Of a stretch of DNA of 64,000 nucleotides, positions 1 to 64,000 are shown piece by piece. How positions within the stretch are numbered: position 1 is the first letter of the stretch; each line of letters begins with the position of its first letter. The notes beneath the pieces were generated by a model. It did not search any database. It saw only the letters and a program-made list of their open reading frames with translations, and was not told the origin of the DNA. Source of the stretch: a virus; IMG/VR virus record IMGVR_UViG_3300045988_155520, positions 248,239 to 312,238 of that record. One strand, 5' to 3'. Made by a program: the position numbers and the translations under genes.

Positions 1-753
1 TTGTTCTGGAGTCATTACAGAGTCGTTACCTCCGTTGTCATGATTCCATCTACAGGTTACTGTATTTACAGAACCATCATGTCTAAAAGATAGGGCAATC
101 ATCGAAAGTCCATATTCATCCAATGGACAATTTGGGCCTACCTTTCTTGGAACATTTTCAAAACCTTCTTTTAATAAGAAATAAAACAAACCCTTACCTA
201 TACCGACATAATTAATGAAATCCTGTGAACGGTGAGTTACACACCATGTGGTGTAATCGCTATATTCAGATGCCTCTGAAAACGATGGGATTGGAACAAT
301 TGTATAGCCATTATTATGTCCATTACTCTGTCCATAATGTGCGGTATTTTCTCTATTAGCCTTATCCGCTTGATGAACATAGCCTTCAAAATTTCTAAAA
401 AACTCATCCAATGGCATACCATTAAGATTCTGGTCAAGATTTAGTTCCTTAGATTTGGCTGCTGCAACACTAATAAATTTGTTAAGTTTTAATAATGTGT
501 CAGCATTTATTGATTTAGGATTCTGTAATAAAAATCTTACAACCGCTGGAAACAAATGAAAGTTTTCTTTACGTACACTTGGTATGTCATGCAATACTTT
601 CTCTGTAAACTCTTTATCATTTGTATTTGGGGATAGTTCTCTAACCATTTTTCTTGCAAGGGATTGGTTCTTTGAAGCACGGTTCTCAGTAATTAAACGA
701 CTTCTTTTAAATAAACTTGCGAACTGGTTTTTGTCTATAATAATTCTTCTCAT
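1..753 (-). CDS. hypothetical protein, 3' end runs off the window (paralog of 1326..2339)
   Basis: Hand translation of the minus strand from ATG at 753 is open to position 1 (MRRIIIDKNQF...PLDEYGLSMIALSFRHDGSVNTVTCRWNHDNGGND). It is colinear with ...PLDEYGLSMIAVSFRKDGEINSVTSRWGHKNDGND of 1326..2339. It is absent from the ORF track because no stop lies in the window. Confidence 0.7.
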   Translation of the reverse strand, partial: MRRIIIDKNQFASLFKRSRLITENRASKNQSLARKMVRELSPNTNDKEFTEKVLHDIPSVRKENFHLFPAVVRFLLQNPKSINADTLLKLNKFISVAAAKSKELNLDQNLNGMPLDEFFRNFEGYVHQADKANRENTAHYGQSNGHNNGYTIVPIPSFSEASEYSDYTTWCVTHRSQDFINYVGIGKGLFYFLLKEGFENVPRKVGPNCPLDEYGLSMIALSFRHDGSVNTVTCRWNHDNGGNDSVMTPEQ

Positions 754-803
754 TATTTTAATATTAATATATAAAAATAAATATTAAATTTAACATTAAA
801 AGC

Positions 804-838
804 AAAAAAAAAACTTGACAGAAATACATCTATCAAGT
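804..838 (-). terminator. hairpin + T-run terminator after 865..1251
   Basis: Minus strand reads acttgatag-loop-ctgtcaagt followed by a run of about 10 T. Confidence 0.6.
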
Positions 839-864
839 TATGTGATTTTAACAACTTTCTTAGT

Positions 865-1251
865 TTAATTAGAGGTTGCTCTCTTCATTCTGCAACTCAA
901 AGTGCCTAAATAGTTATGCATGGCTTGAAGTTGTTCATTCAATAGGTTCCTATCAGTTTCTTCTAAAGAAGCAAATGAATCTGAATCTATGAATTTTTCC
1001 AATTTTTCAATACGTTCATCCAATTCATCCAGTTCTAATTTCATTCTATCAATGAATGAATCAGCTAATGCGAAGTTCTCTTCAAAAAATGATTTTGGAG
1101 TCCAAGTAAGCTCACCATAATGATTTTCCACTAAATAACCATCCATTTCTTCATCACAATCCATGTTGAATGGAAGTACGCCATCGGGTACATCTTTTAA
1201 TTTCATAGGCTCAGCCATACAACAAGTTGTCTTTGATAAATATTTCTTCAT
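865..1251 (-). CDS. hypothetical protein (paralog of 3299..3628)
   Basis: ORF track. Shares TTxCM-E-MK and ER(I/L)EKLEKFIDxDS segments with 3299..3628. Confidence 0.6.
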   Translation of the reverse strand: MKKYLSKTTCCMAEPMKLKDVPDGVLPFNMDCDEEMDGYLVENHYGELTWTPKSFFEENFALADSFIDRMKLELDELDERIEKLEKFIDSDSFASLEETDRNLLNEQLQAMHNYLGTLSCRMKRATSN

Positions 1252-1274
1252 AACATATATTTTTTAATACTCTG

Positions 1275-1282
1275 CAAAGATA
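1275..1282 (-). promoter_or_regulatory. Bacteroidota-type -7 box (TATCTTTG)
   Basis: Plus-strand caaagata is TAnnTTTG on the minus strand, 24 nt upstream of the ATG at 1251. Confidence 0.5.
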
Positions 1283-1325
1283 TAGAAAAAATATAATATC
1301 TCAAAATTTCAATATATAAAATATG

Positions 1326-2339
1326 TTAAAAATCTATTATTGATTCATGACCTAATTCTTTTCCTGTTTTCGCATCAAATTTAACTATGACTCTTCCAAG
1401 TTCGATATAAAGAACGTTATCTTTAATATAAGCATTTCGTATAGTTCTTGATTGAGAAACAAAGGATAAACCATTTATAGTTGCACATACATCGTAAGAA
1501 TTATCAGTATGTAAAACTATAACATCTTTACCTGCGAAGTATTTTTTAACCGAATTACTTTTATCTGTTACCAAATAATCATTTGCTTGCTTATCATAGA
1601 CCAATTTAAAACCGTCTTTTAAGTTCTTTACCAACTTCAAACTATCTGTATGTTGTTCGTTATCTCTTAAATCGTGTTTAATCTCTCTGGTTAAGTCTAT
1701 TACTACATCTCTACCAAAATCAAATTGTTTATTCAATACTATTGCATCACGTCCATGAAAATATTCTACATCTTCTAAGAATTTATCAGTTACCAAATAA
1801 TCATTCTTAGATTTATCATAGAATAGCATTAATCTATCTGCTATTTTCTTAATATATCTCCAATCTTTAGGATAAGAAATATTGTTATACACGGTGTTTT
1901 TTGTTACAGAGTATATATCAGTACCTATAAGGTGAGAAAGCTGCTTAGAAGACATTATATTGTCATTTCCGTCATTCTTATGACCCCACCTGCTTGTAAC
2001 ACTATTAATTTCACCATCTTTTCTAAATGACACTGCTATCATTGATAAACCGTATTCATCCAATGGTGCGTTATCTCCCTCCTCTTCTGGTATTGAAGCA
2101 AATTCTTTCTTTAATATAAAATAGAAATAACCACCATTACGTATAAATTTCAGGAATGTATTTTTATCTTTGGTAAAGTTCCAATTTGCATAATTAGAAT
2201 ATGTATTTGCTTCCTCAAACGTTCTTATCAAAGCAAGCATGTGACCGTTAAATTCACCATAAGGACCTCTTTCTTCATTCATAATCTTCAGAACTATATT
2301 CTTAAATTGTTGCTCATTAATACGTACTAATCTTCTCAT
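1326..2339 (-). CDS. hypothetical protein (paralog of 1..753)
   Basis: 337-aa ORF whose N-terminal half is colinear with the partial ORF at the window start. The C-terminal half contains an internal duplication (DYLVTDKxxxxVxxYFxGxDxIVL twice). Confidence 0.7.
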   Translation of the reverse strand: MRRLVRINEQQFKNIVLKIMNEERGPYGEFNGHMLALIRTFEEANTYSNYANWNFTKDKNTFLKFIRNGGYFYFILKKEFASIPEEEGDNAPLDEYGLSMIAVSFRKDGEINSVTSRWGHKNDGNDNIMSSKQLSHLIGTDIYSVTKNTVYNNISYPKDWRYIKKIADRLMLFYDKSKNDYLVTDKFLEDVEYFHGRDAIVLNKQFDFGRDVVIDLTREIKHDLRDNEQHTDSLKLVKNLKDGFKLVYDKQANDYLVTDKSNSVKKYFAGKDVIVLHTDNSYDVCATINGLSFVSQSRTIRNAYIKDNVLYIELGRVIVKFDAKTGKELGHESIIDF

Positions 2340-2468
2340 TAATTTATCTTTTATTTATAAATACCATAATTAACACAAAAGATAATATAGATAAAAATAT
2401 AACAAATAAATATATATTATATAATCAAAGTATTATTTATTATAATAATAACAAATATTTTTTAATCT

Positions 2469-2585
2469 ATGAGTACATATTTAAAAATCTTTGATGATAA
2501 CGACCAAAGACTGAATTATGAGTTTGGAGACACTTATGTAAAACCTTATGTGTCAGTAATAAATGAAGAAAATGGGGGGGGGTAG
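2469..2585 (+). CDS. N-terminal fragment of the LRR gene, terminated just after a G9 tract
   Basis: ATG at 2469 gives MSTYLKIFDDNDQRLNYEFGDTYVKPYVSVINEENGGG then TAG. Adding one G would fuse it in frame to 2618..3247. Confidence 0.45.
   Translation: MSTYLKIFDDNDQRLNYEFGDTYVKPYVSVINEENGGG
2574..2582. repeat. homopolymeric G9 tract at an ORF junction
   Basis: Nine consecutive G read directly from the sequence. The downstream frame is open from 2567. Confidence 0.9.
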
Positions 2586-2617
2586 TAGACCCTCACTACA
2601 ATGTACCAGATGATATT

Positions 2618-3247
2618 TTGAGTATCGTTACAAAGTTTGATAAATCTATTGCATATCTAACAGGTGAAGGAGAAATAACTAAACAAAAATTACCTGATGC
2701 ACCTATAATAAAAGCTATATTAACTAATAGATGTACTGGTATAGGTCCGTCAGCATTTAAACATAATATCTTACAGAAAATTACTATTTCCAATACGGTA
2801 ACTTCAATAGGTAGTAATGCTTTTGAAGATTGCTACGGATTAGAAAATATTTCATTACCACAATCATTAAAAACGATAGGAGATAAAGCTTTTAGTGGCT
2901 GTTGGGCAACAAATCTTGCAATACCAGATGGTGCTAAAACCATTGGGAATGATGCTATAAATAACTGTCCAAAATTGGAGACCTTAGTATTACCAGCATC
3001 ATTAGAAAATATAGGAAATAACTTAAACTTTGAAAACTGTCGGAAGCTATCTCAAATTGTTTTATATGGAAGTGTTTCCAGATTAAATGACGACTTTAAA
3101 GAATTTTTGAGCAGTAATAATGAGTTTAAAAATCAAAATAGAACATATGGAAGTCTAAGCATAACTGTAGAAGCATCTATTGCAGCAGAATATGAAGACT
3201 TTAAAAATAGGATAAATGGTAATTTCAACATTAATATAATGTATTAA
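2618..3247 (+). CDS. BspA-type leucine-rich repeat protein (only convincing plus-strand gene)
   Basis: Repeats of the form IxIxxxVTSIGxxAFxxCxxLxxIxLPxSLxxIG. The track start is a TTG. It is probably the body of a gene starting at 2469. Confidence 0.7.
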   Translation: MSIVTKFDKSIAYLTGEGEITKQKLPDAPIIKAILTNRCTGIGPSAFKHNILQKITISNTVTSIGSNAFEDCYGLENISLPQSLKTIGDKAFSGCWATNLAIPDGAKTIGNDAINNCPKLETLVLPASLENIGNNLNFENCRKLSQIVLYGSVSRLNDDFKEFLSSNNEFKNQNRTYGSLSITVEASIAAEYEDFKNRINGNFNINIMY

Positions 3248-3257
3248 AACAAAAATA

Positions 3258-3292
3258 CGAGCTGTGAAACAAAATCATTAGCTCGTCTTTTT
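3258..3292. terminator. bidirectional hairpin terminator between convergent genes
   Basis: acgagct-16 nt-agctcgt with T-runs on both strands, between 2618..3247(+) and 3299..3628(-). Confidence 0.6.
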
Positions 3293-3298
3293 GTTAGT

Positions 3299-3628
3299 CT
3301 ACAAATTATCTTTTCTACCATTATTCGGGTTATGAACGTCGTTCTTTGTTACAGAACAACCATTAGATTGAGTTGGTTCACCAGGAGTAAATCTACCTCC
3401 TGTTATTGAACCACCACAAAACATATCACACATTTCTATATATTCATCTACAGTCATCAACGAATCAGGGTCAATAAACTTTTCCAGTTTTTCAAGACGT
3501 TCATTGATTTTTCTTAATTCATTGATTTTTGCATCGTAATCAAAACTATCATTAGATTTCATAGCTTCGTCCATACAATAAGTTGTCTGTGAAACTTTTT
3601 TTTCTATTTTAACCATAATATTTAACAC
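3299..3628 (-). CDS. hypothetical protein (paralog of 865..1251)
   Basis: ORF track. Overlaps the upstream Panacea-like gene by 20 nt. Confidence 0.55.
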   Translation of the reverse strand: MLNIMVKIEKKVSQTTYCMDEAMKSNDSFDYDAKINELRKINERLEKLEKFIDPDSLMTVDEYIEMCDMFCGGSITGGRFTPGEPTQSNGCSVTKNDVHNPNNGRKDNL

Positions 3629-4130
3629 TATTTCTTATCATTTTTGTTGGAATTATTATATTAAAATTACCATTTGTTAAAGCAACGTCATAACAAATTT
3701 TCCAACAAGACCATTTCTGAACAATATCTACCAATTTAGTAGGTTGATAATATAGGATGTTTGGATTTTTTTCAAGTAATAAATTTATTGCTTCATCGAC
3801 CACTTGTTTACTATCATTATCTAAATCAATACTAACACTATCGTTCTTTATGTTACAGGAGGAATTGGTAATAGAGTATTTTGATAAGATATCTGCTGCA
3901 ATAAATTCACAAACATCTTCTTCTACTGGACCAAATGGTTTTGCTACAAACTTATTGAAAATTTCTGTTAGTTGTTTATTCTCATCTGTTGAAAACAAAC
4001 CAACAGTTAAAAACAATAATCTAATTAACTTAGGTGCAGTAAATGTATCTGTTTTATTATTGTTTTTACGTATTAATGCATCTACAAAATATTCAAAAAA
4101 TAAACTTTTAGCTTTCATACTCTTATTCAT
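3609..4130 (-). CDS. Panacea / DUF4065 (SocA/GepA-like) domain protein
   Basis: Pattern ...T(A)PKLIRLLFLTVGLF...FNKFVAKPFGPVEEDVCEFI resembles the KLxKLLY...F.AW.xGPV...Y core of DUF4065. Confidence 0.45.
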   Translation of the reverse strand: MNKSMKAKSLFFEYFVDALIRKNNNKTDTFTAPKLIRLLFLTVGLFSTDENKQLTEIFNKFVAKPFGPVEEDVCEFIAADILSKYSITNSSCNIKNDSVSIDLDNDSKQVVDEAINLLLEKNPNILYYQPTKLVDIVQKWSCWKICYDVALTNGNFNIIIPTKMIRNSVKYYG

Positions 4131-4722
4131 TTTTATGCATATTCAGATGATAATTTTCTTTTAATTCTTCATATCTGTCAAGAATGAGTTTCTTATCATC
4201 TTCAGTAAGTTTTTCAGCTTCTTCTTTTGTTTGAAAGTAGTTTCCTGCGAGCCATGCCAAACTATTACTATGGATTATATCTTCAATAGATTCTTTTACT
4301 GTATTTTCTTCCAAATTATAATAGAAGAATCGTTCATTGTCATTTGCATCAAATTGATATCGTTTTAGATAACTATTCCAAGATACGTTCTTAAATTTTC
4401 TACATATGTTTTGTAAGTAGACGTAATGGTCAAAATATCCCTTTTCCCACTTATATTCTTCAGTATTATCAATTTCTACTGTGGTATCGAATTTAATTCC
4501 TTCTGAAGGTGAAAAATAACAAAAAACTTTAGCTTTAGTTTCTGTAATATACTCATTAAATAATGCATAAATAGTTTCGTCTCTATTTTGCATTCTCATA
4601 ATATCTTCTTTTTCAAACTTAGGATATTCAATCTGTTCGAAAGAGACTACACCATCTTCAATAACTGGTTTGTAACCATCTGGAATATCTATGCGGTCAC
4701 ATTCGTCAAAAATAATTTTCAT
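4123..4722 (-). CDS. hypothetical protein (family with 8848..9417 and 11672..12231)
   Basis: Shared N-terminus (xIxIPxGxKPxIxDGxVxFE) and a C-terminal GNYF(Q/R)TKEEAE-like segment. Confidence 0.6.
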   Translation of the reverse strand: MKIIFDECDRIDIPDGYKPVIEDGVVSFEQIEYPKFEKEDIMRMQNRDETIYALFNEYITETKAKVFCYFSPSEGIKFDTTVEIDNTEEYKWEKGYFDHYVYLQNICRKFKNVSWNSYLKRYQFDANDNERFFYYNLEENTVKESIEDIIHSNSLAWLAGNYFQTKEEAEKLTEDDKKLILDRYEELKENYHLNMHKNE

Positions 4723-4743
4723 ATTCTTAAAATTACTAAATTA

Positions 4744-4947
4744 TTAATAAACATCATTTAAAAATTTATAAACTGCGAATACACATAATGGGAATAATGA
4801 TGATATAACGTACATTATTCGAACAAAAACAATACCATAAAAATCAGAACTTATCCATTCCAAATTCCATAGAATAATAGCAAAGATAATGTACAGTGAG
4901 GTAAAACTTGTAATCGTAATGCAAGCTACTTTTGAAAACTTCTTCAT
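4744..4947 (-). CDS. small membrane protein
   Basis: 67 aa with two hydrophobic stretches. Confidence 0.5.
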   Translation of the reverse strand: MKKFSKVACITITSFTSLYIIFAIILWNLEWISSDFYGIVFVRIMYVISSLFPLCVFAVYKFLNDVY

Positions 4948-4959
4948 ATTATTTTTTTT

Positions 4960-5556
4960 TTAAAATTTATCTCTCACATCAGTTTCTTGAACTATTCCAT
5001 CTTTAACAGTATAATATGTGTCTGGTTTATACATTTTACCATCAACAACATACATTAATTCTCGTTCAGTTTCAAATGTATTATTTTCTTTATTATATCT
5101 TACGTCAGAAATGTTAACGATAGTTCCGACCGAAGCTATAACTATATCTCCGAAGCCATGGGCATAAATAGTACATTTTTCACCATCACATCTAACTTGA
5201 TTTCCATTTCCTAAAGTATGGATTTTACAATCATTACCATGGTTTATTATAGTTGGAGAATCAGCATGAACAATAATAGAACAATTGTTGCCATAGTTTT
5301 CAATGTATCCACCTCTCTTCATCAACGATATTTTACAATGTTTACCACTATTAACGACATTTGTATTACAACCATTACAATACATATCAACTAAATCACC
5401 AGTATTATATATCTTAGCCAAGCTACCAGTTCCTAATATCGTTGTATATGAAGCATCATTTGTAATTTCAGTTTTGATTCTATTGTAAAACAATGTTTTA
5501 TTTTCACAATGATTAACAAATGATTCATCGCTGAAAGGGATTTTCGTTATGTCCAT
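4960..5556 (-). CDS. Gly/Asn/Cys-rich repetitive (beta-helix-like) protein, paralog of 30591..31337
   Basis: Irregular short repeats (GNxC.I..HG.G). The C-terminal YVVDGKMYKPDTYYTVKDGIVQE matches VKVDGKIIKPNTFYILKDDKIVEF of the paralog. Confidence 0.55.
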   Translation of the reverse strand: MDITKIPFSDESFVNHCENKTLFYNRIKTEITNDASYTTILGTGSLAKIYNTGDLVDMYCNGCNTNVVNSGKHCKISLMKRGGYIENYGNNCSIIVHADSPTIINHGNDCKIHTLGNGNQVRCDGEKCTIYAHGFGDIVIASVGTIVNISDVRYNKENNTFETERELMYVVDGKMYKPDTYYTVKDGIVQETDVRDKF

Positions 5557-5579
5557 ATATTCTCTTATTAATTACACTG

Positions 5580-5587
5580 CAAAGATA
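5580..5587 (-). promoter_or_regulatory. -7 box TATCTTTG
   Basis: 24 nt upstream of the ATG at 5556. Confidence 0.5.
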
Positions 5588-5621
5588 ATAAAACTATTCA
5601 ATACAACAAAATAAAAATAGT

Positions 5622-5658
5622 TAAAAAAATAAAAGTGGAATACAAAAACATATTCCAC
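5622..5658 (-). terminator. hairpin + T-run terminator after 5668..5916
   Basis: gtggaata-8 nt-tattccac followed on the minus strand by ttttatttttt. Confidence 0.6.
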
Positions 5659-5667
5659 TAATCCTAT

Positions 5668-5916
5668 TCACCAAGAAATACGGAGATATACACTTCCGTT
5701 AAAACCTTGACTTTCTTCAGCTACAGAAAAACCACTTTTCACCAACTCAGAACATATATAATCATTCCATAAATCTCTATCATAAATATACGTTTCCCGT
5801 ACACCCAAAAGAGCGTCGTGTTTTAATATATCGTTAAGTTTTTCAATTCTCTTAATATTGCCTTCAGTATCTTTTGAAAATTCAATTAATTCATTTGGAG
5901 ATATAAAATTTACCAT
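5668..5916 (-). CDS. hypothetical protein (tandem paralog of 5957..6205)
   Basis: Both are 82 aa, sharing P(N/D)ELI.(F/I)S...IEK(L/I)ND(I/M)L...LWND...SEL...GF...ISW. Confidence 0.65.
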   Translation of the reverse strand: MVNFISPNELIEFSKDTEGNIKRIEKLNDILKHDALLGVRETYIYDRDLWNDYICSELVKSGFSVAEESQGFNGSVYLRISW

Positions 5917-5956
5917 AACTATATATTTTTTTATAAATTATCAGACTACTATTAGT

Positions 5957-6205
5957 TCACCAAGAAATATAAAGAGAAGGGTCTTCGAAAAATCCCTCTT
6001 TCTCTTCAGTAATTGTAAAACCATTTTGAGATAATTCAGAAAGAATTTCATCATTCCATAACTCTTTCTCATAAATAAAAATTTCTCGTTTACCATCACT
6101 TGCAGCTTCTATTAACATATCGTTAATTTTCTCAATTTTTTCTGCATTATTTTTTCTATTTTCAGAAATCTTAATTAATTCATCTGGTGTTGAAAATTTT
6201 GTCAT
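5957..6205 (-). CDS. hypothetical protein (tandem paralog of 5668..5916)
   Basis: See 5668..5916. Confidence 0.65.
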   Translation of the reverse strand: MTKFSTPDELIKISENRKNNAEKIEKINDMLIEAASDGKREIFIYEKELWNDEILSELSQNGFTITEEKEGFFEDPSLYISW

Positions 6206-6217
6206 AACTATATATTT

Positions 6218-6955
6218 TTATATTGTAAATAATTTCTCTATTGGTTTCTTTGTGATTGTTTGATTTAAAGAACATAATACAGGTTTCTCCCATATACATT
6301 CAAAATCATCTGGCATATTGTATTCAGAAACAAAAACTTTATATCCATCTTTACTACGCTCTCGACACCATTGATAGAATGCCTCGTAATCGAATGTTTT
6401 TGAAGTACTGTACTGTTTTACGCCTTTATATGGAATATCGCAATACACAATACATTTATCGGTTGGTGGAAGTATGAATTTATCATAATTCTCACAAGAG
6501 AAAACTATATCTTTAATTGCAGGTAATTGATTCATTACGTTTCTAATTGATTCAGAAATGTAATCTCGTGGTTTACCATTACTTCCTTGCACATTATGAC
6601 CACTATATCCACCAGCAAAGAAACGACCGTTAAAACTTGCCATATGACCTATCCAACCTAATTCTGCTTTAGTGAAAGTTGAATAATCACATTTATTATA
6701 TGCCTCACGTGCTTTGTTATAAAGTTCTCTTTCAATTGTAGTTTCTCCAACCCATTCATTTTGGAGAGCTTTCCACATTTCAATTAAGAACTCATTATTA
6801 TCATTGGATAATCTGATAAAGTCACGAGGAACTTTATCTATTAAATTACAGCCACCACAAAATAGGTCAACAAAATAATCACCTTTATTTAGCTTACCTG
6901 TCATAAGTGGTATAATCTCACTTGCCGTTCTATTTTTTGAACCTTGATATTTCAT
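6218..6955 (-). CDS. dam: Dam-like N6-adenine DNA methyltransferase (D12 class)
   Basis: N-terminal YQGSK, FCGGCN (FxGxG-like motif I) and DIPY (DPPY-type motif IV), in D12-class order. Confidence 0.75.
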   Translation of the reverse strand: MKYQGSKNRTASEIIPLMTGKLNKGDYFVDLFCGGCNLIDKVPRDFIRLSNDNNEFLIEMWKALQNEWVGETTIERELYNKAREAYNKCDYSTFTKAELGWIGHMASFNGRFFAGGYSGHNVQGSNGKPRDYISESIRNVMNQLPAIKDIVFSCENYDKFILPPTDKCIVYCDIPYKGVKQYSTSKTFDYEAFYQWCRERSKDGYKVFVSEYNMPDDFECIWEKPVLCSLNQTITKKPIEKLFTI

Positions 6956-6962
6956 GAACTAT

Positions 6963-7289
6963 TTAAACTTTTAATCCTATAGCTTCAAACCAATTCCATA
7001 TTTTGATATATTTATCAGTATCATATTGAAAGCTACCAGTAACAAAATAATTAATTGGCATCATAATAAACATTATTAATATTAGGATTATAGCCAATGG
7101 CATAGTTAATCTCAAAAGGGCAGGAACTTTCTTCTTATGGACCATGAAAAATCTCACATTAGATTGAGAAAATCTTCTATATAGTTCATCACGTGATAGG
7201 TCTTTAAGTTCTGGAAAAATCTTATCAAAATCTGGAATATAGTTCATACTTCCAAATGATGTTACATTTTCTAATTTTGTAAAAATCAT
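6963..7289 (-). CDS. membrane protein
   Basis: Hydrophobic helix LLRLTMPLAIILILIMFIMMPI. Confidence 0.5.
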   Translation of the reverse strand: MIFTKLENVTSFGSMNYIPDFDKIFPELKDLSRDELYRRFSQSNVRFFMVHKKKVPALLRLTMPLAIILILIMFIMMPINYFVTGSFQYDTDKYIKIWNWFEAIGLKV

Positions 7290-7299
7290 ATTTATCTAT

Positions 7300-7728
7300 T
7301 TATTTTATCTCAAAGAAATCAAAAGAAAATCTATATTTAAAGAAACGTGAAAGATATTCATCTAACATTTCAGTAAAAAAATAATTATAAAAATATAGCT
7401 TCTTATTATTTTGCGTCGATGATATTGTTAAAACGTCGCATTTTTTGCCACGTTTCATGTTTTTTGCAATAACATCTTGTAAAATTAAGTCATCACTACA
7501 GAAATCTATAGTTTTACAGTTTACTCGTAAAATATTCGTTCCATCTATTTTTAGAATATTCGCAATGTTTGATAAATCATCTGTTAAATCTAAAATATTA
7601 TTTTCAACATAAAAATTTTTAGACAAACCAAAATGGTCATATTTATTATCTGTTAATTTCTTTATCTCGTAAGATAATTTAACTTCTTCAATTTCATATT
7701 CTAAATCGTAAAGTTTTATTCGTAACAT
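7300..7728 (-). CDS. hypothetical protein
   Basis: ORF track. Overlaps the upstream methyltransferase gene end. Confidence 0.5.
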   Translation of the reverse strand: MLRIKLYDLEYEIEEVKLSYEIKKLTDNKYDHFGLSKNFYVENNILDLTDDLSNIANILKIDGTNILRVNCKTIDFCSDDLILQDVIAKNMKRGKKCDVLTISSTQNNKKLYFYNYFFTEMLDEYLSRFFKYRFSFDFFEIK

Positions 7729-8759
7729 ATTTCTGTTCTAAATAAATTATTACTATTATCTTCAACTATATTTAATATGGTACCAAAGTTAATTTTACTT
7801 TCTTGCTTGGTAACTACACCAACGTCATAAGTTGAATTATGATGTTTAACACTTAATCCAGCATCTTGTCTATCCTTAATAAACGCCTTGTGAGAGTCTA
7901 TTCTATTCTCTATGATAGAATTTAAGTCTGTCTTAACAAAGTCTCTCAGATTGCTTTTAATTACGTTCTCAAACGTTTTATCTATCTCATATCCGACAGA
8001 ATTTCTTCCTGTTAACATGGCAGCTTTCATTGTTGTGCCAGTTCCAAGAAAAGGGTCAAGGACTTTATCACCTATTACAGAAAACATATTAATTAAGCGA
8101 TATGGTATCTCCACAGGATATGATGCTGTTCGTTCTCTTCCACAAGATACTTTTAGTTTCTGAGAATCACCATGAACATTCCATATATTAGTGAACCATT
8201 TATTCCTTTCTTCCCAAAAGAAAGCACTTCTCGCACGCAGTTCTTTATCAGATTCAGTTAAAAACTTTCTTCTATCTCCTTTCCGTAAAATTAAAATCCA
8301 CTCGTGTTCCAAAGTTACATAAGCACCACATGACAACATGCCACTTCCCATAAACTTATTGGGAGAATTAGTTTGTTTTAGCCACATTAAATTAGGAAGT
8401 GTAACAAACCCCAACTCAGTACATTTATTAATAATTCTTGCAGCATTATTATACAATGCAAAATTTCCATTAATTGTTCGTGTTGCATCACCAATATTAA
8501 TACACATGTAGCACCCATCTTTGAGTACTCGGTAACATTCAGACCATACACAATCTAATTGCTGGTGCATTAATTCAAAAGCATCAATTGGTCTATCTTT
8601 AAGAGAAGTTTCTATTTCAGTATTACCTGCAATAAATAATTCATCCCACATCTCAATCATAGGATATGGGGGTGATGTTACAACAAGTTCGATAGAATTA
8701 TCTTCTAATTCTTGCATATCACAAGAAGAACCTATATGGTATTTATGTTCTGTAATCAT
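7716..8759 (-). CDS. DNA methyltransferase, beta class (SPPY; N4-C or N6-A)
   Basis: VVTSPPYPM (motif IV) precedes DPFLGTGTT (motif I). SPPY is typical of N4-cytosine enzymes. Confidence 0.75.
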   Translation of the reverse strand: MITEHKYHIGSSCDMQELEDNSIELVVTSPPYPMIEMWDELFIAGNTEIETSLKDRPIDAFELMHQQLDCVWSECYRVLKDGCYMCINIGDATRTINGNFALYNNAARIINKCTELGFVTLPNLMWLKQTNSPNKFMGSGMLSCGAYVTLEHEWILILRKGDRRKFLTESDKELRARSAFFWEERNKWFTNIWNVHGDSQKLKVSCGRERTASYPVEIPYRLINMFSVIGDKVLDPFLGTGTTMKAAMLTGRNSVGYEIDKTFENVIKSNLRDFVKTDLNSIIENRIDSHKAFIKDRQDAGLSVKHHNSTYDVGVVTKQESKINFGTILNIVEDNSNNLFRTEICYE

Positions 8760-8778
8760 TCAATAATAATTTCTGTTG

Positions 8779-8786
8779 CAAAGATA
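8779..8786 (-). promoter_or_regulatory. -7 box TATCTTTG
   Basis: 20 nt upstream of the ATG at 8759. Confidence 0.5.
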
Positions 8787-8807
8787 CAAAAATAAAATCA
8801 ATTAAAC

Positions 8808-8839
8808 AAAAAAAAGAGACAACAAATTTTGTTGTCTCT
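8808..8839 (-). terminator. hairpin + T-run terminator after 8848..9417
   Basis: agagacaaca-loop-tgttgtctct with T-runs on both strands. Confidence 0.65.
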
Positions 8840-8847
8840 TTTTTATA

Positions 8848-9417
8848 TTATTCTTTTATTTCTTCATGAAATTTTCGTAATATTGACTTCAATTCCAACT
8901 TGTATAGTTCTGCTAAATCTTTTGTTCTAAAATAATTTCCTGATTCATAAAGTTCTCTATCAGGCAAGCTACCTGTTTCAGTCATTGATACCACTTTCAT
9001 TCTTGAATTAAGATAGAAATATTTTTCATTCTGTTTAGCTCTCCATGTGATATATTCAAGTTTATAAACTTCTTTATTCCATTTCAAATTTTGACGTTTT
9101 AATTTTTCAAAGAATGTACATTGTTCTTCTATTGTAGCATGACGGAACATACTTGAGTCACAATTTAATCTTCCATTTCTTTCTATAGTTTCATCAATAT
9201 GCATCAAAATATGATAATGATAGCATCCTTCTTTATCTTTTTCACCATTATAAATAAACATAATGTTAGGTTCATTAGTATGATATCTATCAACTATTAA
9301 AACATCACCATTTTTTAAAAAAGGTTGTTTCTTAAATGTAATATAAGTATCTTTGATGATTGGCTTTAAATATGGTGGCACGTTAATTGTATCACCATCT
9401 TGTATTGTTATTTCCAT
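8848..9417 (-). CDS. hypothetical protein (family with 4123..4722)
   Basis: ORF track. See 4123..4722. Confidence 0.6.
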   Translation of the reverse strand: MEITIQDGDTINVPPYLKPIIKDTYITFKKQPFLKNGDVLIVDRYHTNEPNIMFIYNGEKDKEGCYHYHILMHIDETIERNGRLNCDSSMFRHATIEEQCTFFEKLKRQNLKWNKEVYKLEYITWRAKQNEKYFYLNSRMKVVSMTETGSLPDRELYESGNYFRTKDLAELYKLELKSILRKFHEEIKE

Positions 9418-9564
9418 AACTAAATTTAAATATATTATTTATAAATTATCTTCATACCAGTGACAACCACATCCATTAGAGTGTGTTGTAATGTGTTCGT
9501 CTGCCTTATTAAAAGTTCTCTTAAACTTGTTTACAAAGTTATAAAATATTTTCTTCATGATAAA

Positions 9565-10056
9565 CTAATCAAAAGAGTTTTTTACTAAATCTTCGATAGC
9601 ATTACTATCACAATGCCAGTTTTTTATAAAACCATTTTCGTCTACTGACATTATAATATAATCACCATAACCTTCATCTTCTGGATAAAGAACATAAGGA
9701 ACATAACTTTCTACTGAAACCATTACATTATTATCTTTATCCAGTAATGTGTACTCTCCTTCATCACACACCTTGTAATGAACAAAAGCAGATACACCTT
9801 GTTCCCAATTGATAATTTGTCCAGTATTGATATCAATAATTGGTTGCCATCTATAATGGTCAGAATAAATATTACTTGTCGGTTTATCTTTTACTTTTAC
9901 AGCACAAGGCATTTTTGGAACACCTACACCTTCAGTTTCATAAAAATCAATATCTTCTTCACCATTGACATCACTATCATTCCAATAACGTACACCAGCA
10001 TCTACTTTTAAATAATGTACATCCAATTTCTTTTTTACAGTTAATTCTACTTCCAT
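9565..10056 (-). CDS. hypothetical protein
   Basis: 163-aa ORF with no motif recognised. Confidence 0.5.
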   Translation of the reverse strand: MEVELTVKKKLDVHYLKVDAGVRYWNDSDVNGEEDIDFYETEGVGVPKMPCAVKVKDKPTSNIYSDHYRWQPIIDINTGQIINWEQGVSAFVHYKVCDEGEYTLLDKDNNVMVSVESYVPYVLYPEDEGYGDYIIMSVDENGFIKNWHCDSNAIEDLVKNSFD

Positions 10057-10067
10057 ATTATTTATTT

Positions 10068-11537
10068 TTATTTAAAAAACTTAGCGAACTCTTCTCCACC
10101 GTACTCATCAGCAGTTAATTTTATAATCTCTCTAATGGTGTACTTTTCCTTATGAGGAGTCAGCAATCTATTCTCAATAAAGTCTCTTGTACCAGTTGAA
10201 CATGCGCCAGTAATAGACCTATATGCAACGATTGCTTCCTCAAAAGACAACGTATCATCCAGTGACAAATTCTTATAATCTGATGTATCTCTATCATTTA
10301 TCTTATATATAAGGTCAGATTTAGCTTCTGCAAGAGTTGCCCCATGTGACCAATGACCTTCACCATCAGTGATAAGATAAAGTGGATTATTTTCTTGCCC
10401 AAGTTTATGTACTTTATATACATTACCATGGTGAGAATCAATTACTGAGAAAATACCGTCAGCATTAATATACCTCACGCCATCTTTCTCCCATAAAGGA
10501 ACCATATTTTTAATATCATGTATTTTCTTTTCCTGTTCTGGAGAAAGGACTCTATTAACTTGTGAAACATCTACAATTTCTGGATTATCTATTAAAACAC
10601 AATCTACAACTGTTAAGTTATCTGGTAGTTCTATTATATCTGAACGATTTAGTTCAAGATAATCACCGACAGTTAAGTTGTTAGGTAATTTTTTAATACG
10701 ACTATTAACCAAAATAAGGCTATCAGTAACAGTTAAATTATCAGGTAGATGCAAATCATTCGTATGACATAGGTCTATGTCACCATTAACTTTCAAATTA
10801 TCAGGAAGCGTTGTAATAGGAGTCTCACGAAGCGTAATAGAACCATTAACAACTAAGTTATCAGGAAGTTCTGTAATATTAGTATAACTTAGGTCCATAC
10901 CTTCTCCAACTATTATGTTATTAGGTAACTTGGCTATATTTGTGTGATATGCACTGAGATAACTACCAACTATCAAATTATCAGGAAGTTTTGTGATATC
11001 TGTATTACTTATATTAAGATATCCTCCGACTGTTAAGTTTTTTGGTAATTCTTTAATAGCACTATAACTTAAACCAAGGTCTCCAAAAACGGTCAGGTTT
11101 TCTGGTAAACTGTTAATATCCGTATATTCCAAGTGAATACTTCTACCAACTGTTAGGTTATCAGGTAGTTTTGTGATATTACTGTAATCCAAACATAGAG
11201 AACCATTAACTATTAAGTTATTAGGTAACTCTGCTATAAACGTATTAATCAAAAATAAATCTCCGCCAACTTTTAAATTTTCTGGCAATTTTGTGACACC
11301 AGTACGGCATAATGATAAAAATCCACCAACTGTTAAATTATTTGGTAATTCTATAATATATGAATCAGTTAAGTCAAGAAAACCATTAACGGTTAAATTG
11401 TCTGGTAACTGACTAATATACTTATTACCAACCAAATCAAGATTTCCGTCATAATAAAACTTTCCCTCCTTAACTGAAAGTTCACACCAAGTTTCTTTAT
11501 AGAATTTATCTATTATTTCTTTTTCTCTTTTAGTCAT
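10068..11537 (-). CDS. 20-residue (LPX-type) leucine-rich repeat protein with conserved C-terminal domain
   Basis: About 14 tandem repeats of LPxNLxVxGxLxLxxTxIxx. The C-terminal ~150 aa are nearly colinear with 22736..24205. The likely true start is MTKREKEIIDKFYKE at 11537 (track start 11594), by alignment to the paralog N-terminus. Confidence 0.75.
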   Translation of the reverse strand: MTKREKEIIDKFYKETWCELSVKEGKFYYDGNLDLVGNKYISQLPDNLTVNGFLDLTDSYIIELPNNLTVGGFLSLCRTGVTKLPENLKVGGDLFLINTFIAELPNNLIVNGSLCLDYSNITKLPDNLTVGRSIHLEYTDINSLPENLTVFGDLGLSYSAIKELPKNLTVGGYLNISNTDITKLPDNLIVGSYLSAYHTNIAKLPNNIIVGEGMDLSYTNITELPDNLVVNGSITLRETPITTLPDNLKVNGDIDLCHTNDLHLPDNLTVTDSLILVNSRIKKLPNNLTVGDYLELNRSDIIELPDNLTVVDCVLIDNPEIVDVSQVNRVLSPEQEKKIHDIKNMVPLWEKDGVRYINADGIFSVIDSHHGNVYKVHKLGQENNPLYLITDGEGHWSHGATLAEAKSDLIYKINDRDTSDYKNLSLDDTLSFEEAIVAYRSITGACSTGTRDFIENRLLTPHKEKYTIREIIKLTADEYGGEEFAKFFK

Positions 11538-11688
11538 ACGTTTTTTCTTTAAAAAATTCGCATTTGGTATAAGGGCATTCTTTGAATTGTTCATTCAAAT
11601 ATTTCCAACAATTAACGGTAACTATTCCATCACTACACTGATAGATAGGATGTGTACAATACTTAGGTATTTCACGCTCCGATTTCAT
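11530..11688 (-). CDS. small Cys-rich protein (short version of track ORF 11530..11823)
   Basis: Internal Met gives MKSEREIPKYCTHPIYQCSDGIVTVNCWKYLNEQFKECPYTKC.... The upstream part of the track ORF overlaps another gene out of frame. Confidence 0.35.
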   Translation of the reverse strand: MKSEREIPKYCTHPIYQCSDGIVTVNCWKYLNEQFKECPYTKCEFFKEKTYD

Positions 11689-12231
11689 AATGATAATTTT
11701 CAAGTGCTTCTTTAATTCTATTTCTCGCTTCTGTGGCTTGTTCATGAGTGCGAAATTGATTAAAGAAATTGTATCTTTCATTACTCGTGAACAATAAATC
11801 TTCTCTATTTTTTTCACTACCAATCATACCAGTAGCTGTAATAAAATAGTAAAATTCGTTTACCATTGGTCTCCACCTTGTTTCTTCCACTTTCTTCTCC
11901 TCTGCATTCCATTTATATCCTTGCTTTTTCATCTTGTCAAAGAGTAATTGCTTTTCTTCTTCGGTAGCGTAGGATAAACTACTACCGCTCCACCTATTGC
12001 TTGGAGAGTCGCTGACAGAAATCTGATTGTATAATAGTATGAGTGGAACCCCCCTTTATCCGTACTTTTGTAAATAAAAGCATTATACCTTTTCCCATTT
12101 CCAACAGATACGAGAATGTCCCCGTCCTTAAACTCTTGACCTTTCTCAAAAACCACACTCCCGTCCTTAACGATTGCCTTGCAACCCTCAGGAATAGTGA
12201 TAGAATCACCACATTTATATATTACTTCCAT
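11672..12231 (-). pseudogene. frameshifted member of the 4123/8848 family
   Basis: The N-terminal part (MEVIYKCGDSITIPEGCKAIVKDGSVVFEK...GGFHSYYYTI) and the C-terminal part (...YATEEEKQLLFDKMKKQGYKWN...) align to one protein in the paralogs, but here lie in different frames. The switch is near 12020-12035. Confidence 0.6.
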
Positions 12232-12243
12232 AGTTTGTCTGTT

Positions 12244-12615
12244 TTAACCAATTAATTTAATATGTTTAATCCCTTTCTCTTTCAGCTCAGCCAATATCAT
12301 CTTCACTAAGTCGTAATACTTTCGATTCTGAAAAACAATATTAAGAGCATCTTCTGCATCGTTATGATATTCTTGAACATAATTTGTGATTGCTTCCTCA
12401 AAAGCGTAGTTATCGACTCCTTCGTAGTAGTCGCTGAAATCAATAATTGATGTCAGCTCACAGCACTCTTCATGCCCTTTGAAAGACCATACTTCACCGC
12501 TATAGTCTCGGATAAACTGCTTTCGGTACTTTTGCCCTTTGCGGATTTTGCGGCCACATAAGTCGCAAACATAGTCCTTACGTGCGATAGGCTTAGATTC
12601 ATCTATTAACTCCAT
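12244..12615 (-). CDS. hypothetical Cys-cluster protein (paralog of 20542..20907)
   Basis: Shared CxLCxxKIxxGQKYxK ... HxECxEL and C-terminal Y(D/Y)xVKxxLxExKEKxI. Confidence 0.6.
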   Translation of the reverse strand: MELIDESKPIARKDYVCDLCGRKIRKGQKYRKQFIRDYSGEVWSFKGHEECCELTSIIDFSDYYEGVDNYAFEEAITNYVQEYHNDAEDALNIVFQNRKYYDLVKMILAELKEKGIKHIKLIG

Positions 12616-12618
12616 ACG

Positions 12619-13293
12619 CTAATTAATTAATTCTAACTTAACACTGCATTCACAATTTAAATCAGGTAACTTAGCCATAATGATAACACGTACATCCTTG
12701 TTTATAATAAACTCACTTGCAGCATAAGGGGCATTATGAACCATCTTAACAGTATCTACCTTAAAGTACTCCATTACAGACTTTAGAAATTTAAGACGAT
12801 TAGCAAAGATATGGGCATTTCCGACTTCTATAACACTATCTTCTTCTATAATCTTCTTGCCTGTTTTCTTTGTTTTGCAAGGTTCAATTTCTCCAGTGCC
12901 ATAGCATATAGGGCAATCCATCAAGCGTTCATGAGTCTCTCCGTGATTATCTTTGTATTCCCAATATACTTCACCTTTTCCATCACACTCTTCACATTCC
13001 ACAGCACCCTCTACTACAATTTCTTCATCAAGCATAGGGCACAATTCAAATGCTTTATTTAACGCCTCCATGGTTATTGTCTTTTCACAAGGGAACTCTA
13101 ACTCAGGAAGAAGGTAATTCTCTTTAGGATATTCTTTGGTAAGAATTTCTGGATTAATTCCAATAAATACTTTACCGTCAGTACTCCACACCTCATTGTA
13201 TTCTGTGTTAAGAAATGGGGCACGTAACAAAGAAATACTATAAAATTCATCGCAGAACAAGTTTAACAGTTCTAATTCATTCTTGATTTCCAT
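12619..13293 (-). CDS. protein with DnaJ-like CxxCxGxG zinc-finger repeats
   Basis: ECEECDGKGEV ... CPICYGTGE. Confidence 0.5.
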   Translation of the reverse strand: MEIKNELELLNLFCDEFYSISLLRAPFLNTEYNEVWSTDGKVFIGINPEILTKEYPKENYLLPELEFPCEKTITMEALNKAFELCPMLDEEIVVEGAVECEECDGKGEVYWEYKDNHGETHERLMDCPICYGTGEIEPCKTKKTGKKIIEEDSVIEVGNAHIFANRLKFLKSVMEYFKVDTVKMVHNAPYAASEFIINKDVRVIIMAKLPDLNCECSVKLELIN

Positions 13294-13306
13294 AATTCAT
13301 TTACTT

Positions 13307-13948
13307 TTAATCTACTAATTCAAAACTGTATGTTACTACCCATGGGTTACTCCCCCATGTGCCTTTGCCACTGATTTTGTCAATTAATGATATAAAGGCT
13401 TCATGTGGGGTATCAAATAGAAGTAATCCGTTTTTATGTACATAATAACCCCACAGACTATCATCAGAACATACTTCATCACGATAACGATGATATCCAA
13501 TACCTTCATGACGACACTCTCCTTCAGAAATATCCTGCAACCTTTCTATCTTCACATCAGTAATTCTGATGTGGTGGGGCATCAAGTTGGCTCTGACAAA
13601 CATTTTATTCGTCCACCCAGCCTTATATTCTCTATTTATAGAACCATCTACATTGATTATAATATCGCTGTACTCCGCCATACATTCGATAATATTCTTG
13701 TATGGCTGTGCAATCGCAACTATATCACCAACTTCATAATGAGGTTTCCAGCTGCCTAATACGCATCCATTTTCATCAACCAAATCCACGCATTGTGTAC
13801 CTGCATTATTAGTAAGCACATTGAAACTATACACTGCTTTACCATTACAAGTTTTAGGTACTTTCAACAACCGCCTTGTCATTGTCTTTGTGCCTGTAAG
13901 CACTGCCTGTGTGAGGCAGTACTTATCTGAAAACATTATCTTCATCAT
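13307..13948 (-). CDS. ASCH/PUA-like domain protein (paralog of 17745..18350)
   Basis: N-terminal FSDKYCLTQAVLTGTKTMTRR and HHIRITD(V/I)KIERLQDISE shared with the paralog. Confidence 0.5.
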   Translation of the reverse strand: MMKIMFSDKYCLTQAVLTGTKTMTRRLLKVPKTCNGKAVYSFNVLTNNAGTQCVDLVDENGCVLGSWKPHYEVGDIVAIAQPYKNIIECMAEYSDIIINVDGSINREYKAGWTNKMFVRANLMPHHIRITDVKIERLQDISEGECRHEGIGYHRYRDEVCSDDSLWGYYVHKNGLLLFDTPHEAFISLIDKISGKGTWGSNPWVVTYSFELVD

Positions 13949-13951
13949 ACG

Positions 13952-14653
13952 CTAATCAAAAAGTTCTAAACCTTCTGCAAAATCTGTTCTAAAAGTATAA
14001 CGTGAGTAATCTTCATTAATCTTTTCAACAGAATGCAGCCAACAGCCTTTGTAAGTATTTCTATATGTTTTATCGTCAGGAATCCAAATTAATGTATTGT
14101 ATTTGTTACTTATTATTGTTTCTTTTAATGATGTTAATGCTATAAAAGAAATTTCTCTTTTTCCTTCATATTCAGTATGCAATGCGTGGCTTCTTAATGA
14201 ATTTGTATGTAGTTTAACATCACATTCTTTAATTTCTATATCAAAAAATGGTAAAGATGTATATTTCTGAAAAGGTGAATCATCCTTTTTAATTAGAGAG
14301 TATCCACATATATCTTTGTCCCAATATTCTTTTTCACCAAATTCATCAACATATATAACAGAATATTCTGGATAACCATGTTCTTTGAGATAATCTTTCA
14401 AATGATTATATGCAGTTATTTTAGAATCAATCCAGCCTTTGCTATAAGTGTTAGGATAATCTTTATTAGTAAACCAATGTCCATCATCTTCATGGATATC
14501 AGTAATTACATCTTTATGAAGAACAAAAGCACCACAACCCCAGAGAGCAATGATTGTTTCCTTGTCATACACGTCAATCTCTCGGATTTCTTCTTCTCTT
14601 TGCTGATTATAATTTTCATTCAAATAATCAACTACTTTATTTAAATCAAACAT
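13952..14653 (-). CDS. hypothetical protein
   Basis: 233-aa ORF. Confidence 0.5.
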   Translation of the reverse strand: MFDLNKVVDYLNENYNQQREEEIREIDVYDKETIIALWGCGAFVLHKDVITDIHEDDGHWFTNKDYPNTYSKGWIDSKITAYNHLKDYLKEHGYPEYSVIYVDEFGEKEYWDKDICGYSLIKKDDSPFQKYTSLPFFDIEIKECDVKLHTNSLRSHALHTEYEGKREISFIALTSLKETIISNKYNTLIWIPDDKTYRNTYKGCWLHSVEKINEDYSRYTFRTDFAEGLELFD

Positions 14654-14654
14654 A

Positions 14655-15026
14655 TTATTTTGTATTAAAATTTGTTCCTAATTCAAGTGCTGCGTTTAAA
14701 CATTCATTCAACTTTTCTACGAAATATTCTTCTGTTATTTTTGTGTAAGTGGATAACAGGAAATCAATAGTAAAACTACATCCATAATCAAAAGAAACTT
14801 CTTCATGTTCAATATCAGTAAATACAGTCATATATTTAACGTATCTTCCGTCTATTTCAACTATGCGGATAAATGTAGAGTTATATTCGAAACAATCTCC
14901 GACTTTCACATTCTTTTCTAATACTGTAGTAAGTTTATCTATTTCATCTCGTAATTTATTTTCTTCTTGAATAGTTTTTTGAAGCTGGTTCTTCAAACTC
15001 TTTATTTTCTGCTCTGTATCATTCAT
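14655..15026 (-). CDS. hypothetical protein, N-terminal coiled coil
   Basis: ORF track. Confidence 0.5.
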   Translation of the reverse strand: MNDTEQKIKSLKNQLQKTIQEENKLRDEIDKLTTVLEKNVKVGDCFEYNSTFIRIVEIDGRYVKYMTVFTDIEHEEVSFDYGCSFTIDFLLSTYTKITEEYFVEKLNECLNAALELGTNFNTK

Positions 15027-15286
15027 AATTTTATCTTTTTAAATCTATAATATAAAGTTAAAGAAAATATATTATTTTGCGTTTATAAAATTATCTATCA
15101 GTACTTCTGTTTTTAATATCTTTATCATAATCCAAATAACTGGAAAACATTCCATTTTTAATAATATCGAAAAGTTGTTTCTTTATAATTTTCTCTTTTT
15201 GTTTCGTATAATTCATAATTTTCTTGTTTTAAATTATATTCTACAAAGTTATAAAAAATATATCATATAATCAAATTTTATATAAT

Positions 15287-15328
15287 AAAAAAAGTTAATT
15301 CGCAAGAATTTTCATCAAACGAATTAAC
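15287..15328 (-). terminator. hairpin + T-run terminator after 15338..15712
   Basis: gttaattcg-17 nt-cgaattaac followed on the minus strand by a T-run. Confidence 0.55.
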
Positions 15329-15337
15329 TATAGTATT

Positions 15338-15712
15338 TTAATCTACTTCTAATGATAGATTATATTTTTCAACAAATTCAGTAAGTATCTTTTTAATTTT
15401 CTCTCCAAATTCTCTCTGAAAAACCTTAGCATCCGAAAATGAACGTGGACGGTTATCGTAACATTCATATAGTAATCCACGTAGATTGTCTATTTTATTG
15501 ACATCTTGAATGAAATATTCCAAATTGAAAGTATCAAATGCTTCTTCTCTTAATTTATCTGCTAAAAAACGTGTATAACCATTAGGAATAATAGAAACAT
15601 GTATTTCAGATAGCCATTCTTTCTTTTCGGAATTAAATTCTTTAAGATAATATTCTATGTCAAACATAGTATATTTCTCTCCGTTGGTGTTATATTTTAT
15701 ATAATATATCAT
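15338..15712 (-). CDS. hypothetical protein (tandem paralog of 15720..16082)
   Basis: Shared C-terminus (F)VEKYNL(S/I)L. Confidence 0.55.
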   Translation of the reverse strand: MIYYIKYNTNGEKYTMFDIEYYLKEFNSEKKEWLSEIHVSIIPNGYTRFLADKLREEAFDTFNLEYFIQDVNKIDNLRGLLYECYDNRPRSFSDAKVFQREFGEKIKKILTEFVEKYNLSLEVD

Positions 15713-15719
15713 AATCTCC

Positions 15720-16082
15720 TTATTGTTTTAGAATCAAATTATATTTCTCAACAAATTTCTGAACAATATCATTTATCTCTTTATTTATCGCTTCATAGTG
15801 TTCTCGAGTTTCTTTAATACGAATAGAATCAACAAAATGTTCTTTACTAATATGTTCTCTAATCATTTCAATATCAAGACAATCTTTTGCAAAATCTTGA
15901 TAGACAAAATTTGCTTCATCTTTTTTCTTCTGCAAGAAATGAATAATACCTGTTGAATAAGTCGTGACATTTACCTCGTTCTGGTCATATATCTTATTTT
16001 TAAAATTTGTTACAACTTCAATACTAAACATTGGATAAAGCCAATTCTGTGATGTATCTTTTGATGAAATTTCAAATACCAT
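15720..16082 (-). CDS. hypothetical protein (tandem paralog of 15338..15712)
   Basis: See 15338..15712. Confidence 0.55.
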   Translation of the reverse strand: MVFEISSKDTSQNWLYPMFSIEVVTNFKNKIYDQNEVNVTTYSTGIIHFLQKKKDEANFVYQDFAKDCLDIEMIREHISKEHFVDSIRIKETREHYEAINKEINDIVQKFVEKYNLILKQ

Positions 16083-16350
16083 AACTTTTTATTTTATTAA
16101 TTAAACCATTAAAATCTTCACAATCACTCAAACAAGTATCACATTCAATATTATTGAAATGTGTATTCTTAAACTCTTCAAGAAGATTAATTACATATTC
16201 TTTGCTAATTGTATCTTTCAAATCTTCTTTAGTCAATATCGTCATATTAACATCCACATCACCCATTGTTTCAAGGGCAGCCTGCATTTCTTCAACACAT
16301 TTATTTAACTTCATATATGTTATATTTTTATTTATCGTGAATATTTCCAA
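16072..16350 (-). CDS. hypothetical protein
   Basis: ORF track. Confidence 0.45.
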   Translation of the reverse strand: MEIFTINKNITYMKLNKCVEEMQAALETMGDVDVNMTILTKEDLKDTISKEYVINLLEEFKNTHFNNIECDTCLSDCEDFNGLINKIKSYGI

Positions 16351-16687
16351 CGACTACCATTTTACTATTTAATAGCATTGGTGTTTTACGTGTAGAAGAA
16401 CCAGAATGATATCCAACATTGAAACATCCATCAGAGAAAACAACGGTTGATTCTTTATTACCATGATATCCTGTATGTCTAACAATGTCATTTTCAAAAA
16501 TAGGTTGTTTATTTTTATCATATACACCACTAAAGTAACAAATTGTTTTACTATCTAATCTTGTTAAATCGACTTCATAATCTGTTAAATAATAAACAAT
16601 GGAGAAATGTTTTGATAAATCTAATTCACAATTTACCCATTCTCCTGTATCTTTTGTTTTCGCTTTGAAAAGTATTGTTCTAATCAT
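16328..16687 (-). CDS. YopX-family protein
   Basis: Shares the FKAK/FRGK N-terminus, FENDIV core and GNIHDK end with the other three YopX paralogs. Confidence 0.55.
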   Translation of the reverse strand: MIRTILFKAKTKDTGEWVNCELDLSKHFSIVYYLTDYEVDLTRLDSKTICYFSGVYDKNKQPIFENDIVRHTGYHGNKESTVVFSDGCFNVGYHSGSSTRKTPMLLNSKMVVVGNIHDK

Positions 16688-16694
16688 ATATCAA

Positions 16695-17516
16695 TTATTT
16701 AGCTTCTTCCACAAATTTAACAACATCATCAACATAATTCTCTGACATCTCAATAATGTTAACATGACTACATTTTGAAAGTTTATAAATCAAAATTGGA
16801 TTATGAATGACTGCAATTATTTGCGTATTTTCTTTCTTATGCGTTAGAATGTCGTATATTTCTTTAACTCTATTTATATCAAGATTCCTATCTGGTTCAT
16901 CCATTAATACAGTAAATTCAAAATCTGCAGGATTATCATATTGAAATGAATTTTCTTTATAATATTGAAGTAACTGTTTTGCTTTATCTTGATGAGGTAA
17001 GAAATCACTATTAGCTATTTCTTTTAGTTTCTTAAATGGAAATTCCAAATTTGTTTTAGAGTCAAACATCGTTTTGAAAAGCATATCTATCCCAGAAGAA
17101 ATACCTTCTCCTGTAGAACAATGAAGATTATTAAAGTATGTCTGGAATTTAACATGGTTTTGAAGGAAATTCTCTCTTTTTTCAAGAGTTTTGTATTCCA
17201 ACATGTTAAATACAACACCTTGATAATCGCTAATGATTTTAACTCCATCGCAAATTTTATCACCACTTCCATACTTAGTCAACAAATCACTAAATTCCAA
17301 GTTTCCAGATGGACAAGTAGAAGTCATATCATTTAAACATAGAGTATATCTACGGATTAGATTTAACAGAGTTGTCTTTCCACAACCATTGAGTCCAACT
17401 ACTACATTAATACCAGATTTGAAAGAAACCGACTTGTTCTTATTGAAGAAATCAATGTCTCCTAAATAACTAATAGGTGAATTATTAATGTCGGTAAAAT
17501 CAATACGCTTAATCAT
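16695..17516 (-). CDS. stand-alone ABC-type (AAA_15/21-like) ATPase
   Basis: Walker A GLNGCGKTTL, signature-like STGEG, Walker B VLMDEPDRNLD, H-loop VIHNP. Confidence 0.65.
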   Translation of the reverse strand: MIKRIDFTDINNSPISYLGDIDFFNKNKSVSFKSGINVVVGLNGCGKTTLLNLIRRYTLCLNDMTSTCPSGNLEFSDLLTKYGSGDKICDGVKIISDYQGVVFNMLEYKTLEKRENFLQNHVKFQTYFNNLHCSTGEGISSGIDMLFKTMFDSKTNLEFPFKKLKEIANSDFLPHQDKAKQLLQYYKENSFQYDNPADFEFTVLMDEPDRNLDINRVKEIYDILTHKKENTQIIAVIHNPILIYKLSKCSHVNIIEMSENYVDDVVKFVEEAK

Positions 17517-17546
17517 ATCTTTATCTTAATTATTTAATTGATGATG

Positions 17547-17554
17547 CAAAGATA
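17547..17554 (-). promoter_or_regulatory. -7 box TATCTTTG
   Basis: 31 nt upstream of the ATG at 17516. Confidence 0.45.
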
Positions 17555-17597
17555 ATAAAAACAAATGGTATTACAAAATTATTTATGTTAATAAAAC

Positions 17598-17624
17598 AAA
17601 AAAGCAGACAAATAAATGTCTGCT
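17598..17624 (-). terminator. hairpin + T-run terminator
   Basis: agcagaca-6 nt-tgtctgct followed on the minus strand by tttttt. Confidence 0.6.
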
Positions 17625-17744
17625 TTAATATGTTAAGATTTATTATTCTTTCGCACTTCTTCTGTTCCATAGAAATATTCCATATCTTCATCGAGTCCTG
17701 CCATTAACCATTTCCTACGACGTTGTGATTTTGTTAATCCCATA

Positions 17745-18350
17745 CTAATCCACTAATTCAAATGTATATGCTGCAACTAAAGGATTCTTATCCCAATCAC
17801 CTTTCTTTCCTACCTTATCAATTAAAAAGGCAAATGCATCACGTGGCATAAGAAATGGTTTAGAATAATCATTTGGTAGAAAATAATCAAAACAAAATTC
17901 TTCAATTCCTTCTCTTAATGCATCTTCTTCAGAAATATCCTGCAAACGTTCTATCTTAATATCCGTAATTCTGATATGGTGTGGGAGCAAATCAGCTTTT
18001 ACGAACATCTTGTTATTCCATCCAGCAGTATTCTCATATTCTTTTTTGAATTGCTCTGCAGCATCTTTGTCTTCCATTTCTGCATATATGGTTTTGTAGC
18101 TTTGTGCAATAGCCACGATGTCACCTACTTTGTAGTGTGGAATTAAATCACCAATAATGTCTCCATTCTCATTGTAAAGGGTAAATATCCATCGACCTTT
18201 ATCGTCAAAGCCTCCCTCAATGTTATAGATTTCGTCAAACATACGAGCATCTGGTTCAAATCGTGCAAAACTACGTCTTGTCATTGTCTTATTTCCTGCA
18301 AGGACTTCTTGCGTAAGACTATATTTATCATTAAATAATATTTTTCTCAT
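17745..18350 (-). CDS. ASCH/PUA-like domain protein (paralog of 13307..13948)
   Basis: See 13307..13948. Confidence 0.5.
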   Translation of the reverse strand: MRKILFNDKYSLTQEVLAGNKTMTRRSFARFEPDARMFDEIYNIEGGFDDKGRWIFTLYNENGDIIGDLIPHYKVGDIVAIAQSYKTIYAEMEDKDAAEQFKKEYENTAGWNNKMFVKADLLPHHIRITDIKIERLQDISEEDALREGIEEFCFDYFLPNDYSKPFLMPRDAFAFLIDKVGKKGDWDKNPLVAAYTFELVD

Positions 18351-18360
18351 ATATCATTCA

Positions 18361-18894
18361 TTAAAAGTAATCAGGATTATCTGTAACATTTCCTATGATT
18401 TCAACGCCAAGAATTGTATCATCAAGTGTATATCCATTGGTATCGAAATAAGAATTGTTCTCTATATTTTGTTTTATTTCATTAATTTCATCTTCATATA
18501 AACCACAATCTGATATTGGTATTGGATAACAAGTTTCATTATCTAAACAAAAACCATCAAAAATATATTCTACAGGTAATTCTAACTTTACAATCTTACC
18601 AGAATAACCCTGTAAAGCAAGGTCGCAATCTGGATTAATGCAATAACTATCTATCTTATAACATCTTAAGACATCTCCTTCGAAAATTTTTTCATCATTT
18701 TTATCCATTAACCCTGTATATTGTCCTATTGATGAAATATCTGTAATTGGGTAACAATGTTTATCATTAGTTATAATGAAATCATTGTATTTGGAATTAA
18801 AGAATGGATTTGTTGGTTTTTTATCAAAATGTACATAATGACCATAACGCCAGACACCAGCACACTTTGCTCTAAATATAACTTCTCGTTTCAT
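18361..18894 (-). CDS. YopX-family protein
   Basis: MKREVIFRAK..., GQYTGLMDKNDEKIFEGDV, GNVTDNP. Confidence 0.65.
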   Translation of the reverse strand: MKREVIFRAKCAGVWRYGHYVHFDKKPTNPFFNSKYNDFIITNDKHCYPITDISSIGQYTGLMDKNDEKIFEGDVLRCYKIDSYCINPDCDLALQGYSGKIVKLELPVEYIFDGFCLDNETCYPIPISDCGLYEDEINEIKQNIENNSYFDTNGYTLDDTILGVEIIGNVTDNPDYF

Positions 18895-18908
18895 AAGTTC
18901 TACATTTA

Positions 18909-19220
18909 TTAGTATTCTTTCAGTTTTCTTATTAATGTATCAGCAAGTGTCACAGAATATATTGCAACATCTTCTGCACTTGGATTCGGATTTACTCCTT
19001 CCACAATAGGTGCTGTCAAAATGCTATTCATTGCGATTTTTGCTAATTCGTACCTTCGTTGTTCCCAATCAACAGTACTTTCCATAAATTCAAGTTCTCT
19101 CTTATGATAGCTTTCTTCCTTGTCCTTACACCACCAATAAGTGTCGTCAACGTCAGGATTAGGGTGAACAGCAAACTTTACATCTACTATCTCGCCCGTG
19201 TCTTTTACTTTTGCTTTCAT
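18909..19220 (-). CDS. hypothetical protein
   Basis: ORF track. Preceded by a strong AAGGAGGT Shine-Dalgarno-like sequence, which is unusual for this window. Confidence 0.55.
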   Translation of the reverse strand: MKAKVKDTGEIVDVKFAVHPNPDVDDTYWWCKDKEESYHKRELEFMESTVDWEQRRYELAKIAMNSILTAPIVEGVNPNPSAEDVAIYSVTLADTLIRKLKEY

Positions 19221-19390
19221 TGTTTACCTCCTTTCCTCAAATTCTGTAACCGTTTACCATCCATAGGGCAATATTCTCCAACAGGACTGCCACCATCTTT
19301 CAATCCAAAGCAACAAGACTGATTATCAATACGGTCATTGCCTGGCATAGGGTTGTAACAGTATTCACACTTTAGACATCTACGCTTCAT
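19217..19390 (-). CDS. small Cys-rich protein (57 aa, not in ORF track)
   Basis: Hand translation gives MKRRCLKCEYCYNPMPGNDRIDNQSCCFGLKDGGSPVGEYCPMDGKRLQNLRKGGKQ. It is preceded by AAAGGAGGA and has ATGA-type overlaps with both neighbours. Confidence 0.45.
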   Translation of the reverse strand: MKRRCLKCEYCYNPMPGNDRIDNQSCCFGLKDGGSPVGEYCPMDGKRLQNLRKGGKQ

Positions 19391-19844
19391 TGAGTCCTCC
19401 TTTCACCATTTCGGGGTTATCTGTTACGTTGCCAATCAACTCACCTTGCAATATCTCGTCATCTATCGCAATGGTAAATCCATCTGCACGCTTGAATACC
19501 CACCCATAAGTGGTATAAACATCAGTTATCTTTCTACGATGCTCCATATGGGTACATTCTTCTTCTGCTCGTCCAAAAACGACTTCACCGATAGACCCAC
19601 GTGGAGTTTTGATTATATCCCCCTCAAATATTTTAACTCCGTTCTTGTCTTTCAAACCTGTGTACTGACCGATGGATTCTGGATTGACGGTATAAAGATT
19701 ATATGCCTCTTTCCACGACTTAGGCACACAGACGCAGATACAAGGTACATTAGTAGGTGCTGTTAGTCCATAATTGAACAAATATCCATAAAGCCACTCA
19801 CCTGTACCGATAGACTTGCCTCTGAATAATATTTCACGTTTCAT
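19380..19844 (-). CDS. YopX-family protein
   Basis: MKREILFRGK..., GQYTGLKDKNGVKIFEGDI, GNVTDNPE. Confidence 0.65.
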   Translation of the reverse strand: MKREILFRGKSIGTGEWLYGYLFNYGLTAPTNVPCICVCVPKSWKEAYNLYTVNPESIGQYTGLKDKNGVKIFEGDIIKTPRGSIGEVVFGRAEEECTHMEHRRKITDVYTTYGWVFKRADGFTIAIDDEILQGELIGNVTDNPEMVKGGLNEA

Positions 19845-20104
19845 GACTTCTCTAATGTTTCTATTGCTCTATCAATTTCTTTTATAAGACGGTCCAATTG
19901 AAACTTACATTTATCTTCTTTAGTTATCATAAATGATTTTTGTGGTCCATCAATTAAATCTTTAACTAATGAAAAATATTGTTTATTTAATGTAATTTGA
20001 TATTTAAATCTATCATCTATATGTTTATGAAAATGTAAAATTGCTATAATGTTACCAACACACAATATGAATATAACAGCTATAAATCCCAAAAATAATT
20101 CCAT
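19841..20104 (-). CDS. small membrane-anchored protein
   Basis: N-terminal hydrophobic helix. Confidence 0.45.
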   Translation of the reverse strand: MELFLGFIAVIFILCVGNIIAILHFHKHIDDRFKYQITLNKQYFSLVKDLIDGPQKSFMITKEDKCKFQLDRLIKEIDRAIETLEKS

Positions 20105-20278
20105 ACGTAATAATATATTATTCTTCTATTTTAATTGGGTTTCCATAACCATCCATTGCACCTAAAACTACTAAACAACCATTTTCTAATTTGAAACCAG
20201 CTTTAAGGTGTCCATCAAAATCAACCTCGATATAACCATTTCTGTTTGAATAATGTCTTTTCTTCATAATTGTTAATA

Positions 20279-20536
20279 TTAATAAGTTTCAAAATTAGCA
20301 GGTTCAATAAAACCATCCTGTTCCATTATTTGCAATGCTTCTGAAATCATCAAATATAGACCATGATAAAATAGAATGAAATCCATATCATCATTTAAAT
20401 CTATTACAGGACGATATTCAAAATTCTTATAAACAAACATATTATTTAATTCATCAAGACTATTATAAGCTGAACAGAATTTCTTATGTGTCTCTTTAAT
20501 TTTCTTTTTCAGATTTTCATTCTTCTTTTTATCCAT
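20279..20536 (-). CDS. hypothetical protein
   Basis: ORF track. The C-terminal IMEQDGFIEPANF resembles 26572..26811 and 30244..30585. Confidence 0.45.
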   Translation of the reverse strand: MDKKKNENLKKKIKETHKKFCSAYNSLDELNNMFVYKNFEYRPVIDLNDDMDFILFYHGLYLMISEALQIMEQDGFIEPANFETY

Positions 20537-20541
20537 ATTTT

Positions 20542-20907
20542 TTAATATTCTATATTTGTTATATTCTTTTCTTTTATTTCACCTAATACTTTCTTAACTG
20601 TATCATATTTTGACAAATTCTTCCAATCATCTTCTATAACACCAGTTGTTTCATCACGGTGATGTTCATCTATATAATCATATATGAAGCAATCAAACGC
20701 ATCTGATAAAACTTGAGGGTCTTCTTCAGTCCAATGTATACGTGAGAATAACTCATAACACTCAGTATGATATGAGTTACTATCAATTCCATACTCATTG
20801 GCATCTGTTACTTTTTTATACTTTTGTCCTATATTAATTTTGCAACAACATAGTTCACAGAAATGTTCCTTGCGTGCAGTAAGAACTTTGGAAGAAATAT
20901 AACTCAT
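20542..20907 (-). CDS. hypothetical Cys-cluster protein (paralog of 12244..12615)
   Basis: See 12244..12615. Confidence 0.6.
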   Translation of the reverse strand: MSYISSKVLTARKEHFCELCCCKINIGQKYKKVTDANEYGIDSNSYHTECYELFSRIHWTEEDPQVLSDAFDCFIYDYIDEHHRDETTGVIEDDWKNLSKYDTVKKVLGEIKEKNITNIEY

Positions 20908-20916
20908 ACTACAATA

Positions 20917-21306
20917 TTATTTAATTAATTCTGGATTTTCAAAAACATTACCAATGATGCTACGTGTTTCATTTTCACGTATACCAAACAGATTATGGTC
21001 AAATTTATTGCCTGAAATGATGAAAATGTCTTTTGAATATACTATTACACCAATTTCATATTCAATTTCTCCATTTGGAAAATTAAATAATTTAATCTTG
21101 GTAATATCTCCTTCGAACATTTTCTTACCATTCCCATCTTTAGCACCTGTATATTGACCGATGCTATCACTATCAACTCTTGTGAATGACATAATATCAT
21201 CTTCAATTTTTCTAATAGCATAACCATTAGAAAGATGAATAAGGTCGCCATAAACCCACTCATTTTTGATATTATCAAACCCACGAAACAGTATTTCTCT
21301 TTCCAT
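20917..21306 (-). CDS. YopX-family protein
   Basis: MEREILFRGF..., GQYTGAKDGNGKKMFEGDI, GNVFENPE. Confidence 0.65.
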   Translation of the reverse strand: MEREILFRGFDNIKNEWVYGDLIHLSNGYAIRKIEDDIMSFTRVDSDSIGQYTGAKDGNGKKMFEGDITKIKLFNFPNGEIEYEIGVIVYSKDIFIISGNKFDHNLFGIRENETRSIIGNVFENPELIK

Positions 21307-21323
21307 ATACTAAATGATTATTG

Positions 21324-21773
21324 TTATTTGAAAAGATTATGAACTATCATAGCACCAGCAAGTGCCCATCCGCTAAGTGCTATACCATATAGAATATATT
21401 TAGCAAAACGGAATAACTTTATTTCTTTGTCTACTTCTTTAAGAAATTCATCAGTTGGTCCATATTTCTTTTCGTATTGTTCACGGACAAACTTTTCGGC
21501 TAAAGAATTAATACGTTTTCTATTTTCTTCTGAAATTATAGGTTTAAATCCATGCTGTTTACCTAAAGCATTTTCAAAACAGATAGAATCAACTCGATAT
21601 CTTTTATATACACCATCATAATCTTTCCATTGTTGAGTAATAATACTTTCGCAAACACCACGTTCCTGATAGTATTTCTCAGCCAATTCTTTGATTTGAG
21701 AATCAGTTACGGATGCTTTCTCTTTAAGCTCGTCATATTCTGTTTCATTTAATTGAACAATTCTTTTTTCCAT
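21324..21773 (-). CDS. hypothetical protein with C-terminal membrane anchor
   Basis: ORF track. C-terminal YILYGIALSGWALAGAMIV. Confidence 0.5.
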   Translation of the reverse strand: MEKRIVQLNETEYDELKEKASVTDSQIKELAEKYYQERGVCESIITQQWKDYDGVYKRYRVDSICFENALGKQHGFKPIISEENRKRINSLAEKFVREQYEKKYGPTDEFLKEVDKEIKLFRFAKYILYGIALSGWALAGAMIVHNLFK

Positions 21774-21777
21774 AAGA

Positions 21778-21951
21778 TTATTCTATTTTAAGTTCTTTAA
21801 AAACACCTACTATTTTATCATCTAATAAACCGCCAAATCCATTACAGATGAATTGACATTTGTTGAAAATATTACGCAAATCACAGTCAGAGCAATCTTC
21901 TGATTCGTTTGTGTAAATGTACTGTTTATCGTTAATTGTTATGCTATTCAT
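21778..21951 (-). CDS. small Cys-rich protein
   Basis: The internal Met (MNSITINDKQY) avoids overlap with 21956..22174. Confidence 0.4.
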   Translation of the reverse strand: MNSITINDKQYIYTNESEDCSDCDLRNIFNKCQFICNGFGGLLDDKIVGVFKELKIE

Positions 21952-21955
21952 TTTT

Positions 21956-22174
21956 TTAATATGTTTCTTTAAAGGATGGTAAATCTGATAAATCAATCCA
22001 ATATTCAACTTTTAATATTTTATCAAAACGAGAATAATTATCAAGAAATTCTAAAGTTCTTTTATTAAACCACGCAACAAAATATTCATCATTATGATAA
22101 CATAGATAATCTCCATTTTCTTTAGGATAATCAAATAAATTTACATCATGCCATTTAAGTTCTTTCTTTTTCAT
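21956..22174 (-). CDS. DUF551-like protein
   Basis: W.D....P ... EYWIDLSDLP pattern. A -7 box at 22179-22186 lies only 5 nt upstream, so the mRNA may be leaderless. Confidence 0.45.
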   Translation of the reverse strand: MKKKELKWHDVNLFDYPKENGDYLCYHNDEYFVAWFNKRTLEFLDNYSRFDKILKVEYWIDLSDLPSFKETY

Positions 22175-22247
22175 AACGCAAAGATAAGAAATAATTTATT
22201 AATATCCAAATATAAGAACTTATTTTAAAATTTATTAACTATATCAT

Positions 22248-22502
22248 TTATAAATTGAAATAATCTTCGATAGGACTTGAAAGAAAATCCCAATTCTTAT
22301 CGTCTGTTGTTATTTGAAATTCAAGTAATGGACAATTATCATAATCATAAAAATCGAATTTCTCATTAAAATCTATTAAGCAGTTGTAATTATCTTCTTG
22401 AAATTCTTTATTCCATTCATCGCCAGGATACATCGGAGAGCGATAATATTCTTTAATAACTTTATTATTATCTCCTAATTCTACTAATCTGAATCTTGCC
22501 AT
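22248..22502 (-). CDS. hypothetical protein
   Basis: ORF track. Confidence 0.45.
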   Translation of the reverse strand: MARFRLVELGDNNKVIKEYYRSPMYPGDEWNKEFQEDNYNCLIDFNEKFDFYDYDNCPLLEFQITTDDKNWDFLSSPIEDYFNL

Positions 22503-22505
22503 AAT

Positions 22506-22715
22506 TTAATCTTCTTCTTTTGTTAATTCTTCAATCAGCGCATCAGCAAAAGCCACTGCAAAGCGAGCCAAAGATTTTGGTATAGTTCTTTTCTCATTTT
22601 CTGTATATGGTGCAGTTGATAAAATATAATCTAAATTGTCGTCGTTTGATAATGATGATGTCATTATATCTTTAGCAATTTCATAACGTCTATTCAGTAA
22701 ATAAGATGATGTCAT
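22506..22715 (-). CDS. hypothetical protein
   Basis: ORF track. RYE(I/L)AK(D/I)(I/A)M and FADALI resemble 18909..19220. Confidence 0.45.
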   Translation of the reverse strand: MTSSYLLNRRYEIAKDIMTSSLSNDDNLDYILSTAPYTENEKRTIPKSLARFAVAFADALIEELTKEED

Positions 22716-22735
22716 ACTTTTATTTTTTTAAATTA

Positions 22736-24205
22736 TTATTTCTTTTTATTCTTCTTAAAGAACTTTGCAAACTTCTCCCCACCATACTCACCAGTAGTTA
22801 AATCTATAATCTCCCTAATGGTGTACTTGTCTTTATGGGGGTCTGGTAGTCGGCTCTCAATGAAGTATCTTGTACCGACTGAACATGCACCAGTAATAAT
22901 ACGATATGCAGCGATAGCTTCTTCATAAGATAAAGTATCGTCCAATGACAATTTTTCATAATCCGAGGTGTCCCTATTGCTTAACTTATATATAAGGTCG
23001 GCTTTAGCTTCTGCAAGAGTCTTACCATGCGCCCAATTGTTATCGCCATCTGTGACAAGGTAAAAAGGTTTATCTTCTTCTCCAATTTTATGTACTTTGT
23101 ATACATTGCCATGGTGAGAATCAATAACTGAGAAAATTCCATCAGCTTTAATATATCTCACACCATTTCTCTCCCAGAAAAGAGCCATATTTTCTAAATC
23201 ATGAATCTTTTTCTGCTGTTCTCGAGAAAGAGTCGTATTTACTTCTACGTTATCTGTAATACTTGTATCTCTTATATCAATAACTCCATCAACTGTAAGG
23301 CTATCTGGTAATGAGGTGATACCCGTACCTCTTAGGTCAAGAGAGTCACCCACTGTAAGATTGTCAGGTAGAGACTTAATGGGTGTATTGCTTAAGTCAA
23401 GATATCCACCAACCGTTAGATTATTAGGTAAAGATACAATATTTGTATCACTTAAATCAATTTCCCCTCCAACTATTAAGTTGTCTGGTATCTCTGTAAT
23501 AAGTGATTTAGATAAATTAAGCCATGACCTAACGGTTAAGTTGTTAGGAATCTTTTTAAGTTTAGTATTCATTAAACTAAGATAACCATTAACAGACAAA
23601 TTATCTGGAAGAGTTTCAATAGGGGTGTTGTTTAAATGCAGATTTCCGTTAACTATTAAAGAATTATGTAGCTCTGTGATATCTGTATTTTGCAAATATA
23701 GACTATTACCCACCTTTAAGTTATCAGGTAACTTTTTTATAGGTGTACAACTTAAAACAAGACTTTTACCAACTATTAAGTTGTCAGGAAGTTCCCTGAT
23801 AGATGAGTCAGTTAGAATTAAATCTTTATCAACTGTCAAGTTATATGGTAATTTCGTAATCTTTGTCCCCACCAAACTTAAATTTCCTCTTACATTTAAA
23901 TTATCAGGGAGTTTCGTGATAAGTGTGTAGTCCAAAATTATACTATCTCCTACTTTTAAACTATCTGGAATCTCGGTGATTTGTGTAAATAATAAAAAGA
24001 GAGTTTCTGAAACGGTTAAATTATTTGGTAACTTGTCGATATTTGTTTCAGATAAATTAAGAGAACCATTCACAGTAAGGTTATCAGGTAACTCTGTAAT
24101 ACTTGTGTTCATTAAGTTAAGATAACCGTCATAAAATAACTTCCCATCCTTAATGGTCAGTTTATAACCTGTTTCTTCCTTGAACTTTTCTATTATTTCA
24201 TTCAT
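22736..24205 (-). CDS. 20-residue (LPX-type) leucine-rich repeat protein with conserved C-terminal domain
   Basis: 14 tandem 20-aa repeats of LPDNLxVxGxLxLxxTxIxx (60-nt DNA period). The C-terminal domain is nearly identical in order to 10068..11537. Confidence 0.75.
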   Translation of the reverse strand: MNEIIEKFKEETGYKLTIKDGKLFYDGYLNLMNTSITELPDNLTVNGSLNLSETNIDKLPNNLTVSETLFLLFTQITEIPDSLKVGDSIILDYTLITKLPDNLNVRGNLSLVGTKITKLPYNLTVDKDLILTDSSIRELPDNLIVGKSLVLSCTPIKKLPDNLKVGNSLYLQNTDITELHNSLIVNGNLHLNNTPIETLPDNLSVNGYLSLMNTKLKKIPNNLTVRSWLNLSKSLITEIPDNLIVGGEIDLSDTNIVSLPNNLTVGGYLDLSNTPIKSLPDNLTVGDSLDLRGTGITSLPDSLTVDGVIDIRDTSITDNVEVNTTLSREQQKKIHDLENMALFWERNGVRYIKADGIFSVIDSHHGNVYKVHKIGEEDKPFYLVTDGDNNWAHGKTLAEAKADLIYKLSNRDTSDYEKLSLDDTLSYEEAIAAYRIITGACSVGTRYFIESRLPDPHKDKYTIREIIDLTTGEYGGEKFAKFFKKNKKK

Positions 24206-24209
24206 TATC

Positions 24210-24431
24210 CTACTTATTATGTTCTTTTTGCAACTGTTTCATTCTTTCCATCAAACCATTTCTTCTTTTATCTTCTTCGTCCATTCTTTGCTTTATAATT
24301 GTTTCAAAAGAATTTCTCTCTTTTTTTGTATATCTGATGTGATTATACACATGAATAAACAAAAACGCAATTATCGCTAATATTAATGGCGAAAATACAA
24401 TTAAAAAAAGTAAATTATAACTGATATACAT
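24210..24431 (-). CDS. small membrane protein
   Basis: N-terminal hydrophobic segment. Confidence 0.45.
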   Translation of the reverse strand: MYISYNLLFLIVFSPLILAIIAFLFIHVYNHIRYTKKERNSFETIIKQRMDEEDKRRNGLMERMKQLQKEHNK

Positions 24432-24432
24432 A

Positions 24433-24816
24433 TTATTCTTTATTATTAGGTATACTTGGTATTTCCATCCAATATTCTATTTCAGTTCCAGATTCCCAAC
24501 AGTCTTTCCCATTAAAATAATCTATCCAGCAACTATCCTCTTTTCCATCTGAAGCTAAAAGAGGTTTATTGTAAAGACGTTCTGGTGGATAACCATCAGT
24601 AGGAACATAATTCCAAGGACTTGGCTCCTCTAATTTATATTGCTCTTTAAATATATTTTTACTAATATCACTTAAATAAGGTTCTGCTTCATATACCACT
24701 TTACCATCTCCCAAAGGTTTAGGTCCGCATACTCTTGTTTCATTTATATAGCAAGACTTGCCTTCTACACTTTGAACTATTGTTATTTTTACTCTATAAT
24801 CATTATTTTTATCCAT
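24433..24816 (-). CDS. DUF551-like protein
   Basis: C-terminal EIEYWMEIPSIP. Confidence 0.45.
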   Translation of the reverse strand: MDKNNDYRVKITIVQSVEGKSCYINETRVCGPKPLGDGKVVYEAEPYLSDISKNIFKEQYKLEEPSPWNYVPTDGYPPERLYNKPLLASDGKEDSCWIDYFNGKDCWESGTEIEYWMEIPSIPNNKE

Positions 24817-24830
24817 ACTAATATATTTCT

Positions 24831-25184
24831 TTATTCTGTTGGTAATTTAGGAATTTCCATCCAATAATCTACGTCGTAAATATCAAGATATGGTGCAAAC
24901 CCATCATCAAAGTGCAGAGTTTTGTCATCAAACATAAAACCTTTAAAAATATCTCCTTGATAACTAAATAAACAATCCTTTGCCTCTTGTGGTAAATCAC
25001 CAACTTTAACAGAGTGCCAATGAGTTACGGGATATTGCTTGTAAAACTGCAACATATCTCGACACTTATATTTAATTGTAGCAATATTGTGAGATACATT
25101 ACCAGATGTTGTTTTCTCACATATCTCTGAGATATTTTCTAAAATTCCGATAAACATCTCATCTATTTCTTTTTGTGTCGTCAT
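24831..25184 (-). CDS. DUF551-like protein (tandem paralog of 25223..25576)
   Basis: HWHSV..GDLP ... YDVDYWMEIPKLP. Confidence 0.5.
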   Translation of the reverse strand: MTTQKEIDEMFIGILENISEICEKTTSGNVSHNIATIKYKCRDMLQFYKQYPVTHWHSVKVGDLPQEAKDCLFSYQGDIFKGFMFDDKTLHFDDGFAPYLDIYDVDYWMEIPKLPTE

Positions 25185-25222
25185 AACTTTAATTTAATTC
25201 TGTATGGTTTCATAATCTTCTT

Positions 25223-25576
25223 TTATTTTGTTGGTGACTTAGGTATCTCTATCCAATAATCGACATCATAAATACAAAGTGTAGAGTCATCTTTACCATC
25301 TAAAGATAGAGTTTTATCCCATTCCATAAAACCCTGTGCGCAAGTCCCTTGATAGACGAATATGTAATCCTTAGCTACTTTCGGAAAATCTCCGTCAGCA
25401 ACAGAGTGCCAAGGTCTTGCAGGACATTGATTGTAAAAATTCATTATCTCTCCACATTGACGTTTAATAGTGGTGATACTGTTAGATTCATTGCCAGATG
25501 TTGTAGTATTACAAGTATACAATATACTTACTATTGCAGAAATAAATGCTTCATTTAATTTTTCTTGTGGTGTCAT
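25223..25576 (-). CDS. DUF551-like protein (tandem paralog of 24831..25184)
   Basis: PWHSVADGDFP ... YDVDYWIEIPKSP. Confidence 0.5.
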   Translation of the reverse strand: MTPQEKLNEAFISAIVSILYTCNTTTSGNESNSITTIKRQCGEIMNFYNQCPARPWHSVADGDFPKVAKDYIFVYQGTCAQGFMEWDKTLSLDGKDDSTLCIYDVDYWIEIPKSPTK

Positions 25577-25839
25577 AATTTCAACTTTTTATTAATAAGT
25601 TCTTGAATTTCTTTCTCTGACTTAAAGTAGGGCATTTCCCCATTGAGTTGTGTGATAGCTGTCTTTGTTGCTAAGTTCCAAACTTGAATTATAAATGAAG
25701 ATGATGGATGTTCGTCTGCATACTTTGCACCCTCAACAAATCCACGCCAAACATCATCAATGTTACAGTTAGCAAAAGCATCATATTGAGCATATTCAGA
25801 AGCTCTTCCTTCAATTTCTTCTTCTCTATTCATAATCAA
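25573..25839 (-). CDS. hypothetical protein
   Basis: ORF track. Confidence 0.45.
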   Translation of the reverse strand: MIMNREEEIEGRASEYAQYDAFANCNIDDVWRGFVEGAKYADEHPSSSFIIQVWNLATKTAITQLNGEMPYFKSEKEIQELINKKLKL

Positions 25840-26056
25840 TATATTCGTTTAATATTTCTCCGTGTTTAGTCGAATATGAAGTTTCATAATCCCTCATATA
25901 AGGTTGATACACATCTATTCTACCTAATAATTGTGTGTGTACATATCGCAACCACTTTGTATTAAGAGATGCAACATTTCTGTATTTTTTACAAGCCTTT
26001 TTTATCTTGCGTGGAATAAATTTACTCATAACCTTATTTTTTTTACGATAAAACAA
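25826..26056 (-). CDS. hypothetical basic protein
   Basis: ORF track. Confidence 0.4.
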   Translation of the reverse strand: MFYRKKNKVMSKFIPRKIKKACKKYRNVASLNTKWLRYVHTQLLGRIDVYQPYMRDYETSYSTKHGEILNEYIDYE

Positions 26057-26209
26057 CTATTTCTTTATAGTATAGCGATTTACATTCTACATTTTTAAAA
26101 CTTCTTTAACCCTCGTAGTAATATCTATCATCACCATTTTGAATGAGGACTTCTATATTACCAGACTTTTCGTATATTTTTTGGAGTTCTTTTTGTAATT
26201 CTAATATTG

Positions 26210-26575
26210 TCATAATTCTAAGGCTTTTTTAATATATTGTTTATAATGTTCGTTGGCTGCCTGCTTGGCATCTGAAAGTGAAATATAACAACTAATAAAA
26301 TAGCCATTACTGAATAAATGAAATTTGTTGTCAACAAATTCTATCCTGTAGAACCATTCAAAAACTGTTACGGAAAGGTATGGTCCATCTTTGTAAACTC
26401 TTTTCCATTTCAATTCTGGTACATTCTCTATTACACTCTCACGTCCAGCATTGAAAGCTGCTTTAATGTCGCTTTCTTGATACAAAGGCATATTAGGAAA
26501 ATTGTCATTCTTGAAGCTTATTGCGTTCTCTCTTGCCTTTGTGATATATTTTTCTGCTAAATCTTTCTGTATCAT
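26210..26575 (-). CDS. hypothetical protein (paralog of 26808..27197)
   Basis: Shared DLAE(K/E)Y..K, DIKAAFNAG(R/S)ESVIE, (L/K)(E/K)W and AK.(A/Y)A motifs. Confidence 0.55.
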   Translation of the reverse strand: MIQKDLAEKYITKARENAISFKNDNFPNMPLYQESDIKAAFNAGRESVIENVPELKWKRVYKDGPYLSVTVFEWFYRIEFVDNKFHLFSNGYFISCYISLSDAKQAANEHYKQYIKKALEL

Positions 26576-26811
26576 ACTCTAAAATCATTTTTACTTATGT
26601 ACCCCACATTCTCCATTATTTCGACGGCTTCCTTGATATCAATTTCACTTCCCTGATACACAACAATTATCTCACACCCACCACACATTGTTACAATTGG
26701 CGTTTCATTTTGGAAATCTCTGAACACCAATTCTTTTTCGATATTTTGCAAAGCGCCAGAAAGTTCACTTTCTATCTTTTCTGCTATTTCCACAAGTTTT
26801 CTTAAATTCAT
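26572..26811 (-). CDS. hypothetical protein (family with 30244..30585)
   Basis: Shared LVF(R/K)DF(Q/E) ... IM(E/D)(N/K)(V/I)GYI. Confidence 0.5.
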   Translation of the reverse strand: MNLRKLVEIAEKIESELSGALQNIEKELVFRDFQNETPIVTMCGGCEIIVVYQGSEIDIKEAVEIMENVGYISKNDFRV

Positions 26812-27197
26812 AAACCTAATACTTTTTTAATTCTTTCCTCATAAACTTTAACTGCATAAGATTTTGCCTCTTCAATAGAATTAAAACATCCTTTTCCCAA
26901 TCCATTACTCAAAAGTTCTATCTTTTTAGAGGGAGACCACTTTCTAATTAAAAAATTGTCCAATGGTTTATCTGCTTTGCAAACTTCAAGATATATTCCA
27001 CAATCTTCGTAGAAACCTATTTCTTTCCATTCTAATTTGGATGCACTCTCTATTACACTCTCACTCCCTGCATTGAAAGCTGCTTTAATATCGTCAAATG
27101 TAAAACATCTGTTGTCTTCAAAAATAAGGTCGCTATCTCCATTTGCACATTCATACTCTTTGATAGCGTACTCTTCTGCTAAATCTTTCTTTTTCAT
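26808..27197 (-). CDS. hypothetical protein (paralog of 26210..26575)
   Basis: See 26210..26575. Confidence 0.55.
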   Translation of the reverse strand: MKKKDLAEEYAIKEYECANGDSDLIFEDNRCFTFDDIKAAFNAGSESVIESASKLEWKEIGFYEDCGIYLEVCKADKPLDNFLIRKWSPSKKIELLSNGLGKGCFNSIEEAKSYAVKVYEERIKKVLGL

Positions 27198-27709
27198 TTT
27201 ATTTTCTTATTACCAATTGGATAGTTTCTCATACATCCAATATGCGCTACTTTTAATTTTTCTTCTAAGAATAGTTTACGACTTTTGGGATTACTTGAGT
27301 AAGAGAAATTACCTTTTAAAATATGTTCCTCCCCATTATATACTTTCCCATCGTCAGTGAATCCAAAAACAAAATATGGCTTCCCATTAAATGTTACATC
27401 TTTACAATGTTCATTATTATAATCAATACATTCTTTTAGAATTGACTTAGGTACAAAATATCCAAATCTTGATACACGTTCATCTGTATCGTGGTAGTTC
27501 TTTTTCTTAAAATCTGCTTTGAAATCTTCAAACGAACGTTTTATTTCCACTTCTGTAAGATAACCATTTTTGTCAATACTAACAAAATCCGCTTCATGAT
27601 TGAGTAATCCCCATGATAAGTTTGGAACCATTATGTTAGTTCTAACACCACCTAAAAAAATCACAAGTATATTCTCAATTTCTTTAACAGACAAATTTGT
27701 TGCAACCAT
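27194..27709 (-). CDS. MmcB-like PD-(D/E)XK nuclease-fold protein
   Basis: HEADFVSIDKNGYLTEVEIKRSFEDFKADFKKK matches the D...E.EIK core of the MmcB/DUF family. Confidence 0.45.
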   Translation of the reverse strand: MVATNLSVKEIENILVIFLGGVRTNIMVPNLSWGLLNHEADFVSIDKNGYLTEVEIKRSFEDFKADFKKKNYHDTDERVSRFGYFVPKSILKECIDYNNEHCKDVTFNGKPYFVFGFTDDGKVYNGEEHILKGNFSYSSNPKSRKLFLEEKLKVAHIGCMRNYPIGNKKIK

Positions 27710-27723
27710 AAGTTATATTTTCT

Positions 27724-27915
27724 TTAATTCATTCTTTTTGGCAACCAATAAGGTTCGTTTTCTTTTTCCGCAGCTGAAATTACCGAACATAGATACCTAA
27801 ATCTATCAATGGAAATACTTTCATCATCTATAAGTTTACATAATTTTTCTGAGTGAAAAGAATTAAAACTGTCTTCTGTAAAAATTTTCCGTTTTTTATT
27901 TGAATCGTTTGTCAT
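27724..27915 (-). CDS. hypothetical protein
   Basis: ORF track. Confidence 0.4.
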   Translation of the reverse strand: MTNDSNKKRKIFTEDSFNSFHSEKLCKLIDDESISIDRFRYLCSVISAAEKENEPYWLPKRMN

Positions 27916-27918
27916 AAC

Positions 27919-28077
27919 TTATACTTTTATATTCACTAATATTCGAGATTCACCCAGATTGTCTTCTACAAACTTTTCTACATCACCGCTTTCAAGTGCT
28001 TTCTTAGCAAAGTTGAGACCACAACCATATTTTTCTCTTATTTTAGTAATCTCTTGTAGTTCTTTCTTGGAAAGCAT
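27919..28077 (-). CDS. 52-aa protein resembling the EF-Ts N-terminal (TS-N/UBA-like) domain (not in ORF track)
   Basis: Hand translation gives MLSKKELQEITKIREKYGCGLNFAKKALESGDVEKFVEDNLGESRILVNIKV. Compare the EF-Ts N-terminus ...[32 protein letters not shown]. Confidence 0.45.
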   Translation of the reverse strand: MLSKKELQEITKIREKYGCGLNFAKKALESGDVEKFVEDNLGESRILVNIKV

Positions 28078-28080
28078 AAT

Positions 28081-28380
28081 TTATGCATTAAATTTGAAAT
28101 TTAACAACACTTCATACAAAGCATTATCATCAATATCCGCTTCGTAAAACTCGAAATGAACAGGAGTGTCATCGTCATAATTATATTCACCACCTTTCCA
28201 TCCTGTACAAGTTTTTCTTGTTGCATCTTCCAAAAGGGATAAAGTTTCCTCTTTAGTACCATTTGTGGCTGGTGTGAAAGCAATTTCGCTATAATTTCCT
28301 CTCCAAGAAAAGAAATCTTTTAAAAAGAATTTTGGCTCTTCAGTATACTTAAAATACTCTTTTAAATCAAAAATTGTCAT
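28081..28380 (-). CDS. hypothetical protein
   Basis: ORF track. A -7 box TACCTTTG lies at 28409-28416. Confidence 0.5.
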   Translation of the reverse strand: MTIFDLKEYFKYTEEPKFFLKDFFSWRGNYSEIAFTPATNGTKEETLSLLEDATRKTCTGWKGGEYNYDDDTPVHFEFYEADIDDNALYEVLLNFKFNA

Positions 28381-28500
28381 AATTAGATGTGTATTGGTTT
28401 ATATGACACAAAGGTATAAAAATAAAATAGAAAAACCAAATATAAAACTGTTTTTAACATAATTTTAACAGTGATATATTTGGTTGTTAAATGTAATTAA

Positions 28501-28803
28501 CTATACATTATTGTTCAAATCTTTTTCTTTTTCTTGAACTTTCTTGATATCTTCTACAAGTTGTTCCATTGTTTCTTTACAATCAATATGTGTATACCTT
28601 GTAACGTGGCACATACTATTCTCTTCTAAGTTCCACTTATTATCTTCGGTCACAAAACCTACTTGGTATGAATACCGATAACCAAATGCTGCATCAAGAT
28701 TTAATGTTTGACACAAATACAATTTTGGTAATCCATAAAGATTAGTTCTCTGTGGTGGGATTCCTGTACTCCACTTCTCTGGTTCAAAATTTGGTTTAAA
28801 CAT
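28501..28803 (-). CDS. hypothetical protein
   Basis: ORF track. Confidence 0.45.
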   Translation of the reverse strand: MFKPNFEPEKWSTGIPPQRTNLYGLPKLYLCQTLNLDAAFGYRYSYQVGFVTEDNKWNLEENSMCHVTRYTHIDCKETMEQLVEDIKKVQEKEKDLNNNV

Positions 28804-28824
28804 AATGAATAATATTTTTATTGA

Positions 28825-29238
28825 TTATTGTAGAAGACTAACATTTTCATCATCATAGAATACTGCTTCTTTTATTTTTTTTATATAATCTTCATCAGCC
28901 ACTTCCATGGCATCACTATACAATTCCATATTTGCTTTTACAAATTGATTCTCGAAATATAACGTATAATCATCTGTAGCATTCCAATGCATAATAGAAT
29001 ATGCACCAAATGGAGTTATCGCATAATATTCTTCTTTATAATCTTTTGAAATATCATTTCTACATCCTTGAATCCATTTTAGTTTAGGTAACTTAAATAG
29101 CATATATTCATAGCCACGATTAAACATATATTCAAGATGACGATAAATAAAGAAAGGCAAAGTAGATTTATCTTCAAAAATAAATCCTTTCTCTTTAATA
29201 TCATTATAACACTTCTTAAGATATTCTAATTTATTCAT
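28825..29238 (-). CDS. hypothetical protein
   Basis: ORF track. Confidence 0.45.
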   Translation of the reverse strand: MNKLEYLKKCYNDIKEKGFIFEDKSTLPFFIYRHLEYMFNRGYEYMLFKLPKLKWIQGCRNDISKDYKEEYYAITPFGAYSIMHWNATDDYTLYFENQFVKANMELYSDAMEVADEDYIKKIKEAVFYDDENVSLLQ

Positions 29239-29267
29239 AATTTTTGATTTATATTGTTGAATTAATA

Positions 29268-30242
29268 CTATTTGTTAACGAAATCATGTAGCAAAGCATT
29301 TCCACATGTAATTCTATCTTCATCTTCTTCTAATGATGGAATAAACACAATAACATCCCATCCTGCATCTAAAAGAGGTTTTTCAAATTGACGGTAAACA
29401 TCATATTTATAGTACCCCATTTGTGTCTGAAGATTAAAATCCTTTGCTTCGTTCGTTTCATGGATAGGAGTAATTTTTACAATGAATTTATCTTTATCAA
29501 ACAGATTAGATAGAACAACTGGGTCGAGTTTTGTCTCAGCTGTTACTGGGAAATTCAATGTGTATTTACGCCCAACAGGCATAGGTAATCTATCGGCTAT
29601 CTTAGAAATAGTAATAAGTGAACAAGAACGATTTCTAAATAAAGTATTTCGTTGATTATTGCTTGTAGAATTAATTGACAACTGTAGTCCTGCTTCACCT
29701 AAATATGTGTCATTCTTAATAGCACAAAAATCATTCAGAATTGAAGTTAAATCATCTTTTTTTGCTTTTGGTAGCATTGTCGTAAATACAGGATGAATAA
29801 CATCAGCTTTCATACTATTTGAAACAGTATTTTGTAACTTATTATCGAGAAAAGATAAAACTCGAGAAGCATTAAAAGAAGGTTCCCCCATTCTTGCCAA
29901 ATGGAGGTTGAAACGTTTAGTATATTGACAACCACTATTTCTGATAGCATGTGCAACTTGGAACCATAAGTCCTCCATACTTGCATCACCATTGTAACCT
30001 ACTTTAGGGCAATCACAGAACATACAGCGCATAGGGCATCCTTTTTGGGTAGAAATTGTAACAACCATTTTGTCACTCAAATCTACATCATGATGCTTTA
30101 CACCATTAATTTCTTTATTAAGTCCTAAGAAATCAGCTTTGATGTTATTCTCTTTGCCATAGTCTCCGACATAAAGCCATTCTAAGCGATTAACATCATC
30201 ACTAAAAATACATCCTGTTCTTGTTTTAAATTCTTTAATCAT
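29268..30242 (-). CDS. radical SAM enzyme, RlmN/Cfr-like
   Basis: [23 protein letters not shown] aligns with RlmN [31 protein letters not shown] aligns with MGMGEPLLN, LQLSINS with LAISLHA, and C-terminal DRITCGNAL with DIDAACGQLA. Confidence 0.6.
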   Translation of the reverse strand: [324 protein letters not shown]

Positions 30243-30243
30243 A

Positions 30244-30585
30244 CTATTTCTTGATTACAATGTTTTTACAAAGTTCTTGAAGAGTTAATAAATCTTTCTC
30301 TTTATATTCACCCTTCATAATTTTGCTACAGATAACTGGTACAAAACATGCTGGAGTGATGTAACCTATTTTATCCATTATAACAGCAGCATATTCAATA
30401 GGTAATTCTCTCTCATTATCATCTAATAAATAAATCGAATAGCCATCACCATATTGTTCAACTGTGGGTAGTTCATCTTCAAAATCTTTGAAAACAAGAC
30501 TTTCTTCAATTTCTTTCAAGGTTTGATTAACAATAGAAAAATTCTCTCTGACTTTACTTACCAATTTATCTATTTTTTCTTTCAT
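30244..30585 (-). CDS. hypothetical protein (family with 26572..26811)
   Basis: See 26572..26811. Confidence 0.5.
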   Translation of the reverse strand: MKEKIDKLVSKVRENFSIVNQTLKEIEESLVFKDFEDELPTVEQYGDGYSIYLLDDNERELPIEYAAVIMDKIGYITPACFVPVICSKIMKGEYKEKDLLTLQELCKNIVIKK

Positions 30586-30590
30586 ATCCT

Positions 30591-31337
30591 TTACTCTTTA
30601 AATTCTACTATTTTATCATCTTTTAAAATGTAAAATGTATTTGGTTTAATAATTTTCCCATCTACTTTTACAACTTTAATATTTTTGATAGGGCTAATTT
30701 CTTTTCTTCTCTTTTCTCTTTCAGTTAAAACTAACCAGCAACCAACTTCTCCTCTTGCTGCACAATCAACTCCAGTAGTAATGGCAACGGATTCTCCTCC
30801 TTCTACGATAGCTTTTGATTTATGAAAACTTGCTACGGATGTTGAACAATCTCCACTATTTGAAGCAATACTACCATATCCTGTAACGACTGACAAAGAC
30901 CAAATTCCATGATTAGATGCTTCTGAGTAATCTGCAGTTGTGCAACTAATTGCCAAATAACCATTATTTCTAGACGAACTTTCTATGGCTGTAGATGATG
31001 AAATGCTTCTATCTCCTTTTACTTTACATTCTGAACGACTACCAGTTATAGAACCTATTGTTGCATATCCAGATGTTAGAACTTTTGAATACGCACCAGA
31101 AGAAACACTCACAGAAGACCTACCATTAGTTATTGACCAAGATTTATGCCCTAATGTGGCGGAAATAGAAAAATCACCACAACTACAAGACCAAGATTTT
31201 CCACCTGTATTGACAGATATTGACTCTCTCGAATAATTTACTGCTGTAGAATCATAGAAATAGTTATATGCTATAGAGTGATACTTTTTATTCTCTACAT
31301 CCAAAAATCTCTCAGTATTTATTTTTTCTTTTTCCAT
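30591..31337 (-). CDS. Ser/Gly-rich repetitive (beta-helix-like) protein, paralog of 4960..5556
   Basis: Irregular repeats (S.S.(S/T).G..S.A). The conserved C-terminal tail is shared with 4960..5556. The ATG at 31337 (MEKEKINTE) is preferred to the track TTG at 31346. Confidence 0.55.
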   Translation of the reverse strand: MEKEKINTERFLDVENKKYHSIAYNYFYDSTAVNYSRESISVNTGGKSWSCSCGDFSISATLGHKSWSITNGRSSVSVSSGAYSKVLTSGYATIGSITGSRSECKVKGDRSISSSTAIESSSRNNGYLAISCTTADYSEASNHGIWSLSVVTGYGSIASNSGDCSTSVASFHKSKAIVEGGESVAITTGVDCAARGEVGCWLVLTEREKRRKEISPIKNIKVVKVDGKIIKPNTFYILKDDKIVEFKE

Positions 31338-31342
31338 ATCTA

Positions 31343-31495
31343 TCAAACATTCTTAATGAATAAATCACATTCGTTTATATAATCATTTGGTACATACATC
31401 ATGACCATTCCTTGAGGTAGTTCTTTTGTGAATCGCTTACAACTTTTGCAAGTACTTAACTTTCCCCCTTTACAATATGTGAAATCTAAATTCAT
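31343..31495 (-). CDS. 50-aa Cys-containing protein (not in ORF track)
   Basis: Hand translation gives MNLDFTYCKGGKLSTCKSCKRFTKELPQGMVMMYVPNDYINECDLFIKNV. A -7 box TACCTTTG at 31521-31528 lies just upstream. Confidence 0.4.
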   Translation of the reverse strand: MNLDFTYCKGGKLSTCKSCKRFTKELPQGMVMMYVPNDYINECDLFIKNV

Positions 31496-31530
31496 AAGTC
31501 CAATTCATTTATTAACGTCACAAAGGTATG

Positions 31531-31563
31531 CAAAAAACGTGGATTATACAAATAATCCACGTT
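31531..31563 (-). terminator. strong hairpin + T-run terminator after the 539-aa TnpB-like gene
   Basis: Perfect 12-bp stem aacgtggattat-acaa-ataatccacgtt, followed on the minus strand by tttttt. Confidence 0.75.
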
Positions 31564-31621
31564 AATTTTTATTAATTAATCAAATAATCCTGCCCGAAGA
31601 ATTAAACATTTCAAAAAGTCG

Positions 31622-33241
31622 TCATACACTTCCAATACATTCACGACCTACCTTTGGTAGGCTTCTTCGAAACGATAACAATACTTCTTTCACTTTCTCA
31701 CGTCTAAGTAACCTTGGCTCAAAAGCACCATTATCAAGCTGTTTTAAGAGTTTATCTCGTAACACGGTTACAAGAACTCTATTTTTTATATTTTTTGCAG
31801 CATTAAAGTCTGCATTATCTTTATGCCCACATTCAACACATTCAAATGTTTCTTGATTTGGTCTATTACCATCTTCAATGCAGCCACATACAGGACACAT
31901 CTTTGATGTATAACTTGCTTGAACAGTTGAAACTGCGATGTCATACTTCCTTGCAATATGTTCCACCTCTTGTTTCAAACTACTTAAACCAAGAAAGCTA
32001 ACCTTTCGGTTGTAATTTATATCTTTATTGTCACCATCTTTGACGTAACACTTTCCAAATCCATTATTAAGATTTTCCATTACAATGTGACCAGTTCCTT
32101 TAATTTTTTCATTCTTACACATAGTAGCTATGGTTTGCTGTTCATTCTTAATAATTTTCTCCTTTAACTTGTTAAGTTTACGTTGTTTGCGTTTGCCTAC
32201 CTTATATTCTTTATTTTTCCCTTTAAATCTATCAATCTCAAGAGATAACTTGCAAAAATCATTAACTAATTTTCTATCATAGTCATAAGTGGTTTCATCT
32301 GATAAGCAGAACAAATTGTGTTTGCAATTAACATCTATGCCAATAGTCTGTCCATTTGGTTCTGGGATATACCTTTCACCATCTTTACATATGTTTACAT
32401 TCACTTGATGCTTCTTTTCATCGAATGTAAGAGTATATACATAATCAGGAGTGTTCTTTCTATAATCCTTCATACTTCCGTGCCATCCTTTATTAAAGGT
32501 AACTGGTATGTCAAATGATTTCCTACTGAGCCCACTAAGACTTATGAATGAATTGATAACTGACCCAAACCTGCGATTATAATCAATTATCTTTTTCTTT
32601 CTACATCTACCACGAAAGGTTAATGACCTGAACTCTATAGGATTGTTGGCATATTTGTCAATAATACGTTTTCTCTTTGATAATGCAAGTGCATATAACC
32701 TTTCAAAACCGAATTTATCACAACATCTTATTATATTGTTATAGAAGTCACGTTTATTAGCATCACATTTGTCAACGTTAGATTTGATATAAGCAATAGT
32801 ACCTTCATTTCCATACCTTGCAAGGTAAGTAAGACAATTGGATAAAGATGTGTGTTTCTTATCAACAATTACTTTTTTCAAGTCACCCTTTTTATTATTC
32901 TTTGTATCACGTTTATAACATTCAAAACCTTTGAATACAGATATTTCAAAGACAAGCTTACGTTGTATTGCATCAAATTTATTCTGATAACAAGTAAATA
33001 CTTGTGTATAAATTTGCGTATCAAAGGAACTTGGTACCGAACCTTTGAATTTTGTTCTCATTTCTTTTGCAAATTGGAACTTTGTATAATCAAGATAGTG
33101 CAATAAGTTTTCATTTACATGTTGTGATACTATGTTTTTATGTTTTTGAATAAGTACAGCAAAGTTATGTAACTCGTCATATTTCTGACGAGTTAAATCC
33201 TTTGAATGGAATACCTTTGTGTACTTACTCTGTATAATCAT
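31622..33241 (-). CDS. TnpB/Cas12f-like RuvC nuclease (539 aa)
   Basis: RuvC-I TIGIDVNCKHN, RuvC-II HIVMENLN, and a zinc ribbon CPVCG...CVECGHKDNADFNAAKNI carrying RuvC-III. The N-terminal half is longer than in canonical TnpB. Confidence 0.8.
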   Translation of the reverse strand: MIIQSKYTKVFHSKDLTRQKYDELHNFAVLIQKHKNIVSQHVNENLLHYLDYTKFQFAKEMRTKFKGSVPSSFDTQIYTQVFTCYQNKFDAIQRKLVFEISVFKGFECYKRDTKNNKKGDLKKVIVDKKHTSLSNCLTYLARYGNEGTIAYIKSNVDKCDANKRDFYNNIIRCCDKFGFERLYALALSKRKRIIDKYANNPIEFRSLTFRGRCRKKKIIDYNRRFGSVINSFISLSGLSRKSFDIPVTFNKGWHGSMKDYRKNTPDYVYTLTFDEKKHQVNVNICKDGERYIPEPNGQTIGIDVNCKHNLFCLSDETTYDYDRKLVNDFCKLSLEIDRFKGKNKEYKVGKRKQRKLNKLKEKIIKNEQQTIATMCKNEKIKGTGHIVMENLNNGFGKCYVKDGDNKDINYNRKVSFLGLSSLKQEVEHIARKYDIAVSTVQASYTSKMCPVCGCIEDGNRPNQETFECVECGHKDNADFNAAKNIKNRVLVTVLRDKLLKQLDNGAFEPRLLRREKVKEVLLSFRRSLPKVGRECIGSV

Positions 33242-33465
33242 ACCATTTAAAATTTATTTAATTTTGAATAATTTTAAATATAAAAGATTATATTTTATTT
33301 ATATGTTTAACCCTGCACCATATAAAAGTCCTATGAATATAATTGTTGACACTAAATTATACCAAAAATTAAATTTAATTGGTCTTGTTTGGTTGTGCCA
33401 TGCTAAACTAATTCCTAATCGCATCATTATCAATGCTAAAATAATAATTTTACAAATCATAACTT

Positions 33466-35613
33466 TTAATTTTTAAATTTATCATACAAATCAATGATAC
33501 TCATTTCTCCATCGTCTTCTTCCTCAAGGAAATTAACGAAATTCTTTTCCATATCATTACGGCATATTTTTTCATTAAATAGAGTACCGTCACGCTTACA
33601 CTTTCTGAATATCTGAGTAATACGTCTAAGGTTCTTTACCATAAGATAATAATTGAACTTTACTTTAAATTTGAATCCAGTAGCATCTGTGACTACAACG
33701 CCTTCTACCGTATTATTAGTGCCTATATTAGTTCGTAAATAATCCCATAACTCATCATTAGTATTAATAATAAATTCGTCTGGCATTCTAAAAGATGTAT
33801 TTTCTCTTAAGAAATTCTTGAACTTATCTGACTCTTCGGTATATTTTTCACCAAGATTAAGCACATTATGGATAATATCCAACAATACTACATCTTCCTT
33901 ATCATATCTAATAATATGTGGGTCTTCTGTAGGACTAATCACTTCAAACACAGCCGAAGCATTCTCTTTCTTAAGAATATTCTTCAACAGGTCTTTATCG
34001 TGCTTACTAACAGTTTCGTTAAAAATACGTTCAAAACGTTCAGCAAAAGGACCACTATCGGTTGTCTTAGATGCAAATACTAACTGATTGTCAACTACTG
34101 ACATAATACCAAGATATCCATTCTCCTTTATCGTTACTTTTACAGGGAACTTAAGAGTTTCTTCAAGTTTCTTTCTCTTAGTTGACTTATGTTCGTCAAT
34201 ATTAAAGAACTTGTCATAAGAACGCATCTTTACTTCTCCTGTATTCTTATCAACGAATAAACCACGTGCCTTGATAGTAGCAAAGTTCCATTTCTTTCCA
34301 ATAAATGCATTACGATTAAAGTTGATAGAGTACATATTATGCTTACAACCCTTTACATTAACAAGACGACTGTTCATTATCTTCTTAACTTCTGGGTCAT
34401 CAACCTTATATACTACTTGCTGAAAAGCGTTCATATTCTCAATACTAAACACTTTATTCTCGTAATTTAATATAGCAGCATATTCTGGAGTTATAGAGAA
34501 AACTTTTAAGTTTCCACCAAACTCAACACTATCTTCAAGACAAATGGAATGGTCTGTAGACAGAGTGTTACGATGACCATGTATCTGTATAAAGTCCTGA
34601 CACTTTCCAAGTAGATAATTATCTTCATAAATTTTATCTACTTCCATATCATATCCGCCAACACCCTTAATCATATCGTTTGTTGGAATCGTAGTAAGGT
34701 TTGGAACAGATGTAAGACCGCCATGTGTTATCAAGTATTTCTGACCGCAGTATGTGAAAGCAAAGCACTGACGCATACGATAGTAAATCTTCTTTAACTC
34801 CTTGCGGACCTGTTCTAAAGGATAAACCTTGGTTATCTCATCAAGTGTCATCTTGAAGTATTCTGAAGTTATCTCCTCACCGTTAATCAAACGCCAGATA
34901 TGCTTCTCGTGATTTCCTTCAAGAAGGACCACGTTGTCATCATTATAATGTGACAATAGGAACTCATACACTTCTTTATTTTCGATACCACGGTCGAAAT
35001 AATCACCAACGAATACATATAACACGTCTGGGTTTAAAGAGCCACCAATGGCTTCTAAAAGGCATGTATGACAACCATGTACATCACCAATAATCTTTAC
35101 TTCTTTATATTCGGAAGCATCGGTAATGTAATAATTGAGAATATCTTCTACATTAGTAATTTCCTTAAAACGATTGGATAATTTATTTTCTTGAAGTATA
35201 CTGTATGCACGACGAATATCAGCATCTGGAACACGTCTAACTGTGTCACGTAGTAAATTACGTTCCAAACATTCTTCCAAGGTTGCTTCAACGTTATGCT
35301 GATAACAATTATAACGATACTTGTCAGCTAATTCTACATACTTAGATACAGCCTTGGATGTCTTATGAGTAGCATCAATCACTGTGAAATCACCATTACG
35401 CATACGATTCTCAAGCATAGTATGTAATGTGTCCCATACCATTTTATCGGAACGTGCGCTAATAGTCATGTCTCCTTCCTCATTCATCTTTGGAGAATGA
35501 AACATTAAACGTATATCATCGGCTGATAATGTATAATTAGTAAGACCATTTTCCTTAATGAAAGTAGACTTACCACTGCCCATACAACCTCTTAGAATTA
35601 GTAAAGTACGCAT
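33466..35613 (-). CDS. pnkp: trifunctional Pnkp-like RNA repair enzyme (5' kinase, metallophosphatase, ligase)
   Basis: P-loop GCMGSGKST plus SADDIR (T4 Pnk-like). GDVHGC...GDYFDRG...GNHE is calcineurin-type phosphoesterase. KENGYLG (ligase motif I, KxNG), EGVVV and FKVK are nucleotidyltransferase motifs IV and V. Confidence 0.75.
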   Translation of the reverse strand: MRTLLILRGCMGSGKSTFIKENGLTNYTLSADDIRLMFHSPKMNEEGDMTISARSDKMVWDTLHTMLENRMRNGDFTVIDATHKTSKAVSKYVELADKYRYNCYQHNVEATLEECLERNLLRDTVRRVPDADIRRAYSILQENKLSNRFKEITNVEDILNYYITDASEYKEVKIIGDVHGCHTCLLEAIGGSLNPDVLYVFVGDYFDRGIENKEVYEFLLSHYNDDNVVLLEGNHEKHIWRLINGEEITSEYFKMTLDEITKVYPLEQVRKELKKIYYRMRQCFAFTYCGQKYLITHGGLTSVPNLTTIPTNDMIKGVGGYDMEVDKIYEDNYLLGKCQDFIQIHGHRNTLSTDHSICLEDSVEFGGNLKVFSITPEYAAILNYENKVFSIENMNAFQQVVYKVDDPEVKKIMNSRLVNVKGCKHNMYSINFNRNAFIGKKWNFATIKARGLFVDKNTGEVKMRSYDKFFNIDEHKSTKRKKLEETLKFPVKVTIKENGYLGIMSVVDNQLVFASKTTDSGPFAERFERIFNETVSKHDKDLLKNILKKENASAVFEVISPTEDPHIIRYDKEDVVLLDIIHNVLNLGEKYTEESDKFKNFLRENTSFRMPDEFIINTNDELWDYLRTNIGTNNTVEGVVVTDATGFKFKVKFNYYLMVKNLRRITQIFRKCKRDGTLFNEKICRNDMEKNFVNFLEEEDDGEMSIIDLYDKFKN

Positions 35614-35701
35614 AATTTATTTTTTAATTGTTTATTATGTCTGCAAAGTTAATAAATTAATTTAATATTACAAAATCAATTTAGTTAAATATATATAAAA
35701 C

Positions 35702-35733
35702 AAAAAATAATCCACCAAATGATTAGTGGATTA
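35702..35733 (-). terminator. hairpin + T-run terminator after 35744..36274
   Basis: ataatccac-9 nt-gtggattat followed on the minus strand by tttttt. A -7 box TAACTTTG follows at 35644-35651. Confidence 0.6.
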
Positions 35734-35743
35734 TTATCTATTT

Positions 35744-36274
35744 TCACGAAAATTCAGTACTGTATGAGAAACGAAGTCCATCGTTAACAAAACTATTATG
35801 GTAACTATAATCTCCGTTAGGATAATCTTTTTTCAAAAAGTTGATATAAGTATTTTTATTACTATCTCTCCAATAATAATTAGTTGCATCATCCATCTCA
35901 ACTATATCATTCTTTTTGCTGTCAACCATTTTCCAAAACTCATCAGGAGTAATAGTTGGAGTCATTGAATCCTCATAGTCTTCGTCTACAATTATATACT
36001 CATCTTGACGTATAAATTTATCAATACCTTCTCTTGTTAATGGAAAAGTATAGATAATTTCTATACCACCTGTCTCATAATTAAATTGTACTTTGTAATT
36101 TGGATTAAAATCAAACTGCCACCCCAAAGAACTCTTACCTAAATGTATCAGATTATTATACATATTATTAGTAAGAGTTCTTATCGTACTCACATCATCA
36201 TTTTTTATTGCTTCTATAAGTTCTTCTTTTCGTACCTTAGAAGGAATCTTCTTCAAATAATAATTTACACCCAT
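35744..36274 (-). CDS. hypothetical protein
   Basis: ORF track. Confidence 0.5.
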   Translation of the reverse strand: MGVNYYLKKIPSKVRKEELIEAIKNDDVSTIRTLTNNMYNNLIHLGKSSLGWQFDFNPNYKVQFNYETGGIEIIYTFPLTREGIDKFIRQDEYIIVDEDYEDSMTPTITPDEFWKMVDSKKNDIVEMDDATNYYWRDSNKNTYINFLKKDYPNGDYSYHNSFVNDGLRFSYSTEFS

Positions 36275-36277
36275 ATC

Positions 36278-36628
36278 TTATCTGATTAATATCTCGGTTT
36301 CACTATTTATCACTGGTCTATCAAAAAGATGCTCGGTGAACCATGATTCATAATATTCATCTATATTACAATTTGGATTATTAAATTTCCAAGGAATTTT
36401 TTCTTCGTCTTCTTTGACACATTCATATTCTAACGTTTCAAAGTAATTGTTTCCTTGCCACATAACTCTTTTCCCTTTTGGAAACCATGGTACAATATAG
36501 ACAAAATGTTCTATTTCATCTTGGTCAAAAGGTTTTCTTCTTTCATCGAAAAGAGTAACTGTTATGTCTAAATTTAACAAACGTATTGAAAAATCTCTAT
36601 TTATGGTTAAATCAACATTACTTTTCAT
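36278..36628 (-). CDS. hypothetical protein
   Basis: ORF track. Confidence 0.45.
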   Translation of the reverse strand: MKSNVDLTINRDFSIRLLNLDITVTLFDERRKPFDQDEIEHFVYIVPWFPKGKRVMWQGNNYFETLEYECVKEDEEKIPWKFNNPNCNIDEYYESWFTEHLFDRPVINSETEILIR

Positions 36629-37409
36629 TTTTACTGAAAATGGATTTTATACGGCCAAAGAAACCTTTATTCTTTTTAAAATATTCATTTGATGATAAAT
36701 CTCGATTGCTACTTAATGTAAAATGATTATTATTACGATGAATGTCATCAGGTGTATTGCTCTTGTTAGTTTCAGTATATTGTCTAAGAGTATTAATCAA
36801 TTCATCTGTTGTAGCAGGCATTGTGATAGTTATTGCTGGGTCTTGATGCTTCTCAGCTTTATATTCGGCAACCAACTTGTCTAATGTAAGGTCACAAAAT
36901 TCATCCTCCCAATCACCTAAATAATAGAATCTATCAGACACAACTTTTCTGTCGGTAAAAACACCAAAGAGAATAGGGTCTTTATCTCTACGTTCTTGTT
37001 GTACTTTTCTTTCTGTTGTACCAGTATAATCAGTAAATACTACATAGAACTTATCAAAGATATCTTTTGTTTTTGCTACAACTTCCACTATTTCATCTGG
37101 TATTTCACGGGTGTAACTTTCTAAATCTTGAATTTTAACAACATCTTTTGTTACATTATCAATATAATCTTCGATAACACTACGATAAATAAATTTATCA
37201 ACGCCAATTTCCAACAACTTTTCTTCCTTCTGCATTACTTCTGCAAGGAACTTAAGTTTTTCCAAAGATTTAATTTGACCTGTCTTTTTATACTTTTCAC
37301 TTAAAAAACAGATATTATTAAAAGATTGTTTTAAATTCTCGTTACTAATACTTTCTACATTACTTTTTAGCTGTAAAAAGTAATCATGAGGTGTCAATTC
37401 TTTTTCCAT
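36618..37409 (-). CDS. hypothetical protein
   Basis: ORF track. A -7 box TATCTTTG lies at 37436-37443. Confidence 0.5.
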   Translation of the reverse strand: MEKELTPHDYFLQLKSNVESISNENLKQSFNNICFLSEKYKKTGQIKSLEKLKFLAEVMQKEEKLLEIGVDKFIYRSVIEDYIDNVTKDVVKIQDLESYTREIPDEIVEVVAKTKDIFDKFYVVFTDYTGTTERKVQQERRDKDPILFGVFTDRKVVSDRFYYLGDWEDEFCDLTLDKLVAEYKAEKHQDPAITITMPATTDELINTLRQYTETNKSNTPDDIHRNNNHFTLSSNRDLSSNEYFKKNKGFFGRIKSIFSKNEK

Positions 37410-37493
37410 ATCATTTATATATTTAAATTATAGTGCAAAGATAACAAATTATGTTGAATATTGAGTATTTTTATAGTTAAAAATATATAATTT

Positions 37494-37594
37494 AATGTGA
37501 TTACCTTGCGGTATAACTTTACTAACATCCAGTTGACTACAAATTGAAGCCAAGTTACGTTGTAATTACCTTGCGGTATAATATTTATAACAGT
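37494..37594 (-). CRISPR. mini-array A: 36-nt repeat, 29-nt spacer, degenerate 36-nt repeat
   Basis: A2 at 37559-37594 is gttgtaattaccttgcggtataatatttataacagt. A1 at 37494-37529 matches it at 27 of 36 positions. The spacer at 37530-37558 is cagttgactacaaattgaagccaagttac. The minus orientation is inferred from the leader side, the degenerate distal repeat and the GNRA loop. Confidence 0.55.
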
Positions 37595-37690
37595 GGGTCT
37601 GTATAAGTGACTGATATATAAGTGTTTATATTGAAAATAAAATTCAAAAAACAGCCTTTATCAATCAGTTTTACATCTCTTCTATTCATT
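37595..37690 (-). other. conserved ~95-nt leader/scaffold-like segment of module A
   Basis: The ~45 nt nearest the repeat (tctgtataagtgactgatatataagtgtttatattgaaaataaaa) are almost identical to 44180-44225 and recognisably related to 59597-59640. Confidence 0.6.
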
Positions 37691-38914
37691 TTTATTTTTA
37701 AAATATTCTCTAAAATTGAAAGCGCAATGTTCGTCTGATGTATATTCCATTATATCTCCAATTGTATATGTATCTTGGATTGGTTTTGGTAGAACTTTAT
37801 AAAGAGTATTAAAAGTTTCAGTTGAACTTAAACCTGTGATGTTTTGAAAACACTCTGATATATCTGAAATAGAAAGACGATTTGCTTGTGTATAATATTT
37901 GTAGTCGTGGACATATCTTCTCTTACGTACTTGGTTCAGATTGCTCTTCGCTTCTTCCATAGTTTCACCTTTTCCCCAATTATCATTTTCATCAGTTATA
38001 ACAATGTATTCTTTATTATTGTAAAAATGTCTTACTTTAAACACATTATTATTTTGTTCAATTATTTCACTGAAAAACCCATTATAATCATTATTAAAAT
38101 ATTCTTTTCCATTAATTTTCCATGTAACTCCTAAATCTTTTAATACCCACAATTCTCTATTTTCTCTACTAAAGTGTTCATATTGTGAATTACGTTTAGG
38201 TTTGAATAACCAAGGTTTATCTACAATCAATTTACGTGTTGGACACTTAAATAATGATAGGTCCCGTAAACTTTCGGGAGTTCCTTTTATAGAATCTATA
38301 GCAAGAAATTCTTCTGGGAAACGAATCCTATTATTAGGTAAAATTATATTTCTACAGATTAATCCATTTTGTAACTCACTTATATTACTCTCTGATAAAT
38401 CAATCGTATCGTACACAACTAAGTTTTCTGGAAGTTTATTCAAAGTCCCACTTTTTATAATTAGACTTCCTTTAATAATTAAATTTTTGGGTATTTCTTC
38501 AATAGATACATTATCAATAGATAAAGTTCCATTTATTTCGGTCCAGTCAGGTAATACTCTTAATGGCAAAAATGATAAATTGACACTTCCGTTTAATTTT
38601 AAGTTTGTTGGTAATGAAGTTATATAACAATATGAAATAGTGGTAACTCCGTTAAATGTTGTATGCTTACCAATCAATAGAATTTCACAACATTCAATAC
38701 AAATATCATCTCTCACATATTGGTTATCTGGAAGAAATACTAATCGGCACAACTTGATAGTTAAACAACCATTGATAGTTAAGTTGTTCGGTAGCCAAAC
38801 TTCATTTTTATGAGTAATCGTTATATCCCCATCACAAATGAAGCGTTCATCAATATATTGAAGTTCTTTATTATATTCTTCTTTGAATTTAAGTATAATT
38901 TCACTATTCGTCAT
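37682..38914 (-). CDS. divergent 20-residue LRR protein with related C-terminal domain
   Basis: LPxNLxIxGxLxI-type repeats. The C-terminal ...ITDENDNWGKGETMEEAKSNL...DTYTIGDIMEYT aligns with LITDGEGHWSHGATLAEAKSDL...EKYTIREIIKLT of 10068..11537. Confidence 0.65.
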   Translation of the reverse strand: MTNSEIILKFKEEYNKELQYIDERFICDGDITITHKNEVWLPNNLTINGCLTIKLCRLVFLPDNQYVRDDICIECCEILLIGKHTTFNGVTTISYCYITSLPTNLKLNGSVNLSFLPLRVLPDWTEINGTLSIDNVSIEEIPKNLIIKGSLIIKSGTLNKLPENLVVYDTIDLSESNISELQNGLICRNIILPNNRIRFPEEFLAIDSIKGTPESLRDLSLFKCPTRKLIVDKPWLFKPKRNSQYEHFSRENRELWVLKDLGVTWKINGKEYFNNDYNGFFSEIIEQNNNVFKVRHFYNNKEYIVITDENDNWGKGETMEEAKSNLNQVRKRRYVHDYKYYTQANRLSISDISECFQNITGLSSTETFNTLYKVLPKPIQDTYTIGDIMEYTSDEHCAFNFREYFKNKNE

Positions 38915-38919
38915 ACTCT

Positions 38920-39216
38920 TTAATATAAATCTTCAGAAAACAAACGTTTAACTTGCTCTCTTATTTGACCTGACTCGTATGCCATTTTAGCTGCTTTCTC
39001 TCTATTTACAAAACGTCCACAAGATGTGATAAACCCTTGTATAGTTTTATATTCTTTCTCATCATTTCTATGTTTATTATTAGTAGGAAAAACACCAATA
39101 ATATTATAATGTCTGAAACCGCAGATAACAAACCCACTATCCACACCGTAAATTTCTTGATGTGGATAGCGCTTTCCGTCATCATACCAAATAGCAGCGC
39201 AAAGTATTGTCTCCAT
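38920..39216 (-). CDS. hypothetical protein
   Basis: ORF track. Confidence 0.5.
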   Translation of the reverse strand: METILCAAIWYDDGKRYPHQEIYGVDSGFVICGFRHYNIIGVFPTNNKHRNDEKEYKTIQGFITSCGRFVNREKAAKMAYESGQIREQVKRLFSEDLY

Positions 39217-39371
39217 TACAACAAGTTGTACGCTTTACATAAAATTTCTGCATCTTCTTTATACTGTTTTAGCACATCTTCAGGAATATCTATTGGGCTC
39301 TTACCTTTTCTAATTGCCCACGAACTCACAAAGTGTAAAGTTGCAATGAAAATTTGTTGTTCTTGTGTCAT
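39216..39371 (-). CDS. 51-aa hypothetical protein (not in ORF track)
   Basis: Hand translation gives MTQEQQIFIATLHFVSSWAIRKGKSPIDIPEDVLKQYKEDAEILCKAYNLL. It has a TAATG stop/start overlap with 38920..39216. Confidence 0.4.
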   Translation of the reverse strand: MTQEQQIFIATLHFVSSWAIRKGKSPIDIPEDVLKQYKEDAEILCKAYNLL

Positions 39372-39392
39372 ATATTATCTTATTTTTATTTT

Positions 39393-39857
39393 TTAACATG
39401 TAAAATAAACGCAAAAGAATCTATCCATTCGAAGACCAGTATCTAATGGAAGAAGCAAATATCCATAATAGCTATCTTCCCATTGAGTTCTTTGATATAC
39501 TCCCATGCCATCTTGGTACTCGAAAAGTACATCCTCAAGTTTATCATTTGCTTCCAAATCTTTTTTTGAAATTCTAAAGCATAAACGATTATCCTTGATT
39601 ACATGATTTACATTCACATATCCAAGAGAATAGAGGGTATCAATATTGTCAGAACTAATCATGTCACATAAAGCCATGATATCGAATGTTATATGATGTT
39701 CTGAGAGAAATCGGATAACTTCCTTGTATACACCCATCATGTCTTTTTCAGTACTGGTATAAACGAAGTTGTTCTCTTTATCCTCATCTAAAACGATACA
39801 CAAATCATCGTCATCATTATATTTATCTAAAAATTTTATAATTTCTTTCTTTGTCAT
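39393..39857 (-). CDS. hypothetical protein
   Basis: ORF track. Confidence 0.5.
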   Translation of the reverse strand: MTKKEIIKFLDKYNDDDDLCIVLDEDKENNFVYTSTEKDMMGVYKEVIRFLSEHHITFDIMALCDMISSDNIDTLYSLGYVNVNHVIKDNRLCFRISKKDLEANDKLEDVLFEYQDGMGVYQRTQWEDSYYGYLLLPLDTGLRMDRFFCVYFTC

Positions 39858-39874
39858 AACTTTTAATTTTTCAT

Positions 39875-41020
39875 TTAATTCGTTAATTCTATAATTTCTT
39901 TAATTGTATATTCGTCTTTAATTGGTAATGATACGTCGTTATTGATTTTTAAATAATGTTTAAACATTCCAAATATTGCTTTGGCAGTATCAAGTGCAAC
40001 TTTCGTATTAGCACAAAAATACATGGTCTTCCAAAATGTATTTTGAAAAGAAAATCTTATTAACTGTAGTTTAGCATCTGTTAAGTCCTTACCGCAAACA
40101 AATGCTTCATCTTCAATGTGGATAATACAGAAATTTCTCTTGGTATTTACAACACTTTCGCAATAATACACATTTCCATACTTCTTGATAATTTCTAATA
40201 TTCTGCCATTAAAATATATGTATTCTTTATCATACATTTCCCAAATATGAGTTTTTTTCTTCTCTATCAAAATAGGTAAACCCATACAAATATTAGCTCT
40301 ATACCCCTCGTAAATAGGATGCTCGTAGAAGCCATTATCAGGGATAGCAATGTTCTGACATGGATGTTTCTTAAAATCTAATTTATCTAACGTCTCATAC
40401 TTACCACCTATCTCATTTGTAACAATATACTCGTCTGGGAAAGTTACTACGTTATCTGGTAGAATAATCCTTTCACAGATAAGTCCATTTTGTATTCTAT
40501 TAATTGTGCTGTGCTGGAGATAAATACTATGACCAACTCTTAGATTTAATGGAAGTTCTTTAATAGAGTTACTTTCTATCCTAAAATCATCTCTAATTAT
40601 TAAATTGTCAGGTAATGAGGAGATGTTCGTATTTATCATATACAAACTTCCTTTTACAACTAATGGTAAAGTAAATGTATTAAATTGAACATTGTTTACT
40701 TTAACACCTCCATTAAGTTTAACAGATGAAGGAATACTAATATCGTAACAATATTTTAAAATTAAATCTTTATCTATTTGTGTAGACTCGTCGAATGTAA
40801 TATTATTGGAATTACCTATAAATAAATCACCTGTCACATGAAGATTAGCTGGTAATACTATGTTACTACAGTTATTTATATGCAATTCTTTGATAAATAA
40901 ATTGTCGGGCAATATTACCCCCTCTTTATTTTCTATAGTTACTTTACTTGTTCCGTCATGTTGTTTCAATAGCATAACATAATCGCTACTAACTTGAACA
41001 TTATCTTTTTCTTTCATCAT
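39875..41020 (-). CDS. divergent 20-residue LRR protein
   Basis: LPxNLxxxGxLxI-type repeats and C-terminal DEYTIKEIIELT. The start is moved to the ATG at 41020 because a -7 box TATATTTG (41046-41053) lies inside the track ORF. Confidence 0.6.
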   Translation of the reverse strand: MMKEKDNVQVSSDYVMLLKQHDGTSKVTIENKEGVILPDNLFIKELHINNCSNIVLPANLHVTGDLFIGNSNNITFDESTQIDKDLILKYCYDISIPSSVKLNGGVKVNNVQFNTFTLPLVVKGSLYMINTNISSLPDNLIIRDDFRIESNSIKELPLNLRVGHSIYLQHSTINRIQNGLICERIILPDNVVTFPDEYIVTNEIGGKYETLDKLDFKKHPCQNIAIPDNGFYEHPIYEGYRANICMGLPILIEKKKTHIWEMYDKEYIYFNGRILEIIKKYGNVYYCESVVNTKRNFCIIHIEDEAFVCGKDLTDAKLQLIRFSFQNTFWKTMYFCANTKVALDTAKAIFGMFKHYLKINNDVSLPIKDEYTIKEIIELTN

Positions 41021-41088
41021 AACATTATTATTATTAAATTCTCTGCAAATATACAAAGAAAATAATAATTATTAGAAAATAATGTGTT

Positions 41089-41128
41089 AAAAAATAAAAA
41101 AGAGAGAATAATAAAAATATTCTCTCTC
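41089..41128 (-). terminator. hairpin + T-run terminator after 41135..41857
   Basis: agagagaata-8 nt-tattctctct followed on the minus strand by a T-run. Confidence 0.6.
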
Positions 41129-41134
41129 TTAATA

Positions 41135-41857
41135 CTATACAGCTTTCATTATAAAATCTAATGCATCAACCATTAAACTACGTTTATATTCTTCTGTTTC
41201 TTTGAAGTTGCCCGTAAGACGAATAGTTCTATCATTAGCAATCCATTCGAAGTTAACCCACCGATGTTCGTTAGTAAGACGTTGTGAAACCATGAGGAAT
41301 AAAATTTCCCAATCAGCCTTGTTTATATTATCCAACTTAACAGAATGATTGTCTGATGTAAACAACTGTTGAATAATCTTATTAATAGTTGAATCAAGTG
41401 TTACATCAAAATTAAAGTGTTTAAACTTTAAAGTTTGATTGTGAGGAAGCCATGTAATATTCTCTTCTGGAATATTATATTCTCTCTTCAATCTATTTGC
41501 TAATCTGCGACTAACTTCATGATGTCTATTATGTCCAGTTTTAAATATAATATAATTTTGAGTATAAGTTGGATGTTCTGTAATATTATCAACTTCTCTC
41601 GTAGTCATACCATTATTACGCTGATAAATTTTAAGTAATTCTATCTCAAGTTGAATGGCAATTTCTGCATATCCCAATTTCTTAAGACTATCACAATAGC
41701 ATTTAATAACTGATGGTAAGTATTGATAATCACAGTTATTAAGTAACTCTTTGAAGAAATCTACATTTAAATTAGATTTACAACATTCTTTCTTTGGTTC
41801 ATTTTCTTGAGAATCATTAAACTCGTCAGTAAACATTATAACATTAATTTTTTCCAT
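41135..41857 (-). CDS. hypothetical protein
   Basis: ORF track. Confidence 0.5.
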   Translation of the reverse strand: MEKINVIMFTDEFNDSQENEPKKECCKSNLNVDFFKELLNNCDYQYLPSVIKCYCDSLKKLGYAEIAIQLEIELLKIYQRNNGMTTREVDNITEHPTYTQNYIIFKTGHNRHHEVSRRLANRLKREYNIPEENITWLPHNQTLKFKHFNFDVTLDSTINKIIQQLFTSDNHSVKLDNINKADWEILFLMVSQRLTNEHRWVNFEWIANDRTIRLTGNFKETEEYKRSLMVDALDFIMKAV

Positions 41858-41869
41858 ATATTTTTTGTT

Positions 41870-42535
41870 TTATAAAATGATATCACCACACATATTGCCT
41901 GCAATCTTATCAAAGGCACTTCTATGTAACATTATACCAATAGGTTTTTCTTTTAAATGCTTAGAGTAATAGAATTTTATTTCTGAACTCTTTTTATTAT
42001 CTCCACGAATATTTACCCATTGGTTATATTTTAAACCGTCACGTAGTCTTATAATAGCTGCTTGACGGTTTATTGTTTCTTTATCCCATCCGATTGCATT
42101 CAAGTAGTTAAGTAAATTAGTTTTCTTAACAAAAGCATAATGTATTTGTTTTATATTACTACTTGTTATTTTAGTATAATCATATTTAAACTCGTTGGGT
42201 AGTTTTGGAATGTCGGCTTTATCTATCCATAGAAATACAAAGTGAGTTGTTTTTTTAGAATCATCCAACAGCCAACCTAATCCATTAGGGTTATTTAAGC
42301 TACTCACTTCTAAAGCAAAACTATCAAGATGTATGTTAGCAAAATGTATAGCTGCTTTTTCATCTACATATAATTTCTTATCACTTACATCTACTATGAA
42401 ATCATAGCCTTGTAGCTGCTCTTGCTTATCATCTGTACGTGTGACATTTAATTTAAGTTTGGGATATAAATATTTGTCTGTAAAGTCAGCCACTTCACGT
42501 TCAATATTCATATCATCTTTTCTTTTACTTTGCAT
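41870..42535 (-). CDS. possible PD-(D/E)XK nuclease-fold protein
   Basis: GYDFIVD...LYVDEKA resembles a D...(D/E)xK motif. Weak. Confidence 0.3.
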   Translation of the reverse strand: MQSKRKDDMNIEREVADFTDKYLYPKLKLNVTRTDDKQEQLQGYDFIVDVSDKKLYVDEKAAIHFANIHLDSFALEVSSLNNPNGLGWLLDDSKKTTHFVFLWIDKADIPKLPNEFKYDYTKITSSNIKQIHYAFVKKTNLLNYLNAIGWDKETINRQAAIIRLRDGLKYNQWVNIRGDNKKSSEIKFYYSKHLKEKPIGIMLHRSAFDKIAGNMCGDIIL

Positions 42536-42760
42536 TTATCGGTTGATATTTTGCACAATTATTTGCCAGTTTAATTCCATCACACATTGTATTATGAGAA
42601 TAAGCTATGGCACAGCTGTTTTGATAAAGACATGTTCTACATTTATCTATCATTATCTTTAAGAGTTTGTATCTTTCTATAAAATGTTGGATTAACATAT
42701 TTGTGGAATAATTTATCTATTTTATCTTTCTGAATATTGAAAATTAATGGGATATTTTTA

Positions 42761-43144
42761 TTACTGATATTTATCATAATCAATCTTTTTTAAATTAAAT
42801 AACATTGCAAGTTTTTCGGCTTCTTGTAATGCTTCTTCGTATGTATCAAAATAAACATATTTTCTTGCATAATCATAATTACCATATCTAAATTTGATAT
42901 ATGGTTTTTGAATAACACATTTCTTCTCTGTATCAATCAAGCAATGATGTATATCTTTTAATCCTTCTTCAGTATAGGTATCAAGTCCATCCCAGAATAA
43001 CCATTCAGATGAAACTTTTTTGAAAAAATTAATACCAAATAATTTAATCCCAGTTACTTTACCAGGGTATGACTTGCATCTAAAATGAGTGACTTCTACT
43101 TCTTTAACCACTTCCAATTCTAATATCTCTTTAATATAACGCAT
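42761..43144 (-). CDS. hypothetical protein
   Basis: ORF track. Confidence 0.45.
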   Translation of the reverse strand: MRYIKEILELEVVKEVEVTHFRCKSYPGKVTGIKLFGINFFKKVSSEWLFWDGLDTYTEEGLKDIHHCLIDTEKKCVIQKPYIKFRYGNYDYARKYVYFDTYEEALQEAEKLAMLFNLKKIDYDKYQ

Positions 43145-43395
43145 TATTCTATATTTTTAATTTGATTATCAACGAAGATTTGTCCACGTGTTAAATATAA
43201 TGGTTCTCTTTTGTCCTTACATTCTTGCCATTTTTCACAACCAGTCATACTACCCACCATTCTACCACGTTCACAATCGGTAATTAAGGGATTCTTTTCC
43301 CATTGTAGTAATGTTGCATGAACGCAATCTCTACATAGTCCGATAACTGTAGGTTCTTTCTTTTTCTTTGTTAATGAAGTTTTTCGTCTAATCAT
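43144..43395 (-). CDS. hypothetical Cys-containing protein
   Basis: ORF track. Confidence 0.45.
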   Translation of the reverse strand: MIRRKTSLTKKKKEPTVIGLCRDCVHATLLQWEKNPLITDCERGRMVGSMTGCEKWQECKDKREPLYLTRGQIFVDNQIKNIE

Positions 43396-44020
43396 TATAC
43401 TCTATTAAATGTTCTTCTAATTCTTTTATTGATGTCGCATTAAAATAATCCATATCGAAGAAAGTATTCTCTTCACAATTTCTTTCTTCAAATTCTATCT
43501 CAACACCTCTATTAATCCAATATTCTTTAACTTCTTTAAGATTACTTGACGGTGAATGTCCAAGGCTAATTGCAGAAGAAAAATACCGTGCATCCATGTC
43601 TCGTTTGTGATATTGTTCGATTTCATCTAACATTTCTAATACTTTTATAGTATTTTCTTTCCCAATACGTTCATACAGTGATGGTGTAGGAATATATTCG
43701 CTAATCATATCTCCATAACTATCTTTCTTATATTCCTTTTTATCACTTCCTGTTTCAAAATCATATCTGATAGTATCTATGTTATTTTTCCATTCAGGAA
43801 TAAGATGATATGCTTTAGCATACTTATTTAGAATATACTTAAACTGTTCATGTGAAAGATAGTGACGTTTAAAAGTAGGAAATTCTTTCTCTTCTTCAGG
43901 GTACTCTTTAGCTTCTTCCTTTAATTTGTCATAATCAGCTGAAGGTTGACTACATCTATACATTTCACGCAAACAAGCCTCTATAGCTTCGTCCAATATT
44001 TTACTTTTCAAATCCATCAT
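43388..44020 (-). CDS. hypothetical protein
   Basis: ORF track. Confidence 0.5.
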   Translation of the reverse strand: MMDLKSKILDEAIEACLREMYRCSQPSADYDKLKEEAKEYPEEEKEFPTFKRHYLSHEQFKYILNKYAKAYHLIPEWKNNIDTIRYDFETGSDKKEYKKDSYGDMISEYIPTPSLYERIGKENTIKVLEMLDEIEQYHKRDMDARYFSSAISLGHSPSSNLKEVKEYWINRGVEIEFEERNCEENTFFDMDYFNATSIKELEEHLIEYND

Positions 44021-44074
44021 AATTATGTTTTATTTATTTTTTATATAATTTCTAAAGGGGTCGAAATCGAACCA

Positions 44075-44176
44075 CTTATAATTACCTTTCGGTATAATAT
44101 TCCTAACAGTTCGTGTTGCTCGGTCTTGGACTTCACCTCTCTTATAATTACCTTTCGGTATAATATTCCTAACAGT
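44075..44176 (-). CRISPR. mini-array B: two identical 36-nt repeats flanking a 30-nt spacer
   Basis: 44075-44110 and 44141-44176 are both cttataattacctttcggtataatattcctaacagt (36 of 36 identical). The spacer at 44111-44140 is tcgtgttgctcggtcttggacttcacctct, visibly GC-richer than the surroundings. Confidence 0.6.
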
Positions 44177-44272
44177 AGACTCTGTATAAGTGATTGATAT
44201 ATAAGTGTTTATATTAAAAATAAAACTCCAAAACATACTATTACCTATCACTTTTACAGCTTTTCTACTCAT
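44177..44272 (-). other. conserved ~95-nt leader/scaffold-like segment of module B
   Basis: Colinear with 37595-37690. The 80-aa track ORF 44030..44272 is its read-through translation. Confidence 0.6.
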
Positions 44273-44285
44273 TTTTTTGATTCTA

Positions 44286-44804
44286 TTACTTTGCTAATCG
44301 ACAGCACAATTTTGCAACTAATCCACCATCTGTACCAGAGAACCTATTTTTCACACTTGTTATAACATCTCTCATTTGCTTTTTGTCAAAACCATTTGGA
44401 AATTCGTTTTTAATAAATTCTACTATTTCATTCTCTGATGGTTGAGGAGGAAGTAATTCCTTAAGAACTAAAAGTTGCTCATTTACTTCATGTACAGTTT
44501 CTTCTCGTTTCAATTTTTCAGCATAAGCTAACTCATCATTAAGTTTCTTAATCAACTTTTGAAGAATGTTTATTTCCACTGCATCAGTCAGTGTTCTCAT
44601 TTCCTTCTTTTTATTGGAAATGTATTTTGTTCTCTCCTCATCAGTAAGATTGTTTGGTACTTTAATTTGCGAATCTTTAATTTCAGTTAAAGTATAATCA
44701 ATTAATTCTGATTTGAAGAGTTTAAGTATTCTTCTTGCGTTAACATTTCCTGACTTGGTTGCATTCTTAATCAGTTCGTCTAATTCGTCTTTAATCATTG
44801 TCAT
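44286..44804 (-). CDS. GatB/YqeY-domain protein
   Basis: Layout and C-terminal ...LKELLPPQPSENEIVEFIKNE...KQMRDVITSVKNRFSGTDGGLVAKL resemble YqeY (...YLP.QLSEEEI...MG.VMK.L...G.ADG..V). Confidence 0.5.
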   Translation of the reverse strand: MTMIKDELDELIKNATKSGNVNARRILKLFKSELIDYTLTEIKDSQIKVPNNLTDEERTKYISNKKKEMRTLTDAVEINILQKLIKKLNDELAYAEKLKREETVHEVNEQLLVLKELLPPQPSENEIVEFIKNEFPNGFDKKQMRDVITSVKNRFSGTDGGLVAKLCCRLAK

Positions 44805-45069
44805 CGTTTTCTATTCTATTATTGATTGATGTTTTTCTCTCACTATATTTGTCAGAAGTTTTGTATGATGTAGTGCCACTGGTATTGGTAAAGTAAATAT
44901 ATTCACCAGCATCCCAGAAGCGGTACACTTTTACACCATCAGCTTCAAATAGAAATTGTACATCGAAATCATGTTTTGCACCATCAGTTTGTGCTGGAGT
45001 CCCTGCTTTTCCACAAGATGACAAAATCAAAGAAAATGTCATCGCTAATACGAAAGTAAACTTTTTCAT
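44791..45069 (-). CDS. small lipoprotein
   Basis: Internal Met gives MKKFTFVLAMTFSLILSSCGK (signal peptide plus lipobox Cys). Confidence 0.6.
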   Translation of the reverse strand: MKKFTFVLAMTFSLILSSCGKAGTPAQTDGAKHDFDVQFLFEADGVKVYRFWDAGEYIYFTNTSGTTSYKTSDKYSERKTSINNRIENDDND

Positions 45070-45082
45070 AACTTTATTTTTT

Positions 45083-45418
45083 TTATCGTGTATAATAATT
45101 TCCATTACTGTCCTTAAGTTGAGTATATGACTGTATTTCCAAACTATCAATGATATGATTATATTGGATTAAGTAGACATACTGACCTTTCTGCCCCCAC
45201 TCGCCTTTACTACTTCGGTATGGACGCTTTGATTTATCCACCTTGTTATAGTTTCCATTGGATTCAAACTTTATATAGCTTTCGTCACCATGCTGAAACC
45301 ATGTTCCAACAATTACTTCTGGATGATTATACTCTTGCGAAATTTCATCCTTATTACAAGATGTGATTGTGAATACTAATGAAACAAGCAGAACTGTAAC
45401 TTTAATAAATGTCTTCAT
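45083..45418 (-). CDS. small lipoprotein
   Basis: Internal Met gives MKTFIKVTVLLVSLVFTITSCNK. Confidence 0.6.
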   Translation of the reverse strand: MKTFIKVTVLLVSLVFTITSCNKDEISQEYNHPEVIVGTWFQHGDESYIKFESNGNYNKVDKSKRPYRSSKGEWGQKGQYVYLIQYNHIIDSLEIQSYTQLKDSNGNYYTR

Positions 45419-45446
45419 AACTTTTGATAAAATTTTATTTAAAAAA

Positions 45447-45818
45447 CTAACAACCTTCAACTCTAATCTTTCTCCAGATTGAACCATTCGAGAAATATAT
45501 ATGTGGATAATCTAAAGAATAAATGTATAATTTATCTCTGATATCTCCTGAAAAATATAAGTATCTATCTCTGTAATACCATCGCCCAGTAAAGGTAGTA
45601 TTTAAAATTGATGAATGATATCTAACATTATACGTTCCATTGCGATACAGACATATCTCTTTATATGGTGAAGTGTAATCTTCATTTACCCACTTTCCTA
45701 ACATTATTTCAGGTGTTGGAATATCGTGGTAATAATCATCGTAATAATAATCTGAAGTGCATGATGTTAATGATAATAGGAATGTTAACCCGATGAATAA
45801 TAATTTAATTTTTCTCAT
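45447..45818 (-). CDS. small lipoprotein
   Basis: Internal Met gives MRKIKLLFIGLTFLLSLTSCTS. Confidence 0.6.
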   Translation of the reverse strand: MRKIKLLFIGLTFLLSLTSCTSDYYYDDYYHDIPTPEIMLGKWVNEDYTSPYKEICLYRNGTYNVRYHSSILNTTFTGRWYYRDRYLYFSGDIRDKLYIYSLDYPHIYFSNGSIWRKIRVEGC

Positions 45819-45837
45819 TAAAAATAGCTCAAGGAAA

Positions 45838-47358
45838 CCCACAAAACTTTAGTTCGTGGGGGGAATTGAGCAACTATTCCTTCTTTCTGTTAATATACTT
45901 CTTCTTTTACTTATCAATCGTATATGTTTACAACTGATAGAACCTTTGTTTACTTTTGTTCCGTCAAGTCTTCTAATATCAAAGAAACCACTATCTCTTC
46001 TTCCAAATATATAATACAATTTCTTTTGATATTCAACTAAGTCAAATAATCTATACCCTTTTACCAAGAATGGTGATTGATTGAGTTTTTTCCTTCCACC
46101 TTTCAAGAAATTAGCCTTATGTATTTGTCTGTTCTGGCATCGCACTTTCTTTTGATAGAAATAATACCCAAGAGGTTTTGATTTAGGATTACCACTTATA
46201 CATCTTGCATCAACATGATGTTCTTTAGGTAGCCCATTAGTGATACGGGTGTTCTTTGTGATATATCCAAAAGTCATACTTACATTAGGATAGATATTCT
46301 TTAGTCTCTCGTATGTAGTCCAACGAGCAATCCCCATAAAGGCAGCATCCCTGAATGATGCGCCACGCTTTACCTTGATGTCTATTTTACCATTGTGATA
46401 TGCCTTGTGGCAAGATTCACATAGCGTGATTAGATTGCTTGGAGAGTTTCCTCCAGTTTTTCTACTTTCAATGTGATGTACATTCAAGATATGGTCTTTA
46501 CTCTTGCCTTTGCAATGTTGGCAAGTGTGGTTGTCTCTGAATAGCACATACTCACGCACATTAAAGAAACCAAGTTGTTCTCCTTGTTGATATTCTTTGC
46601 TTGATATACTTGGATTCTTAATCTTTTGTATGTCAAATGAAGCAGTTTCAACTATAATTTTAGTTATTGGCAGGAACTTATGTATCTTCTCTACAACGGT
46701 CAAGTGTGTTTGAATCTTATTCTCAACAGATGGAGCTAACCAACCTTTGTATTTTGAAGATACTCTGTTGTTAAAACGAGCCTTACGATAACGTAATCTA
46801 TTTCTACGAGTTCTTCTTTGTTCTCTACGAGTAGATAGTTTATCTACAATGTCATTTCTCAGTTCTACATCTGCTGCATACAATTCCTTCTTACTTGTTG
46901 TTGCGGATATGCCGATATGCTTACTACCAGCATCTACACCCAAACTTATGGGCTGAACGAAATGAGTTGTTTCATAATCCAATCGAATTGTGAATGGAAT
47001 ACGACATATAACGTGGGCAAGACCATTTTTCAATAATCTTCTCACTTTGCCAAATCTTTCAGTAGGCATTAGTGCTTGTCCATCTTTGTTAATTACGTAA
47101 ACCATTCGTTTTGCTTATTTTTTATTTTTACTGTAAGTCGGATTTCTCCGTTAAATGCTCATCGTCAATGTTATGGAGAGGTTTATATATTAGTAACACT
47201 ATTCCTACCTCACAGAATTGTTTAATCACTAACCTTAGAGCAAGGGGCTTGAGCAAACACCCACTTGGTAACTATATATTCTCTCCTAACGTAGCACTCG
47301 AAGTGCTTAGACTAATCAACTTGGGCTTTTTCAAGCCCACAAACCTTTAACCTGTGGG
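45838..47358 (-). mobile_element. IS200/IS605-family IscB element without tnpA
   Basis: Bounded by related hairpins: cccacaaaactttagttcgtggg (45838-45860) and cccacaaacctttaacctgtggg (47336-47358). It encloses iscB and a structured upstream region. Confidence 0.6.
45849..47105 (-). CDS. iscB: IscB RNA-guided nuclease (RuvC + HNH)
   Basis: PLMP-type N-terminus (DGQALMPT), RuvC-I LGVDAGSKHIG, Arg-rich bridge helix RREQRRTRRNRLRYRKARF, RuvC-II IIVETASFD, HNH CQHCKG...NVHHIESRKTGGNSPSNLITLCESCHKAYH, RuvC-III EHHVDA. Confidence 0.85.
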   Translation of the reverse strand: MVYVINKDGQALMPTERFGKVRRLLKNGLAHVICRIPFTIRLDYETTHFVQPISLGVDAGSKHIGISATTSKKELYAADVELRNDIVDKLSTRREQRRTRRNRLRYRKARFNNRVSSKYKGWLAPSVENKIQTHLTVVEKIHKFLPITKIIVETASFDIQKIKNPSISSKEYQQGEQLGFFNVREYVLFRDNHTCQHCKGKSKDHILNVHHIESRKTGGNSPSNLITLCESCHKAYHNGKIDIKVKRGASFRDAAFMGIARWTTYERLKNIYPNVSMTFGYITKNTRITNGLPKEHHVDARCISGNPKSKPLGYYFYQKKVRCQNRQIHKANFLKGGRKKLNQSPFLVKGYRLFDLVEYQKKLYYIFGRRDSGFFDIRRLDGTKVNKGSISCKHIRLISKRRSILTERRNSCSIPPTN

Positions 47359-47375
47359 TAGTGACAACATTAATA
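47106..47375 (-). ncRNA. putative IscB omega RNA (scaffold plus 5' guide)
   Basis: About 250 nt directly upstream of iscB, GC-richer than the surroundings. It contains several hairpins (cccacagg..tttgtggg, gggcttgaaaaagccc, agcacttcgagtgct) and a long-range GGAGAG/CTCTCC complement. The position matches known IscB systems. Ends were not mapped. Confidence 0.5.
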
Positions 47376-47508
47376 GTAATATTCTTTAAATCCATTTGTT
47401 GTACTAACTGTTTCTGTCTCGTTATTAGATAGACTAATAATAGTTGATTCAAAAACGTATTCTTCTTTTTCCATTTCTTTATTGATTTAATATTAATTTT
47501 TTCTGCTA

Positions 47509-47516
47509 CAAAGATA
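47509..47516 (-). promoter_or_regulatory. -7 box TATCTTTG upstream of the IscB element
   Basis: Lies directly after the macro-gene terminator and about 150 nt upstream of the element end. Confidence 0.45.
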
Positions 47517-47520
47517 CAAT

Positions 47521-47550
47521 AAAAAAACGAAGCTACCAAATTATAGCTCC
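47521..47550 (-). terminator. hairpin + T-run terminator after the macro-domain gene
   Basis: ggagcta-loop-tagcttc followed on the minus strand by ttttttt. Confidence 0.5.
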
Positions 47551-47564
47551 GTTTTTAACATTAT

Positions 47565-48023
47565 TTAATTTAATGGTTCATATAGATAAATCTCACATTC
47601 TAAATCTTGTAATTTATCAAGAATCATTTTGTGAACTGTATTGTAATCTAATTTACCATTAGTACATCCCAGTGCAGGAATAGCAATTGATTTAATATTT
47701 CTTTGAACAATTTCTCTTTTTAAAGCATCTAAACCATCTTTTATATAAGAATATTCAGATGGATACTTCCAATGAATTTTAGTTGGGAAATTAATGATAA
47801 TTTTCTTATCAGTGAATAATGTACCTTCTTCTTTGGTAATGAACATTTTACCAATTACCACTTCATTTTTACTACACGCTTCTTTATAAAGTTCAAAGTT
47901 CTTAGGAAATTTTTTCTTAAACTGGAGGGCAATACCTTTACCCATAACACCAACACAGTTAACAGTGTTAACCAAGGCTTCTGCATCACTCTCCAATAAA
48001 TTTCCATTTACATGGTGAATCAT
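47565..48023 (-). CDS. macro domain protein (ADP-ribose binding/hydrolase fold)
   Basis: GNLLESDAEALVNTVNCVGVMGKGIALQFKKKFP is the canonical macro-domain N-terminal signature. Confidence 0.75.
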   Translation of the reverse strand: MIHHVNGNLLESDAEALVNTVNCVGVMGKGIALQFKKKFPKNFELYKEACSKNEVVIGKMFITKEEGTLFTDKKIIINFPTKIHWKYPSEYSYIKDGLDALKREIVQRNIKSIAIPALGCTNGKLDYNTVHKMILDKLQDLECEIYLYEPLN

Positions 48024-48029
48024 ATGTTA

Positions 48030-48569
48030 CTATTGATTAAACTCAGACAATTTCTTTCGCAACTCGTTCAATTCTGTTTCCTTCTTCTTAAGCTCTTCAA
48101 CTTCCTTGAGTTTCTGACGATAATCCTGCATTGTCTTTTCGTACTCTTGTTTACGCTTTGTAGACATATCTTTTGCTACGGTAAACTTCATCTTTTTCCT
48201 ATCTTCAAGATATTCATGGAGAAGTTTGGAATTACGTGCATCTTCAGGAATAGAAAGCATGTATGAAGAACTATCTGTATCATTCTTTGATGACACATTA
48301 ATCATTAAGGTATCATTTGTGTACTTATGATTAATCAGGTCGGTTTCCTTGTTATAATCAACTACAACTGAATATGTGGTATCATCTTCATTCCATTGTT
48401 TCTTCAAACCGAATAATGAACCAATGCCTCCACAGGTTTTATCGAAACCTGTTTCACAAGCACTCCTTACACCTTTATGTAAATCTTTCTTTTTATCCAT
48501 TTCCCAAACACTTTTAAATACATCTTCAAGAGTTTTTGGAGTCGTAAAAATTAAATCTTCTAATCTCAT
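48030..48569 (-). CDS. hypothetical protein, C-terminal coiled coil
   Basis: ORF track. Confidence 0.5.
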   Translation of the reverse strand: MRLEDLIFTTPKTLEDVFKSVWEMDKKKDLHKGVRSACETGFDKTCGGIGSLFGLKKQWNEDDTTYSVVVDYNKETDLINHKYTNDTLMINVSSKNDTDSSSYMLSIPEDARNSKLLHEYLEDRKKMKFTVAKDMSTKRKQEYEKTMQDYRQKLKEVEELKKKETELNELRKKLSEFNQ

Positions 48570-48634
48570 AACTTTATATATTTTATTAATAAATTATTTT
48601 TTTTTGATTTCATTATTACAATATCTGTGCCAAA

Positions 48635-49816
48635 TTATTCAGATAAATGCAAATCACTCATGGCTTTATCAAATTCTTTTGGGTCTCCCATGTGTTTGCC
48701 TATATCATCACTAATTTTGATACAATTCTCCCATGGGTCCTTGCTACTATATCTTGCTTTTGATAATTTCATAACAATATTTGCTGGCTTATAATCTTTA
48801 ATATCTGTATCACAAGTTAGATTTGTTCCAATTCCAGCTGATACCATAATACGACCATTAAAGTAATCATGAATTTCTTTGTACTTTTCAAATGTAAGTG
48901 CATTTGAGAAGATAAGTAATTTGGTCTTCGGGTCAATACCTAATTCTTGTAAACGTTTAATAATCATATTACCAATCTTAAACTCATCACCACTGTCTTG
49001 TCGGAAACCTCTCAAAAGCAAAGCTTGTTGTAGAGTTAAGGTTTTAAGGAAAGATTCGGTAGTATAGGTATCAATTAGCGCTGTACCCAAATTGCCTTCA
49101 TATACGTCAATCCAATCCTCAAGACCCATATAGTTTGCACGCTTATAGCCATACACAGCTGCGTGGAACATCATCCATTCGTGAGGGAAAGTTCCAGTAG
49201 GACACATGTGGTGTTTCTTTGCCAAATATACATTACTTGTTCCAGCACATACAGGGCACTTTTCTTTTAATCTTTTAACTACTTCATTCTGCACATTAAA
49301 ACTATATCGTCTACGTGTTCCAAATTCAGAAAAACCGAGATTATTCATATTGGCATAAGAAATCTTATCTTCTAATTTTAACATGGTTTTCTCCATATTA
49401 ATCTTATTTCCTAATACTCGATTTCTTACTTCTGCATATGTGGCAAGAATAGCTATCTCATATAATGTAACACGATAGAGTTTATCAGTAACTTCACACT
49501 GGAAGACCCCATCATCATCCAGCCACATCTTAATAAGTTCTGGTTTGAAACGAAAAGTGCCTAACCATTCCCAATAATTCTCTGGAATGTAATCAATATT
49601 CTCAACACACCAATCTCTTTCTTCATTTGTAAGACGAATATTGGATAAGTTCTCAACCTGCAATTCCATTTCATCCATAAAGTTCGGATAATTTCTCCAA
49701 TCCTCTTTGTTTCTGTCGTTAAACTTAAACGTCCCTTCCGCTCTATTAAACTTATGGAAATAAGCGTATGAAGTACTGAATTTATACAAATCTGTATCTA
49801 AAATTGATTGAATCAT
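48635..49816 (-). CDS. pncB: nicotinate phosphoribosyltransferase
   Basis: LDTDLYKFS, FGTRRR, GTSN, GTFPHEW, RQDSGD, GIGTNLTCD and NIVMKL are colinear with E. coli PncB motifs. Confidence 0.8.
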   Translation of the reverse strand: MIQSILDTDLYKFSTSYAYFHKFNRAEGTFKFNDRNKEDWRNYPNFMDEMELQVENLSNIRLTNEERDWCVENIDYIPENYWEWLGTFRFKPELIKMWLDDDGVFQCEVTDKLYRVTLYEIAILATYAEVRNRVLGNKINMEKTMLKLEDKISYANMNNLGFSEFGTRRRYSFNVQNEVVKRLKEKCPVCAGTSNVYLAKKHHMCPTGTFPHEWMMFHAAVYGYKRANYMGLEDWIDVYEGNLGTALIDTYTTESFLKTLTLQQALLLRGFRQDSGDEFKIGNMIIKRLQELGIDPKTKLLIFSNALTFEKYKEIHDYFNGRIMVSAGIGTNLTCDTDIKDYKPANIVMKLSKARYSSKDPWENCIKISDDIGKHMGDPKEFDKAMSDLHLSE

Positions 49817-49827
49817 TTTTGTTTAAT

Positions 49828-50049
49828 TTAAATTGTTAATTCATTAATATCATTCAAATAATCTTTCCAATTTAGAACTCTATCAATAAGTGTACTTTCT
49901 TTAATATCATTTAGAGTTTCTTCATAACTGTCAATTAAATTATTCTTCTCATTGATTAAATTTTGTAATGTATAAACCTTATCTTGAAGTGCTTTTACAC
50001 TTTTTTCTAAACGTTCATATTCATCATATTCAAGTTCAATTCGTGCCAT
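49828..50049 (-). CDS. hypothetical coiled-coil protein
   Basis: ORF track. Confidence 0.45.
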   Translation of the reverse strand: MARIELEYDEYERLEKSVKALQDKVYTLQNLINEKNNLIDSYEETLNDIKESTLIDRVLNWKDYLNDINELTI

Positions 50050-50596
50050 AAGTTTTCTTTATGTTAAAATTCTTAAGTTTCTCTCCACCATCTATAGACG
50101 GGCAATAATCAATAAGGAGATTGAATTTATCTTCTCCATATACAAGGATACCATCTAATAAAGTCTTGTAAACACAAATATCACCAGCAATACCACAGAT
50201 ATCAATTTGGTCAATATTTTCGTCCTTAATAGTTGTGTACAACCATTTACGAGAATTATCATTGGAAAAGATAGAATATTCTTCTCTATCTGGGAAAACA
50301 CCTTTAGTAAGAACTTTGTATTCAATATTTAGTTCTCTTAGAGTTTGAATAATAGGTTCATAAACGGACGCACCATGAGTATAAGCGACACAATGCTTAG
50401 GCCACTCTCCATCATTAACCACAAAAGAACAATGATTCTCTGGATGCCAGTCGGCTGTAATAACCACAGTTTTGTAGTCATTGTGATTCTTAATGTATTC
50501 ACACAAAGCATTCATCTTTTGTTCAGCGTTATCCACAGGCAATGTTCCATTGATGAAATCATATTGTGGGTCAACAATCAAAAGTAATTTATTCAT
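50036..50596 (-). CDS. pncA: nicotinamidase (isochorismatase family)
   Basis: VDPQYDF, DWHPENHCSF, WPKHCV, LTKG and CGIAGDICV match the PncA catalytic Asp/Lys/Cys and metal-site motifs. Confidence 0.8.
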   Translation of the reverse strand: MNKLLLIVDPQYDFINGTLPVDNAEQKMNALCEYIKNHNDYKTVVITADWHPENHCSFVVNDGEWPKHCVAYTHGASVYEPIIQTLRELNIEYKVLTKGVFPDREEYSIFSNDNSRKWLYTTIKDENIDQIDICGIAGDICVYKTLLDGILVYGEDKFNLLIDYCPSIDGGEKLKNFNIKKTYGTN

Positions 50597-50608
50597 ATTA
50601 ATTTATTT

Positions 50609-51910
50609 TTAATGAATCTGATAATTTTCAATTAATTCAATGCATTCTTTTTTTGTTAAATCTGGATTCTTACATTGTTCTTCGTGTAGATAGTCAATAA
50701 GTGATTTTCTATCATTACCTGTAATATCTGTACGATACGAGAAAATTTCATTACCATCTATCGGAAGATAAATCTTAGCACTATCTTTTATTTTTAACCA
50801 CGTATTTATCGTTTCGTTATAAGTTTCTTCATCTGTAAAAACTCGATATACCCACAATGCATTATCTATGTTATGGTCACATTTCTTATATAATCTACGT
50901 AAAGATACTTCTAAATCTTCATCTTCTCTTCGGAAGTTTTTCCCTAATAATGCATTTTGCACATGCTTTATTATTACATTCGGTTGCTTTTGATGAGATA
51001 GAATAGTTTCACATGCACTATCTGTTTTGCAAAATGATAGAAGTATTGAAAAACGAGCATATAAACATGTAGGTGCTTGATTACATATAGTAACTATTTT
51101 ATCAAACATACTATTAAAGTTCTGTGAACATGGAACAAAACTTTGTACAAATAGTTCTGGAAGAATATGATATAAAATACCACTATCTTTTAGATAATAC
51201 AAACCATTAATACAGTTTTTATTGGATATTATTTTATTTAATTCATTACGTATTCTTTCTTTAGAGATAATCTTTATTCTTGAAGCGCATTCTTGTAATG
51301 ATTGCCATGTTTTATCTTCTATGTTCCAACCGTATCTATTTGCGAATCTAATAACTCTCATTATACGCAATGGGTCATCAAAGAAGACTATGTTAGGATT
51401 ATCATTTGTAGTTCTGATAACATGATTTTTCAAATCATCAAGTCCTTTTCCTGTAACATCTTCTACTTTATCTGTTGAGATATTGTAATATAATGCATTA
51501 ATGGTAAGGTCTCTTCTGAAAGCATCTTCTTCTAAACTTCCAAAACACGTTTCTGGATTACGTGATTCTGAGTGATATTGCTCTTTTCGTGTTTCTACAC
51601 TTTCAATAACAACATCAGAACATTCATCACAATTCTTTAAATGAAAACTTGCGGTACCATACTTAGGATATACAGTAGGATTAGAATCACTATGACTTTT
51701 ATCCAGCTCTGTTAAAGTGTTTGCTAAATCTATTCCACCAGACGGAAGATTAACTACAATATCTAAATCATTAGACGTTTCTCCCATTAATGTGTCACGT
51801 ACAAATCCACCTACAACATACGTAACACCTTCAAATTTGGTTCCTTTGATAAGTGTACGTATTGTGTTGATGGTTTTTGCTATCTTTTTATCTTTTATTT
51901 CAAATTTCAT
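50609..51910 (-). CDS. cca: tRNA nucleotidyltransferase (CCA-adding enzyme / poly(A) polymerase family)
   Basis: GGFVRDTLMG..NDLDIVV and RRDLTINALYYN are head-domain motifs. Confidence 0.8.
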   Translation of the reverse strand: MKFEIKDKKIAKTINTIRTLIKGTKFEGVTYVVGGFVRDTLMGETSNDLDIVVNLPSGGIDLANTLTELDKSHSDSNPTVYPKYGTASFHLKNCDECSDVVIESVETRKEQYHSESRNPETCFGSLEEDAFRRDLTINALYYNISTDKVEDVTGKGLDDLKNHVIRTTNDNPNIVFFDDPLRIMRVIRFANRYGWNIEDKTWQSLQECASRIKIISKERIRNELNKIISNKNCINGLYYLKDSGILYHILPELFVQSFVPCSQNFNSMFDKIVTICNQAPTCLYARFSILLSFCKTDSACETILSHQKQPNVIIKHVQNALLGKNFRREDEDLEVSLRRLYKKCDHNIDNALWVYRVFTDEETYNETINTWLKIKDSAKIYLPIDGNEIFSYRTDITGNDRKSLIDYLHEEQCKNPDLTKKECIELIENYQIH

Positions 51911-52877
51911 TATTATTTACTTTTACCAATGGGTTTAAGAATTTCGCTAACTCATGTTCGTAATAAAAAACAAGGTCATTAGCCGTTACATCTAAACTAT
52001 TAATTAATTTGTAAATCTGTGGATAGTATGTTGATGGAATACACGCATAAGACACTTCATCTGTTACATGATTCAATTTAGTGAACACATTTACTTTTGC
52101 TTCTGATGTAGCAAGTTTAAATTGATGTAATTTAAGAGTAAAATAATTAATACGTACTTCAAAGCCAAGTGTGTCTTTAATAATTTGTTCCATCATCTTT
52201 AAAGATTTATCACACAGTAAATGGGTCAAGACGTTATTATCATTATCTTTCACTTTGTAGATAATTTCATCTGTGCACATAGAATATGGTTCTAAATAGT
52301 CGGTCAGATTGAACTTATCGTTGAGTGTCTTATATATTTTATTAATAATAATTTTTTCAACACTAATAGTCTTTTTTGGATTAAGTTTTCCAAAGATAAC
52401 TTGTCTTGTGTATTTTGACTTCTTGATATAATCACTATCAGTGAACTTACTGATAAAGTCTTCATACGTGTCAGTATTCAGCACTATTTCAGAATCAACA
52501 TACTTAAGTGCTTGAAAGTTTGCTTTCTTTAAATCAACACTTACAAAACTATTTCCATCTTGTTCTTCAGTATACAAATTCCGTTGTTGAACTAATGGCT
52601 TTTCTGTTTTAATATCACTATCATTGAATTTTTTAAATGCTTCCGAGTTGTAACATGAAGTAACAATTTCATCTCTTATTTGCGCATAGGTATCTAAGAA
52701 TGCCCTATAACTACCACAATAGTTAGTATCAATGTAATCAAGAAGATTATTATAATCTTGAGTAGCACCACATAGTTCAAGACGCTCTGTAAAGTAAGGG
52801 TCTTGTATTACTTGTATAGGTAGGTTAAAATCCTTGAGGAAACGTTTTCTAAGTTGCTTTGTAACTAAATCTTCCAT
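51900..52877 (-). CDS. hypothetical protein
   Basis: 325-aa ORF overlapping the cca start. A -7 box TACCTTTG lies at 52903-52910. Confidence 0.5.
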   Translation of the reverse strand: MEDLVTKQLRKRFLKDFNLPIQVIQDPYFTERLELCGATQDYNNLLDYIDTNYCGSYRAFLDTYAQIRDEIVTSCYNSEAFKKFNDSDIKTEKPLVQQRNLYTEEQDGNSFVSVDLKKANFQALKYVDSEIVLNTDTYEDFISKFTDSDYIKKSKYTRQVIFGKLNPKKTISVEKIIINKIYKTLNDKFNLTDYLEPYSMCTDEIIYKVKDNDNNVLTHLLCDKSLKMMEQIIKDTLGFEVRINYFTLKLHQFKLATSEAKVNVFTKLNHVTDEVSYACIPSTYYPQIYKLINSLDVTANDLVFYYEHELAKFLNPLVKVNNNEI

Positions 52878-52953
52878 ATTGACATATTTAAAAGTTATGT
52901 TGCAAAGGTAATTAAAATATTTTATTTCAACAAGGATTTTACATTAATATATG

Positions 52954-53718
52954 TTAATTTCTTCTACTATATTCGTATATACTAACAAGGTCATCTGGTT
53001 TAAGTTGTTTTATAAAGTTATTATAAAACTTTTTAATCCATTCCTGTTCTTTTCCCGTATCATCAATATCTTTCCATCCATTTTCATCCACATAAGCATA
53101 ATTCCAGTAAGAACAAGAATAAGTTACGTAATCTTCTTTGTTTTTAAAGTTTGAAAAATATTCCTTTTTATCATTCATCGCATGATATATAGAAGTTTCC
53201 TCTGGAGTTTCTGGGTCACGTCCTTCTACTATCATTTCCCATGTAGCATTATATAACGATTCATCACGTGTCATTACTGAGTCCCAGTCAATATCCTTGT
53301 TTCTTGCTTGATAAGTTTCTTTGCCATCTTTTGTAATAATTGGTACAGCAAAATTCTTACCTAATGAGCAATTATCCCATTTTCCGTTTGGATTGTCTTC
53401 ACATAACGCATTACCTTCTCCGTCATAAAACATACCATCTGTAACACTTTGGTAATACTCGAAAGATGTCATATTATTTATAATCTTCTTTCTTTCAGTC
53501 AGCATATCAATACTAAACTGGCTGAGTCCAAATTTCTTTGGGTCTGACAAAATTGCTTCGATAGATTTAATAGTTGCACTCTGCATCTTTTTTGCATCAA
53601 GATACTTGTATTTAACGTATGGTTCTACTTTTAAGGATTTATCATATTTCTTCATCAACTTATCAGGTTCCTCTCCAATGACCATAGCGGTAAAGAATTT
53701 ACTTCCGTTTGTACTCAT
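52954..53718 (-). CDS. hypothetical protein
   Basis: ORF track. Confidence 0.5.
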   Translation of the reverse strand: MSTNGSKFFTAMVIGEEPDKLMKKYDKSLKVEPYVKYKYLDAKKMQSATIKSIEAILSDPKKFGLSQFSIDMLTERKKIINNMTSFEYYQSVTDGMFYDGEGNALCEDNPNGKWDNCSLGKNFAVPIITKDGKETYQARNKDIDWDSVMTRDESLYNATWEMIVEGRDPETPEETSIYHAMNDKKEYFSNFKNKEDYVTYSCSYWNYAYVDENGWKDIDDTGKEQEWIKKFYNNFIKQLKPDDLVSIYEYSRRN

Positions 53719-53739
53719 TTCTCTTTTTCTTTTTATTAA

Positions 53740-53922
53740 TTAGTATGGGAAATTACCTGTACTTTCCTTATATATTTTCATTATATATTCAAATGAATTA
53801 GCAATACATTTATCTTCTTCTATAGATGTATTTTCTTCCAAATAATCTTTAAGGAAATTAAATATATCTCTATATGTTAAACTACATATTTCGTCTAACC
53901 ATTTCTTTTTATCATTATTCAT
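53740..53922 (-). CDS. hypothetical protein
   Basis: The start is moved to MNNDKKKW because a -7 box (53942-53949) lies inside the track ORF. Confidence 0.45.
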   Translation of the reverse strand: MNNDKKKWLDEICSLTYRDIFNFLKDYLEENTSIEEDKCIANSFEYIMKIYKESTGNFPY

Positions 53923-54020
53923 AAAAGTTTTTTTATCTATGCAAAGATACATAAATTTATTTGAATTAACAAACTTTTAGTAACTTTTTTATTAAAAAAA
54001 ATAGCACCACTGAATTATAG

Positions 54021-55352
54021 TTATTCAGCGATGCTAATGTTTTGTATTTCAACATGTATTTCTTTAAAATATTCTTCGTCTATTTTTAGATAACATTGAT
54101 TAAGTGCCATTAAAAATTCTTCTTTGCCATTAGAAGATAATGTTGTTTTAATACATATTAATGCATTAGGGTCATCCTCTTTAAGGTTTAAATCATAAAG
54201 AAAATATAGTTTTCGTTGTAAGGTTCCTTTTATTAAACGTTTATATAGAATTGTGTGTTGTATTAAACTTTGTGAAACTTTATCGTTTTCTGAACTTATA
54301 AGTAATCTATTATTACTATTATCAATGACTCGGACATTTTCATTTTCTCCCAATATACTCTTGATACTATTTTCTTCCCATTTATAATCAATAGGGTGGT
54401 TTAATCTGATAAAATCACTTATATTAATTCCTTTCTCATTGAAAACTTCATTGACATATTCATTTCCCTGTTCTATAATATTTAAATTATGTGTTGTATA
54501 GGCTTCTGTAAGTCCGAGTTCATCGTTAACTGTAAATGCAATATGTGATGTTTCTTCACTTTCTTTCTTTGAGAAATCAAATAAGAAATATTGTTTACTA
54601 TTGGTATCATTCACATACGACTCCCAACACGTTTTATTACAATTGAAACACCATTTGGTACGTCCTTCACTTCCTACTAACTTATTACAATCTTTATGCG
54701 ATGTTACATGTACTATAACTACATTGTCCTTGTTGTACACAATAGGAGAATTAGGTGTTGATTTAGTAACAAAACTTATGAAATCTTTTTTATTCCATTT
54801 ATAACTTAAATCCATACACCAAGTGAATACATCTAATAGTTCTGTAATATCATGGAGTGAAGAACATGTAGAAATAAAATTATTTAATTGTTCTTCTGGT
54901 AACTTCTGAAGTTTTGTAAATATTTTATTCCACTTTTTTAACTCTCTTTCTTTACTAATATTTAATATCGAACAATTCTCTAAATTTAGATATTCTTTCA
55001 ATAAATTTCTCTGTATTGTATTAAATTTATTAATGAAAGATTTAACATCGTAAATTAATTGAATGTTCTTTATTTCTTTCTTTAAAATTGTAATTGCATA
55101 ACGAGATGTATAAGCAGTAATAGTATGTTTACTTAATTGACATATCAACTGTTTATGTGACTTTGCCCATGCTAAAATACTCTTTATTTCCTCTACAGTG
55201 CAATATTTTGAATACACTGCATTAACTGCCCATAACTTATAATTTGGACTGTCATAGGTCAAAGAAATAAGTTCTTTGAATGTGTTATCCTCGTCTGTGT
55301 TTATATTGAGTTTGGTGATTAATGGATTTAATATTTTCTTTGAATAATTCAT
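54021..55352 (-). CDS. hypothetical protein
   Basis: 443-aa ORF. Confidence 0.5.
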   Translation of the reverse strand: MNYSKKILNPLITKLNINTDEDNTFKELISLTYDSPNYKLWAVNAVYSKYCTVEEIKSILAWAKSHKQLICQLSKHTITAYTSRYAITILKKEIKNIQLIYDVKSFINKFNTIQRNLLKEYLNLENCSILNISKERELKKWNKIFTKLQKLPEEQLNNFISTCSSLHDITELLDVFTWCMDLSYKWNKKDFISFVTKSTPNSPIVYNKDNVVIVHVTSHKDCNKLVGSEGRTKWCFNCNKTCWESYVNDTNSKQYFLFDFSKKESEETSHIAFTVNDELGLTEAYTTHNLNIIEQGNEYVNEVFNEKGINISDFIRLNHPIDYKWEENSIKSILGENENVRVIDNSNNRLLISSENDKVSQSLIQHTILYKRLIKGTLQRKLYFLYDLNLKEDDPNALICIKTTLSSNGKEEFLMALNQCYLKIDEEYFKEIHVEIQNISIAE

Positions 55353-55538
55353 CTAAAAATTATAATAGAGGTATAGTATCCATGATATTATCATCAAGAA
55401 CACTAAGATTAGGTTAGATATGACACTAAGTCCGCTCTCTTCATTTTTAAACACAATTGCACTAACATATTGTGTTATTCTAAAATGTATATATATAATA
55501 GTTGTTGCAACTACGCAAGATATTACAAAAAGTCTCAT
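55353..55538 (-). CDS. small membrane protein
   Basis: Two hydrophobic segments. Confidence 0.4.
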   Translation of the reverse strand: MRLFVISCVVATTIIYIHFRITQYVSAIVFKNEESGLSVISNLILVFLMIISWILYLYYNF

Positions 55539-55807
55539 TGCCTTATATCTATACTGTTTAAAACAGTTTTTAAACCATTATTTTCAACTACTATATCAAT
55601 GGATTTATACTTGTTTTTACACTCGTTGAGAGCCTTATATATATCCTCTGATAAAGTTTTAGGACTTGTCTCAATATAGGATTTATCTTTACCTATATTA
55701 TCAAATCCCAATAAAAATTTTTCACTTTTATTGATTTTATCCAAATATTGAGATAAGAATAAATTGGATAATGATTTACAGTTAAATTTCAATTCTTCTT
55801 TATTCAT
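55535..55807 (-). CDS. hypothetical protein
   Basis: ORF track. Confidence 0.45.
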   Translation of the reverse strand: MNKEELKFNCKSLSNLFLSQYLDKINKSEKFLLGFDNIGKDKSYIETSPKTLSEDIYKALNECKNKYKSIDIVVENNGLKTVLNSIDIRQ

Positions 55808-55808
55808 G

Positions 55809-56282
55809 CTATTTCTTTTTATATATCATAAATTTAAATTTGATGTTATTTTCTTCTTGGGTCAAAGACTCGTAAATATTTTTCCACTTACTATCTGAAA
55901 AAATATTTAAAGGAAAGTAACTATCCCCTTCTGTTTTATCTTCCACCAGCGTAATATATGCTTCACTAATCAGATTCTCATCTAAAAAAGCATTATAAAT
56001 GGAAGAACCACCGATAACAAATACGTCTTCATTCTTTATATTCAGATGACGCATTAATGTAATCGCTCCATTAATTGAATTAACGAAATGAACACTTGTG
56101 TCTCCAAATTTTTCTGTACATAATTTTGGATTAGACGTAAGGACAATGTTGGTCCTATTCTTAAGGGGCTTCTGATTTGGTAAAGAAAGATACGTATTCA
56201 TACCCATAATGACAGTGTTACCATCCGTAAACCGTTTAAAATTATCCATATCATTTGGAATATGGTAAAGTGAACTACACAC
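55809..56282 (-). pseudogene. folA: dihydrofolate reductase lacking about 20 N-terminal residues
   Basis: LYHIPNDMDNFKRFT aligns with PWNLPADLAWFKRNT. VIMGMNTY, PLKNRTNIVLT, VIGGSSIY and GDSYFP are also present. The beta-strand 1 / IG segment is absent, and the frame hits a stop within the TnpB element end. Confidence 0.7.
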
Positions 56283-56420
56283 AAGTTGAAGACTTGTGTG
56301 CTTCGGGTTTCACTGAGGAATGGTCTTTCAAATGATTGACTCTTACTTCCTCTCCACCCGTGTAATCGACAGTCCCTGCCGATTTTGTATTATTTAAACC
56401 GAAACGAAGAATATTGATTG
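56261..56420 (-). ncRNA. putative TnpB omega RNA (3' end of tnpB plus flanking guide)
   Basis: Position by analogy with IS605 TnpB systems. A perfect 8-bp hairpin cacacaag-tcttcaa-cttgtgtg (56278-56300) sits at the element end. Extent was not mapped. Confidence 0.4.
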
Positions 56421-57483
56421 CTGCATTCACATCACGGTCATGATGACTATGACAATGAGGACACTCCCATTCACGAACCGACAAATCTTTAATGTCTTTG
56501 TAAACATACCCACAGGTACTACAAGTCTGTGAGGATGGGAAGTAACGGTCTATCTTCACGACCTTCTTGTCGTTCCATTCCGCCTTATAGATAAGTATGG
56601 AAACAAAATGTCCCCAACTTGCATCAGAAATGGACTTGGCAAGACGATGATTTCTCGTCATACTCTTAACATTCAAATCTTCGATACAAATTGTATCATA
56701 TCTTCGAACAAGAGAGATAGAGCACTTATGCAGATAGTCGGCACGACTATTGGAAATCTTTTCATGAAGTCTGGCAACTTTGAGTTTTTGGTTTTCAAAC
56801 CCTTTGCTGCCTTTAACTTTGCGAGAAAGATGTTGTTGTGCTTTAGCAAGTTTGCACTCATACCTTTTTGTATATCGGTTATTATTAAAAGTTTCTCCAT
56901 CAGAAGTGGTAAGCAAATCCTTTAAACCCATATCTACACCAATTGACTTGTCAGTCTTCTTAATCGGTGTAATGTATTCTTCTTCCGTGAAGACGGAAAC
57001 AAAATACTTTCCACTTGGTGTCTTGGTAATAGTTACCTTCCCTATTTTACCTTTTATCTCACGGTGTACACGACACTTAATACCTTCCTTGAACTTGCGT
57101 ATGAAAAGTCTACCACATGCTACAGATGCAAATTTTGGAACGGTAAAACTATTTTTGGAGTGTTTGGATTTGAATTTAGGAAACTTAGCACGCTTCTTAA
57201 AGAAATTATTATAGGCTGATTCAAGACTGCGGATTGCAAACTGCAATATTTGGGCATTTACCTCCTTTAACCATGCAGTTTCTTCCTGCTTCTTTAATGT
57301 GGTAAGCGTTTTACACTGCGCATAGAAGTTGTCGCTATTACCAGTGAGCCTATATTGTTCTTTACGTTGATTGAGAAAGTAATTGTACACAAAGCGAGAA
57401 CATCAAAAGTGCTTTGCCAGCAATTCGGTTTGTTCCCTGTTTGGATACAGTCTGAACCTGTATGTTCTGTTAATCTTTCTCAT
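56275..57483 (-). pseudogene. tnpB: IS605-family TnpB with in-frame TGA at codon 27
   Basis: ATG at 57483 gives MRKINRTYRFRLYPNREQTELLAKHF, then TGA (57403-57405), then CSRFVYNY... continuing into the track ORF. RuvC-I IGVDMGLKDL, RuvC-II ICIEDLNV, and CSTCG...CPHCHSHHDRDVNAAINI are present. Confidence 0.85.
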
Positions 57484-57626
57484 AACATTTGCAAAGATAC
57501 TAATTATTTTGTGATTAACAAAACTTTTTCACATATTTTTTGTCATGAAAGAGGACTGCTATCGCAAAACGGTAAAAACCACTCCATATCATAGTGTCTT
57601 ACACTCCACGAACTAAAGACTTGTGG
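56278..57626 (-). mobile_element. IS200/IS605-family TnpB-only element
   Basis: Left-end hairpin ccacaagtctttagttcgtgg (minus strand, 57626-57606) and right-end hairpin cacacaagtcttcaacttgtgtg (56300-56278). An internal -7 box lies at 57492-57499. Confidence 0.6.
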
Positions 57627-57629
57627 GTT

Positions 57630-57923
57630 TTACGGAACTTTACATAATCTTACTATTGATTCAGTTATTATTTTATTCAAAACGTTGTCTAACTCATATT
57701 CTTTTAAATCTTCTAAATTTGGTTTTTCACGCTCTGCTTCTTCTGGCATATTATCCTTCTTGAAGGCATAATCTCTATATACCTTAAATGTATTTTTTTC
57801 TGCCAAATCATATGCATCACTAAAAGGACTATAATATACTAATAATGTCTTAATCTCATACCCATTTGCATCAAGTATCTCTTGAATGGCATGTTTTGAT
57901 AAATTTAAATCGAATCTATTCAT
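57630..57923 (-). CDS. hypothetical protein
   Basis: The start is moved to MNRFDLNL because a -7 box (57943-57950) lies inside the track ORF. Confidence 0.5.
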   Translation of the reverse strand: MNRFDLNLSKHAIQEILDANGYEIKTLLVYYSPFSDAYDLAEKNTFKVYRDYAFKKDNMPEEAEREKPNLEDLKEYELDNVLNKIITESIVRLCKVP

Positions 57924-57985
57924 GTTAATCTTTTTTATAATGCAAAGATACAAGCAAAATATTTTACTACCAAAAATAAAATGTT

Positions 57986-58020
57986 AAAAAAATACAAAAG
58001 CCTTGGAATAACCAAGGCTT
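57986..58020 (-). terminator. hairpin + T-run terminator
   Basis: aagccttgg-5 nt-ccaaggctt followed on the minus strand by ttgtattttttt. Confidence 0.65.
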
Positions 58021-58262
58021 AAATGTTGTTCAAAGCTGATTTGAACATAAGTTTCAAAACTTACTTCACGATAGAATCTGCAGTAACAGTGTCTGCACTA
58101 TCAACTACAGTAGTATCAGAATCCGATAGTTGTTCGTTAACAAATCCTAACACAAGTGTCAGCCTTGTTACTAATCATCCACAGGCATCTCAGCCTGTAG
58201 CGGAGCTATCTCTCATCACCCGTAGCAATATATTACGGGAACCTTTATGTACCTATGTGAAC

Positions 58263-58430
58263 TTACTTCACGATAGAATCCGCAACAACTGAATCTGTAG
58301 AAGCACTATCAGTACTATCGACTACAGTTGTGTCAGAATCTTTTTGCTGAGCCTTACCCTTAACATTGTTTCCACATGAAGCAAAAGTAAGTGCTACGCA
58401 AGCTGTAAATACAAAAATTAAACTCTTCAT
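58263..58430 (-). CDS. 55-aa lipoprotein (not in ORF track)
   Basis: Hand translation gives MKSLIFVFTACVALTFASCGNNVKGKAQQKDSDTTVVDSTDSASTDSVVADSIVK. Confidence 0.55.
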   Translation of the reverse strand: MKSLIFVFTACVALTFASCGNNVKGKAQQKDSDTTVVDSTDSASTDSVVADSIVK

Positions 58431-58555
58431 TTTATAAAATATTTATTTAAAAATTGGTATCAGAGTAATATCCTCAACCGTTATTATTATGTGATTTCAA
58501 AATCACTTTGCAAATATACTATATTTATTTCAATTATACAAATTATTTTCTAAAT

Positions 58556-59173
58556 TTAATATACAAAGTTATCTTTTTGATGAAATTCTTGACGTAACTC
58601 AAGTAATCTTGTGTGAAATCCTAATTTAAAATTCTCCAGAAATAAACGTAATTTCATTTTAAAAGGTATAATACCTGCTTTCACAGCAGCACCTTTAATC
58701 AGTTTATCATGATTAAACGCCCAACGCATTTTATCTATATTTTTTAGGTTAACCCAAGCAATCGCACCTACTTCGTTCTTCTCCATATTCTGTTTTGAAA
58801 ACTTAAAGTCATCAATAATTGCATGCTGATACACCGCATAATATCTAAATGTAATATTCTGACGCTTATCATCATTAGGGTCATCATTAAAAGACCAAAA
58901 CTTAATTAAATGTGATGGTACTTTTATTCCTGTCTCTTCAAGTGTTTCACGCTGTGCTGCTTCTTTGGTTGTTTCGTTATAATCAAGATAGCCACACTGA
59001 CAATTCCATGCATTAATCAATTCTGGGTCAGGCGTACCTTCGCCACGCTGTGAAGCCAAGACGCACCATTCACCACGCAAGTTCTTGCAAAACACAAACA
59101 TGACAACGCTTACTGAACGGCTAATCCAATGTTCTTGTCCTTTATTGTCTTTTAACGAAAAATTATTCATCAT
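58556..59173 (-). CDS. Nudix hydrolase
   Basis: Perfect Nudix box GYLDYNETTKEAAQRETLEETGI (GX5EX7REUXEEXGU). Confidence 0.8.
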   Translation of the reverse strand: MMNNFSLKDNKGQEHWISRSVSVVMFVFCKNLRGEWCVLASQRGEGTPDPELINAWNCQCGYLDYNETTKEAAQRETLEETGIKVPSHLIKFWSFNDDPNDDKRQNITFRYYAVYQHAIIDDFKFSKQNMEKNEVGAIAWVNLKNIDKMRWAFNHDKLIKGAAVKAGIIPFKMKLRLFLENFKLGFHTRLLELRQEFHQKDNFVY

Positions 59174-59510
59174 TTAAATCTATTAATTCAATATTATAAT
59201 ATAGGTCGTTAGATAATCTTTTACATAGTGTAGTAAAAAAATCAACCAATTTACTAAGATTACCAGATAAAACTCCACATGATATAACAACACTTTCTAT
59301 ATTTGAATATCTGGAGAGTTTATAACTAATATTATAATCAAGTACATTTTCTTTTAATTTTAAAAAAGAAAATATTATATCAATTAGTCCTTCATGTCTA
59401 ACTTTAGTCACTGATATGAATTTCTTAATATCTTTTCTTTTTATTTTCTCTTTTCTTATTATTCTATCTTTTACAGACATCAATATCTTATATTCGTCTT
59501 CATTTGTCAT
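59163..59510 (-). CDS. hypothetical protein
   Basis: ORF track. Confidence 0.45.
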   Translation of the reverse strand: MTNEDEYKILMSVKDRIIRKEKIKRKDIKKFISVTKVRHEGLIDIIFSFLKLKENVLDYNISYKLSRYSNIESVVISCGVLSGNLSKLVDFFTTLCKRLSNDLYYNIELIDLNDE

Positions 59511-59558
59511 ATGTTTGATGTGTATGTTTTAAAATCGTTACATTTTGTAACGCTTTGA

Positions 59559-59594
59559 GTTTATATTACCTTGCGGTTTATTATTTCTAACAAT
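59559..59594 (-). repeat. solitary copy of the 36-nt mini-array repeat (module C)
   Basis: gtttatattaccttgcggtttattatttctaacaat matches repeat A2 at 29 of 36 positions. It is followed on the leader side (59595-59688) by a diverged copy of the conserved leader. Confidence 0.55.
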
Positions 59595-59722
59595 CGACTA
59601 TCTATAACTTCTTGATAAATAAATAATTATATTACATTTTCTTTCAAAAATTCACTATCAAACACTATATCCATATCTAATTTACTCATTTTTTGTTTCA
59701 TCATCTTTTCAAATATCAATTG

Positions 59723-59730
59723 CAAATTTA
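59723..59730 (-). promoter_or_regulatory. -7 box TAAATTTG upstream of module C
   Basis: Lies between the terminator at 59827-59852 and the module. A 7-bp hairpin (59536-59552) follows the repeat. Confidence 0.4.
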
Positions 59731-59826
59731 ACTAAATGTTTTTATTTAACCAAATATTAATAGTTAACAAATATTAAATTAATATGTTCAGATAGATAAC
59801 TCAAAAATACTTGAATATAAATTAAT

Positions 59827-59852
59827 AAAAAAAGAGTGGCTAACAACCACTC
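59827..59852 (-). terminator. hairpin + T-run terminator downstream of nadD
   Basis: agagtgg-6 nt-ccactct with T-runs on both strands. Confidence 0.55.
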
Positions 59853-60166
59853 TTAACTTTTTTGTTTCGTTACATGCAAGGGGTAAGTCCAGCCTGTATA
59901 ACTTTACCATAAGTCATTTCCATTCTATTACAATACCACTTGAATGTCTTTTTTAATAAATTCAACATAATCCTTACTTCACTATTTTTTTATAATTATT
60001 TCCAAATTAAGCCTATAATAAACTCATTTGCAATAATATATATTTGTTGAATTTAATATATATCGTTTTTGATATGCCTATTTTATAAAAATGCTATTAT
60101 TCTTGATTAAAGTCAAAGTTGATTGAAAAAATGTATAACTTTATATATTTCTCGTTCAATAAAATG

Positions 60167-60730
60167 TTAATGATATAAATTCAACTCTTTTATCAACTTT
60201 TCATTTTCAGCATTTATATATGGAAAAAAAATTTTCTTTTCTTTTACCATTCGTCTTATGTATGTCGAGGAAATAGGAATAACAATATCTTGTTCTATTG
60301 GTATCGCATAATCTGGAATTTCATCCGTCTTATTTCTTTTTAATCCAACAATAGAAAAATATGGTTCTATATCTGAATTATAATTTTTCCATTTCGGTAT
60401 GTCATTAACACAATCAGAACCAGCTATGATAAATAACTCATTGTCTTTGTATTTCTCTCTAAGAAGCGATAATACTTTATATGAATAGTTTGTACCATCA
60501 ACCAATAATTCATCCTTAGAAAGGCAGCATTTATCTCCAAAATGTGAAATTGCATTCTCTATCATTTGGCAACGATAAGCAAAATCAGTAGCTTTAGAAT
60601 CCTTCCATGGATTCTGAACAGTTGGTACAACTATCACTTTGTCAAAGTCACTATTCAGTACACTATTAATCATTTGCACATGACCAATATGTATCGGGTC
60701 GAAACTACCAAGCAAAAATCCTATTTTCAT
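60167..60730 (-). CDS. nadD: nicotinate/nicotinamide mononucleotide adenylyltransferase
   Basis: GSFDPIHIGH (HxGH), NPWK, SYKVL and ISSTYIR match NadD motifs. Confidence 0.8.
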   Translation of the reverse strand: MKIGFLLGSFDPIHIGHVQMINSVLNSDFDKVIVVPTVQNPWKDSKATDFAYRCQMIENAISHFGDKCCLSKDELLVDGTNYSYKVLSLLREKYKDNELFIIAGSDCVNDIPKWKNYNSDIEPYFSIVGLKRNKTDEIPDYAIPIEQDIVIPISSTYIRRMVKEKKIFFPYINAENEKLIKELNLYH

Positions 60731-60733
60731 ATT

Positions 60734-61378
60734 CTATCTAATGTTTATAAAGTCACACATAAGACATTCTTCTTTATCATTATTTATATATTCCTGATAA
60801 TTTTTCTTATTGTGAAATTTTGCATACAACCAAGGATACCAATCATCTGCCATATTCAGAATCATATTAATTCCTTTTTCAAAAATTGCTTTACCAAAAA
60901 ATCTTGTAGTACTTGAATATAAGTCTAAAAGAGGAATATCATCATGTTTAAAATCATGTATTCTTACCCAATCATACTTTCTTCTTCCGCCAAAGAAATA
61001 AACATTTGTAAATAAAGTTTCAATAGAAGTACAAAACTTATCAAATAGTATTTCTTTCCAAGCAGAATTTTTCTCTCGCTTTGATAGATTATCTTCTTCA
61101 AGTATAATTCTTACATAGGAATCTGTCTTACTATTAAGATAATGTAAAAACTCGTACACACCATTTAGGTCAATGTTATATACCATTGCACCATGTCGTA
61201 CTTCTAAGTTACCATCATCGCTAAACCACACTCTAAGGTCAAATACTCTAATATTATAATTTTCGTATTGTTCCTTATAATTCACTTTCTGACATTTAGC
61301 GGTAAAAATGAAAGGATACATATACCACTTCTTCGGTCTAAGATAACTTAAACTATTATGAGAACCTAATAATTTCAT
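60734..61378 (-). CDS. possible PLC-like phosphodiesterase (PI-PLC X-domain-like)
   Basis: The N-terminal LLGSHNSLSY and FDLRV resemble the catalytic His region of the PLC-like TIM-barrel family. Weak. Confidence 0.3.
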   Translation of the reverse strand: MKLLGSHNSLSYLRPKKWYMYPFIFTAKCQKVNYKEQYENYNIRVFDLRVWFSDDGNLEVRHGAMVYNIDLNGVYEFLHYLNSKTDSYVRIILEEDNLSKREKNSAWKEILFDKFCTSIETLFTNVYFFGGRRKYDWVRIHDFKHDDIPLLDLYSSTTRFFGKAIFEKGINMILNMADDWYPWLYAKFHNKKNYQEYINNDKEECLMCDFINIR

Positions 61379-61809
61379 CTATTGATAAGTAATAATTTAT
61401 TGAATCTTTGATAAAATAAATCCTGTAATTCATGTAAATACTTGAATGTCTTATCACCTACAGAACTATCTGTATCTTTTATATTATAAGCATTGGCTAA
61501 CCAAAAAGATGTACACTCATTATCCGTAGCAACTATATAGCTTTCTATAATACTATCTGGAACTTTATATGTAGGTGTTTCAGTATTTAATTCACGTTTA
61601 AATCCGAAATCATTTAATATGTCTTCGTCAATTCTAACAGGCGCAATATCTTTAATATCAACTTCCCACATATCTCCTTCGTTATTATCGAAGTCAAGAT
61701 AAATAGTGCCATCATTAAGAATGCCTGCAATGTACATTGGCATAGTTAGTCTCCCAAAACTTGTGACCGTACAAACGGTATAACCTATTTTTAAATCTTG
61801 TACTATCAT
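61375..61809 (-). CDS. hypothetical protein
   Basis: ORF track. Confidence 0.45.
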   Translation of the reverse strand: MIVQDLKIGYTVCTVTSFGRLTMPMYIAGILNDGTIYLDFDNNEGDMWEVDIKDIAPVRIDEDILNDFGFKRELNTETPTYKVPDSIIESYIVATDNECTSFWLANAYNIKDTDSSVGDKTFKYLHELQDLFYQRFNKLLLINR

Positions 61810-61944
61810 TCTTTAAAACTATTTTTTATATGATTTGCAGATAAAATTCCAACAATAATACAAATAATTATAGTGATAAAACTTGCATCCATAATTTTTT
61901 GTTGAATATATATTTTTTGCTTATTGGAACAACATTAAAAATAG

Positions 61945-62016
61945 TAACGCCAACGGGACTCGAACCCGTGACTCCACCGTGAAAGGGTGGCGACTTAACC
62001 ACTTGTCGATGGCGCT
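61945..62016 (-). tRNA. tRNA-Glu (anticodon TTC)
   Basis: Hand-folded cloverleaf: acceptor AGCGCCA/TGGCGTT, anticodon arm CCACC-CTTTCAC-GGTGG, T arm ACGGG-TTCGAGT-CCCGT. Confidence 0.8.
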
Positions 62017-62025
62017 ATAAAAATG

Positions 62026-62096
62026 AGCGAGCGAACGGAATCGAACCGTCACACCCAGCTTGGAAGGCTGGAACACTACCATTATGCTACGCTCGC
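62026..62096 (-). tRNA. tRNA-Gly (anticodon TCC)
   Basis: Acceptor GCGAGCG/CGCTCGC, anticodon arm CCAGC-CTTCCAA-GCTGG, T loop TTCGATT. Confidence 0.8.
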
Positions 62097-62116
62097 AATC
62101 TGCATTTTTTTTAATG

Positions 62117-62197
62117 TGAGTAGTGGTGGTTTTGAACTACCGAAACTATAAGCAGCAGATTTACAGTCTACCGTATATGAAAATCTACGCAAATCTC
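62117..62197 (-). tRNA. degenerate tRNA-Tyr-like sequence (anticodon GTA), possibly a pseudogene
   Basis: The 3' two-thirds closely resemble bacterial tRNA-Tyr (GTAGA-CTGTAAA-TCTGC, long variable arm, GGTAG-TTCAAAA-CCACC). The best 5' strand, GAGATTT, pairs at only 4 of 7 acceptor positions, and the D loop lacks GG. Confidence 0.35.
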
Positions 62198-62367
62198 TGA
62201 TTTAAGTACTTTTCATTTCTTGCTTCAACCTATCACTACTTTTTAGGAACACTTAGAGTGTTCGGTCATCCATAGGAGGATAGTCCACAAGCGTAAATTA
62301 GGTGCTACGGACACCTACTTATTTAAAAGATTATTATTTCTGTTATAAAATCAATAAAAATTATTAG

Positions 62368-62440
62368 TTGGATGAGGTGGAATCGAACCACCGACACATG
62401 GACCTTCAAACCACTGCTCTACCGACTGAGCTATCACCCA
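62368..62440 (-). tRNA. tRNA-Phe (anticodon GAA)
   Basis: Acceptor TGGGTGA/TCATCCA, D arm GCTC-AGTCGGTA-GAGC, anticodon loop TTGAAGG, T arm GGTGG-TTCGATT-CCACC. Confidence 0.75.
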
Positions 62441-62445
62441 TTATG

Positions 62446-62518
62446 AGCTGAATGTGGGACTCGAACCCACAGCCTACTGATTACAAATCAGTTGCACAAC
62501 CAATCGTGCTCATTCAGC
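62446..62518 (-). tRNA. tRNA-Thr (anticodon TGT)
   Basis: Acceptor GCTGAAT/ATTCAGC, anticodon arm ACTGA-TTTGTAA-TCAGT, T arm GTGGG-TTCGAGT-CCCAC. Confidence 0.8.
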
Positions 62519-62535
62519 TATTAATTATTTAATTA

Positions 62536-63363
62536 TCATTTCTGTTTAATGTTCCACATAGGAGTTTCTCCAGAACCAACAAGTACATCAATATTAGCAC
62601 CCTGTTTACTTGCAATTACATCCCATGCACGAAGTTGAATAAACTGCTGTGGAGAAAGTGCCAACTCATTCATATAAGCCTTGTCCGCAATAGCCTTATT
62701 CTTTTCAGCTTTGGCTCTTGCTAACTCCATTTCAGCCTTCTTCTCCTGTGTCTGCTTTGCTTGAATTGCAGCAGCAGTCTTGTTCATTTCATCGAGCTGT
62801 TCCTTATTAGGCATAACTCTATCTGTAGTAACCTGCTGAATAGTAACAGGGAAGTTTCCTCTTGTCTTTGAAAGTTGCTGAATATAAATTCTCATTGACT
62901 TAGCAATTTCAGTGTCAAGTTTATTAAGTACTTCACGATTGCTCATCAAATCAAATGGAGAACACGTAGAAACATATTCACGTACCTTATTCTTGAAATA
63001 AGGTTCAATGAATGTTTTATACCAGTCTTCACCATAATTCTCCAACAATTCAGGAGTATGCCCTTTCTGAACTTGCAATACCATATACATGCTTACATCC
63101 AAAGGTGTGTTATCGTTTGAAAGCAAGTCATCGAACTTGAACTCCACCTTTTGAGGAAGAATATAAAAACTCACAGCTGATGTTGTCCATGCAATACATG
63201 TTAAGTCATTAACAGGAGTAGGGTCTACACCAGTACTACCAACAAACCATGGCTTCATCTTTAAAGCTACTTCTTCATCGTATGATGGGTTTGTAAATGA
63301 ACAGCTTGTTAATGCTGTTACAGCAAAGATTGCAGTAGCAATAAACGTAACAATTTTCTTCAT
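62536..63363 (-). CDS. SPFH/band-7-like lipoprotein
   Basis: Signal peptide plus lipobox (AVTALTSCSF). The C-terminal Ala/Lys/Glu-rich helix and QQFIQLRAWDVIAS... are typical of prohibitin-like proteins. Confidence 0.5.
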   Translation of the reverse strand: MKKIVTFIATAIFAVTALTSCSFTNPSYDEEVALKMKPWFVGSTGVDPTPVNDLTCIAWTTSAVSFYILPQKVEFKFDDLLSNDNTPLDVSMYMVLQVQKGHTPELLENYGEDWYKTFIEPYFKNKVREYVSTCSPFDLMSNREVLNKLDTEIAKSMRIYIQQLSKTRGNFPVTIQQVTTDRVMPNKEQLDEMNKTAAAIQAKQTQEKKAEMELARAKAEKNKAIADKAYMNELALSPQQFIQLRAWDVIASKQGANIDVLVGSGETPMWNIKQK

Positions 63364-63387
63364 ATATGCTTTGATTTAAATTAATAT

Positions 63388-63648
63388 CTATTCTTCTGAA
63401 GTTGGTCTTATTCTTAAAACTTCTGAGAACTCATCTTTCGTCAGATACCAGAATGGTTTACTTCCATTCTTGTAATACATTTTAGTGAAATCATCTGGAT
63501 GTAATGCCAAATGAAATAATACATGAAAAATATTAAAAACGTTACTATCATCCCAACCTGAATTTTTTGCTCTTAAAAATATTCCAATTGGGAAAAGTAT
63601 GATTCCAATAATAATTCCAAGTAATAAACTTAAAAATACTGTTAACAT
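63388..63648 (-). CDS. small membrane protein
   Basis: N-terminal hydrophobic helix. Confidence 0.5.
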   Translation of the reverse strand: MLTVFLSLLLGIIIGIILFPIGIFLRAKNSGWDDSNVFNIFHVLFHLALHPDDFTKMYYKNGSKPFWYLTKDEFSEVLRIRPTSEE

Positions 63649-63667
63649 ATTTATGTTGCTTTAAAAA

Positions 63668-63743
63668 GTCCTCGCTGATGGACTTGAACCACCGACCACT
63701 TGGGTATAAGCCGAGTGCTCTAACCAACTGAGCTAAGCGAGGA
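63668..63743 (-). tRNA. tRNA-Ile (anticodon TAT)
   Basis: Acceptor TCCTCGC/GCGAGGA, D arm AGCTC-AGTTGGTTA-GAGC, anticodon loop CTTATAC, T loop TTCAAGT. Confidence 0.75.
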
Positions 63744-63752
63744 AAAATTATG

Positions 63753-63844
63753 CGGAGATTATAGGACTCGAACCTATACACCATATTACTACGATTACTG
63801 ATAGTTTAGCAAACTATTGCCTTACCAATTAGGCTTAAATCTCC
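63753..63844 (-). tRNA. tRNA-Ser (anticodon GCT), class II
   Basis: Acceptor GGAGATT/AATCTCC, anticodon arm ATAGT-TTGCTAA-ACTAT, long variable arm, T arm ATAGG-TTCGAGT-CCTAT. Confidence 0.8.
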
Positions 63845-63852
63845 AATATAAG

Positions 63853-63939
63853 AGGAGAGTAAGAGATTCGAACTCTTGGAACATTTTACTGTCCTCTGGT
63901 TTTCAAGACCAGCGCTTTAAACCACTCAGCCAACTCTCT
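63853..63939 (-). tRNA. tRNA-Ser (anticodon TGA), class II
   Basis: Anticodon arm CTGGT-CTTGAAA-ACCAG, long variable arm, T arm AAGAG-TTCGAAT-CTCTT. The acceptor has an A1-C72 mismatch. Confidence 0.7.
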
Positions 63940-63943
63940 AGAA

Positions 63944-64000
63944 TGGTTGCAGGAGAGGGAGTCGAACCCCCGACCTCTGGGTTATGAGCCCAGCAAGCTA
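63944..64000 (-). tRNA. tRNA-Met/Ile2 type (anticodon CAT), 5' part beyond the window, CCA encoded
   Basis: Anticodon arm CTGGG-CTCATAA-CCCAG, T loop TTCGACT, 3' end TGCAACCA. Confidence 0.6.

Follow-up and report, generated by a model that had tools for sequence, protein, structure and literature searches.

The window analyzed here, 64,000 nt of a viral genome (IMG/VR record IMGVR_UViG_3300045988_155520, positions 248,239 to 312,238), contains an element that, as judged from its sequence, is an IS200/IS605-type insertion sequence carrying only iscB and its omega RNA. Elements of this kind are already known, in viruses as well, and no new kind of system is revealed; related phages keep an uninterrupted site that matches the predicted guide. 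Cas9 probably descends from IscB and its omega RNA, and the natural role of IscB is retention of the transposon by cutting the empty donor site, as shown with Geobacillus elements in E. coli. We consider it highly probable that this is a non-autonomous IS200/IS605 IscB element that would cut its empty site under the direction of its guide, with TnpA supplied in trans. The most likely function would be selfish, RNA-guided cleavage of the empty site, leading to retention or homing. The protein was identified by Pfam and by a phmmer search of the PDB:

45849 to 47105, minus strand: iscB coding sequence, 418 amino acids, stop codon included.

The first-pass annotation, made from the sequence alone, had called this ORF an intact IscB, and comparison with known domains and structures bears this out: it is a genuine, apparently intact IscB in which all five catalytic residues are present. 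Pfam RRXRR covers residues 2-175 (9.6e-62) and Pfam HNH residues 195-238 (1e-9), and the top PDB matches were all IscB structures (E = 1e-50 to 1e-52). RuvC residues D58, E153, H296 and D299 align with D61, E193, H340 and D343 of OgeuIscB, and HNH residue H211 aligns with H247 (catalytic residues and the position of the PLMP motif in OgeuIscB were taken from PMC9640706). The zinc ligands CxxC...CxxH are conserved. Across 11 phage relatives D58, E153 and D299 do not vary, nor does H296 across 13 broader homologues; the neighbour of H296, H297, is Y in 11/11 compared relatives. The N-terminal PLMP domain is present, with ALMP at residues 11-14 aligned to the OgeuIscB PLMP, and the HNH domain is inserted in a split RuvC domain. 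An Arg-rich bridge helix (residues 92-111, RREQRRTRRNRLRYRKARF) lies between RuvC-I and RuvC-II; it aligned inside the IscB matches, and its Arg positions are invariant in the homologue alignment. Residues ~336-418, the putative TAM-interacting region, are conserved among homologues (invariant G337, K340, N342, G350, D355, R369, R370 and G373); neither the single sequence nor a profile built from 14 homologues matched solved IscB chains over this region.

The RNA component lies directly upstream of iscB and was delimited by an Rfam match, sequence conservation and RNAalifold:

47126 to 47365, minus strand: omega-RNA (HEARO) scaffold.

Rfam RF02033 (HEARO) matched 47365-47150 over model positions 1-211 of 211 with 127.7 bits (E = 2e-27; gathering threshold 83 bits), on the same strand as iscB and ending 45 nt before its ATG. 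This match is not a chance one, and the ~250 nt upstream of the gene are predicted to be the IscB omega RNA, as the first-pass annotation had proposed. The terminal hairpin CGGAGAAATCCG (47150-47139) reaches past the Rfam model, and conservation with relatives and with an orphan copy in Parabacteroides phage PF672P2 continues to ~47114. RNAalifold of 14 copies gave 51 pairs, 16 of them with compensatory changes. The long-range GGAGAG/CTCTCC complement noticed earlier (47286-47281 with 47180-47175) is paired in both the HEARO model and the RNAalifold consensus, with compensatory double changes in it and in the 3-bp helix that encloses it (columns 71-73 with 222-224). The GC enrichment noticed at the same time was likewise present, with 38% G+C at 47114-47365 versus 24-27% in the flanks and 30.5% in the whole window. 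Matches to RAGATH-17 (29 bits versus 102), two snoRNA families and the histone 3' stem-loop were far under threshold and were dismissed as chance.

The first strand of the scaffold outer stem, GTCACTA (47365-47359), is also part of the transposon end. In the window copy this guide-adjacent stem carries a 1-nt deletion (GTCA-CTACCC versus GTCAACTACCC in most relatives), which is specific to that copy. It leaves one U bulged out of a stem of 8 bp and lowers the HEARO score to 127.7 bits, versus 130-151 for most relatives whose scaffolds are full length. The deletion may reduce activity or may be an assembly error.

The extent of the element was determined by comparison with related phages, which recovered the empty site:

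45819 to 47365, minus strand: complete IscB element, non-autonomous, IS200/IS605 family, 1547 bp, no target-site duplication.
45819 to 45837, minus strand: terminal 19 nt, TTTCCTTGAGCTATTTTTA, between the left-end hairpin and the junction.

Two phages, L082 and L083, are 88-90% identical to the window on either flank, lack the element precisely and read uninterrupted ...TATTACTATTAA(T/A)GTT|ATGGA...; the window junctions read ...AATGTT|GTCAC...TTTTTA|ATGAGA. These empty sites indicate a clean insertion with zero duplicated bases. At this locus the window, L004, L084 and L086 carry the element, and L082 and L083 do not. Homology to copies inserted elsewhere begins at 47362-47366 and stops at 45804-45830. 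The ends placed earlier at 47375 and 45838 were incorrect; the empty sites give 47365 and 45819, and the hairpins that had been taken as boundaries are subterminal.

The phage sequences around the element comprise the following features:

47370 to 47474, minus strand: 34-codon phage gene upstream of the element, co-oriented with it.
45447 to 45818, minus strand: downstream lipoprotein gene (MRKIKLLFIGLTFLLSLTSC...), from the ORF list; its start codon abuts the element.
47509 to 47556, minus strand: terminator-like hairpin with an overlapping Bacteroidetes-type promoter motif, from a terminator consensus scan and, for the motif, by eye.

The element is inserted 4 nt past the stop of the 34-codon gene and directly 5' of the lipoprotein-gene ATG, in the same orientation as both genes. 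The first-pass annotation had regarded the 34-codon ORF as a possible remnant of the target locus ending 12 nt before the element. The ORF exists, but it is an intact gene conserved in L082 and L083, and its stop ends 4 nt short of the true element end. In L082 and L083 the ATG of the empty site opens a homologous lipoprotein gene. The surrounding terminator and the three lipoprotein genes were found as described earlier: the terminator-like hairpin (47556-47523) follows a macro-domain gene, and the three downstream ORFs encode signal peptides ending in lipobox-like LTSC, ITSC and LSSC. The putative Bacteroidetes-type promoter consists of TTTG (47540-47537), 20 nt, and TAtcTTTG (47516-47509), matched by eye to what we take to be the Bacteroides -33/-7 promoter consensus. 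A sigma-70 scan was uninformative (8 sites versus 10.7 expected).

The guide would be read from the upstream junction, immediately 5' of HEARO model position 1, and the target-adjacent motif from the downstream one:

47366 to 47381, minus strand: predicted natural 16-nt guide, TATTACTATTAATGTT.
45813 to 45818, minus strand: target-adjacent motif ATGAGA; its ATG is the start codon of the downstream lipoprotein gene.

The predicted guide, whose length was borrowed from OgeuIscB (PMC9640706), is flanking phage DNA made up of the final codons of the 34-codon gene, its stop and the 4-nt spacer. It had been correctly placed outside the element end in the earlier reading, but in the wrong register, which included the 7 nt of scaffold GTCACTA (47365-47359); the guide is 47381-47366. 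It matches the empty site of L082 at 16/16 positions and that of L083 at 15/16, and in both phages ATGGA directly follows the matching sequence. Elsewhere in the window there were zero guide matches at up to 2 mismatches, and 3-mismatch matches occurred at chance level.

ATG, usually ATGAA, comes directly after the element in every surveyed copy. The junction survey preselected ATG[A/G] and is unbiased only from position 5 on; the ATG at the junction itself rests on the raw sequences and the empty sites. On the TnpA-active strand the left-end flank is always CAT and usually TTCAT. Reverse-complemented, the flanking motif ATGRA reads as a TTCAT-like motif; it also satisfies the OgeuIscB NNRR TAM, and an ATGRA-type TAM is predicted. 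Wild-type GstIscB uses the TAM TTCAT, located 5' of its left end, and reportedly tolerates TAM changes poorly (Meers et al. 2023, bioRxiv 10.1101/2023.03.14.532601). The window flank (ATGAG) and the L082 and L083 empty sites (ATGGA) differ from the commonest ATGAA.

Each end of the element carries a hairpin, and the first-pass annotation was right that the two are related:

47336 to 47358, minus strand: subterminal hairpin at the omega-RNA end, CCCACAGGTTAAAGGTTTGTGGG; right-end hairpin on the TnpA-active strand.
45838 to 45860, minus strand: subterminal hairpin at the iscB 3' end, CCCACGAACTAAAGTTTTGTGGG; left-end hairpin, which reads CCCACAAAACTTTAGTTCGTGGG on the plus strand.

The right-end hairpin doubles as the first internal hairpin of the omega RNA, and the iscB stop codon sits in the loop of the left-end hairpin. 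Both share a CTAAAG-type loop and are imperfect and subterminal, without terminal inverted repeats. The right-end hairpin covaries (CCCACGAG..CTCGTGGG in L079 and CCCACAAG..CTTGTGGG in L080), and in the left-end hairpin of relatives the CTAAAG loop is kept while the stems covary. The hairpins lie 19 nt from the element end at one side and 7-8 nt at the other (7 in the window copy), which fits the left-end and right-end spacing of IS608 if the plus strand is the TnpA-active strand. No convincing counterpart was found at this element to the IS608 rule, by which bases 5' of the hairpin foot pair with the cleavage site. These end hairpins are predicted to be IS200/IS605-type TnpA recognition hairpins. 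According to Meers et al. (2023, bioRxiv 10.1101/2023.03.14.532601), it is at the transposon right end that the IscB scaffold originates.

Near-identical hairpins flank other elements. A TnpB element in the window (57627-56270) carries them on the opposite strand, with the left-end one at 57627-57606, and a near-identical left-end hairpin also occurs at TnpA-encoding elements on other viral contigs. In IMG/VR, the gene downstream of the left-end hairpin was same-strand TnpB in 58 cases, opposite-strand IscB in 16 and same-strand IscB in 2; a Y1 TnpA was present in 12 cases of elements with this hairpin. The TnpA from hairpin-bearing viral elements matches Pfam Y1_Tnp (5.6e-32), and its relatives are found on human-gut viral contigs with right ends that read hairpin+TAGTTCAC. 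TnpA itself was not found in the 64-kb window, in keeping with the statement of the first-pass annotation that the element lacks tnpA, nor in the ±6-kb flanks of ~90 related loci, as searched with an HUH/Y1 regular expression, by tblastn with an approximate IS608 TnpA query and with the TnpA recovered from viral contigs. The element was classed as non-autonomous because of this absence.

Relatives of the IscB at 75% or higher amino acid identity were found at no fewer than 129 IMG/VR loci. They occupy about 21-32 distinct sites, certain contigs hold two copies, and the upstream flanks of the copies fall into 28 clusters. The evidence for mobility is this multiplicity of sites together with the presence/absence polymorphism at one locus. 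Insertions were seen only directly before start codons of co-oriented genes. Among the IMG/VR matches listed, 78 of 80 were at 84% identity or more, and representative genomes of 185,579 species held one copy, on a contig whose flanks are common to viral loci; at this identity the clade thus appears almost only on viral contigs. The dN/dS of the IscB versus relatives was 0.08-0.26, and it was 0.15-0.26 in comparison with several independent copies that are 96-97% identical to it, which points to purifying selection on the lineage. In a 414-aa subclade the left-end hairpin is lost and iscB is intact at 9 or more sites; this subclade may no longer need TnpA. Truncated iscB genes (L015 and L067) and orphan omega RNAs (PF672P2 and L035) indicate that decay does occur in the family, and the orphan RNAs might borrow IscB in trans. 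A megablast search of INPHARED with 5.5 kb and 20 kb around the locus found no related phage, and the sole match was a 254-bp omega-RNA stretch in PF672P2. IscB-like ORFs were found in 39 GenBank phage records, and over 16% of the fragments that bear HEARO were reported as viral or prophage-derived (Goltsman et al. 2022, PMC9755519); the novelty of an IscB in a phage implied by the first-pass annotation was therefore overstated.

The closest described counterpart is the ISGst-type GstIscB element of Geobacillus stearothermophilus, likewise a non-autonomous IS200/IS605 element with only iscB and an upstream omega RNA. In both, the scaffold comes from the right end, the guide lies beyond the boundary, the upstream gene is co-oriented, and common end hairpins join a network of TnpB, IscB and TnpA elements. 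The GstIscB TAM, compared by its published description, is TTCAT, which here reads ATGAA on the iscB strand, and the catalytic numbering is almost identical (published D58/H209/H210 versus D58/H210/H211 here). The GstIscB element resides in a Firmicutes chromosome, whereas the present copy is in human-gut phage genomes, is inserted only directly before start codons of co-oriented genes in the copies seen, and has no cognate TnpA in the 64-kb window or the ±6-kb related flanks.

The protein shares with OgeuIscB (Altae-Tran et al. 2021; structures 7utn, 7xht and 8csz; Kato et al. 2022, PMC9640706) the order PLMP, RuvC-I, bridge helix, RuvC-II, HNH, RuvC-III, the aligned catalytic D/E/H/D and HNH His, a HEARO-class RNA with a long-range helix, and an inferred TAM, ATGR, compatible with NNRR. 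Unlike OgeuIscB (496 aa), it has 418 aa, lacks the ~30-residue REC-linker insertion (chain residues ~114-143), has a shorter C-terminus of non-aligning sequence, and reads ALMP instead of PLMP. Like the virus-associated HEARO nucleases of PMC9755519 it lies on a viral contig; that work gave frequency only, whereas here the ends, empty site, guide-target match and partner TnpB/TnpA elements are resolved for one gut-phage lineage. The T-even free-standing homing endonucleases SegF and Mob, which act in intronless homing (PMC13565253), offer a further parallel: the nuclease gene lies between conserved phage genes, and it is predicted to cut the element-free allele of a co-infecting relative and spread by recombinational repair. 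In contrast to SegF and Mob, recognition would be by guide RNA and TAM rather than by protein, and the transposon ends would permit moves to unrelated sites.

Taken together, these features suggest the following mechanism. Transcription from the upstream phage promoter would produce a read-through RNA, and its processed form would have 16 nt of phage flank (TATTACTATTAATGTT) fused to the scaffold. The IscB-RNA complex would recognize any phage-genome copy in which the 16-mer directly precedes ATGRA, that is, the empty site, which may arise by TnpA-mediated excision or be present in an element-free relative that infects together with the carrier. Using its RuvC and HNH domains, IscB would cleave both strands, and the element would be restored or copied when the break is repaired by recombination with a genome that has it. 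Transposition to a new site would require a Y1 TnpA acting in trans that recognizes both subterminal hairpins and the TTCAT-like motif.

Selfish retention or homing was weighed against a reading, possible though doubtful, that goes beyond mere protection of the element from loss after excision. Here the carrier would use IscB as a competition weapon or gene drive on the model of T-even Seg/Mob, cutting co-infecting element-free relatives and thereby excluding flanking markers or destroying genomes. The natural relative L082 does hold an exact uninterrupted target (16/16 plus the ATGGA TAM), and this reading also draws on the near confinement of the clade to viral contigs at 84% identity and above, on purifying selection on the protein, and on the 414-aa subclade, which lacks the left-end hairpin that TnpA needs yet has intact iscB at 9 sites or more. 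However, the guide is whatever flank adjoins each copy, across 28 upstream flank clusters, as pure selfish homing predicts; the window copy retains both TnpA hairpins and is still transposon-like, and a benefit to the phage is not evident from the sequences. The two mechanisms overlap, and the difference is who benefits.

A decaying or inactive relic, persisting as a harmless insertion between two genes, is improbable. The window-specific deletion in the guide-adjacent stem, H297 in place of the Y of 11/11 relatives beside catalytic H296, the lack of tnpA within the window and the decay seen elsewhere in the family (L015, L067, PF672P2 and L035) would fit such a relic. Against this, the full-length ORF retains each catalytic residue, and several independent copies share 96-97% identity with it (dN/dS 0.15-0.26). 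The HEARO match remains well over threshold, both end hairpins are intact, and one bulged U does only mild damage to a stem of 8 bp. That the protein is instead a protein-guided, free-standing HNH homing endonuclease below an unrelated structured leader is scarcely credible and already contradicted, although homologues in GenBank phages are annotated 'HNH endonuclease' and an HNH domain is present. The HNH sits in a split RuvC, alongside a PLMP-type N-terminus and an Arg-rich helix, the nearest structures are all IscB, and covariation supports the leader as a full-length HEARO/omega RNA.

We tentatively raise the idea, which we hold to be rather less than an even chance, that this phage IscB lineage works as an RNA-guided gene drive when gut Bacteroidales phages infect together. 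Start codons of co-oriented genes would serve as landing and homing sites by way of the ATGAA TAM, and element-free relatives of the L082 type would be converted or excluded. If so, placement at start codons would keep the insertions harmless and guarantee transcription of the guide. Selfish retention or homing, the preferred reading, has here a natural phage case in which every component of the retention model can be read from the sequence: exact ends, a perfect guide target in wild relatives, a TTCAT-type motif, and sibling TnpB/TnpA elements. RNA-guided homing between co-infecting phages is therefore directly testable, and the locus supplies a compact 418-aa IscB with a predicted TAM.

The protein encoded by the insertion has the domain composition of an apparently intact IscB. 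Its reading frame was located as follows:

47105..45849, minus strand, iscB ORF (418 aa)

Pfam searches with the 418-aa product identified two domains: RRXRR, which is specific to IscB (residues 2-175, 9.6e-62), and HNH (residues 195-238, 1e-9). In a sequence search of the PDB, the top matches were all IscB structures (OgeuIscB 7utn/7xht and relatives, E = 1e-50 to 1e-52), with IsrB and small Cas9 proteins ranking below them. The catalytic residues of OgeuIscB are D61, E193, H340 and D343 in RuvC and H247 in HNH (Kato et al., PMC9640706). The counterparts, counted through the PDB alignments, are D58, E153, H296, D299 and H211, so the window protein has the complete set. Four of them (D58, E153, H211 and D299) do not vary among 11 phage-borne relatives, in which residue 297 is Y versus H in the window protein; the fifth, H296, does not vary among 13 broader homologues. 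With both domains and every RuvC and HNH catalytic residue in place, the IscB ORF that the first-pass annotation had proposed within a phage genome was borne out; its N-terminal motif is ALMP, not PLMP. The C-terminal ~85 residues, the predicted TAM (target-adjacent motif)-interacting domain, are conserved among homologues and gave no alignment to solved structures, profile search included. The dN/dS of relatives versus the window copy was 0.08-0.26.

The region upstream of iscB had been annotated as an omega RNA, and comparison with omega-RNA models upheld this. Rfam HEARO (RF02033), the IscB omega RNA family, matched 47365..47150 (minus strand) over full model positions 1-211 with 127.7 bits (E = 2e-27), against a gathering score of 83 bits. 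The region is GC-richer than its flanks, as described (38% versus 24-27% G+C), and the GGAGAG/CTCTCC complement seen in the first pass (47286-81, 47180-75) is the long-range helix of the HEARO model. RNAalifold analysis of 14 copies from different phages gave 51 pairs, 16 of them with compensatory double changes, some of these in this helix. Conservation does not stop with the Rfam model: it takes in a terminal hairpin (47150-47139) and reaches about 47114-47126; that RF02033 is without the downstream elements was likewise remarked by Meers et al. (10.1101/2023.03.14.532601). One A is missing from the guide-adjacent outer stem of the window RNA (GTCA-CTACCC, window 47362-47365) and is kept in most other copies, including the same-site copy of contig L004. 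This 1-nt deletion could be genuine or could stem from an assembly error.

Homology between the window and copies at other sites is confined to about 47362-47366 through 45804-45830. Querying with the macro-domain protein encoded next to the element retrieved five closely related phage contigs. In L085 (the L004 contig), L084 and L086 the element sits at the same position; it is missing from L082 (222 kb) and L083 (105 kb), which are 88-90% identical on either side. The uninterrupted site reads ...TATTACTATTAATGTT|ATGGATAAG... in L082 and ...TATTACTATTAAAGTT|ATGGAGAGA... in L083, and the window junctions read ...TATTACTATTAATGTT|GTCAC...[element]...GCTATTTTTA|ATGAGAAAA... The comparison defines an element of 1547 bp, 47365..45819, with no duplicated bases. 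It is inserted 4 nt past the stop codon of a 34-codon ORF and directly before the ATG of a lipoprotein gene. The 34-codon ORF had been taken for a possible remnant of the target locus; it is conserved in both empty-site phages, which indicates a real gene.

These ends also fix the guide. G47365 is HEARO position 1, so the predicted 16-nt guide is 47381-47366, TATTACTATTAATGTT. The guide register proposed earlier ran 7 nt (GTCACTA) too far into the scaffold; this heptamer supplies the 5' strand in the outer stem and is part of the transposon end. Against the L082 empty site the guide matches at 16/16 positions, and against that of L083 at 15/16; the one mismatch lies 4 nt from the TAM-proximal end, within the seed as defined by Kato et al. 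(PMC9640706). No second close match to the guide was found anywhere in the window.

The two end hairpins described in the first pass are real and related, with a common CTAAAG-type loop and stems that covary in relatives. All surveyed copies have ATG after the iscB-distal end (...TTT), mostly as ATGAA, and this ATG usually opens an ORF. Meers et al. (10.1101/2023.03.14.532601) stated that the transposon right end gives rise to the IscB scaffold, the guide lying beyond the boundary, and that the wild-type GstIscB TAM is TTCAT, written 5' of the left end. Since TTCAT is the reverse complement of ATGAA, the TnpA-active strand is the window plus strand and the left end is the one at the iscB 3' end. 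The inferred TAM is thus identical to the published one, and also compatible with NNRR of OgeuIscB (PMC9640706). The TAM is ATGAG at the element's own locus and ATGGA at the empty sites, neither of which is ATGAA. As an independent strand check, IMG/VR was scanned for the left-end hairpin and the downstream content was classified. TnpB followed on the same strand in 58 cases, and IscB on the opposite strand in 16 and the same strand in 2, in agreement with the assigned orientation. A Y1 transposase followed in 12 cases; this 137-aa protein (Pfam Y1_Tnp, 5.6e-32) has 198 relatives in IMG/VR, some on human-gut viral contigs with right ends reading hairpin+TAGTTCAC. The absence of tnpA noted earlier held for the window and extended to the ±6-kb flanks of ~90 related loci, indicating that the element is non-autonomous, as are ~98% of iscB genes (Meers et al., 10.1101/2023.03.14.532601).

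A second element in the window has nearly identical end hairpins:

56270-57627, minus strand, sibling IS605-type element (TnpB gene and end hairpins)

Its TnpB gene (57483..56275) has Pfam OrfB_IS605 and Cas12f1-like TNB domains. The left-end hairpin is CCCACAAGTCTTTAGTTCGTGG (57627-57606) and the right end is ...GTGTGTAGTTCAC (56300-56270), on the strand opposite to the TnpA-active strand of the IscB element, as expected. An in-frame TGA after MRKINRTYRFRLYPNREQTELLAKHF makes it a pseudogene or a recoded gene. The right end abuts a DHFR ORF (55809-56282) whose match to the Pfam DHFR model lacks roughly its first 21 positions; the TnpB element may thus have truncated or split that gene. A third OMEGA-type gene (31622-33241, minus strand) encodes a 539-aa TnpB-like ORF (Cas12f1-like TNB, 9e-17; phrog_506 'transposase') with no adjacent tnpA and ends unlike those of both other elements; a close homologue lies downstream of an IscB copy in locus L017. 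A 263-aa ORF (36618-37409, minus strand) matched phrog_10081 ('transposase', 3e-77) and no Pfam domain.

At least 129 relatives of the window IscB at ≥75% amino-acid identity were found in IMG/VR, in about 28 upstream and about 21 downstream contexts (32 combinations). Their contigs are 45-220 kb long and come mostly from human-gut samples; some carry two copies. Among one genome per species for 185,579 bacterial and archaeal species, a single contig held a copy at ≥84% identity, and its flanks are shared with viral loci; the next relatives, at ≤72%, are from Clostridia, Lachnospiraceae, Paludibacteraceae and Methanobrevibacter. From this near-absence, the IscB lineage appears to circulate in phages. 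Archaeal Methanobrevibacter gut MAGs hold homologues at 57-59% identity (L103, L105, L106, L132), suggesting that the family has spread across domains in gut communities.

Several relatives differ in arrangement. The 152-kb viral contig L073 carries two IscB and omega RNA elements (742-2249 and 5748-7254, both plus strand), ~5 kb apart and 59% identical in protein. A large subclade with a 414-aa IscB (L019-L068) lacks the left-end hairpin, which was removed by a deletion between GCAAG and GCGAG, so that iscB now ends in the TGA overlapping the flanking ATGA. Such copies should no longer be mobilisable by TnpA, yet the subclade sits before at least nine different downstream genes; recurrent deletion, homing with flanks, or another mechanism are possibilities. 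Decay is also seen, with iscB truncated in L015 and L067 and orphan omega RNAs in PF672P2 and L035. The orphan in the cultured Parabacteroides phage PF672P2 (OP172820.1, about 57570-57828; L001 3131-3389, minus strand) is 91% identical to the window RNA over the whole scaffold (HEARO, 130 bits), with no iscB after it. A DUF3127 gene begins ~30 nt past it at ...AAATT|ATGAAT, resembling the element's terminal motif, and the 59-aa 'hypothetical protein' PF672P2_00077 annotated in GenBank on the opposite strand, overlapping the RNA, is probably spurious. This RNA could be a deletion scar or a trans-acting guide. The more degenerate orphan in L035 (9264-9504, minus strand; 85.8 bits; same lineage in L043, L046 and L063) is intergenic, ~2 kb from an intact IscB element, with no IscB ORF after it.

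All larger ORFs (≥150 aa) of the window lie on one strand, except one TTG-start ORF. They include RNA ligase/kinase-phosphatase, tRNA nucleotidyltransferase, NAD-salvage and macro-domain proteins and a DNA methyltransferase. Neither a capsid nor a terminase gene was identified in the window, so the phage label rests on strand layout, gene content and synteny of the region with IMG/VR viral contigs. Lipobox proteins, a promoter-like TTTG-N20-TAnnTTTG matched by eye (47540-47509), and the omega-RNA identity to the Parabacteroides phage copy are suggestive of a Bacteroidales host. An RNA-repair/NAD gene cluster (33466-35613, 47565-48023, 48635-49816, 50609-51910, 58556-59173, 61944-64000) encodes a 715-aa kinase-phosphatase/RNA ligase, a macro-domain protein, a phosphoribosyltransferase whose only match is a nicotinamide-PRTase PHROG, a CCA-adding enzyme and a NUDIX protein. 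Together with the eight tRNA genes of the window, it is reminiscent of counter-defence against tRNA-cleaving and NAD-depleting host systems.

The published model for IscB elements is the best-supported reading of the window element, and from it we infer transcription, processing, cleavage and homing. The guide-scaffold RNA would arise by read-through transcription from the upstream phage gene, and IscB with this RNA would cut the junction 'guide + ATGRA'. This junction is present only in genomes free of the element, be it one from which TnpA has excised it or that of a co-infecting phage that does not carry it. Recombination with a genome that does carry the element would then reinstate it; in phages, with many recombining copies and co-infection by relatives, this would amount to homing. 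Insertions were seen only before start codons of co-oriented genes, a placement that the TTCAT target and selection against gene disruption in a compact genome can explain, and to which the need for external transcription of the guide adds. IscB, HEARO/omega RNA, the IS200/IS605 context, the TTCAT TAM and a retention/homing role have already been published (10.1101/2023.03.14.532601; PMC9640706), as have HEARO nucleases on viral contigs (PMC9755519), and IscB-like ORFs occur in 39 GenBank phage records. To these the locus adds a fully resolved natural case in gut phages, with the empty target kept in wild relatives and a co-resident TnpB sibling.

Follow-up and report, generated by a model that had tools for sequence, protein, structure and literature searches.

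The explanation that we judge likely overall is that this phage carries a complete deamidating NAD+ salvage route, which would sustain NAD+ during infection, especially against NADase-based defences. The window, as we call the whole 64-kb stretch of DNA analysed here, amounts to roughly one fifth to one third of the phage genome, which exceeds 200 kb and probably reaches ~300 kb; it is best explained, with fairly good confidence, as part of a jumbo phage that infects Bacteroidales of the human mouth. The nearest cellular relatives of its PncB are found in Bacteroidales MAGs (60-64% identity), and 19 copies of the Bacteroidota-type promoter motif TTTG-N20-TATCTTTG were counted where 5.8 would be expected, 18 of them on the coding strand, observations that together point to a Bacteroidales host or origin. 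The window showed none of the features of nucleus-forming phages (chimalliviruses).

A sequence-only reading of the window had proposed a set of genes for nicotinamide salvage by the deamidating route of Preiss-Handler type, and both family assignments and motifs support it. The open reading frames for PncA, PncB, NadD, the Nudix hydrolase and a macro-domain protein were all recovered on the minus strand, at coordinates identical to those of that reading. PncB exceeds curated cut-offs (TIGR01514, 368 versus 269.55; NF003704, 397 versus 379), retains the FGTRRR and GTSN motifs and the His of 'PHEW' (H212, among the PncB invariants), and finds 2im5 as its top PDB match (322 bits). PncA passes Pfam Isochorismatase (40.5, cut-off 27), falls below the strict PRK11609 cut-off (75 versus 174) and matches a PHROG of unknown function; all eight of its eight PDB matches are nicotinamidases or annotated nicotinamidase-type proteins, and its triad D9/K98/C141 and metal ligands D49/H51/H68 are invariant in relatives 27-73% identical, as well as in both alleles. 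The 3' half of the gene (50357-50058) is a mosaic patch with ~71% nucleotide identity versus ~90% in the flanks. A search for the catalytic substitutions that had been raised as a possible sign of inactive enzymes returned none, and every catalytic residue checked is intact.

NadD scores 107.2 against TIGR00482, just under the cut-off of 112.45. The remaining enzyme, NadE, which the sequence-only reading had expected from the host or from elsewhere in the genome, is indeed encoded by the same strain beyond the right end of the window, on ENA contig ERZ989715 k127_18313. Since this contig matches the window at 100.000% identity along stretches of 11.5 kb and 21.2 kb, the phage encodes the full route from nicotinamide through nicotinate, NaMN and NaAD to NAD+. 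NadE is also detected in L034 (tblastn, E = 5.6e-34) and shares IMG/VR contigs with NadD and PncB; its family profile matches NH3-dependent NAD synthetases, and it is predicted to be the short ammonia-dependent form. The Nudix box, previously described as perfect, is complete but has Thr at one 'U' position and is thus near-perfect. Profile matches to 2fml, 3gz8/3gz5 and 2qjt place the protein in the ADP-ribose-binding (NrtR / NadM-Nudix) clade, and some of its top structural relatives are proteins that regulate rather than catalyse; it is probably an ADP-ribose pyrophosphatase, a substrate assignment drawn from clade membership only.

Table. NAD+ salvage genes and surrounding features, in window positions
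Feature	Position	Strand	Remarks
Terminator-like hairpin	47523..47556	-	14-bp stem then T-rich tail; 9 nt past macro stop codon; closes PncA/PncB/macro unit
Orphan DarG2-type macrodomain (AdfM-like), predicted	47565..48023	-	Passes Pfam Macro; NCBIfam DarG 240 bits
Hypothetical 179-aa protein	48030..48569	-	Lineage-restricted: 28 homologues only, all at least 74% identical
PncB, ATP-dependent nicotinate phosphoribosyltransferase (nicotinate + PRPP -> NaMN)	48635..49816	-	Above curated NCBIfam cut-offs
Hypothetical 73-aa coiled-coil protein	49828..50049	-	Overlaps PncA end by 14 nt; 91-94% conserved in sister strains
PncA, nicotinamidase (nicotinamide -> nicotinate + NH3)	50036..50596	-	Pfam Isochorismatase and active-site residues
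tRNA CCA-adding nucleotidyltransferase	50609..51910	-	Pfam PolyA_pol 9.4e-27, PolyA_pol_RNAbd 1.9e-16
Hypothetical 325-aa protein (unk325)	51900..52877	-	3' end overlaps CCA gene start by 11 nt
Hypothetical 254-aa protein	52954..53718	-	50-53% identical in L023, L078, L081
Small hypothetical ORF, first gene of the unit	53740..53952	-	Sister contigs call a 60-aa product
Bacteroidota-type promoter motif TTTG-N20-TATCTTTG	53942..53973	-	Head of PncA/PncB unit; directly after hairpin 54036-54002
Terminator-like hairpin	54002..54036	-	14-bp stem then T8 run; closes upstream unit, after 443-aa hypothetical gene
Nudix hydrolase	58556..59173	-	Nudix box residues 61-83, Pro at +16; own unit with hypothetical 115-aa gene
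NadD, nicotinate-mononucleotide adenylyltransferase (NaMN + ATP -> NaAD)	60167..60730	-	Motifs GSFDPIHIGH, ISSTYIR
NadE, 293 aa, PF02540	window-equivalent ~73.3-74.2 kb		Outside window, ~9.3 kb past right end; SGGIDS PP-loop

The placement of PncA, PncB and the macro gene in one operon stands, but the unit is larger than first described: nine genes from ~53950 to 47565, adding the CCA-adding enzyme and four hypothetical genes, with boundaries suggested by the flanking hairpins and promoter motif. NadD and the Nudix gene do lie nearby, as had been stated, yet each sits in a separate unit of its own, that of NadD closed by a hairpin at 59854-59832, and the NAD genes of this phage occupy four transcription units over ~25 kb. 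Within the PncA/PncB unit, the first small ORF probably starts at an internal Met ~30 nt downstream, and the order of the 254-aa protein, unk325, the CCA-adding enzyme and PncA is kept in distant relatives. The 254-aa protein has no match in Pfam, PHROG or PADLOC and was ruled out as a NadE relative (hhalign probability 0.5%). None of the 680 homologues of unk325 carries a Pfam domain; its AlphaFold2 model (pLDDT 93.7) finds family B DNA polymerases as top Foldseek matches (E = 5e-4, TMq 0.36-0.43), suggesting a right-hand-polymerase-like fold. The CCA-adding enzyme matches the NCBIfam CCA-adding families below their cut-offs. The model of the 179-aa protein (pLDDT 72.5) shows a beta-sandwich and, after it, a long C-terminal helix; it resembles alpha-crystallin/p23-like proteins only weakly (E = 1.6e-3). 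The window also holds general auxiliary genes (DHFR, tRNAs, methyltransferases), and counter-defence-type neighbours comprise the AdfM-like macro gene, a Pnkp-RNA ligase fusion, the CCA-adding enzyme and tRNA genes.

In related phages the same genes usually form a compact PncA-PncB-NadE-NadD-Nudix cassette. At least 451 PncB loci from phages can be counted in IMG/VR, and among 59 diverse loci examined for neighbours within 10 kb of PncB, PncA is present in 54, the Nudix gene in 49, NadE in 47 and NadD in 45, with the five-gene linkage persisting down to ~48% PncB identity. The set is far beyond chance: dozens of diverged phage contigs carry these genes together, and their contiguity elsewhere justifies the earlier step of tying Nudix and NadD to PncA/PncB. 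The five genes are contiguous in the uncultured phage MT835470 (53% identity for PncB, 43% for PncA, 45% for Nudix, 37% for NadE and 31% for NadD), and in the cultured Sinorhizobium phage Phosso (PV764938) a single annotated cluster fits NadE, PncB, a MutT-like Nudix, NMNAT and a PncA-like hydrolase into 6 kb; the protein families in these phages and in dozens of IMG/VR contigs are the same five, contiguous there and dispersed here. The gene set is genuine and appears active, and it represents a dispersed instance of a cassette common in large phages.

The novelty implied by calling a deamidating route a variant of the phage pathways described so far is not upheld. Partial sets of NAD genes occur in the cultured phages Atu_ph07 and Bacillus phage G, and these, Phosso and the IMG/VR loci are joined by the phage Preiss-Handler clusters that Li et al. 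(Microbiome 2024, PMC11662467) report from a KEGG-based genome survey without experiments, e.g. Kuafu_71 with pncB-nadD-nadE, with phage pncA also mentioned. Like the phage studied here, the 'NAD-jumbo phages' described there are jumbo phages, many with Bacteroidota hosts, in which PncB, NadD and NadE would make NAD+ from nicotinate; unlike here, where the genes are dispersed and PncA/PncB sit inside a CCA-adding/tRNA-repair unit, the five-gene cassette is not described in the searched text of that paper. Our literature search found no experiment tying phage PncA/PncB/NadD/NadE to NADase defences.

The view that known phage NAD-rebuilding pathways all use Nampt-like enzymes is dated. NARP2 does pair Nampt with Nmnat, as in NadV/NatV of Vibrio phage KVP40 (Osterman et al. 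2024), but NARP1 (Adps and Namat) couples pyrophosphorylated ADP-ribose straight to nicotinamide, and NARP3 (PnuC and NadR) imports nicotinamide riboside. All restore NAD+ drained by defence NADases from phage-encoded genes, and by analogy they offer a precedent for the purpose proposed here; neither Nampt nor the NARP1/NARP3 families (Adps, Namat, PnuC, NadR) were found in the window, and the chemistry of all three systems differs from that of the present route. As in NARP2, NAD+ would be rebuilt from nicotinamide and PRPP, and NatV likewise carries a Nudix domain belonging to this ADP-ribose clade (2qjt-type match); whereas NARP2 proceeds in two amidated steps via NMN, the present route would deamidate first, take four steps via NaMN and NaAD, and require NadE and ammonia. 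[quoted passage not shown] The phage Nudix is nearest the NrtR-type Nudix domain of NrtR-regulated cycles but, unlike NrtR, keeps an intact catalytic box and lacks the winged-helix DNA-binding domain.

We propose that PncA would convert nicotinamide into nicotinate, that PncB would drive nicotinate and PRPP into NaMN at the expense of ATP, and that NadD would adenylate NaMN to NaAD for ammonia-dependent amidation to NAD+ by NadE. The Nudix hydrolase probably cleaves ADP-ribose to AMP and ribose-5-phosphate, which a host PRPP synthetase could turn into PRPP for PncB; no gene for such a synthetase turned up in the window. The compact cassette has been pulled apart into the four units seen here, with PncA/PncB co-transcribed with the CCA-adding enzyme and the polymerase-like protein, and the likely purpose would be to keep NAD+ available during infection, especially by rebuilding it from the nicotinamide and ADP-ribose freed by NADase-type abortive-infection defences. 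The route costs more ATP than NARP1/NARP2 and still requires host PRPP, its scattered genes are not co-regulated as one unit, and PncA and NadD score under the strictest curated equivalog cut-offs.

A possible, if somewhat unlikely, alternative is plain auxiliary metabolism, with NAD+ made to serve the phage itself (its NAD-dependent ligase, its ADP-ribosyltransferases and the redox demand that a long jumbo-phage infection brings) or for a poorly salvaging host and no anti-NADase role. Li et al. 2024 favour metabolism, pointing to the many NAD-consuming genes that 'NAD-jumbo phages' carry and to pathways complementing the host's; the scattering of the NAD genes among general auxiliary genes and the acquisition of PncB from the host lineage fit this reading, and NAD-consuming phage enzymes may lie in the remainder of the genome. 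However, searching the window turned up no NAD-dependent ligase, ADP-ribosyltransferase or sirtuin, the immediate neighbours are of counter-defence type, and the cassette starts from nicotinamide and includes an ADP-ribose-type Nudix, thereby covering both NADase products. The metabolic and counter-defence readings are compatible rather than mutually exclusive.

The sequence-only reading had also linked the macro-domain protein to ADP-ribose recycling. That it acts within the NAD pathway, recycling free or conjugated ADP-ribose for NAD+ resynthesis, is improbable, even though its gene closes the transcription unit of PncA and PncB and soluble ADP-ribose derivatives are substrates of some macrodomains. 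Its strongest PDB matches are DarG macrodomains (5m3i, 6e-42; 5m31, 1e-40), with the catalytic Lys conserved, and PADLOC DarG matches at 1.1e-72 over model positions 1-145 of 329. It is 38% identical (E = 4e-28) to AdfM, the PhiKZ gp104 protein that counters DarTG2 and was shown by experiment to strip DarT2 marks from DNA (Cell Rep 2026, PMC13309987). Furthermore, the gene is strain-variable, being absent in L009-13, L015, L016, L019 and L020, which all keep PncA and PncB, and none of the 59 diverse loci carries it in the compact cassette. DarG2/AdfM likeness and absence from many sister strains thus argue that the macro gene is independent of the NAD route; it is probably an accessory DNA ADP-ribosylglycohydrolase directed against DarT2. 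Like AdfM, it is encoded by a jumbo phage as a DarG-type macrodomain that stands alone, and it retains the Asn altered in the AdfM mutant N23A as well as the Lys corresponding to DarG K80; unlike AdfM, it belongs to another phage lineage and host phylum, its gene is strain-variable, and its activity is predicted.

Slightly less probable again is that the genes supply NAD+ for tRNA repair, in which a Tpt1/KptA-type 2'-phosphotransferase would use NAD+ and free nicotinamide while the macro protein clears ADP-ribose-1''-phosphate. Distant relatives keep the CCA-PncA-PncB order, interspersed with Rnl2-type RNA ligases and a phosphoesterase, and an NAD/KptA/macro link in phage RNA repair was described by Iyer et al. 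2022. Against this, neither KptA/Tpt1 (PF01885) nor a 2H phosphoesterase was found in the window, unk325 resembles polymerases and not ADP-ribosyltransferases, the macro protein is specifically DarG-type and missing from many strains, and most phages carry the NAD cassette without RNA-repair neighbours, a CCA-adding gene lying near PncB in only 9 of the 59 loci. Finally, that these are passenger or decaying host genes without a selected phage function, or that the PncA-like protein is an isochorismatase-family hydrolase of another substrate, is highly improbable: the sub-threshold PncA and NadD scores, the uninformative PncA PHROG and the divergent patch in its 3' half are countered by the invariant triad and nicotinamidase-specific metal site, the uniformly nicotinamidase-type PDB matches, the deep five-gene linkage and an operon 89-100% conserved across many independent metagenomes.

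All five open reading frames named in the sequence-only reading (PncA, PncB, NadD, Nudix and macro) lie where it placed them, on the minus strand, and its interpretation is supported in part: the NAD pathway stands, and the role given to the macro protein does not. A sigma-70 promoter scan proved uninformative (78 sites against 89.8 expected), and we used in its place the Bacteroidota-type motif TTTG-N17-23-TAnnTTTG, which occurs at 19 sites against 5.8 expected, 18 of the 19 lying on the coding strand. Together with terminator-like hairpins, these motifs suggest the transcription-unit boundaries given in the table. The unit carrying PncA and PncB comprises, in order, a small ORF, the uncharacterised 254-aa and 325-aa proteins (unk254 and unk325), a CCA-adding enzyme, PncA, a 73-aa coiled-coil ORF, PncB, the uncharacterised 179-aa protein (unk179) and macro, with several of the nine genes overlapping by 11-14 nt.

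Features of the NAD salvage region and its surroundings (window coordinates)
Feature	Position	Strand	Remarks
TnpB-family gene (OrfB_IS605 / Cas12f1-like TNB)	31622-33241	-	
715-aa fusion: polynucleotide kinase, metallophosphoesterase, T4 Rnl1-type RNA ligase	33466-35613	-	phrog_8238 (phage-specific), 1.7e-188
Complete IscB element	45849-47365	-	immediately follows the terminator-like hairpin of macro
IscB-like ORF, 418 aa	45849-47105	-	RRXRR 9.6e-62; HNH
HEARO/omega RNA, full length	47150-47365	-	precedes IscB ORF; RF02033, 127.7 bits
Terminator-like hairpin, strong	47556-47523	-	end of PncA/PncB unit
Macro	47565-48023	-	last gene of PncA/PncB unit
PncB	48635-49816	-	above both NCBIfam cut-offs, full length
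PncA	50036-50596	-	Pfam Isochorismatase; triad and metal site kept
unk325	51900-52877	-	overlaps start of CCA-adding enzyme gene
Promoter motif	53973-53942	-	head of PncA/PncB unit
Terminator-like hairpin, strong	54036-54002	-	upstream bracket of PncA/PncB unit
TnpB-family gene (OrfB_IS605 / Cas12f1-like TNB)	56275-57390	-	
Nudix	58556-59173	-	complete Nudix box; unit headed by promoter motif 59754-59723
NadD	60167-60730	-	GSFDPIHIGH and ISSTYIR; unit ends at hairpin 59854-59832
214-aa protein	60734-61378	-	directly upstream of NadD within NadD unit

PncB scores 368.2 against a cut-off of 269.55 for TIGR01514 and 396.8 against 379 for NF003704, and aligns end to end with the solved nicotinate phosphoribosyltransferase 2im5 (322 bits). 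Its FGTRRR (165-170) and GTSN (192-195) motifs and H212 (PHEW), presumably the phosphohistidine as in Salmonella PncB, do not vary across 7 diverse PncB sequences from phages. PncA reaches only the Pfam Isochorismatase cut-off (40.5 against 27) and lies below the curated equivalog NF008623/PRK11609 (75.4 bits against 174), and all 8 of its 8 PDB matches are nicotinamidases or are annotated as nicotinamidase-type. Residues D9, K98 and C141 align with the catalytic triad of P. horikoshii PncA and are invariant in 7 phage sequences (the comparison set drew on both alleles of the window phage, two distant relatives, the uncultured fecal phage MT835470 and Sinorhizobium phage Phosso). A metal site of Asp, His and His separates nicotinamidases from other isochorismatase-like hydrolases, and the corresponding ligands, D49 and H51 (DWHPENH) and H68 (WPKHC), are likewise invariant in the compared phage sequences. 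The sequence-only reading had named substituted catalytic residues as one finding that would overturn the pathway; the motifs checked in PncA, PncB, NadD and Nudix are all intact and do not refute it.

The 3' half of PncA (50058-50357) is a local mosaic patch with ~71% nucleotide identity to IMG/VR sister strains between flanks of ~90%, which is why PncA is only 73% identical in protein among these strains, against 97-98% for PncB. Both PncA alleles keep the catalytic residues, and the patch may have arisen by recombination or diversifying selection.

With a score of 107.2, NadD narrowly misses the TIGR00482 threshold of 112.45; its two nucleotidyltransferase motifs, (H/T)xGH and ISSTxxR, are present as GSFDPIHIGH (residues 8-17) and ISSTYIR (153-159), both aligning with B. 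subtilis NadD (1kam). For the final step, no NadE lies within the 64-kb window according to a Pfam inventory that includes 83 further ORFs. When the NadE proteins of E. coli, Phosso, MT835470 and LR756501 served as queries, a gene resembling NadE was retrieved at one edge of a locus from a sister strain (E = 5.6e-34), and the IMG/VR contigs with this gene also carry NadD and PncB. The sequence-only reading had proposed seeking nadE elsewhere in the genome, and a 293-aa PF02540 gene is indeed found on the human oral metagenome contig ERZ989715 k127_18313 (ENA), ending ~9.3 kb past the right end of the window; this contig matches the window at 100.000% identity across stretches of 21.2 kb and 11.5 kb. 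The PP-loop SGGIDS is present in the NadE gene of retrieved locus L072 (9854-10738), and the NadE family profile matches NH3-dependent NAD+ synthetases, its top match being inflated by the presence of E. coli NadE in the alignment. With PncA, PncB and NadD in the window and NadE beyond it, the phage encodes in full the route from nicotinamide through nicotinate, NaMN and NaAD to NAD+.

The same genes recur as a compact cassette in other phages. MT835470 carries PncA, PncB, NadE, NadD and Nudix contiguously over ~5.5 kb, its Nudix protein being 45% identical to that of the window; Phosso has a single annotated cluster of NadE, PncB, a MutT-like Nudix, NMNAT and a PncA-like hydrolase; in Atu_ph07, PncA-like, NadD-like and ADP-ribose pyrophosphatase genes stand side by side ~3 kb from PncB; and clustered NAD genes are found also in the 735 kb megaphage LR756501 and in phage G. 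A PncB-alignment scan of IMG/VR returned at least 451 coding stretches, from which the non-close loci longer than 15 kb gave a sample of 59. Within 10 kb of PncB, these loci carry PncA in 54 cases, Nudix in 49, NadE in 47 and NadD in 45, and the linkage with NadE argues for NaMN, rather than NMN, as the probable preferred substrate of NadD. The typical order is PncA(-0.6 kb)-PncB-NadE-NadD-Nudix; four loci show an intermediate order, CCA-Nudix-PncA-PncB-NadE-NadD, and the unk325-CCA-PncA-PncB order of the window recurs, with RNA ligases interleaved, in relatives of 317-413 kb. The assignment of NadD and Nudix to the PncA/PncB set of the window, despite a gap of 8-10 kb, rests chiefly on this linkage elsewhere; the window set is a dispersed copy of a widespread phage cassette. 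An IMG/VR scan with the window NadD as single query found only close relatives and is uninformative on the presence of NadD in the relatives of 317-412 kb. Among GenBank phages, all matches to a nucleotide search with the 4.3 kb region were short and weak, and no close relative is therefore represented there.

The Nudix box GX5EX7REUXEEXGU is complete at residues 61-83 of the window protein (GYLDYNETTKEAAQRETLEETGI), with Thr at one 'U' position; of 12 cassette representatives, 11 keep the catalytic box. A Pro some 16 residues past the Nudix box is a signature of ADP-ribose pyrophosphatases, and Pro stands at +16 in all 11 of the 11 cassette representatives. The family profile finds its best matches in 2fml and 3gz8/3gz5, which we take to be NrtR-type ADP-ribose-binding Nudix proteins, and also matches the NadM-Nudix enzyme 2qjt; named ADP-ribose pyrophosphatases match it only weakly, and the NCBIfam matches of the window protein point in the same direction as the NrtR and NadM-Nudix matches. 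The cassette protein is probably an ADP-ribose pyrophosphatase.

The window has a GC content of ~30%, nearly all of its genes lie on one strand, and eight tRNA genes stand in an array. An identical PncB protein is encoded on 23 metagenomic contigs, human oral metagenomes among them, and also on IMG/VR viral contigs of up to 222 kb. Phage contigs measure 210-222 kb in IMG/VR and 293-312 kb in several independent ENA/Logan assemblies, five of them 301-310 kb, and pncB, nadD and nadE are carried by IMG/VR contigs of 210-222 kb and by ENA/Logan contigs of 301-312 kb. From lineage proteins on contigs of up to 222 kb and of 301-312 kb, we infer a genome of more than 200 kb, probably ~300 kb. The closest cellular PncB homologues all come from Bacteroidales MAGs (60-64% identity), and the most likely host belongs to the oral Bacteroidales. 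Many of the 25 Bacteroidales MAG loci retrieved (L035-L059) start at contig position 1, less than 6 kb from PncB, which suggests that PncB in MAGs often adjoins assembly-breaking sequence.

Among the known phage NAD+ reconstitution pathways, NARP2 (Nampt and Nmnat) differs from the window set in its phosphoribosyltransferase, which is of the Nampt/NadV type, whereas by curated equivalog the window's single phosphoribosyltransferase is of PncB type, with no other NAPRTase or Nampt among the 83 further ORFs. The Pfam inventory of the window includes no PRPP-synthetase-like Adps and no Namat, PnuC transporter or NadR family member, the components of NARP1 and NARP3, and NARP3, which consists of PnuC and NadR, is ruled out as the same pathway. 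The phage corresponds to the 'NAD-jumbo phage' with Preiss-Handler pathway of Li et al. 2024, since pncB, nadD and nadE are all found here in a genome of more than 200 kb. In that work, complete NAD+ synthesis, by salvage or by the Preiss-Handler pathway, is reported for 174 of 668 gut jumbo phages; a cluster of pncB-nadD-nadE is described there, and pncA is noted in phages (PMC11662467). The Aravind-lab survey lists only NadV, NadM and NadR, and Osterman et al., who describe NARP1 and NARP2, make no mention of PncA, PncB or NadE. The gene content is known already from genome surveys and from annotation in cultured phages, and does not constitute a new kind of system; we found no experimentally tested deamidating phage route, or 'NARP4', in the literature.

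We consider it likely that the window phage carries a complete deamidating NAD+ salvage pathway with an ADP-ribose-type Nudix protein, a dispersed version of a common cassette that probably maintains or restores the NAD+ of infected Bacteroidales cells. Its selective value may lie in counter-defence against NADases or in general metabolic support. NAD+ depletion is among the commonest outcomes of bacterial anti-phage immunity, and of the three phage NAD+-rebuilding pathways demonstrated by experiment, none uses deamidating Preiss-Handler chemistry. The window phage encodes this chemistry in full, and large-phage contigs in the hundreds carry the compact five-gene cassette, many of them recovered from Bacteroidota-dominated gut, rumen and oral samples. 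A defined and testable candidate for a fourth reconstitution route is now available. More tentatively, and with somewhat more doubt than belief, we propose that the cassette is this fourth, deamidating pathway ('NARP4'), that it forms the main NAD+ counter-defence of large Bacteroidota phages, and that in the window phage its first two steps sit in an anti-abortive-infection operon. Both products of defence NADases would then be reused for NAD+, nicotinamide by way of nicotinate, NaMN and NaAD, and ADP-ribose by way of AMP and ribose-5-phosphate, and PncA and PncB would be wired with tRNA end repair and an anti-DarT macrodomain in one operon.

The macro protein had been cast in the sequence-only reading as a possible ADP-ribose recycler of the NAD pathway, a role contradicted by its DarG-type matches (5m3i, 6e-42; 5m31, 1e-40), by its absence from many sister strains that retain PncA and PncB, and by the lack of a macro gene beside PncB in any of the 59 diverse loci. 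Its K82 (FPTK), equivalent to the catalytic Lys (K80) of T. aquaticus DarG, and its N22 (TVN), equivalent to the Asn mutated in AdfM N23A, are conserved, and the protein is 38% identical to PhiKZ AdfM, which removes DarT2 ADP-ribosylation from phage DNA, as shown by experiment (PMC13309987). The DarG matches cover only positions 1-145 of 329 in PADLOC (1.1e-72) and 1-148 of 338 in the NCBIfam model, and macro stands alone, with neither the DarT-binding C-terminal domain nor an adjacent DarT toxin, its neighbours being unk179 and the IscB element. The most plausible reading of macro is an accessory anti-DarT2 factor apart from NAD+ salvage, and it provides a candidate anti-DarT2 macrodomain in a Bacteroidales phage.

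None of the three uncharacterised proteins supports the presence of an NAD-consuming RNA-repair enzyme in the operon, and the window's Pfam inventory, 83 further ORFs included, contains no KptA, PRPP synthetase, NAD-dependent ligase or ART. The unk325 family counts 680 proteins, none with a Pfam domain, and its adjacency to the CCA-adding enzyme is kept in relatives only 38-40% identical. The unk325 model (pLDDT 93.7) shows a right-hand-polymerase-like fold in only 325 aa, with best structure matches to family B DNA polymerases (E ~5e-4, modest TM-scores); this fold rules out a KptA/ART-type NAD-consuming RNA-repair enzyme, and the protein may be an undescribed small nucleotidyltransferase acting with tRNA repair. 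That unk254 might be a degenerate NadE was prompted by a weak tblastn match between its homologue in retrieved locus L023 and E. coli NadE (E = 0.004) and is ruled out by an hhalign probability of 0.5%. Confined to the lineage of the window phage, unk179 occupies the place of NadE in the compact cassette; it lacks a PP-loop and matches nothing in Pfam, PHROG or PADLOC, which sets aside NadE or a known anti-defence protein, and its model combines a beta-sandwich and a long helix with only weak matches, to alpha-crystallin/p23-like beta-sandwiches. The kinase-phosphatase-ligase fusion, the CCA-adding enzyme and the tRNA genes point to a heavy investment in tRNA repair.

Elements of the IS200/IS605 type are active in this lineage of jumbo phages. 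The IscB element at the macro site is present in the window and in retrieved loci L003/L007 and absent in L001, L002 and L004-L006, and this patchiness at one site among strains indicates a recent insertion in the phage genome. Sister strains differ in the TnpB copy between DHFR and the next gene, which is present, absent or of another form. Next to the homologue of a 410-aa window gene (37682-38914), sister strain L006 (Logan SRR36639762) carries at 14858-15321 an 805-aa Cas3-like gene (Cas3_HD, DEAD, ResIII, Cas3-like_C) where the window has a different gene.

The 214-aa protein beside NadD has a PI-PLC X-domain-like Pfam match (6.5e-06, 26.3 bits against a cut-off of 23.1), and a larger paralogue-like ORF lies near NadE in L072 (1147-2067). 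Also upstream of NadE in that locus are, by eye, a sigma-70-family-like protein (4419-5315) and, just before the gene, a 550-aa protein with a vWA-like C-terminal region (8142-9794). Positions 1-23000 of the window hold four YopX-family paralogues, a BspA-type leucine-rich-repeat protein, a crAss001_48-related protein and two DNA methyltransferases (N6_N4 and Dam-type), the remainder being small ORFs without family.

Follow-up and report, generated by a model that had tools for sequence, protein, structure and literature searches.

The lone 36-nt CRISPR-type repeat that lies at 59559-59594 on the minus strand is, together with its leader and promoter-like box (module C, 59536-59730, minus strand), quite probably a third CRISPR locus within the type V (Cas12f/TnpB-like) system that the phage itself encodes, present in an empty, zero-spacer state. 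That the module originated as an emptied CRISPR locus is, as far as the sequences can tell, very probable, and the best reading of the source of the lone repeat is ordinary array decay and not a purpose-built RNA anti-CRISPR; the module would probably be without a dedicated function. The window, i.e. the whole stretch of 64,000 nucleotides that was analysed, is part of a huge gut phage of about 313 kb with nearly all of its genes on the minus strand, and its gene content includes at least seven clustered tRNA genes, four ORFs with YopX domains and a crAss001_48-like protein. Contigs carrying identical proteins are up to 313 kb in length, those of close homologues measure 304-322 kb and the longest related contig in IMG/VR has 350 kb. 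A Bacteroidota host is suggested by the promoter motif only. A search of the GenBank phage collection with 59100-60200 found no match at the DNA level, and the effector of the system gave only remote TnpB matches there.

The order of elements along the minus strand is terminator, -7 box, leader, repeat, hairpin, ORF115 and NUDIX gene. A strong intrinsic terminator with a 10-bp stem and a T-run on the minus strand (59832-59854) lies 5' of the module C promoter and closes the preceding transcription unit ahead of it. The presumed leader promoter, recognised as a consensus match, is a Bacteroidota-type -7 box, TAAATTTG (59723-59730, minus strand), 129 nt upstream of the repeat; a box at this site behind a terminator had been pointed out in an earlier note on this DNA and both elements are present. 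The box is invariant as TTAGTTAAnTTTGCAA in 13 of 13 orthologous loci. On this strand the density of TAnnTTTG is roughly twofold higher in intergenic than in coding sequence, with the motif often found 18-31 nt before start codons, and no further TAnnTTTG box was found between 59723 and 59510. The leader of locus C (59595-59689, minus strand) was delimited by alignment with the leaders of loci A and B and with array leaders of related phages, its span being measured from the motif AAAAATGAGTA, common to the leaders, up to the repeat. It is AT-rich and 95 nt long, the A and B leaders being 95 nt and 96 nt, and the islands TTTTGAA, AATATAA, TTATCA and TTATAG align across the three, which bears out the earlier claim that leader length and islands are conserved.

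The repeat itself, ATTGTTAGAAATAATAAACCGCAAGGTAATATAAAC (59594->59559), is one of a family of five copies in the window (37494-37529, 37559-37594, 44075-44110, 44141-44176 and 59559-59594). It is identical to the leader-proximal A repeat (37559-37594) at 29 of 36 positions, a count that the earlier note had given correctly for that copy, and it shares 24/36 with the distal A repeat and 27/36 with the B repeats. No second repeat was found within 250 nt on either side, the best match there (18-19/36) being equal to the chance level for the best 36-mer match per 250-nt stretch (18.3 +/- 1.5), and it is therefore confirmed that the leader-repeat module is present here a third time, as a solitary unit. 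The core AACCGCAAGGT, with one mismatch allowed, occurs four times, compared with an expectation of 0.31. The similarity to loci A and B covers the whole of the leader and repeat and is not limited to a palindrome, an explanation that the note had wished to see checked. Folding predicts for repeat C a short ACC/GGU stem with a GCAA cap, the hairpin that had been said to be kept in this copy. Among 48 distinct repeats of the family the stem is invariant, no compensatory stem changes were found and the loop is only ever of the GNRA type (GCAA, GAAA, GUAA or GAGA); an invariant stem with a GNRA loop would fit a structured RNA handle.

Six nt 3' of the repeat there is, as had also been noted, a 7-bp hairpin or palindrome, CGTTACA-AAA-TGTAACG (59536-59552, minus strand), with a folding z of -3.6, and about 26 nt further on is the start codon (59510) of ORF115, a gene of 115 aa (59163-59510, minus strand) that is the first 3' of repeat C and is itself followed by a NUDIX gene (58556-59173). 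The hairpin is kept as GTTACA-N3-TGTAAC wherever the ORF115 cassette comes after an array, and in the ORF115-cassette loci the order is always terminal repeat, hairpin and ORF115. Since it follows the terminal repeats of multi-repeat arrays too, the hairpin would belong to the downstream flank of the array or to the 5' UTR of ORF115, and is by this evidence not peculiar to the stand-alone unit. Two other roles for it were discarded, that of a terminator on account of a T-run that is weak and unconserved among relatives, and that of a multi-copy operator on account of its sequence, GTTACANNNTGTAAC, which has no second copy within the 64-kb window. ORF115 has no Pfam, NCBIfam or PHROG family, and its single-sequence AlphaFold model was unusable (pLDDT 47); as there is no promoter box between repeat C and ORF115, the gene is probably co-transcribed with the leader-repeat unit. 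A small peptide encoded in the leader (MSKLDMDIVFDSEFLKENVI followed by a stop, with its start at 59689) was also considered and rejected. The differences between the A and B leaders are almost all non-synonymous in this ORF, and the C leader is regarded as non-coding because the ORF is broken in relatives (in L040 and L043, where it reads MSK and then a stop, and in L065 and L071). A search of 59400-60200 against Rfam returned only an insignificant match to the L20 leader (E = 0.91).

The likely partner of the repeat family of modules A, B and C is a Cas12f/TnpB-like RuvC effector of 539 aa (31622-33241, minus strand), recognised from Pfam, PADLOC and PDB matches. It contains the zinc-finger, Cas12f1-like TNB domain of Pfam (PF07282, 8.9e-17), is assigned to Cas12f by PADLOC (3.6e-20) and has Cas12f and TnpB entries as its best PDB relatives (about 1e-11 to 4e-12), and the RuvC D/E/D residues are intact in the motifs GIDVN, MENLN and NADFNAAKNI. 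It scores well under the curated NCBIfam thresholds (66.9 bits against a cut-off of 450 for Cas12f2, 94.1 against 100 for guided_TnpB) and is therefore best described as a divergent Cas12f/TnpB relative. No tracrRNA or anti-repeat stands out in the window, in the effector flanks or in the leaders. RNA duplex energies for leaders A and C, the effector flanks and the conserved segment 59832-59920 were no better than those of shuffles; leader B pairs with its own repeat at -18.2 kcal/mol, a value found in 1% of shuffles (p ~0.01), and A and C are without such a signal. Cas1, Cas2 and Cas4 were not among the matches listed for the 76 ORFs of the window.

Locus A (37494-37689, minus strand) consists of a 95-nt leader and the repeats 37559-37594 and 37494-37529, separated by one 29-nt spacer; the same arrangement was found in four of four other assemblies examined, and the orthologues of the array in relatives L032 and L034 have several spacers. 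Locus B (44075-44272, minus strand) has a 96-nt leader and, in the window as in L089, two identical repeats with one spacer, here of 30 nt, and both of its repeats carry the degenerate, terminal-type 3' end ATTATAAG. Orthologues of locus B have 8-10 repeats in L032 and L035 and a single repeat in L090-L093, sister strains in which the gene downstream is the same. In IMG/VR nothing matched the 20-nt seed of spacer A, and that of spacer B gave one match (21/30) with a flank that is not T-rich, probably by chance. The presence of two or more repeats with unique spacers is true of A and B; C has one repeat and no spacer, and it was for that reason filed as an emptied array locus and not as an array. 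Spacer counts for A, B and C in the window are thus 1, 1 and 0, compared with a maximum of at least nine per array in relatives, and these counts and the solitary B repeat of L090-L093 suggest a general erosion of spacers.

Relatives of the system were found by scanning IMG/VR with the effector, the repeat core and the C-type leader, and in these phages the repeat family is, by all the signs that follow, a working CRISPR system. The effector scan produced 26 loci with 64-91% identity. The family repeat is 36 nt long (consensus ATTGTTAGTAAyAyTwwACCGnAAGGTAATCACAAC), spacers are of 28-31 nt, and the largest family array among the matches listed has at least 10 repeats. Leader-proximal repeats are identical and distal repeats are degenerate at their 3' ends. 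Five of 51 unique spacers match related phages of the same family outside arrays, and three of these five have their match in the window, at 58383-58412, 43429-43456 and 41697-41720; the matches of relatives' spacers to the window phage have 2-5 mismatches. The 5' flanks of the protospacers, which come from only five families and from an AT-rich genome, are TTTG, TATT/TTTA/TTTT, CTTT/CTTC, TACT and TTTT/TTAT, i.e. mostly T-rich, and would be consistent with type V targeting. The spacer matches agree with phage-versus-phage competition of the kind described for huge phages (PMC7162821) and in a review (PMC11656645).

The evidence that locus C belonged to this system as an ordinary array comes from the same locus in relatives and sister strains. 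In 12 related contigs the same locus has an array of 2-6 repeats whose leader can be aligned with the C leader; behind a C-type leader there are six repeats in L037, five in L043 and L062/L064, four in L040, three in L044 and two in L006/L058 and L065, and a search for the one-repeat-only pattern yielded the solitary loci of L071 (the same sequence as L073) and L072. The closest strains were located via ORF115 and its 90%-identity cluster. Among them locus C is a three-repeat array in L078, L082, L083 and L085, the downstream flank of L078 and L082 being identical to that of the window, and it is solitary in L074-L077, L079-L081, L084, L086 and L087; the solitary state accounted for 8 of 11 places among the closest-strain matches listed. 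The promoter and leader are fully conserved in the solitary alleles, which thus give no apparent sign of decay, though divergence times are short. L078 and L080 carry an effector paralogue, 75% identical in nucleotides to 31597-32680, that immediately precedes the terminator, the promoter and leader C in the canonical cas-leader-array order, and the end of this paralogue coincides exactly with the start of homology to the window at position 59920. Since the paralogue adjoins leader C, locus C is an effector-adjacent array in some strains.

The solitary repeats themselves can be derived from these arrays without a single mismatch. The window repeat is exactly (36/36) positions 1-30 of the first repeat (R1) of L078 joined to positions 31-36 of the L078 terminal repeat; the solitary repeat of the L079 type, one base off that of the window, is a 36/36 hybrid of R1 and the terminal repeat of L082; and the solitary repeat of L072 is a 36/36 hybrid of R1 and R2 of L065. 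Three exact hybrids lead to the conclusion that spacers have been deleted by inter-repeat recombination at least three times. The 3' end of the window repeat, ATATAAAC where the consensus has ATCACAAC, departs from it at columns that are conserved in 36-43 of 48 repeats, and degenerate 3' ends like that of module C are also found in the terminal repeats of relatives. Recombination between repeats leads to spacer loss, and a leader with a single repeat constitutes a minimal CRISPR locus. At locus C, therefore, the leader-proximal and terminal repeats very probably underwent homologous recombination, with a crossover in the ACCGCAAGGTAAT core common to both, by which every spacer was lost and only a promoter and leader, a single hybrid repeat and the usual post-array flank were left. 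The leader promoter would still fire, giving a transcript that would comprise leader, repeat and hairpin and continue into ORF115 and the NUDIX gene. The lone repeat might perhaps remain a substrate that the effector binds or cuts, but the guide would be absent, and with the adjacent flank as the sole pseudo-guide, for which there is no target in the window, the unit would add no interference. The empty unit may persist simply because the deletion is recent and recurrent. The frequent solitary state of C, and also of B, would be explained by neutral decay of this sort, as it would by selection for the spacerless unit.

The proposal of the earlier note was that a stand-alone transcribed repeat is an RNA anti-CRISPR candidate. 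On this view a promoter-driven, spacerless repeat RNA would titrate a Cas effector, be it that of the host or the Cas12f-like effector of co-infecting relatives, into dead complexes. Viral solitary repeat units have been defined by the lack of any other full or partial repeat within 100 bp and by a promoter within 250 bp upstream; they lie downstream of a promoter and are not cas-associated, they match the CRISPR subtype of the host in 83% of prophage cases, and Racrs bind Cas proteins (PMC10651486). As a description the label suits module C, which is solitary and intergenic with a promoter box, recognised by consensus match, within 250 bp, and there are points in favour of the function as well, since the solitary state is frequent among strains and the imperfect matches of relatives' spacers to this phage imply that an inter-phage CRISPR conflict exists. 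The function is nevertheless unsupported and must be considered improbable. Module C does not share the lack of cas association, as the phage itself encodes a Cas12f/TnpB-like effector and has two arrays built from this repeat family, and a decoy would consequently poison the phage's own effector system by competing with the A and B crRNAs. There was no bacterial array with the repeat core; its 19-nt form ACCGNAAGGTAATCACAAC was found in no array in 185,579 bacterial and archaeal species-representative genomes, the exact 19-mer scan (596 Gb, both strands) giving five isolated matches as compared with about 17 estimated by chance, and the repeat families in Rfam were also without a match. The same leader at the same locus heads 2-6-repeat arrays in relatives, and simple array collapse, which occurred at least three times, is sufficient to produce the unit. 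The repeat is moreover the exact first/terminal hybrid, with a degenerate terminal-type 3' end, so that the 3' handle is altered at conserved positions. There is no known anti-CRISPR gene nearby, ORF115 being without a family.

A different reason for keeping the unit would be that a leader with a single repeat is a functional ground state, held in readiness for spacer insertion with duplication of the repeat. The pattern at locus B is an argument for this, as the two B repeats of the window and L089 are identical and both end in the terminal-type sequence, strains with the same downstream gene hold one such repeat, and spacer acquisition that duplicated a solitary repeat would give exactly this arrangement; in addition, L043 equals L040 plus one leader-proximal repeat-spacer unit, and every solitary allele has kept an intact leader and promoter. 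Yosef et al. are said to have found in 2012 that adaptation in E. coli needs only a leader and one repeat. The identical B repeats with their terminal-type ends hint at a re-expansion of solitary units, in which case 'relic' would be too weak a word. However, Cas1, Cas2 and Cas4 were, as stated, not among the matches listed for the window, and loss between identical repeats explains the B polymorphism and the difference between L040 and L043 equally well. Phage CRISPR systems are, furthermore, almost always without adaptation genes (PMC7162821). A reloadable array seems unlikely. A regulatory role is still harder to accept. In this case the repeat and its flank TCAAAGCGTTACAAAATGTA would act as a crRNA-like RNA that, like CreR and crlRNA, guides the effector by partial complementarity to repress a promoter, possibly that of its own operon, and it may be said for it that the flank and hairpin after the terminal repeat are conserved in all ORF115-cassette loci and that the flank, being a palindrome, can be aligned to the other strand of the locus itself at 22 of 30 positions, beside a GTTT flank. 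This self-match is however nothing but the palindrome, with mismatches at PAM-proximal positions 2 and 6, and the 64-kb window contains nothing else that matches the flank with at most 10 mismatches, so that a pseudo-spacer target for the flank of repeat C was discarded. The same flank also stands behind multi-spacer arrays, and is thus unspecific to the solitary state, and it is absent from relatives of the other flank type; altogether a regulatory RNA is highly improbable. Metagenomic CRISPR arrays are repeat-rich and strain-variable, and it might be thought that a real array had been collapsed by the assembler, but the identical locus was recovered in four assemblies (MEGAHIT k119, a scaffolded assembly and two Logan assemblies) from different samples and by different assemblers, with 0 mismatches over the 350 nt upstream of ORF115. 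The parent repeats, furthermore, share only about 13 nt, less than the k119 to k141 of the contig labels, and where a shared segment is shorter than the assembler's k-mer, reads must span the hybrid repeat. The chance of an assembly artefact is negligible.

Decay of an array that belonged to the phage's own system is therefore the reading we prefer, and comparison with known systems places module C accordingly. The type V-F/Cas14-like systems of huge phages (Al-Shayeb et al. 2020, PMC7162821) resemble the present one in being carried by a huge gut phage, in their compact Cas12f/TnpB-like RuvC effector, in spacers against related phages and in the lack of adaptation genes near the arrays, judged here by the matches listed. 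They differ in that here three arrays with homologous leaders of about 95 nt are dispersed over 28 kb and are not effector-adjacent, in that the effector falls far under the curated Cas12f thresholds and no tracrRNA was found, and in that module C is an emptied array only and not a whole system. With viral solitary repeat units and RNA anti-CRISPRs (Faure et al. 2019; Camara-Wilpert et al. 2023, PMC10651486) module C has in common a single intergenic viral repeat, a predicted promoter just upstream and a retained repeat hairpin, but its repeat family is that of the phage's own effector and arrays and not that of a host system, and it is demonstrably a collapsed array that retains the leader and has a degenerate, terminal-type 3' end. 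The single-spacer arrays A and B, and the relatives' spacers against closely related viruses, recall the virus-borne mini-arrays that take part in inter-viral conflict (Medvedeva et al. 2019, reviewed in PMC11656645); those arrays, however, use host Cas proteins and host-identical repeats, whereas here the effector is phage-encoded and C is spacerless. Spacer loss by repeat recombination in general would be expected to yield just such a hybrid first/terminal repeat, the difference being that here the loss takes place in a phage, recurrently, at two loci and without a known adaptation module to refill them. In regulatory RNAs of the CreR/crlRNA type (bioRxiv 10.1101/2024.12.27.630466) a solitary or degenerate repeat is likewise combined with a fixed possible guide sequence, but in the 64-kb window module C has no target that matches in part and is flanked by a PAM-like sequence.

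Module C thus represents an array in decay, part of a type V system encoded by the phage, and as such is of a kind already known. It carries the caution that a solitary phage repeat behind a promoter need not be an RNA anti-CRISPR, for here the comparison of sister strains identifies it as the phage's own array, emptied, and even traces the product of the recombination. The gut phage family to which it belongs, with genomes of about 313-350 kb, combines a compact Cas12f/TnpB-like effector, three dispersed arrays and spacers against close relatives, and its arrays flip among multi-, one- and zero-spacer states in near-identical strains, making it a natural system in which to study array turnover; the same family could be used to test acquisition without known adaptation genes. 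It is rather doubtful that the spacerless leader-repeat units of loci B and C are a maintained state and not debris, kept either as decoys or as reloadable platforms, but if this were true it would be new biology for inter-phage conflict. As decoys they would be RNA weapons against the Cas12f-like effectors of co-infecting relatives in a CRISPR warfare of phage versus phage, and as reloadable loci they would imply active spacer acquisition in phages without a recognised Cas1-Cas2.

A segment of about 90 nt that precedes module C, the leader and solitary 36-nt CRISPR-type repeat at 59559-59594, is conserved between the window (59832-59920, minus strand) and two sequences retrieved for comparison, L078 (956-1045) and L080 (1087-1175), and has a strong terminator at its end. 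In both L078 and L080 the segment is directly preceded by a paralogue of the cas12f-like gene, which encodes the Cas12f/TnpB-like effector of the window. Inside it lies a micro-ORF of 15 codons, MTYGK(V/A)I(Q/K)AGLTPCM, in which strains differ by synonymous or conservative changes, and complementarity between segment and repeat was not significant. The segment could be an effector-linked small RNA, or it could encode a small peptide with such a link.

The genes around module C include a second and more canonical TnpB (56275-57483, minus strand), which is situated about 2 kb downstream, matches OrfB_IS605 (2.2e-27) and the PADLOC Cas12u4/Cas12f models (down to 1.9e-59), and has a counterpart in sister assemblies annotated as a 371-402-aa gene with HTH_OrfB_IS605. 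The module is flanked by the NAD-related ORFs 58556-59173, a NUDIX hydrolase, and 60167-60730, which is NMN/NaMN adenylyltransferase-like (CTP_transf_like), and NAPRTase, isochorismatase and Macro/DarG-like domains occur elsewhere in the window. Phage NAD+ reconstitution pathways counter NAD-depleting defences, and the gene set of the window is reminiscent of them. Immediately upstream of the cas12f-like gene is a 715-aa fusion (33466-35613, minus strand) of polynucleotide kinase-like AAA_33, metallophosphatase and T4 RNA ligase 1 domains, which looks like an RNA-repair enzyme. Other minus-strand features are two large paralogous ORFs with 60-nt periodic repeats (10068-11594 and 22736-24205), which have BspA-type leucine-rich repeats (PF13306, 9e-29), and a cluster of tRNA genes (61944-64000) for Glu, Gly, Phe, Thr, Ile-tat and two Ser, with one further gene that is cut by the window end.

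An Rfam HEARO RNA was found at 47150-47365 (127.7 bits, E = 4e-26) with a 418-aa ORF (45849-47105) directly downstream, both lying on the minus strand within 45849-47365, and a domain search detected RRXRR and HNH domains among the window ORFs. Because the HEARO RNA adjoins this ORF and these domains are present in the window, the combination suggests that the phage carries an IscB plus omega-RNA (OMEGA) module, a putative addition to its Cas12f-like system.

Locus B (44075-44272, minus strand), one of the two mini-arrays of the window, varies among strains that share an identical downstream 210-aa gene (the window and L089-L094 were compared). Two identical repeats and one spacer are present in the window and L089, and a single repeat in L090-L093; both repeats of the locus have the terminal-type 3' end ATTATAAG. 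Among bacterial and archaeal genomes, one of the five chance-level 19-mer matches to the repeat core falls in a Prevotella sp. MAG (JALFOF010000004.1, L068 4737-4812). This is not a CRISPR array. The match makes up one of the two arms of a long inverted repeat with A/T runs on its flanks, GTTGTGATTACCTTGCG...ACCGTAAGGTAATCACAAC, which is probably a coincidental terminator-like hairpin.

Array spacers of related phages match the window at 58383-58412, 43429-43456 and 41697-41720, the source arrays being locus C of L062 and locus B of L032 and L035. These matches contain 2-5 mismatches, and their 5' flanks are T-rich. The L062 spacer also matches the lipoprotein gene of L062 itself, with mismatches at the PAM-proximal end. 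From the spacer matches at the three window sites it therefore follows that close relatives target this phage or its kin.
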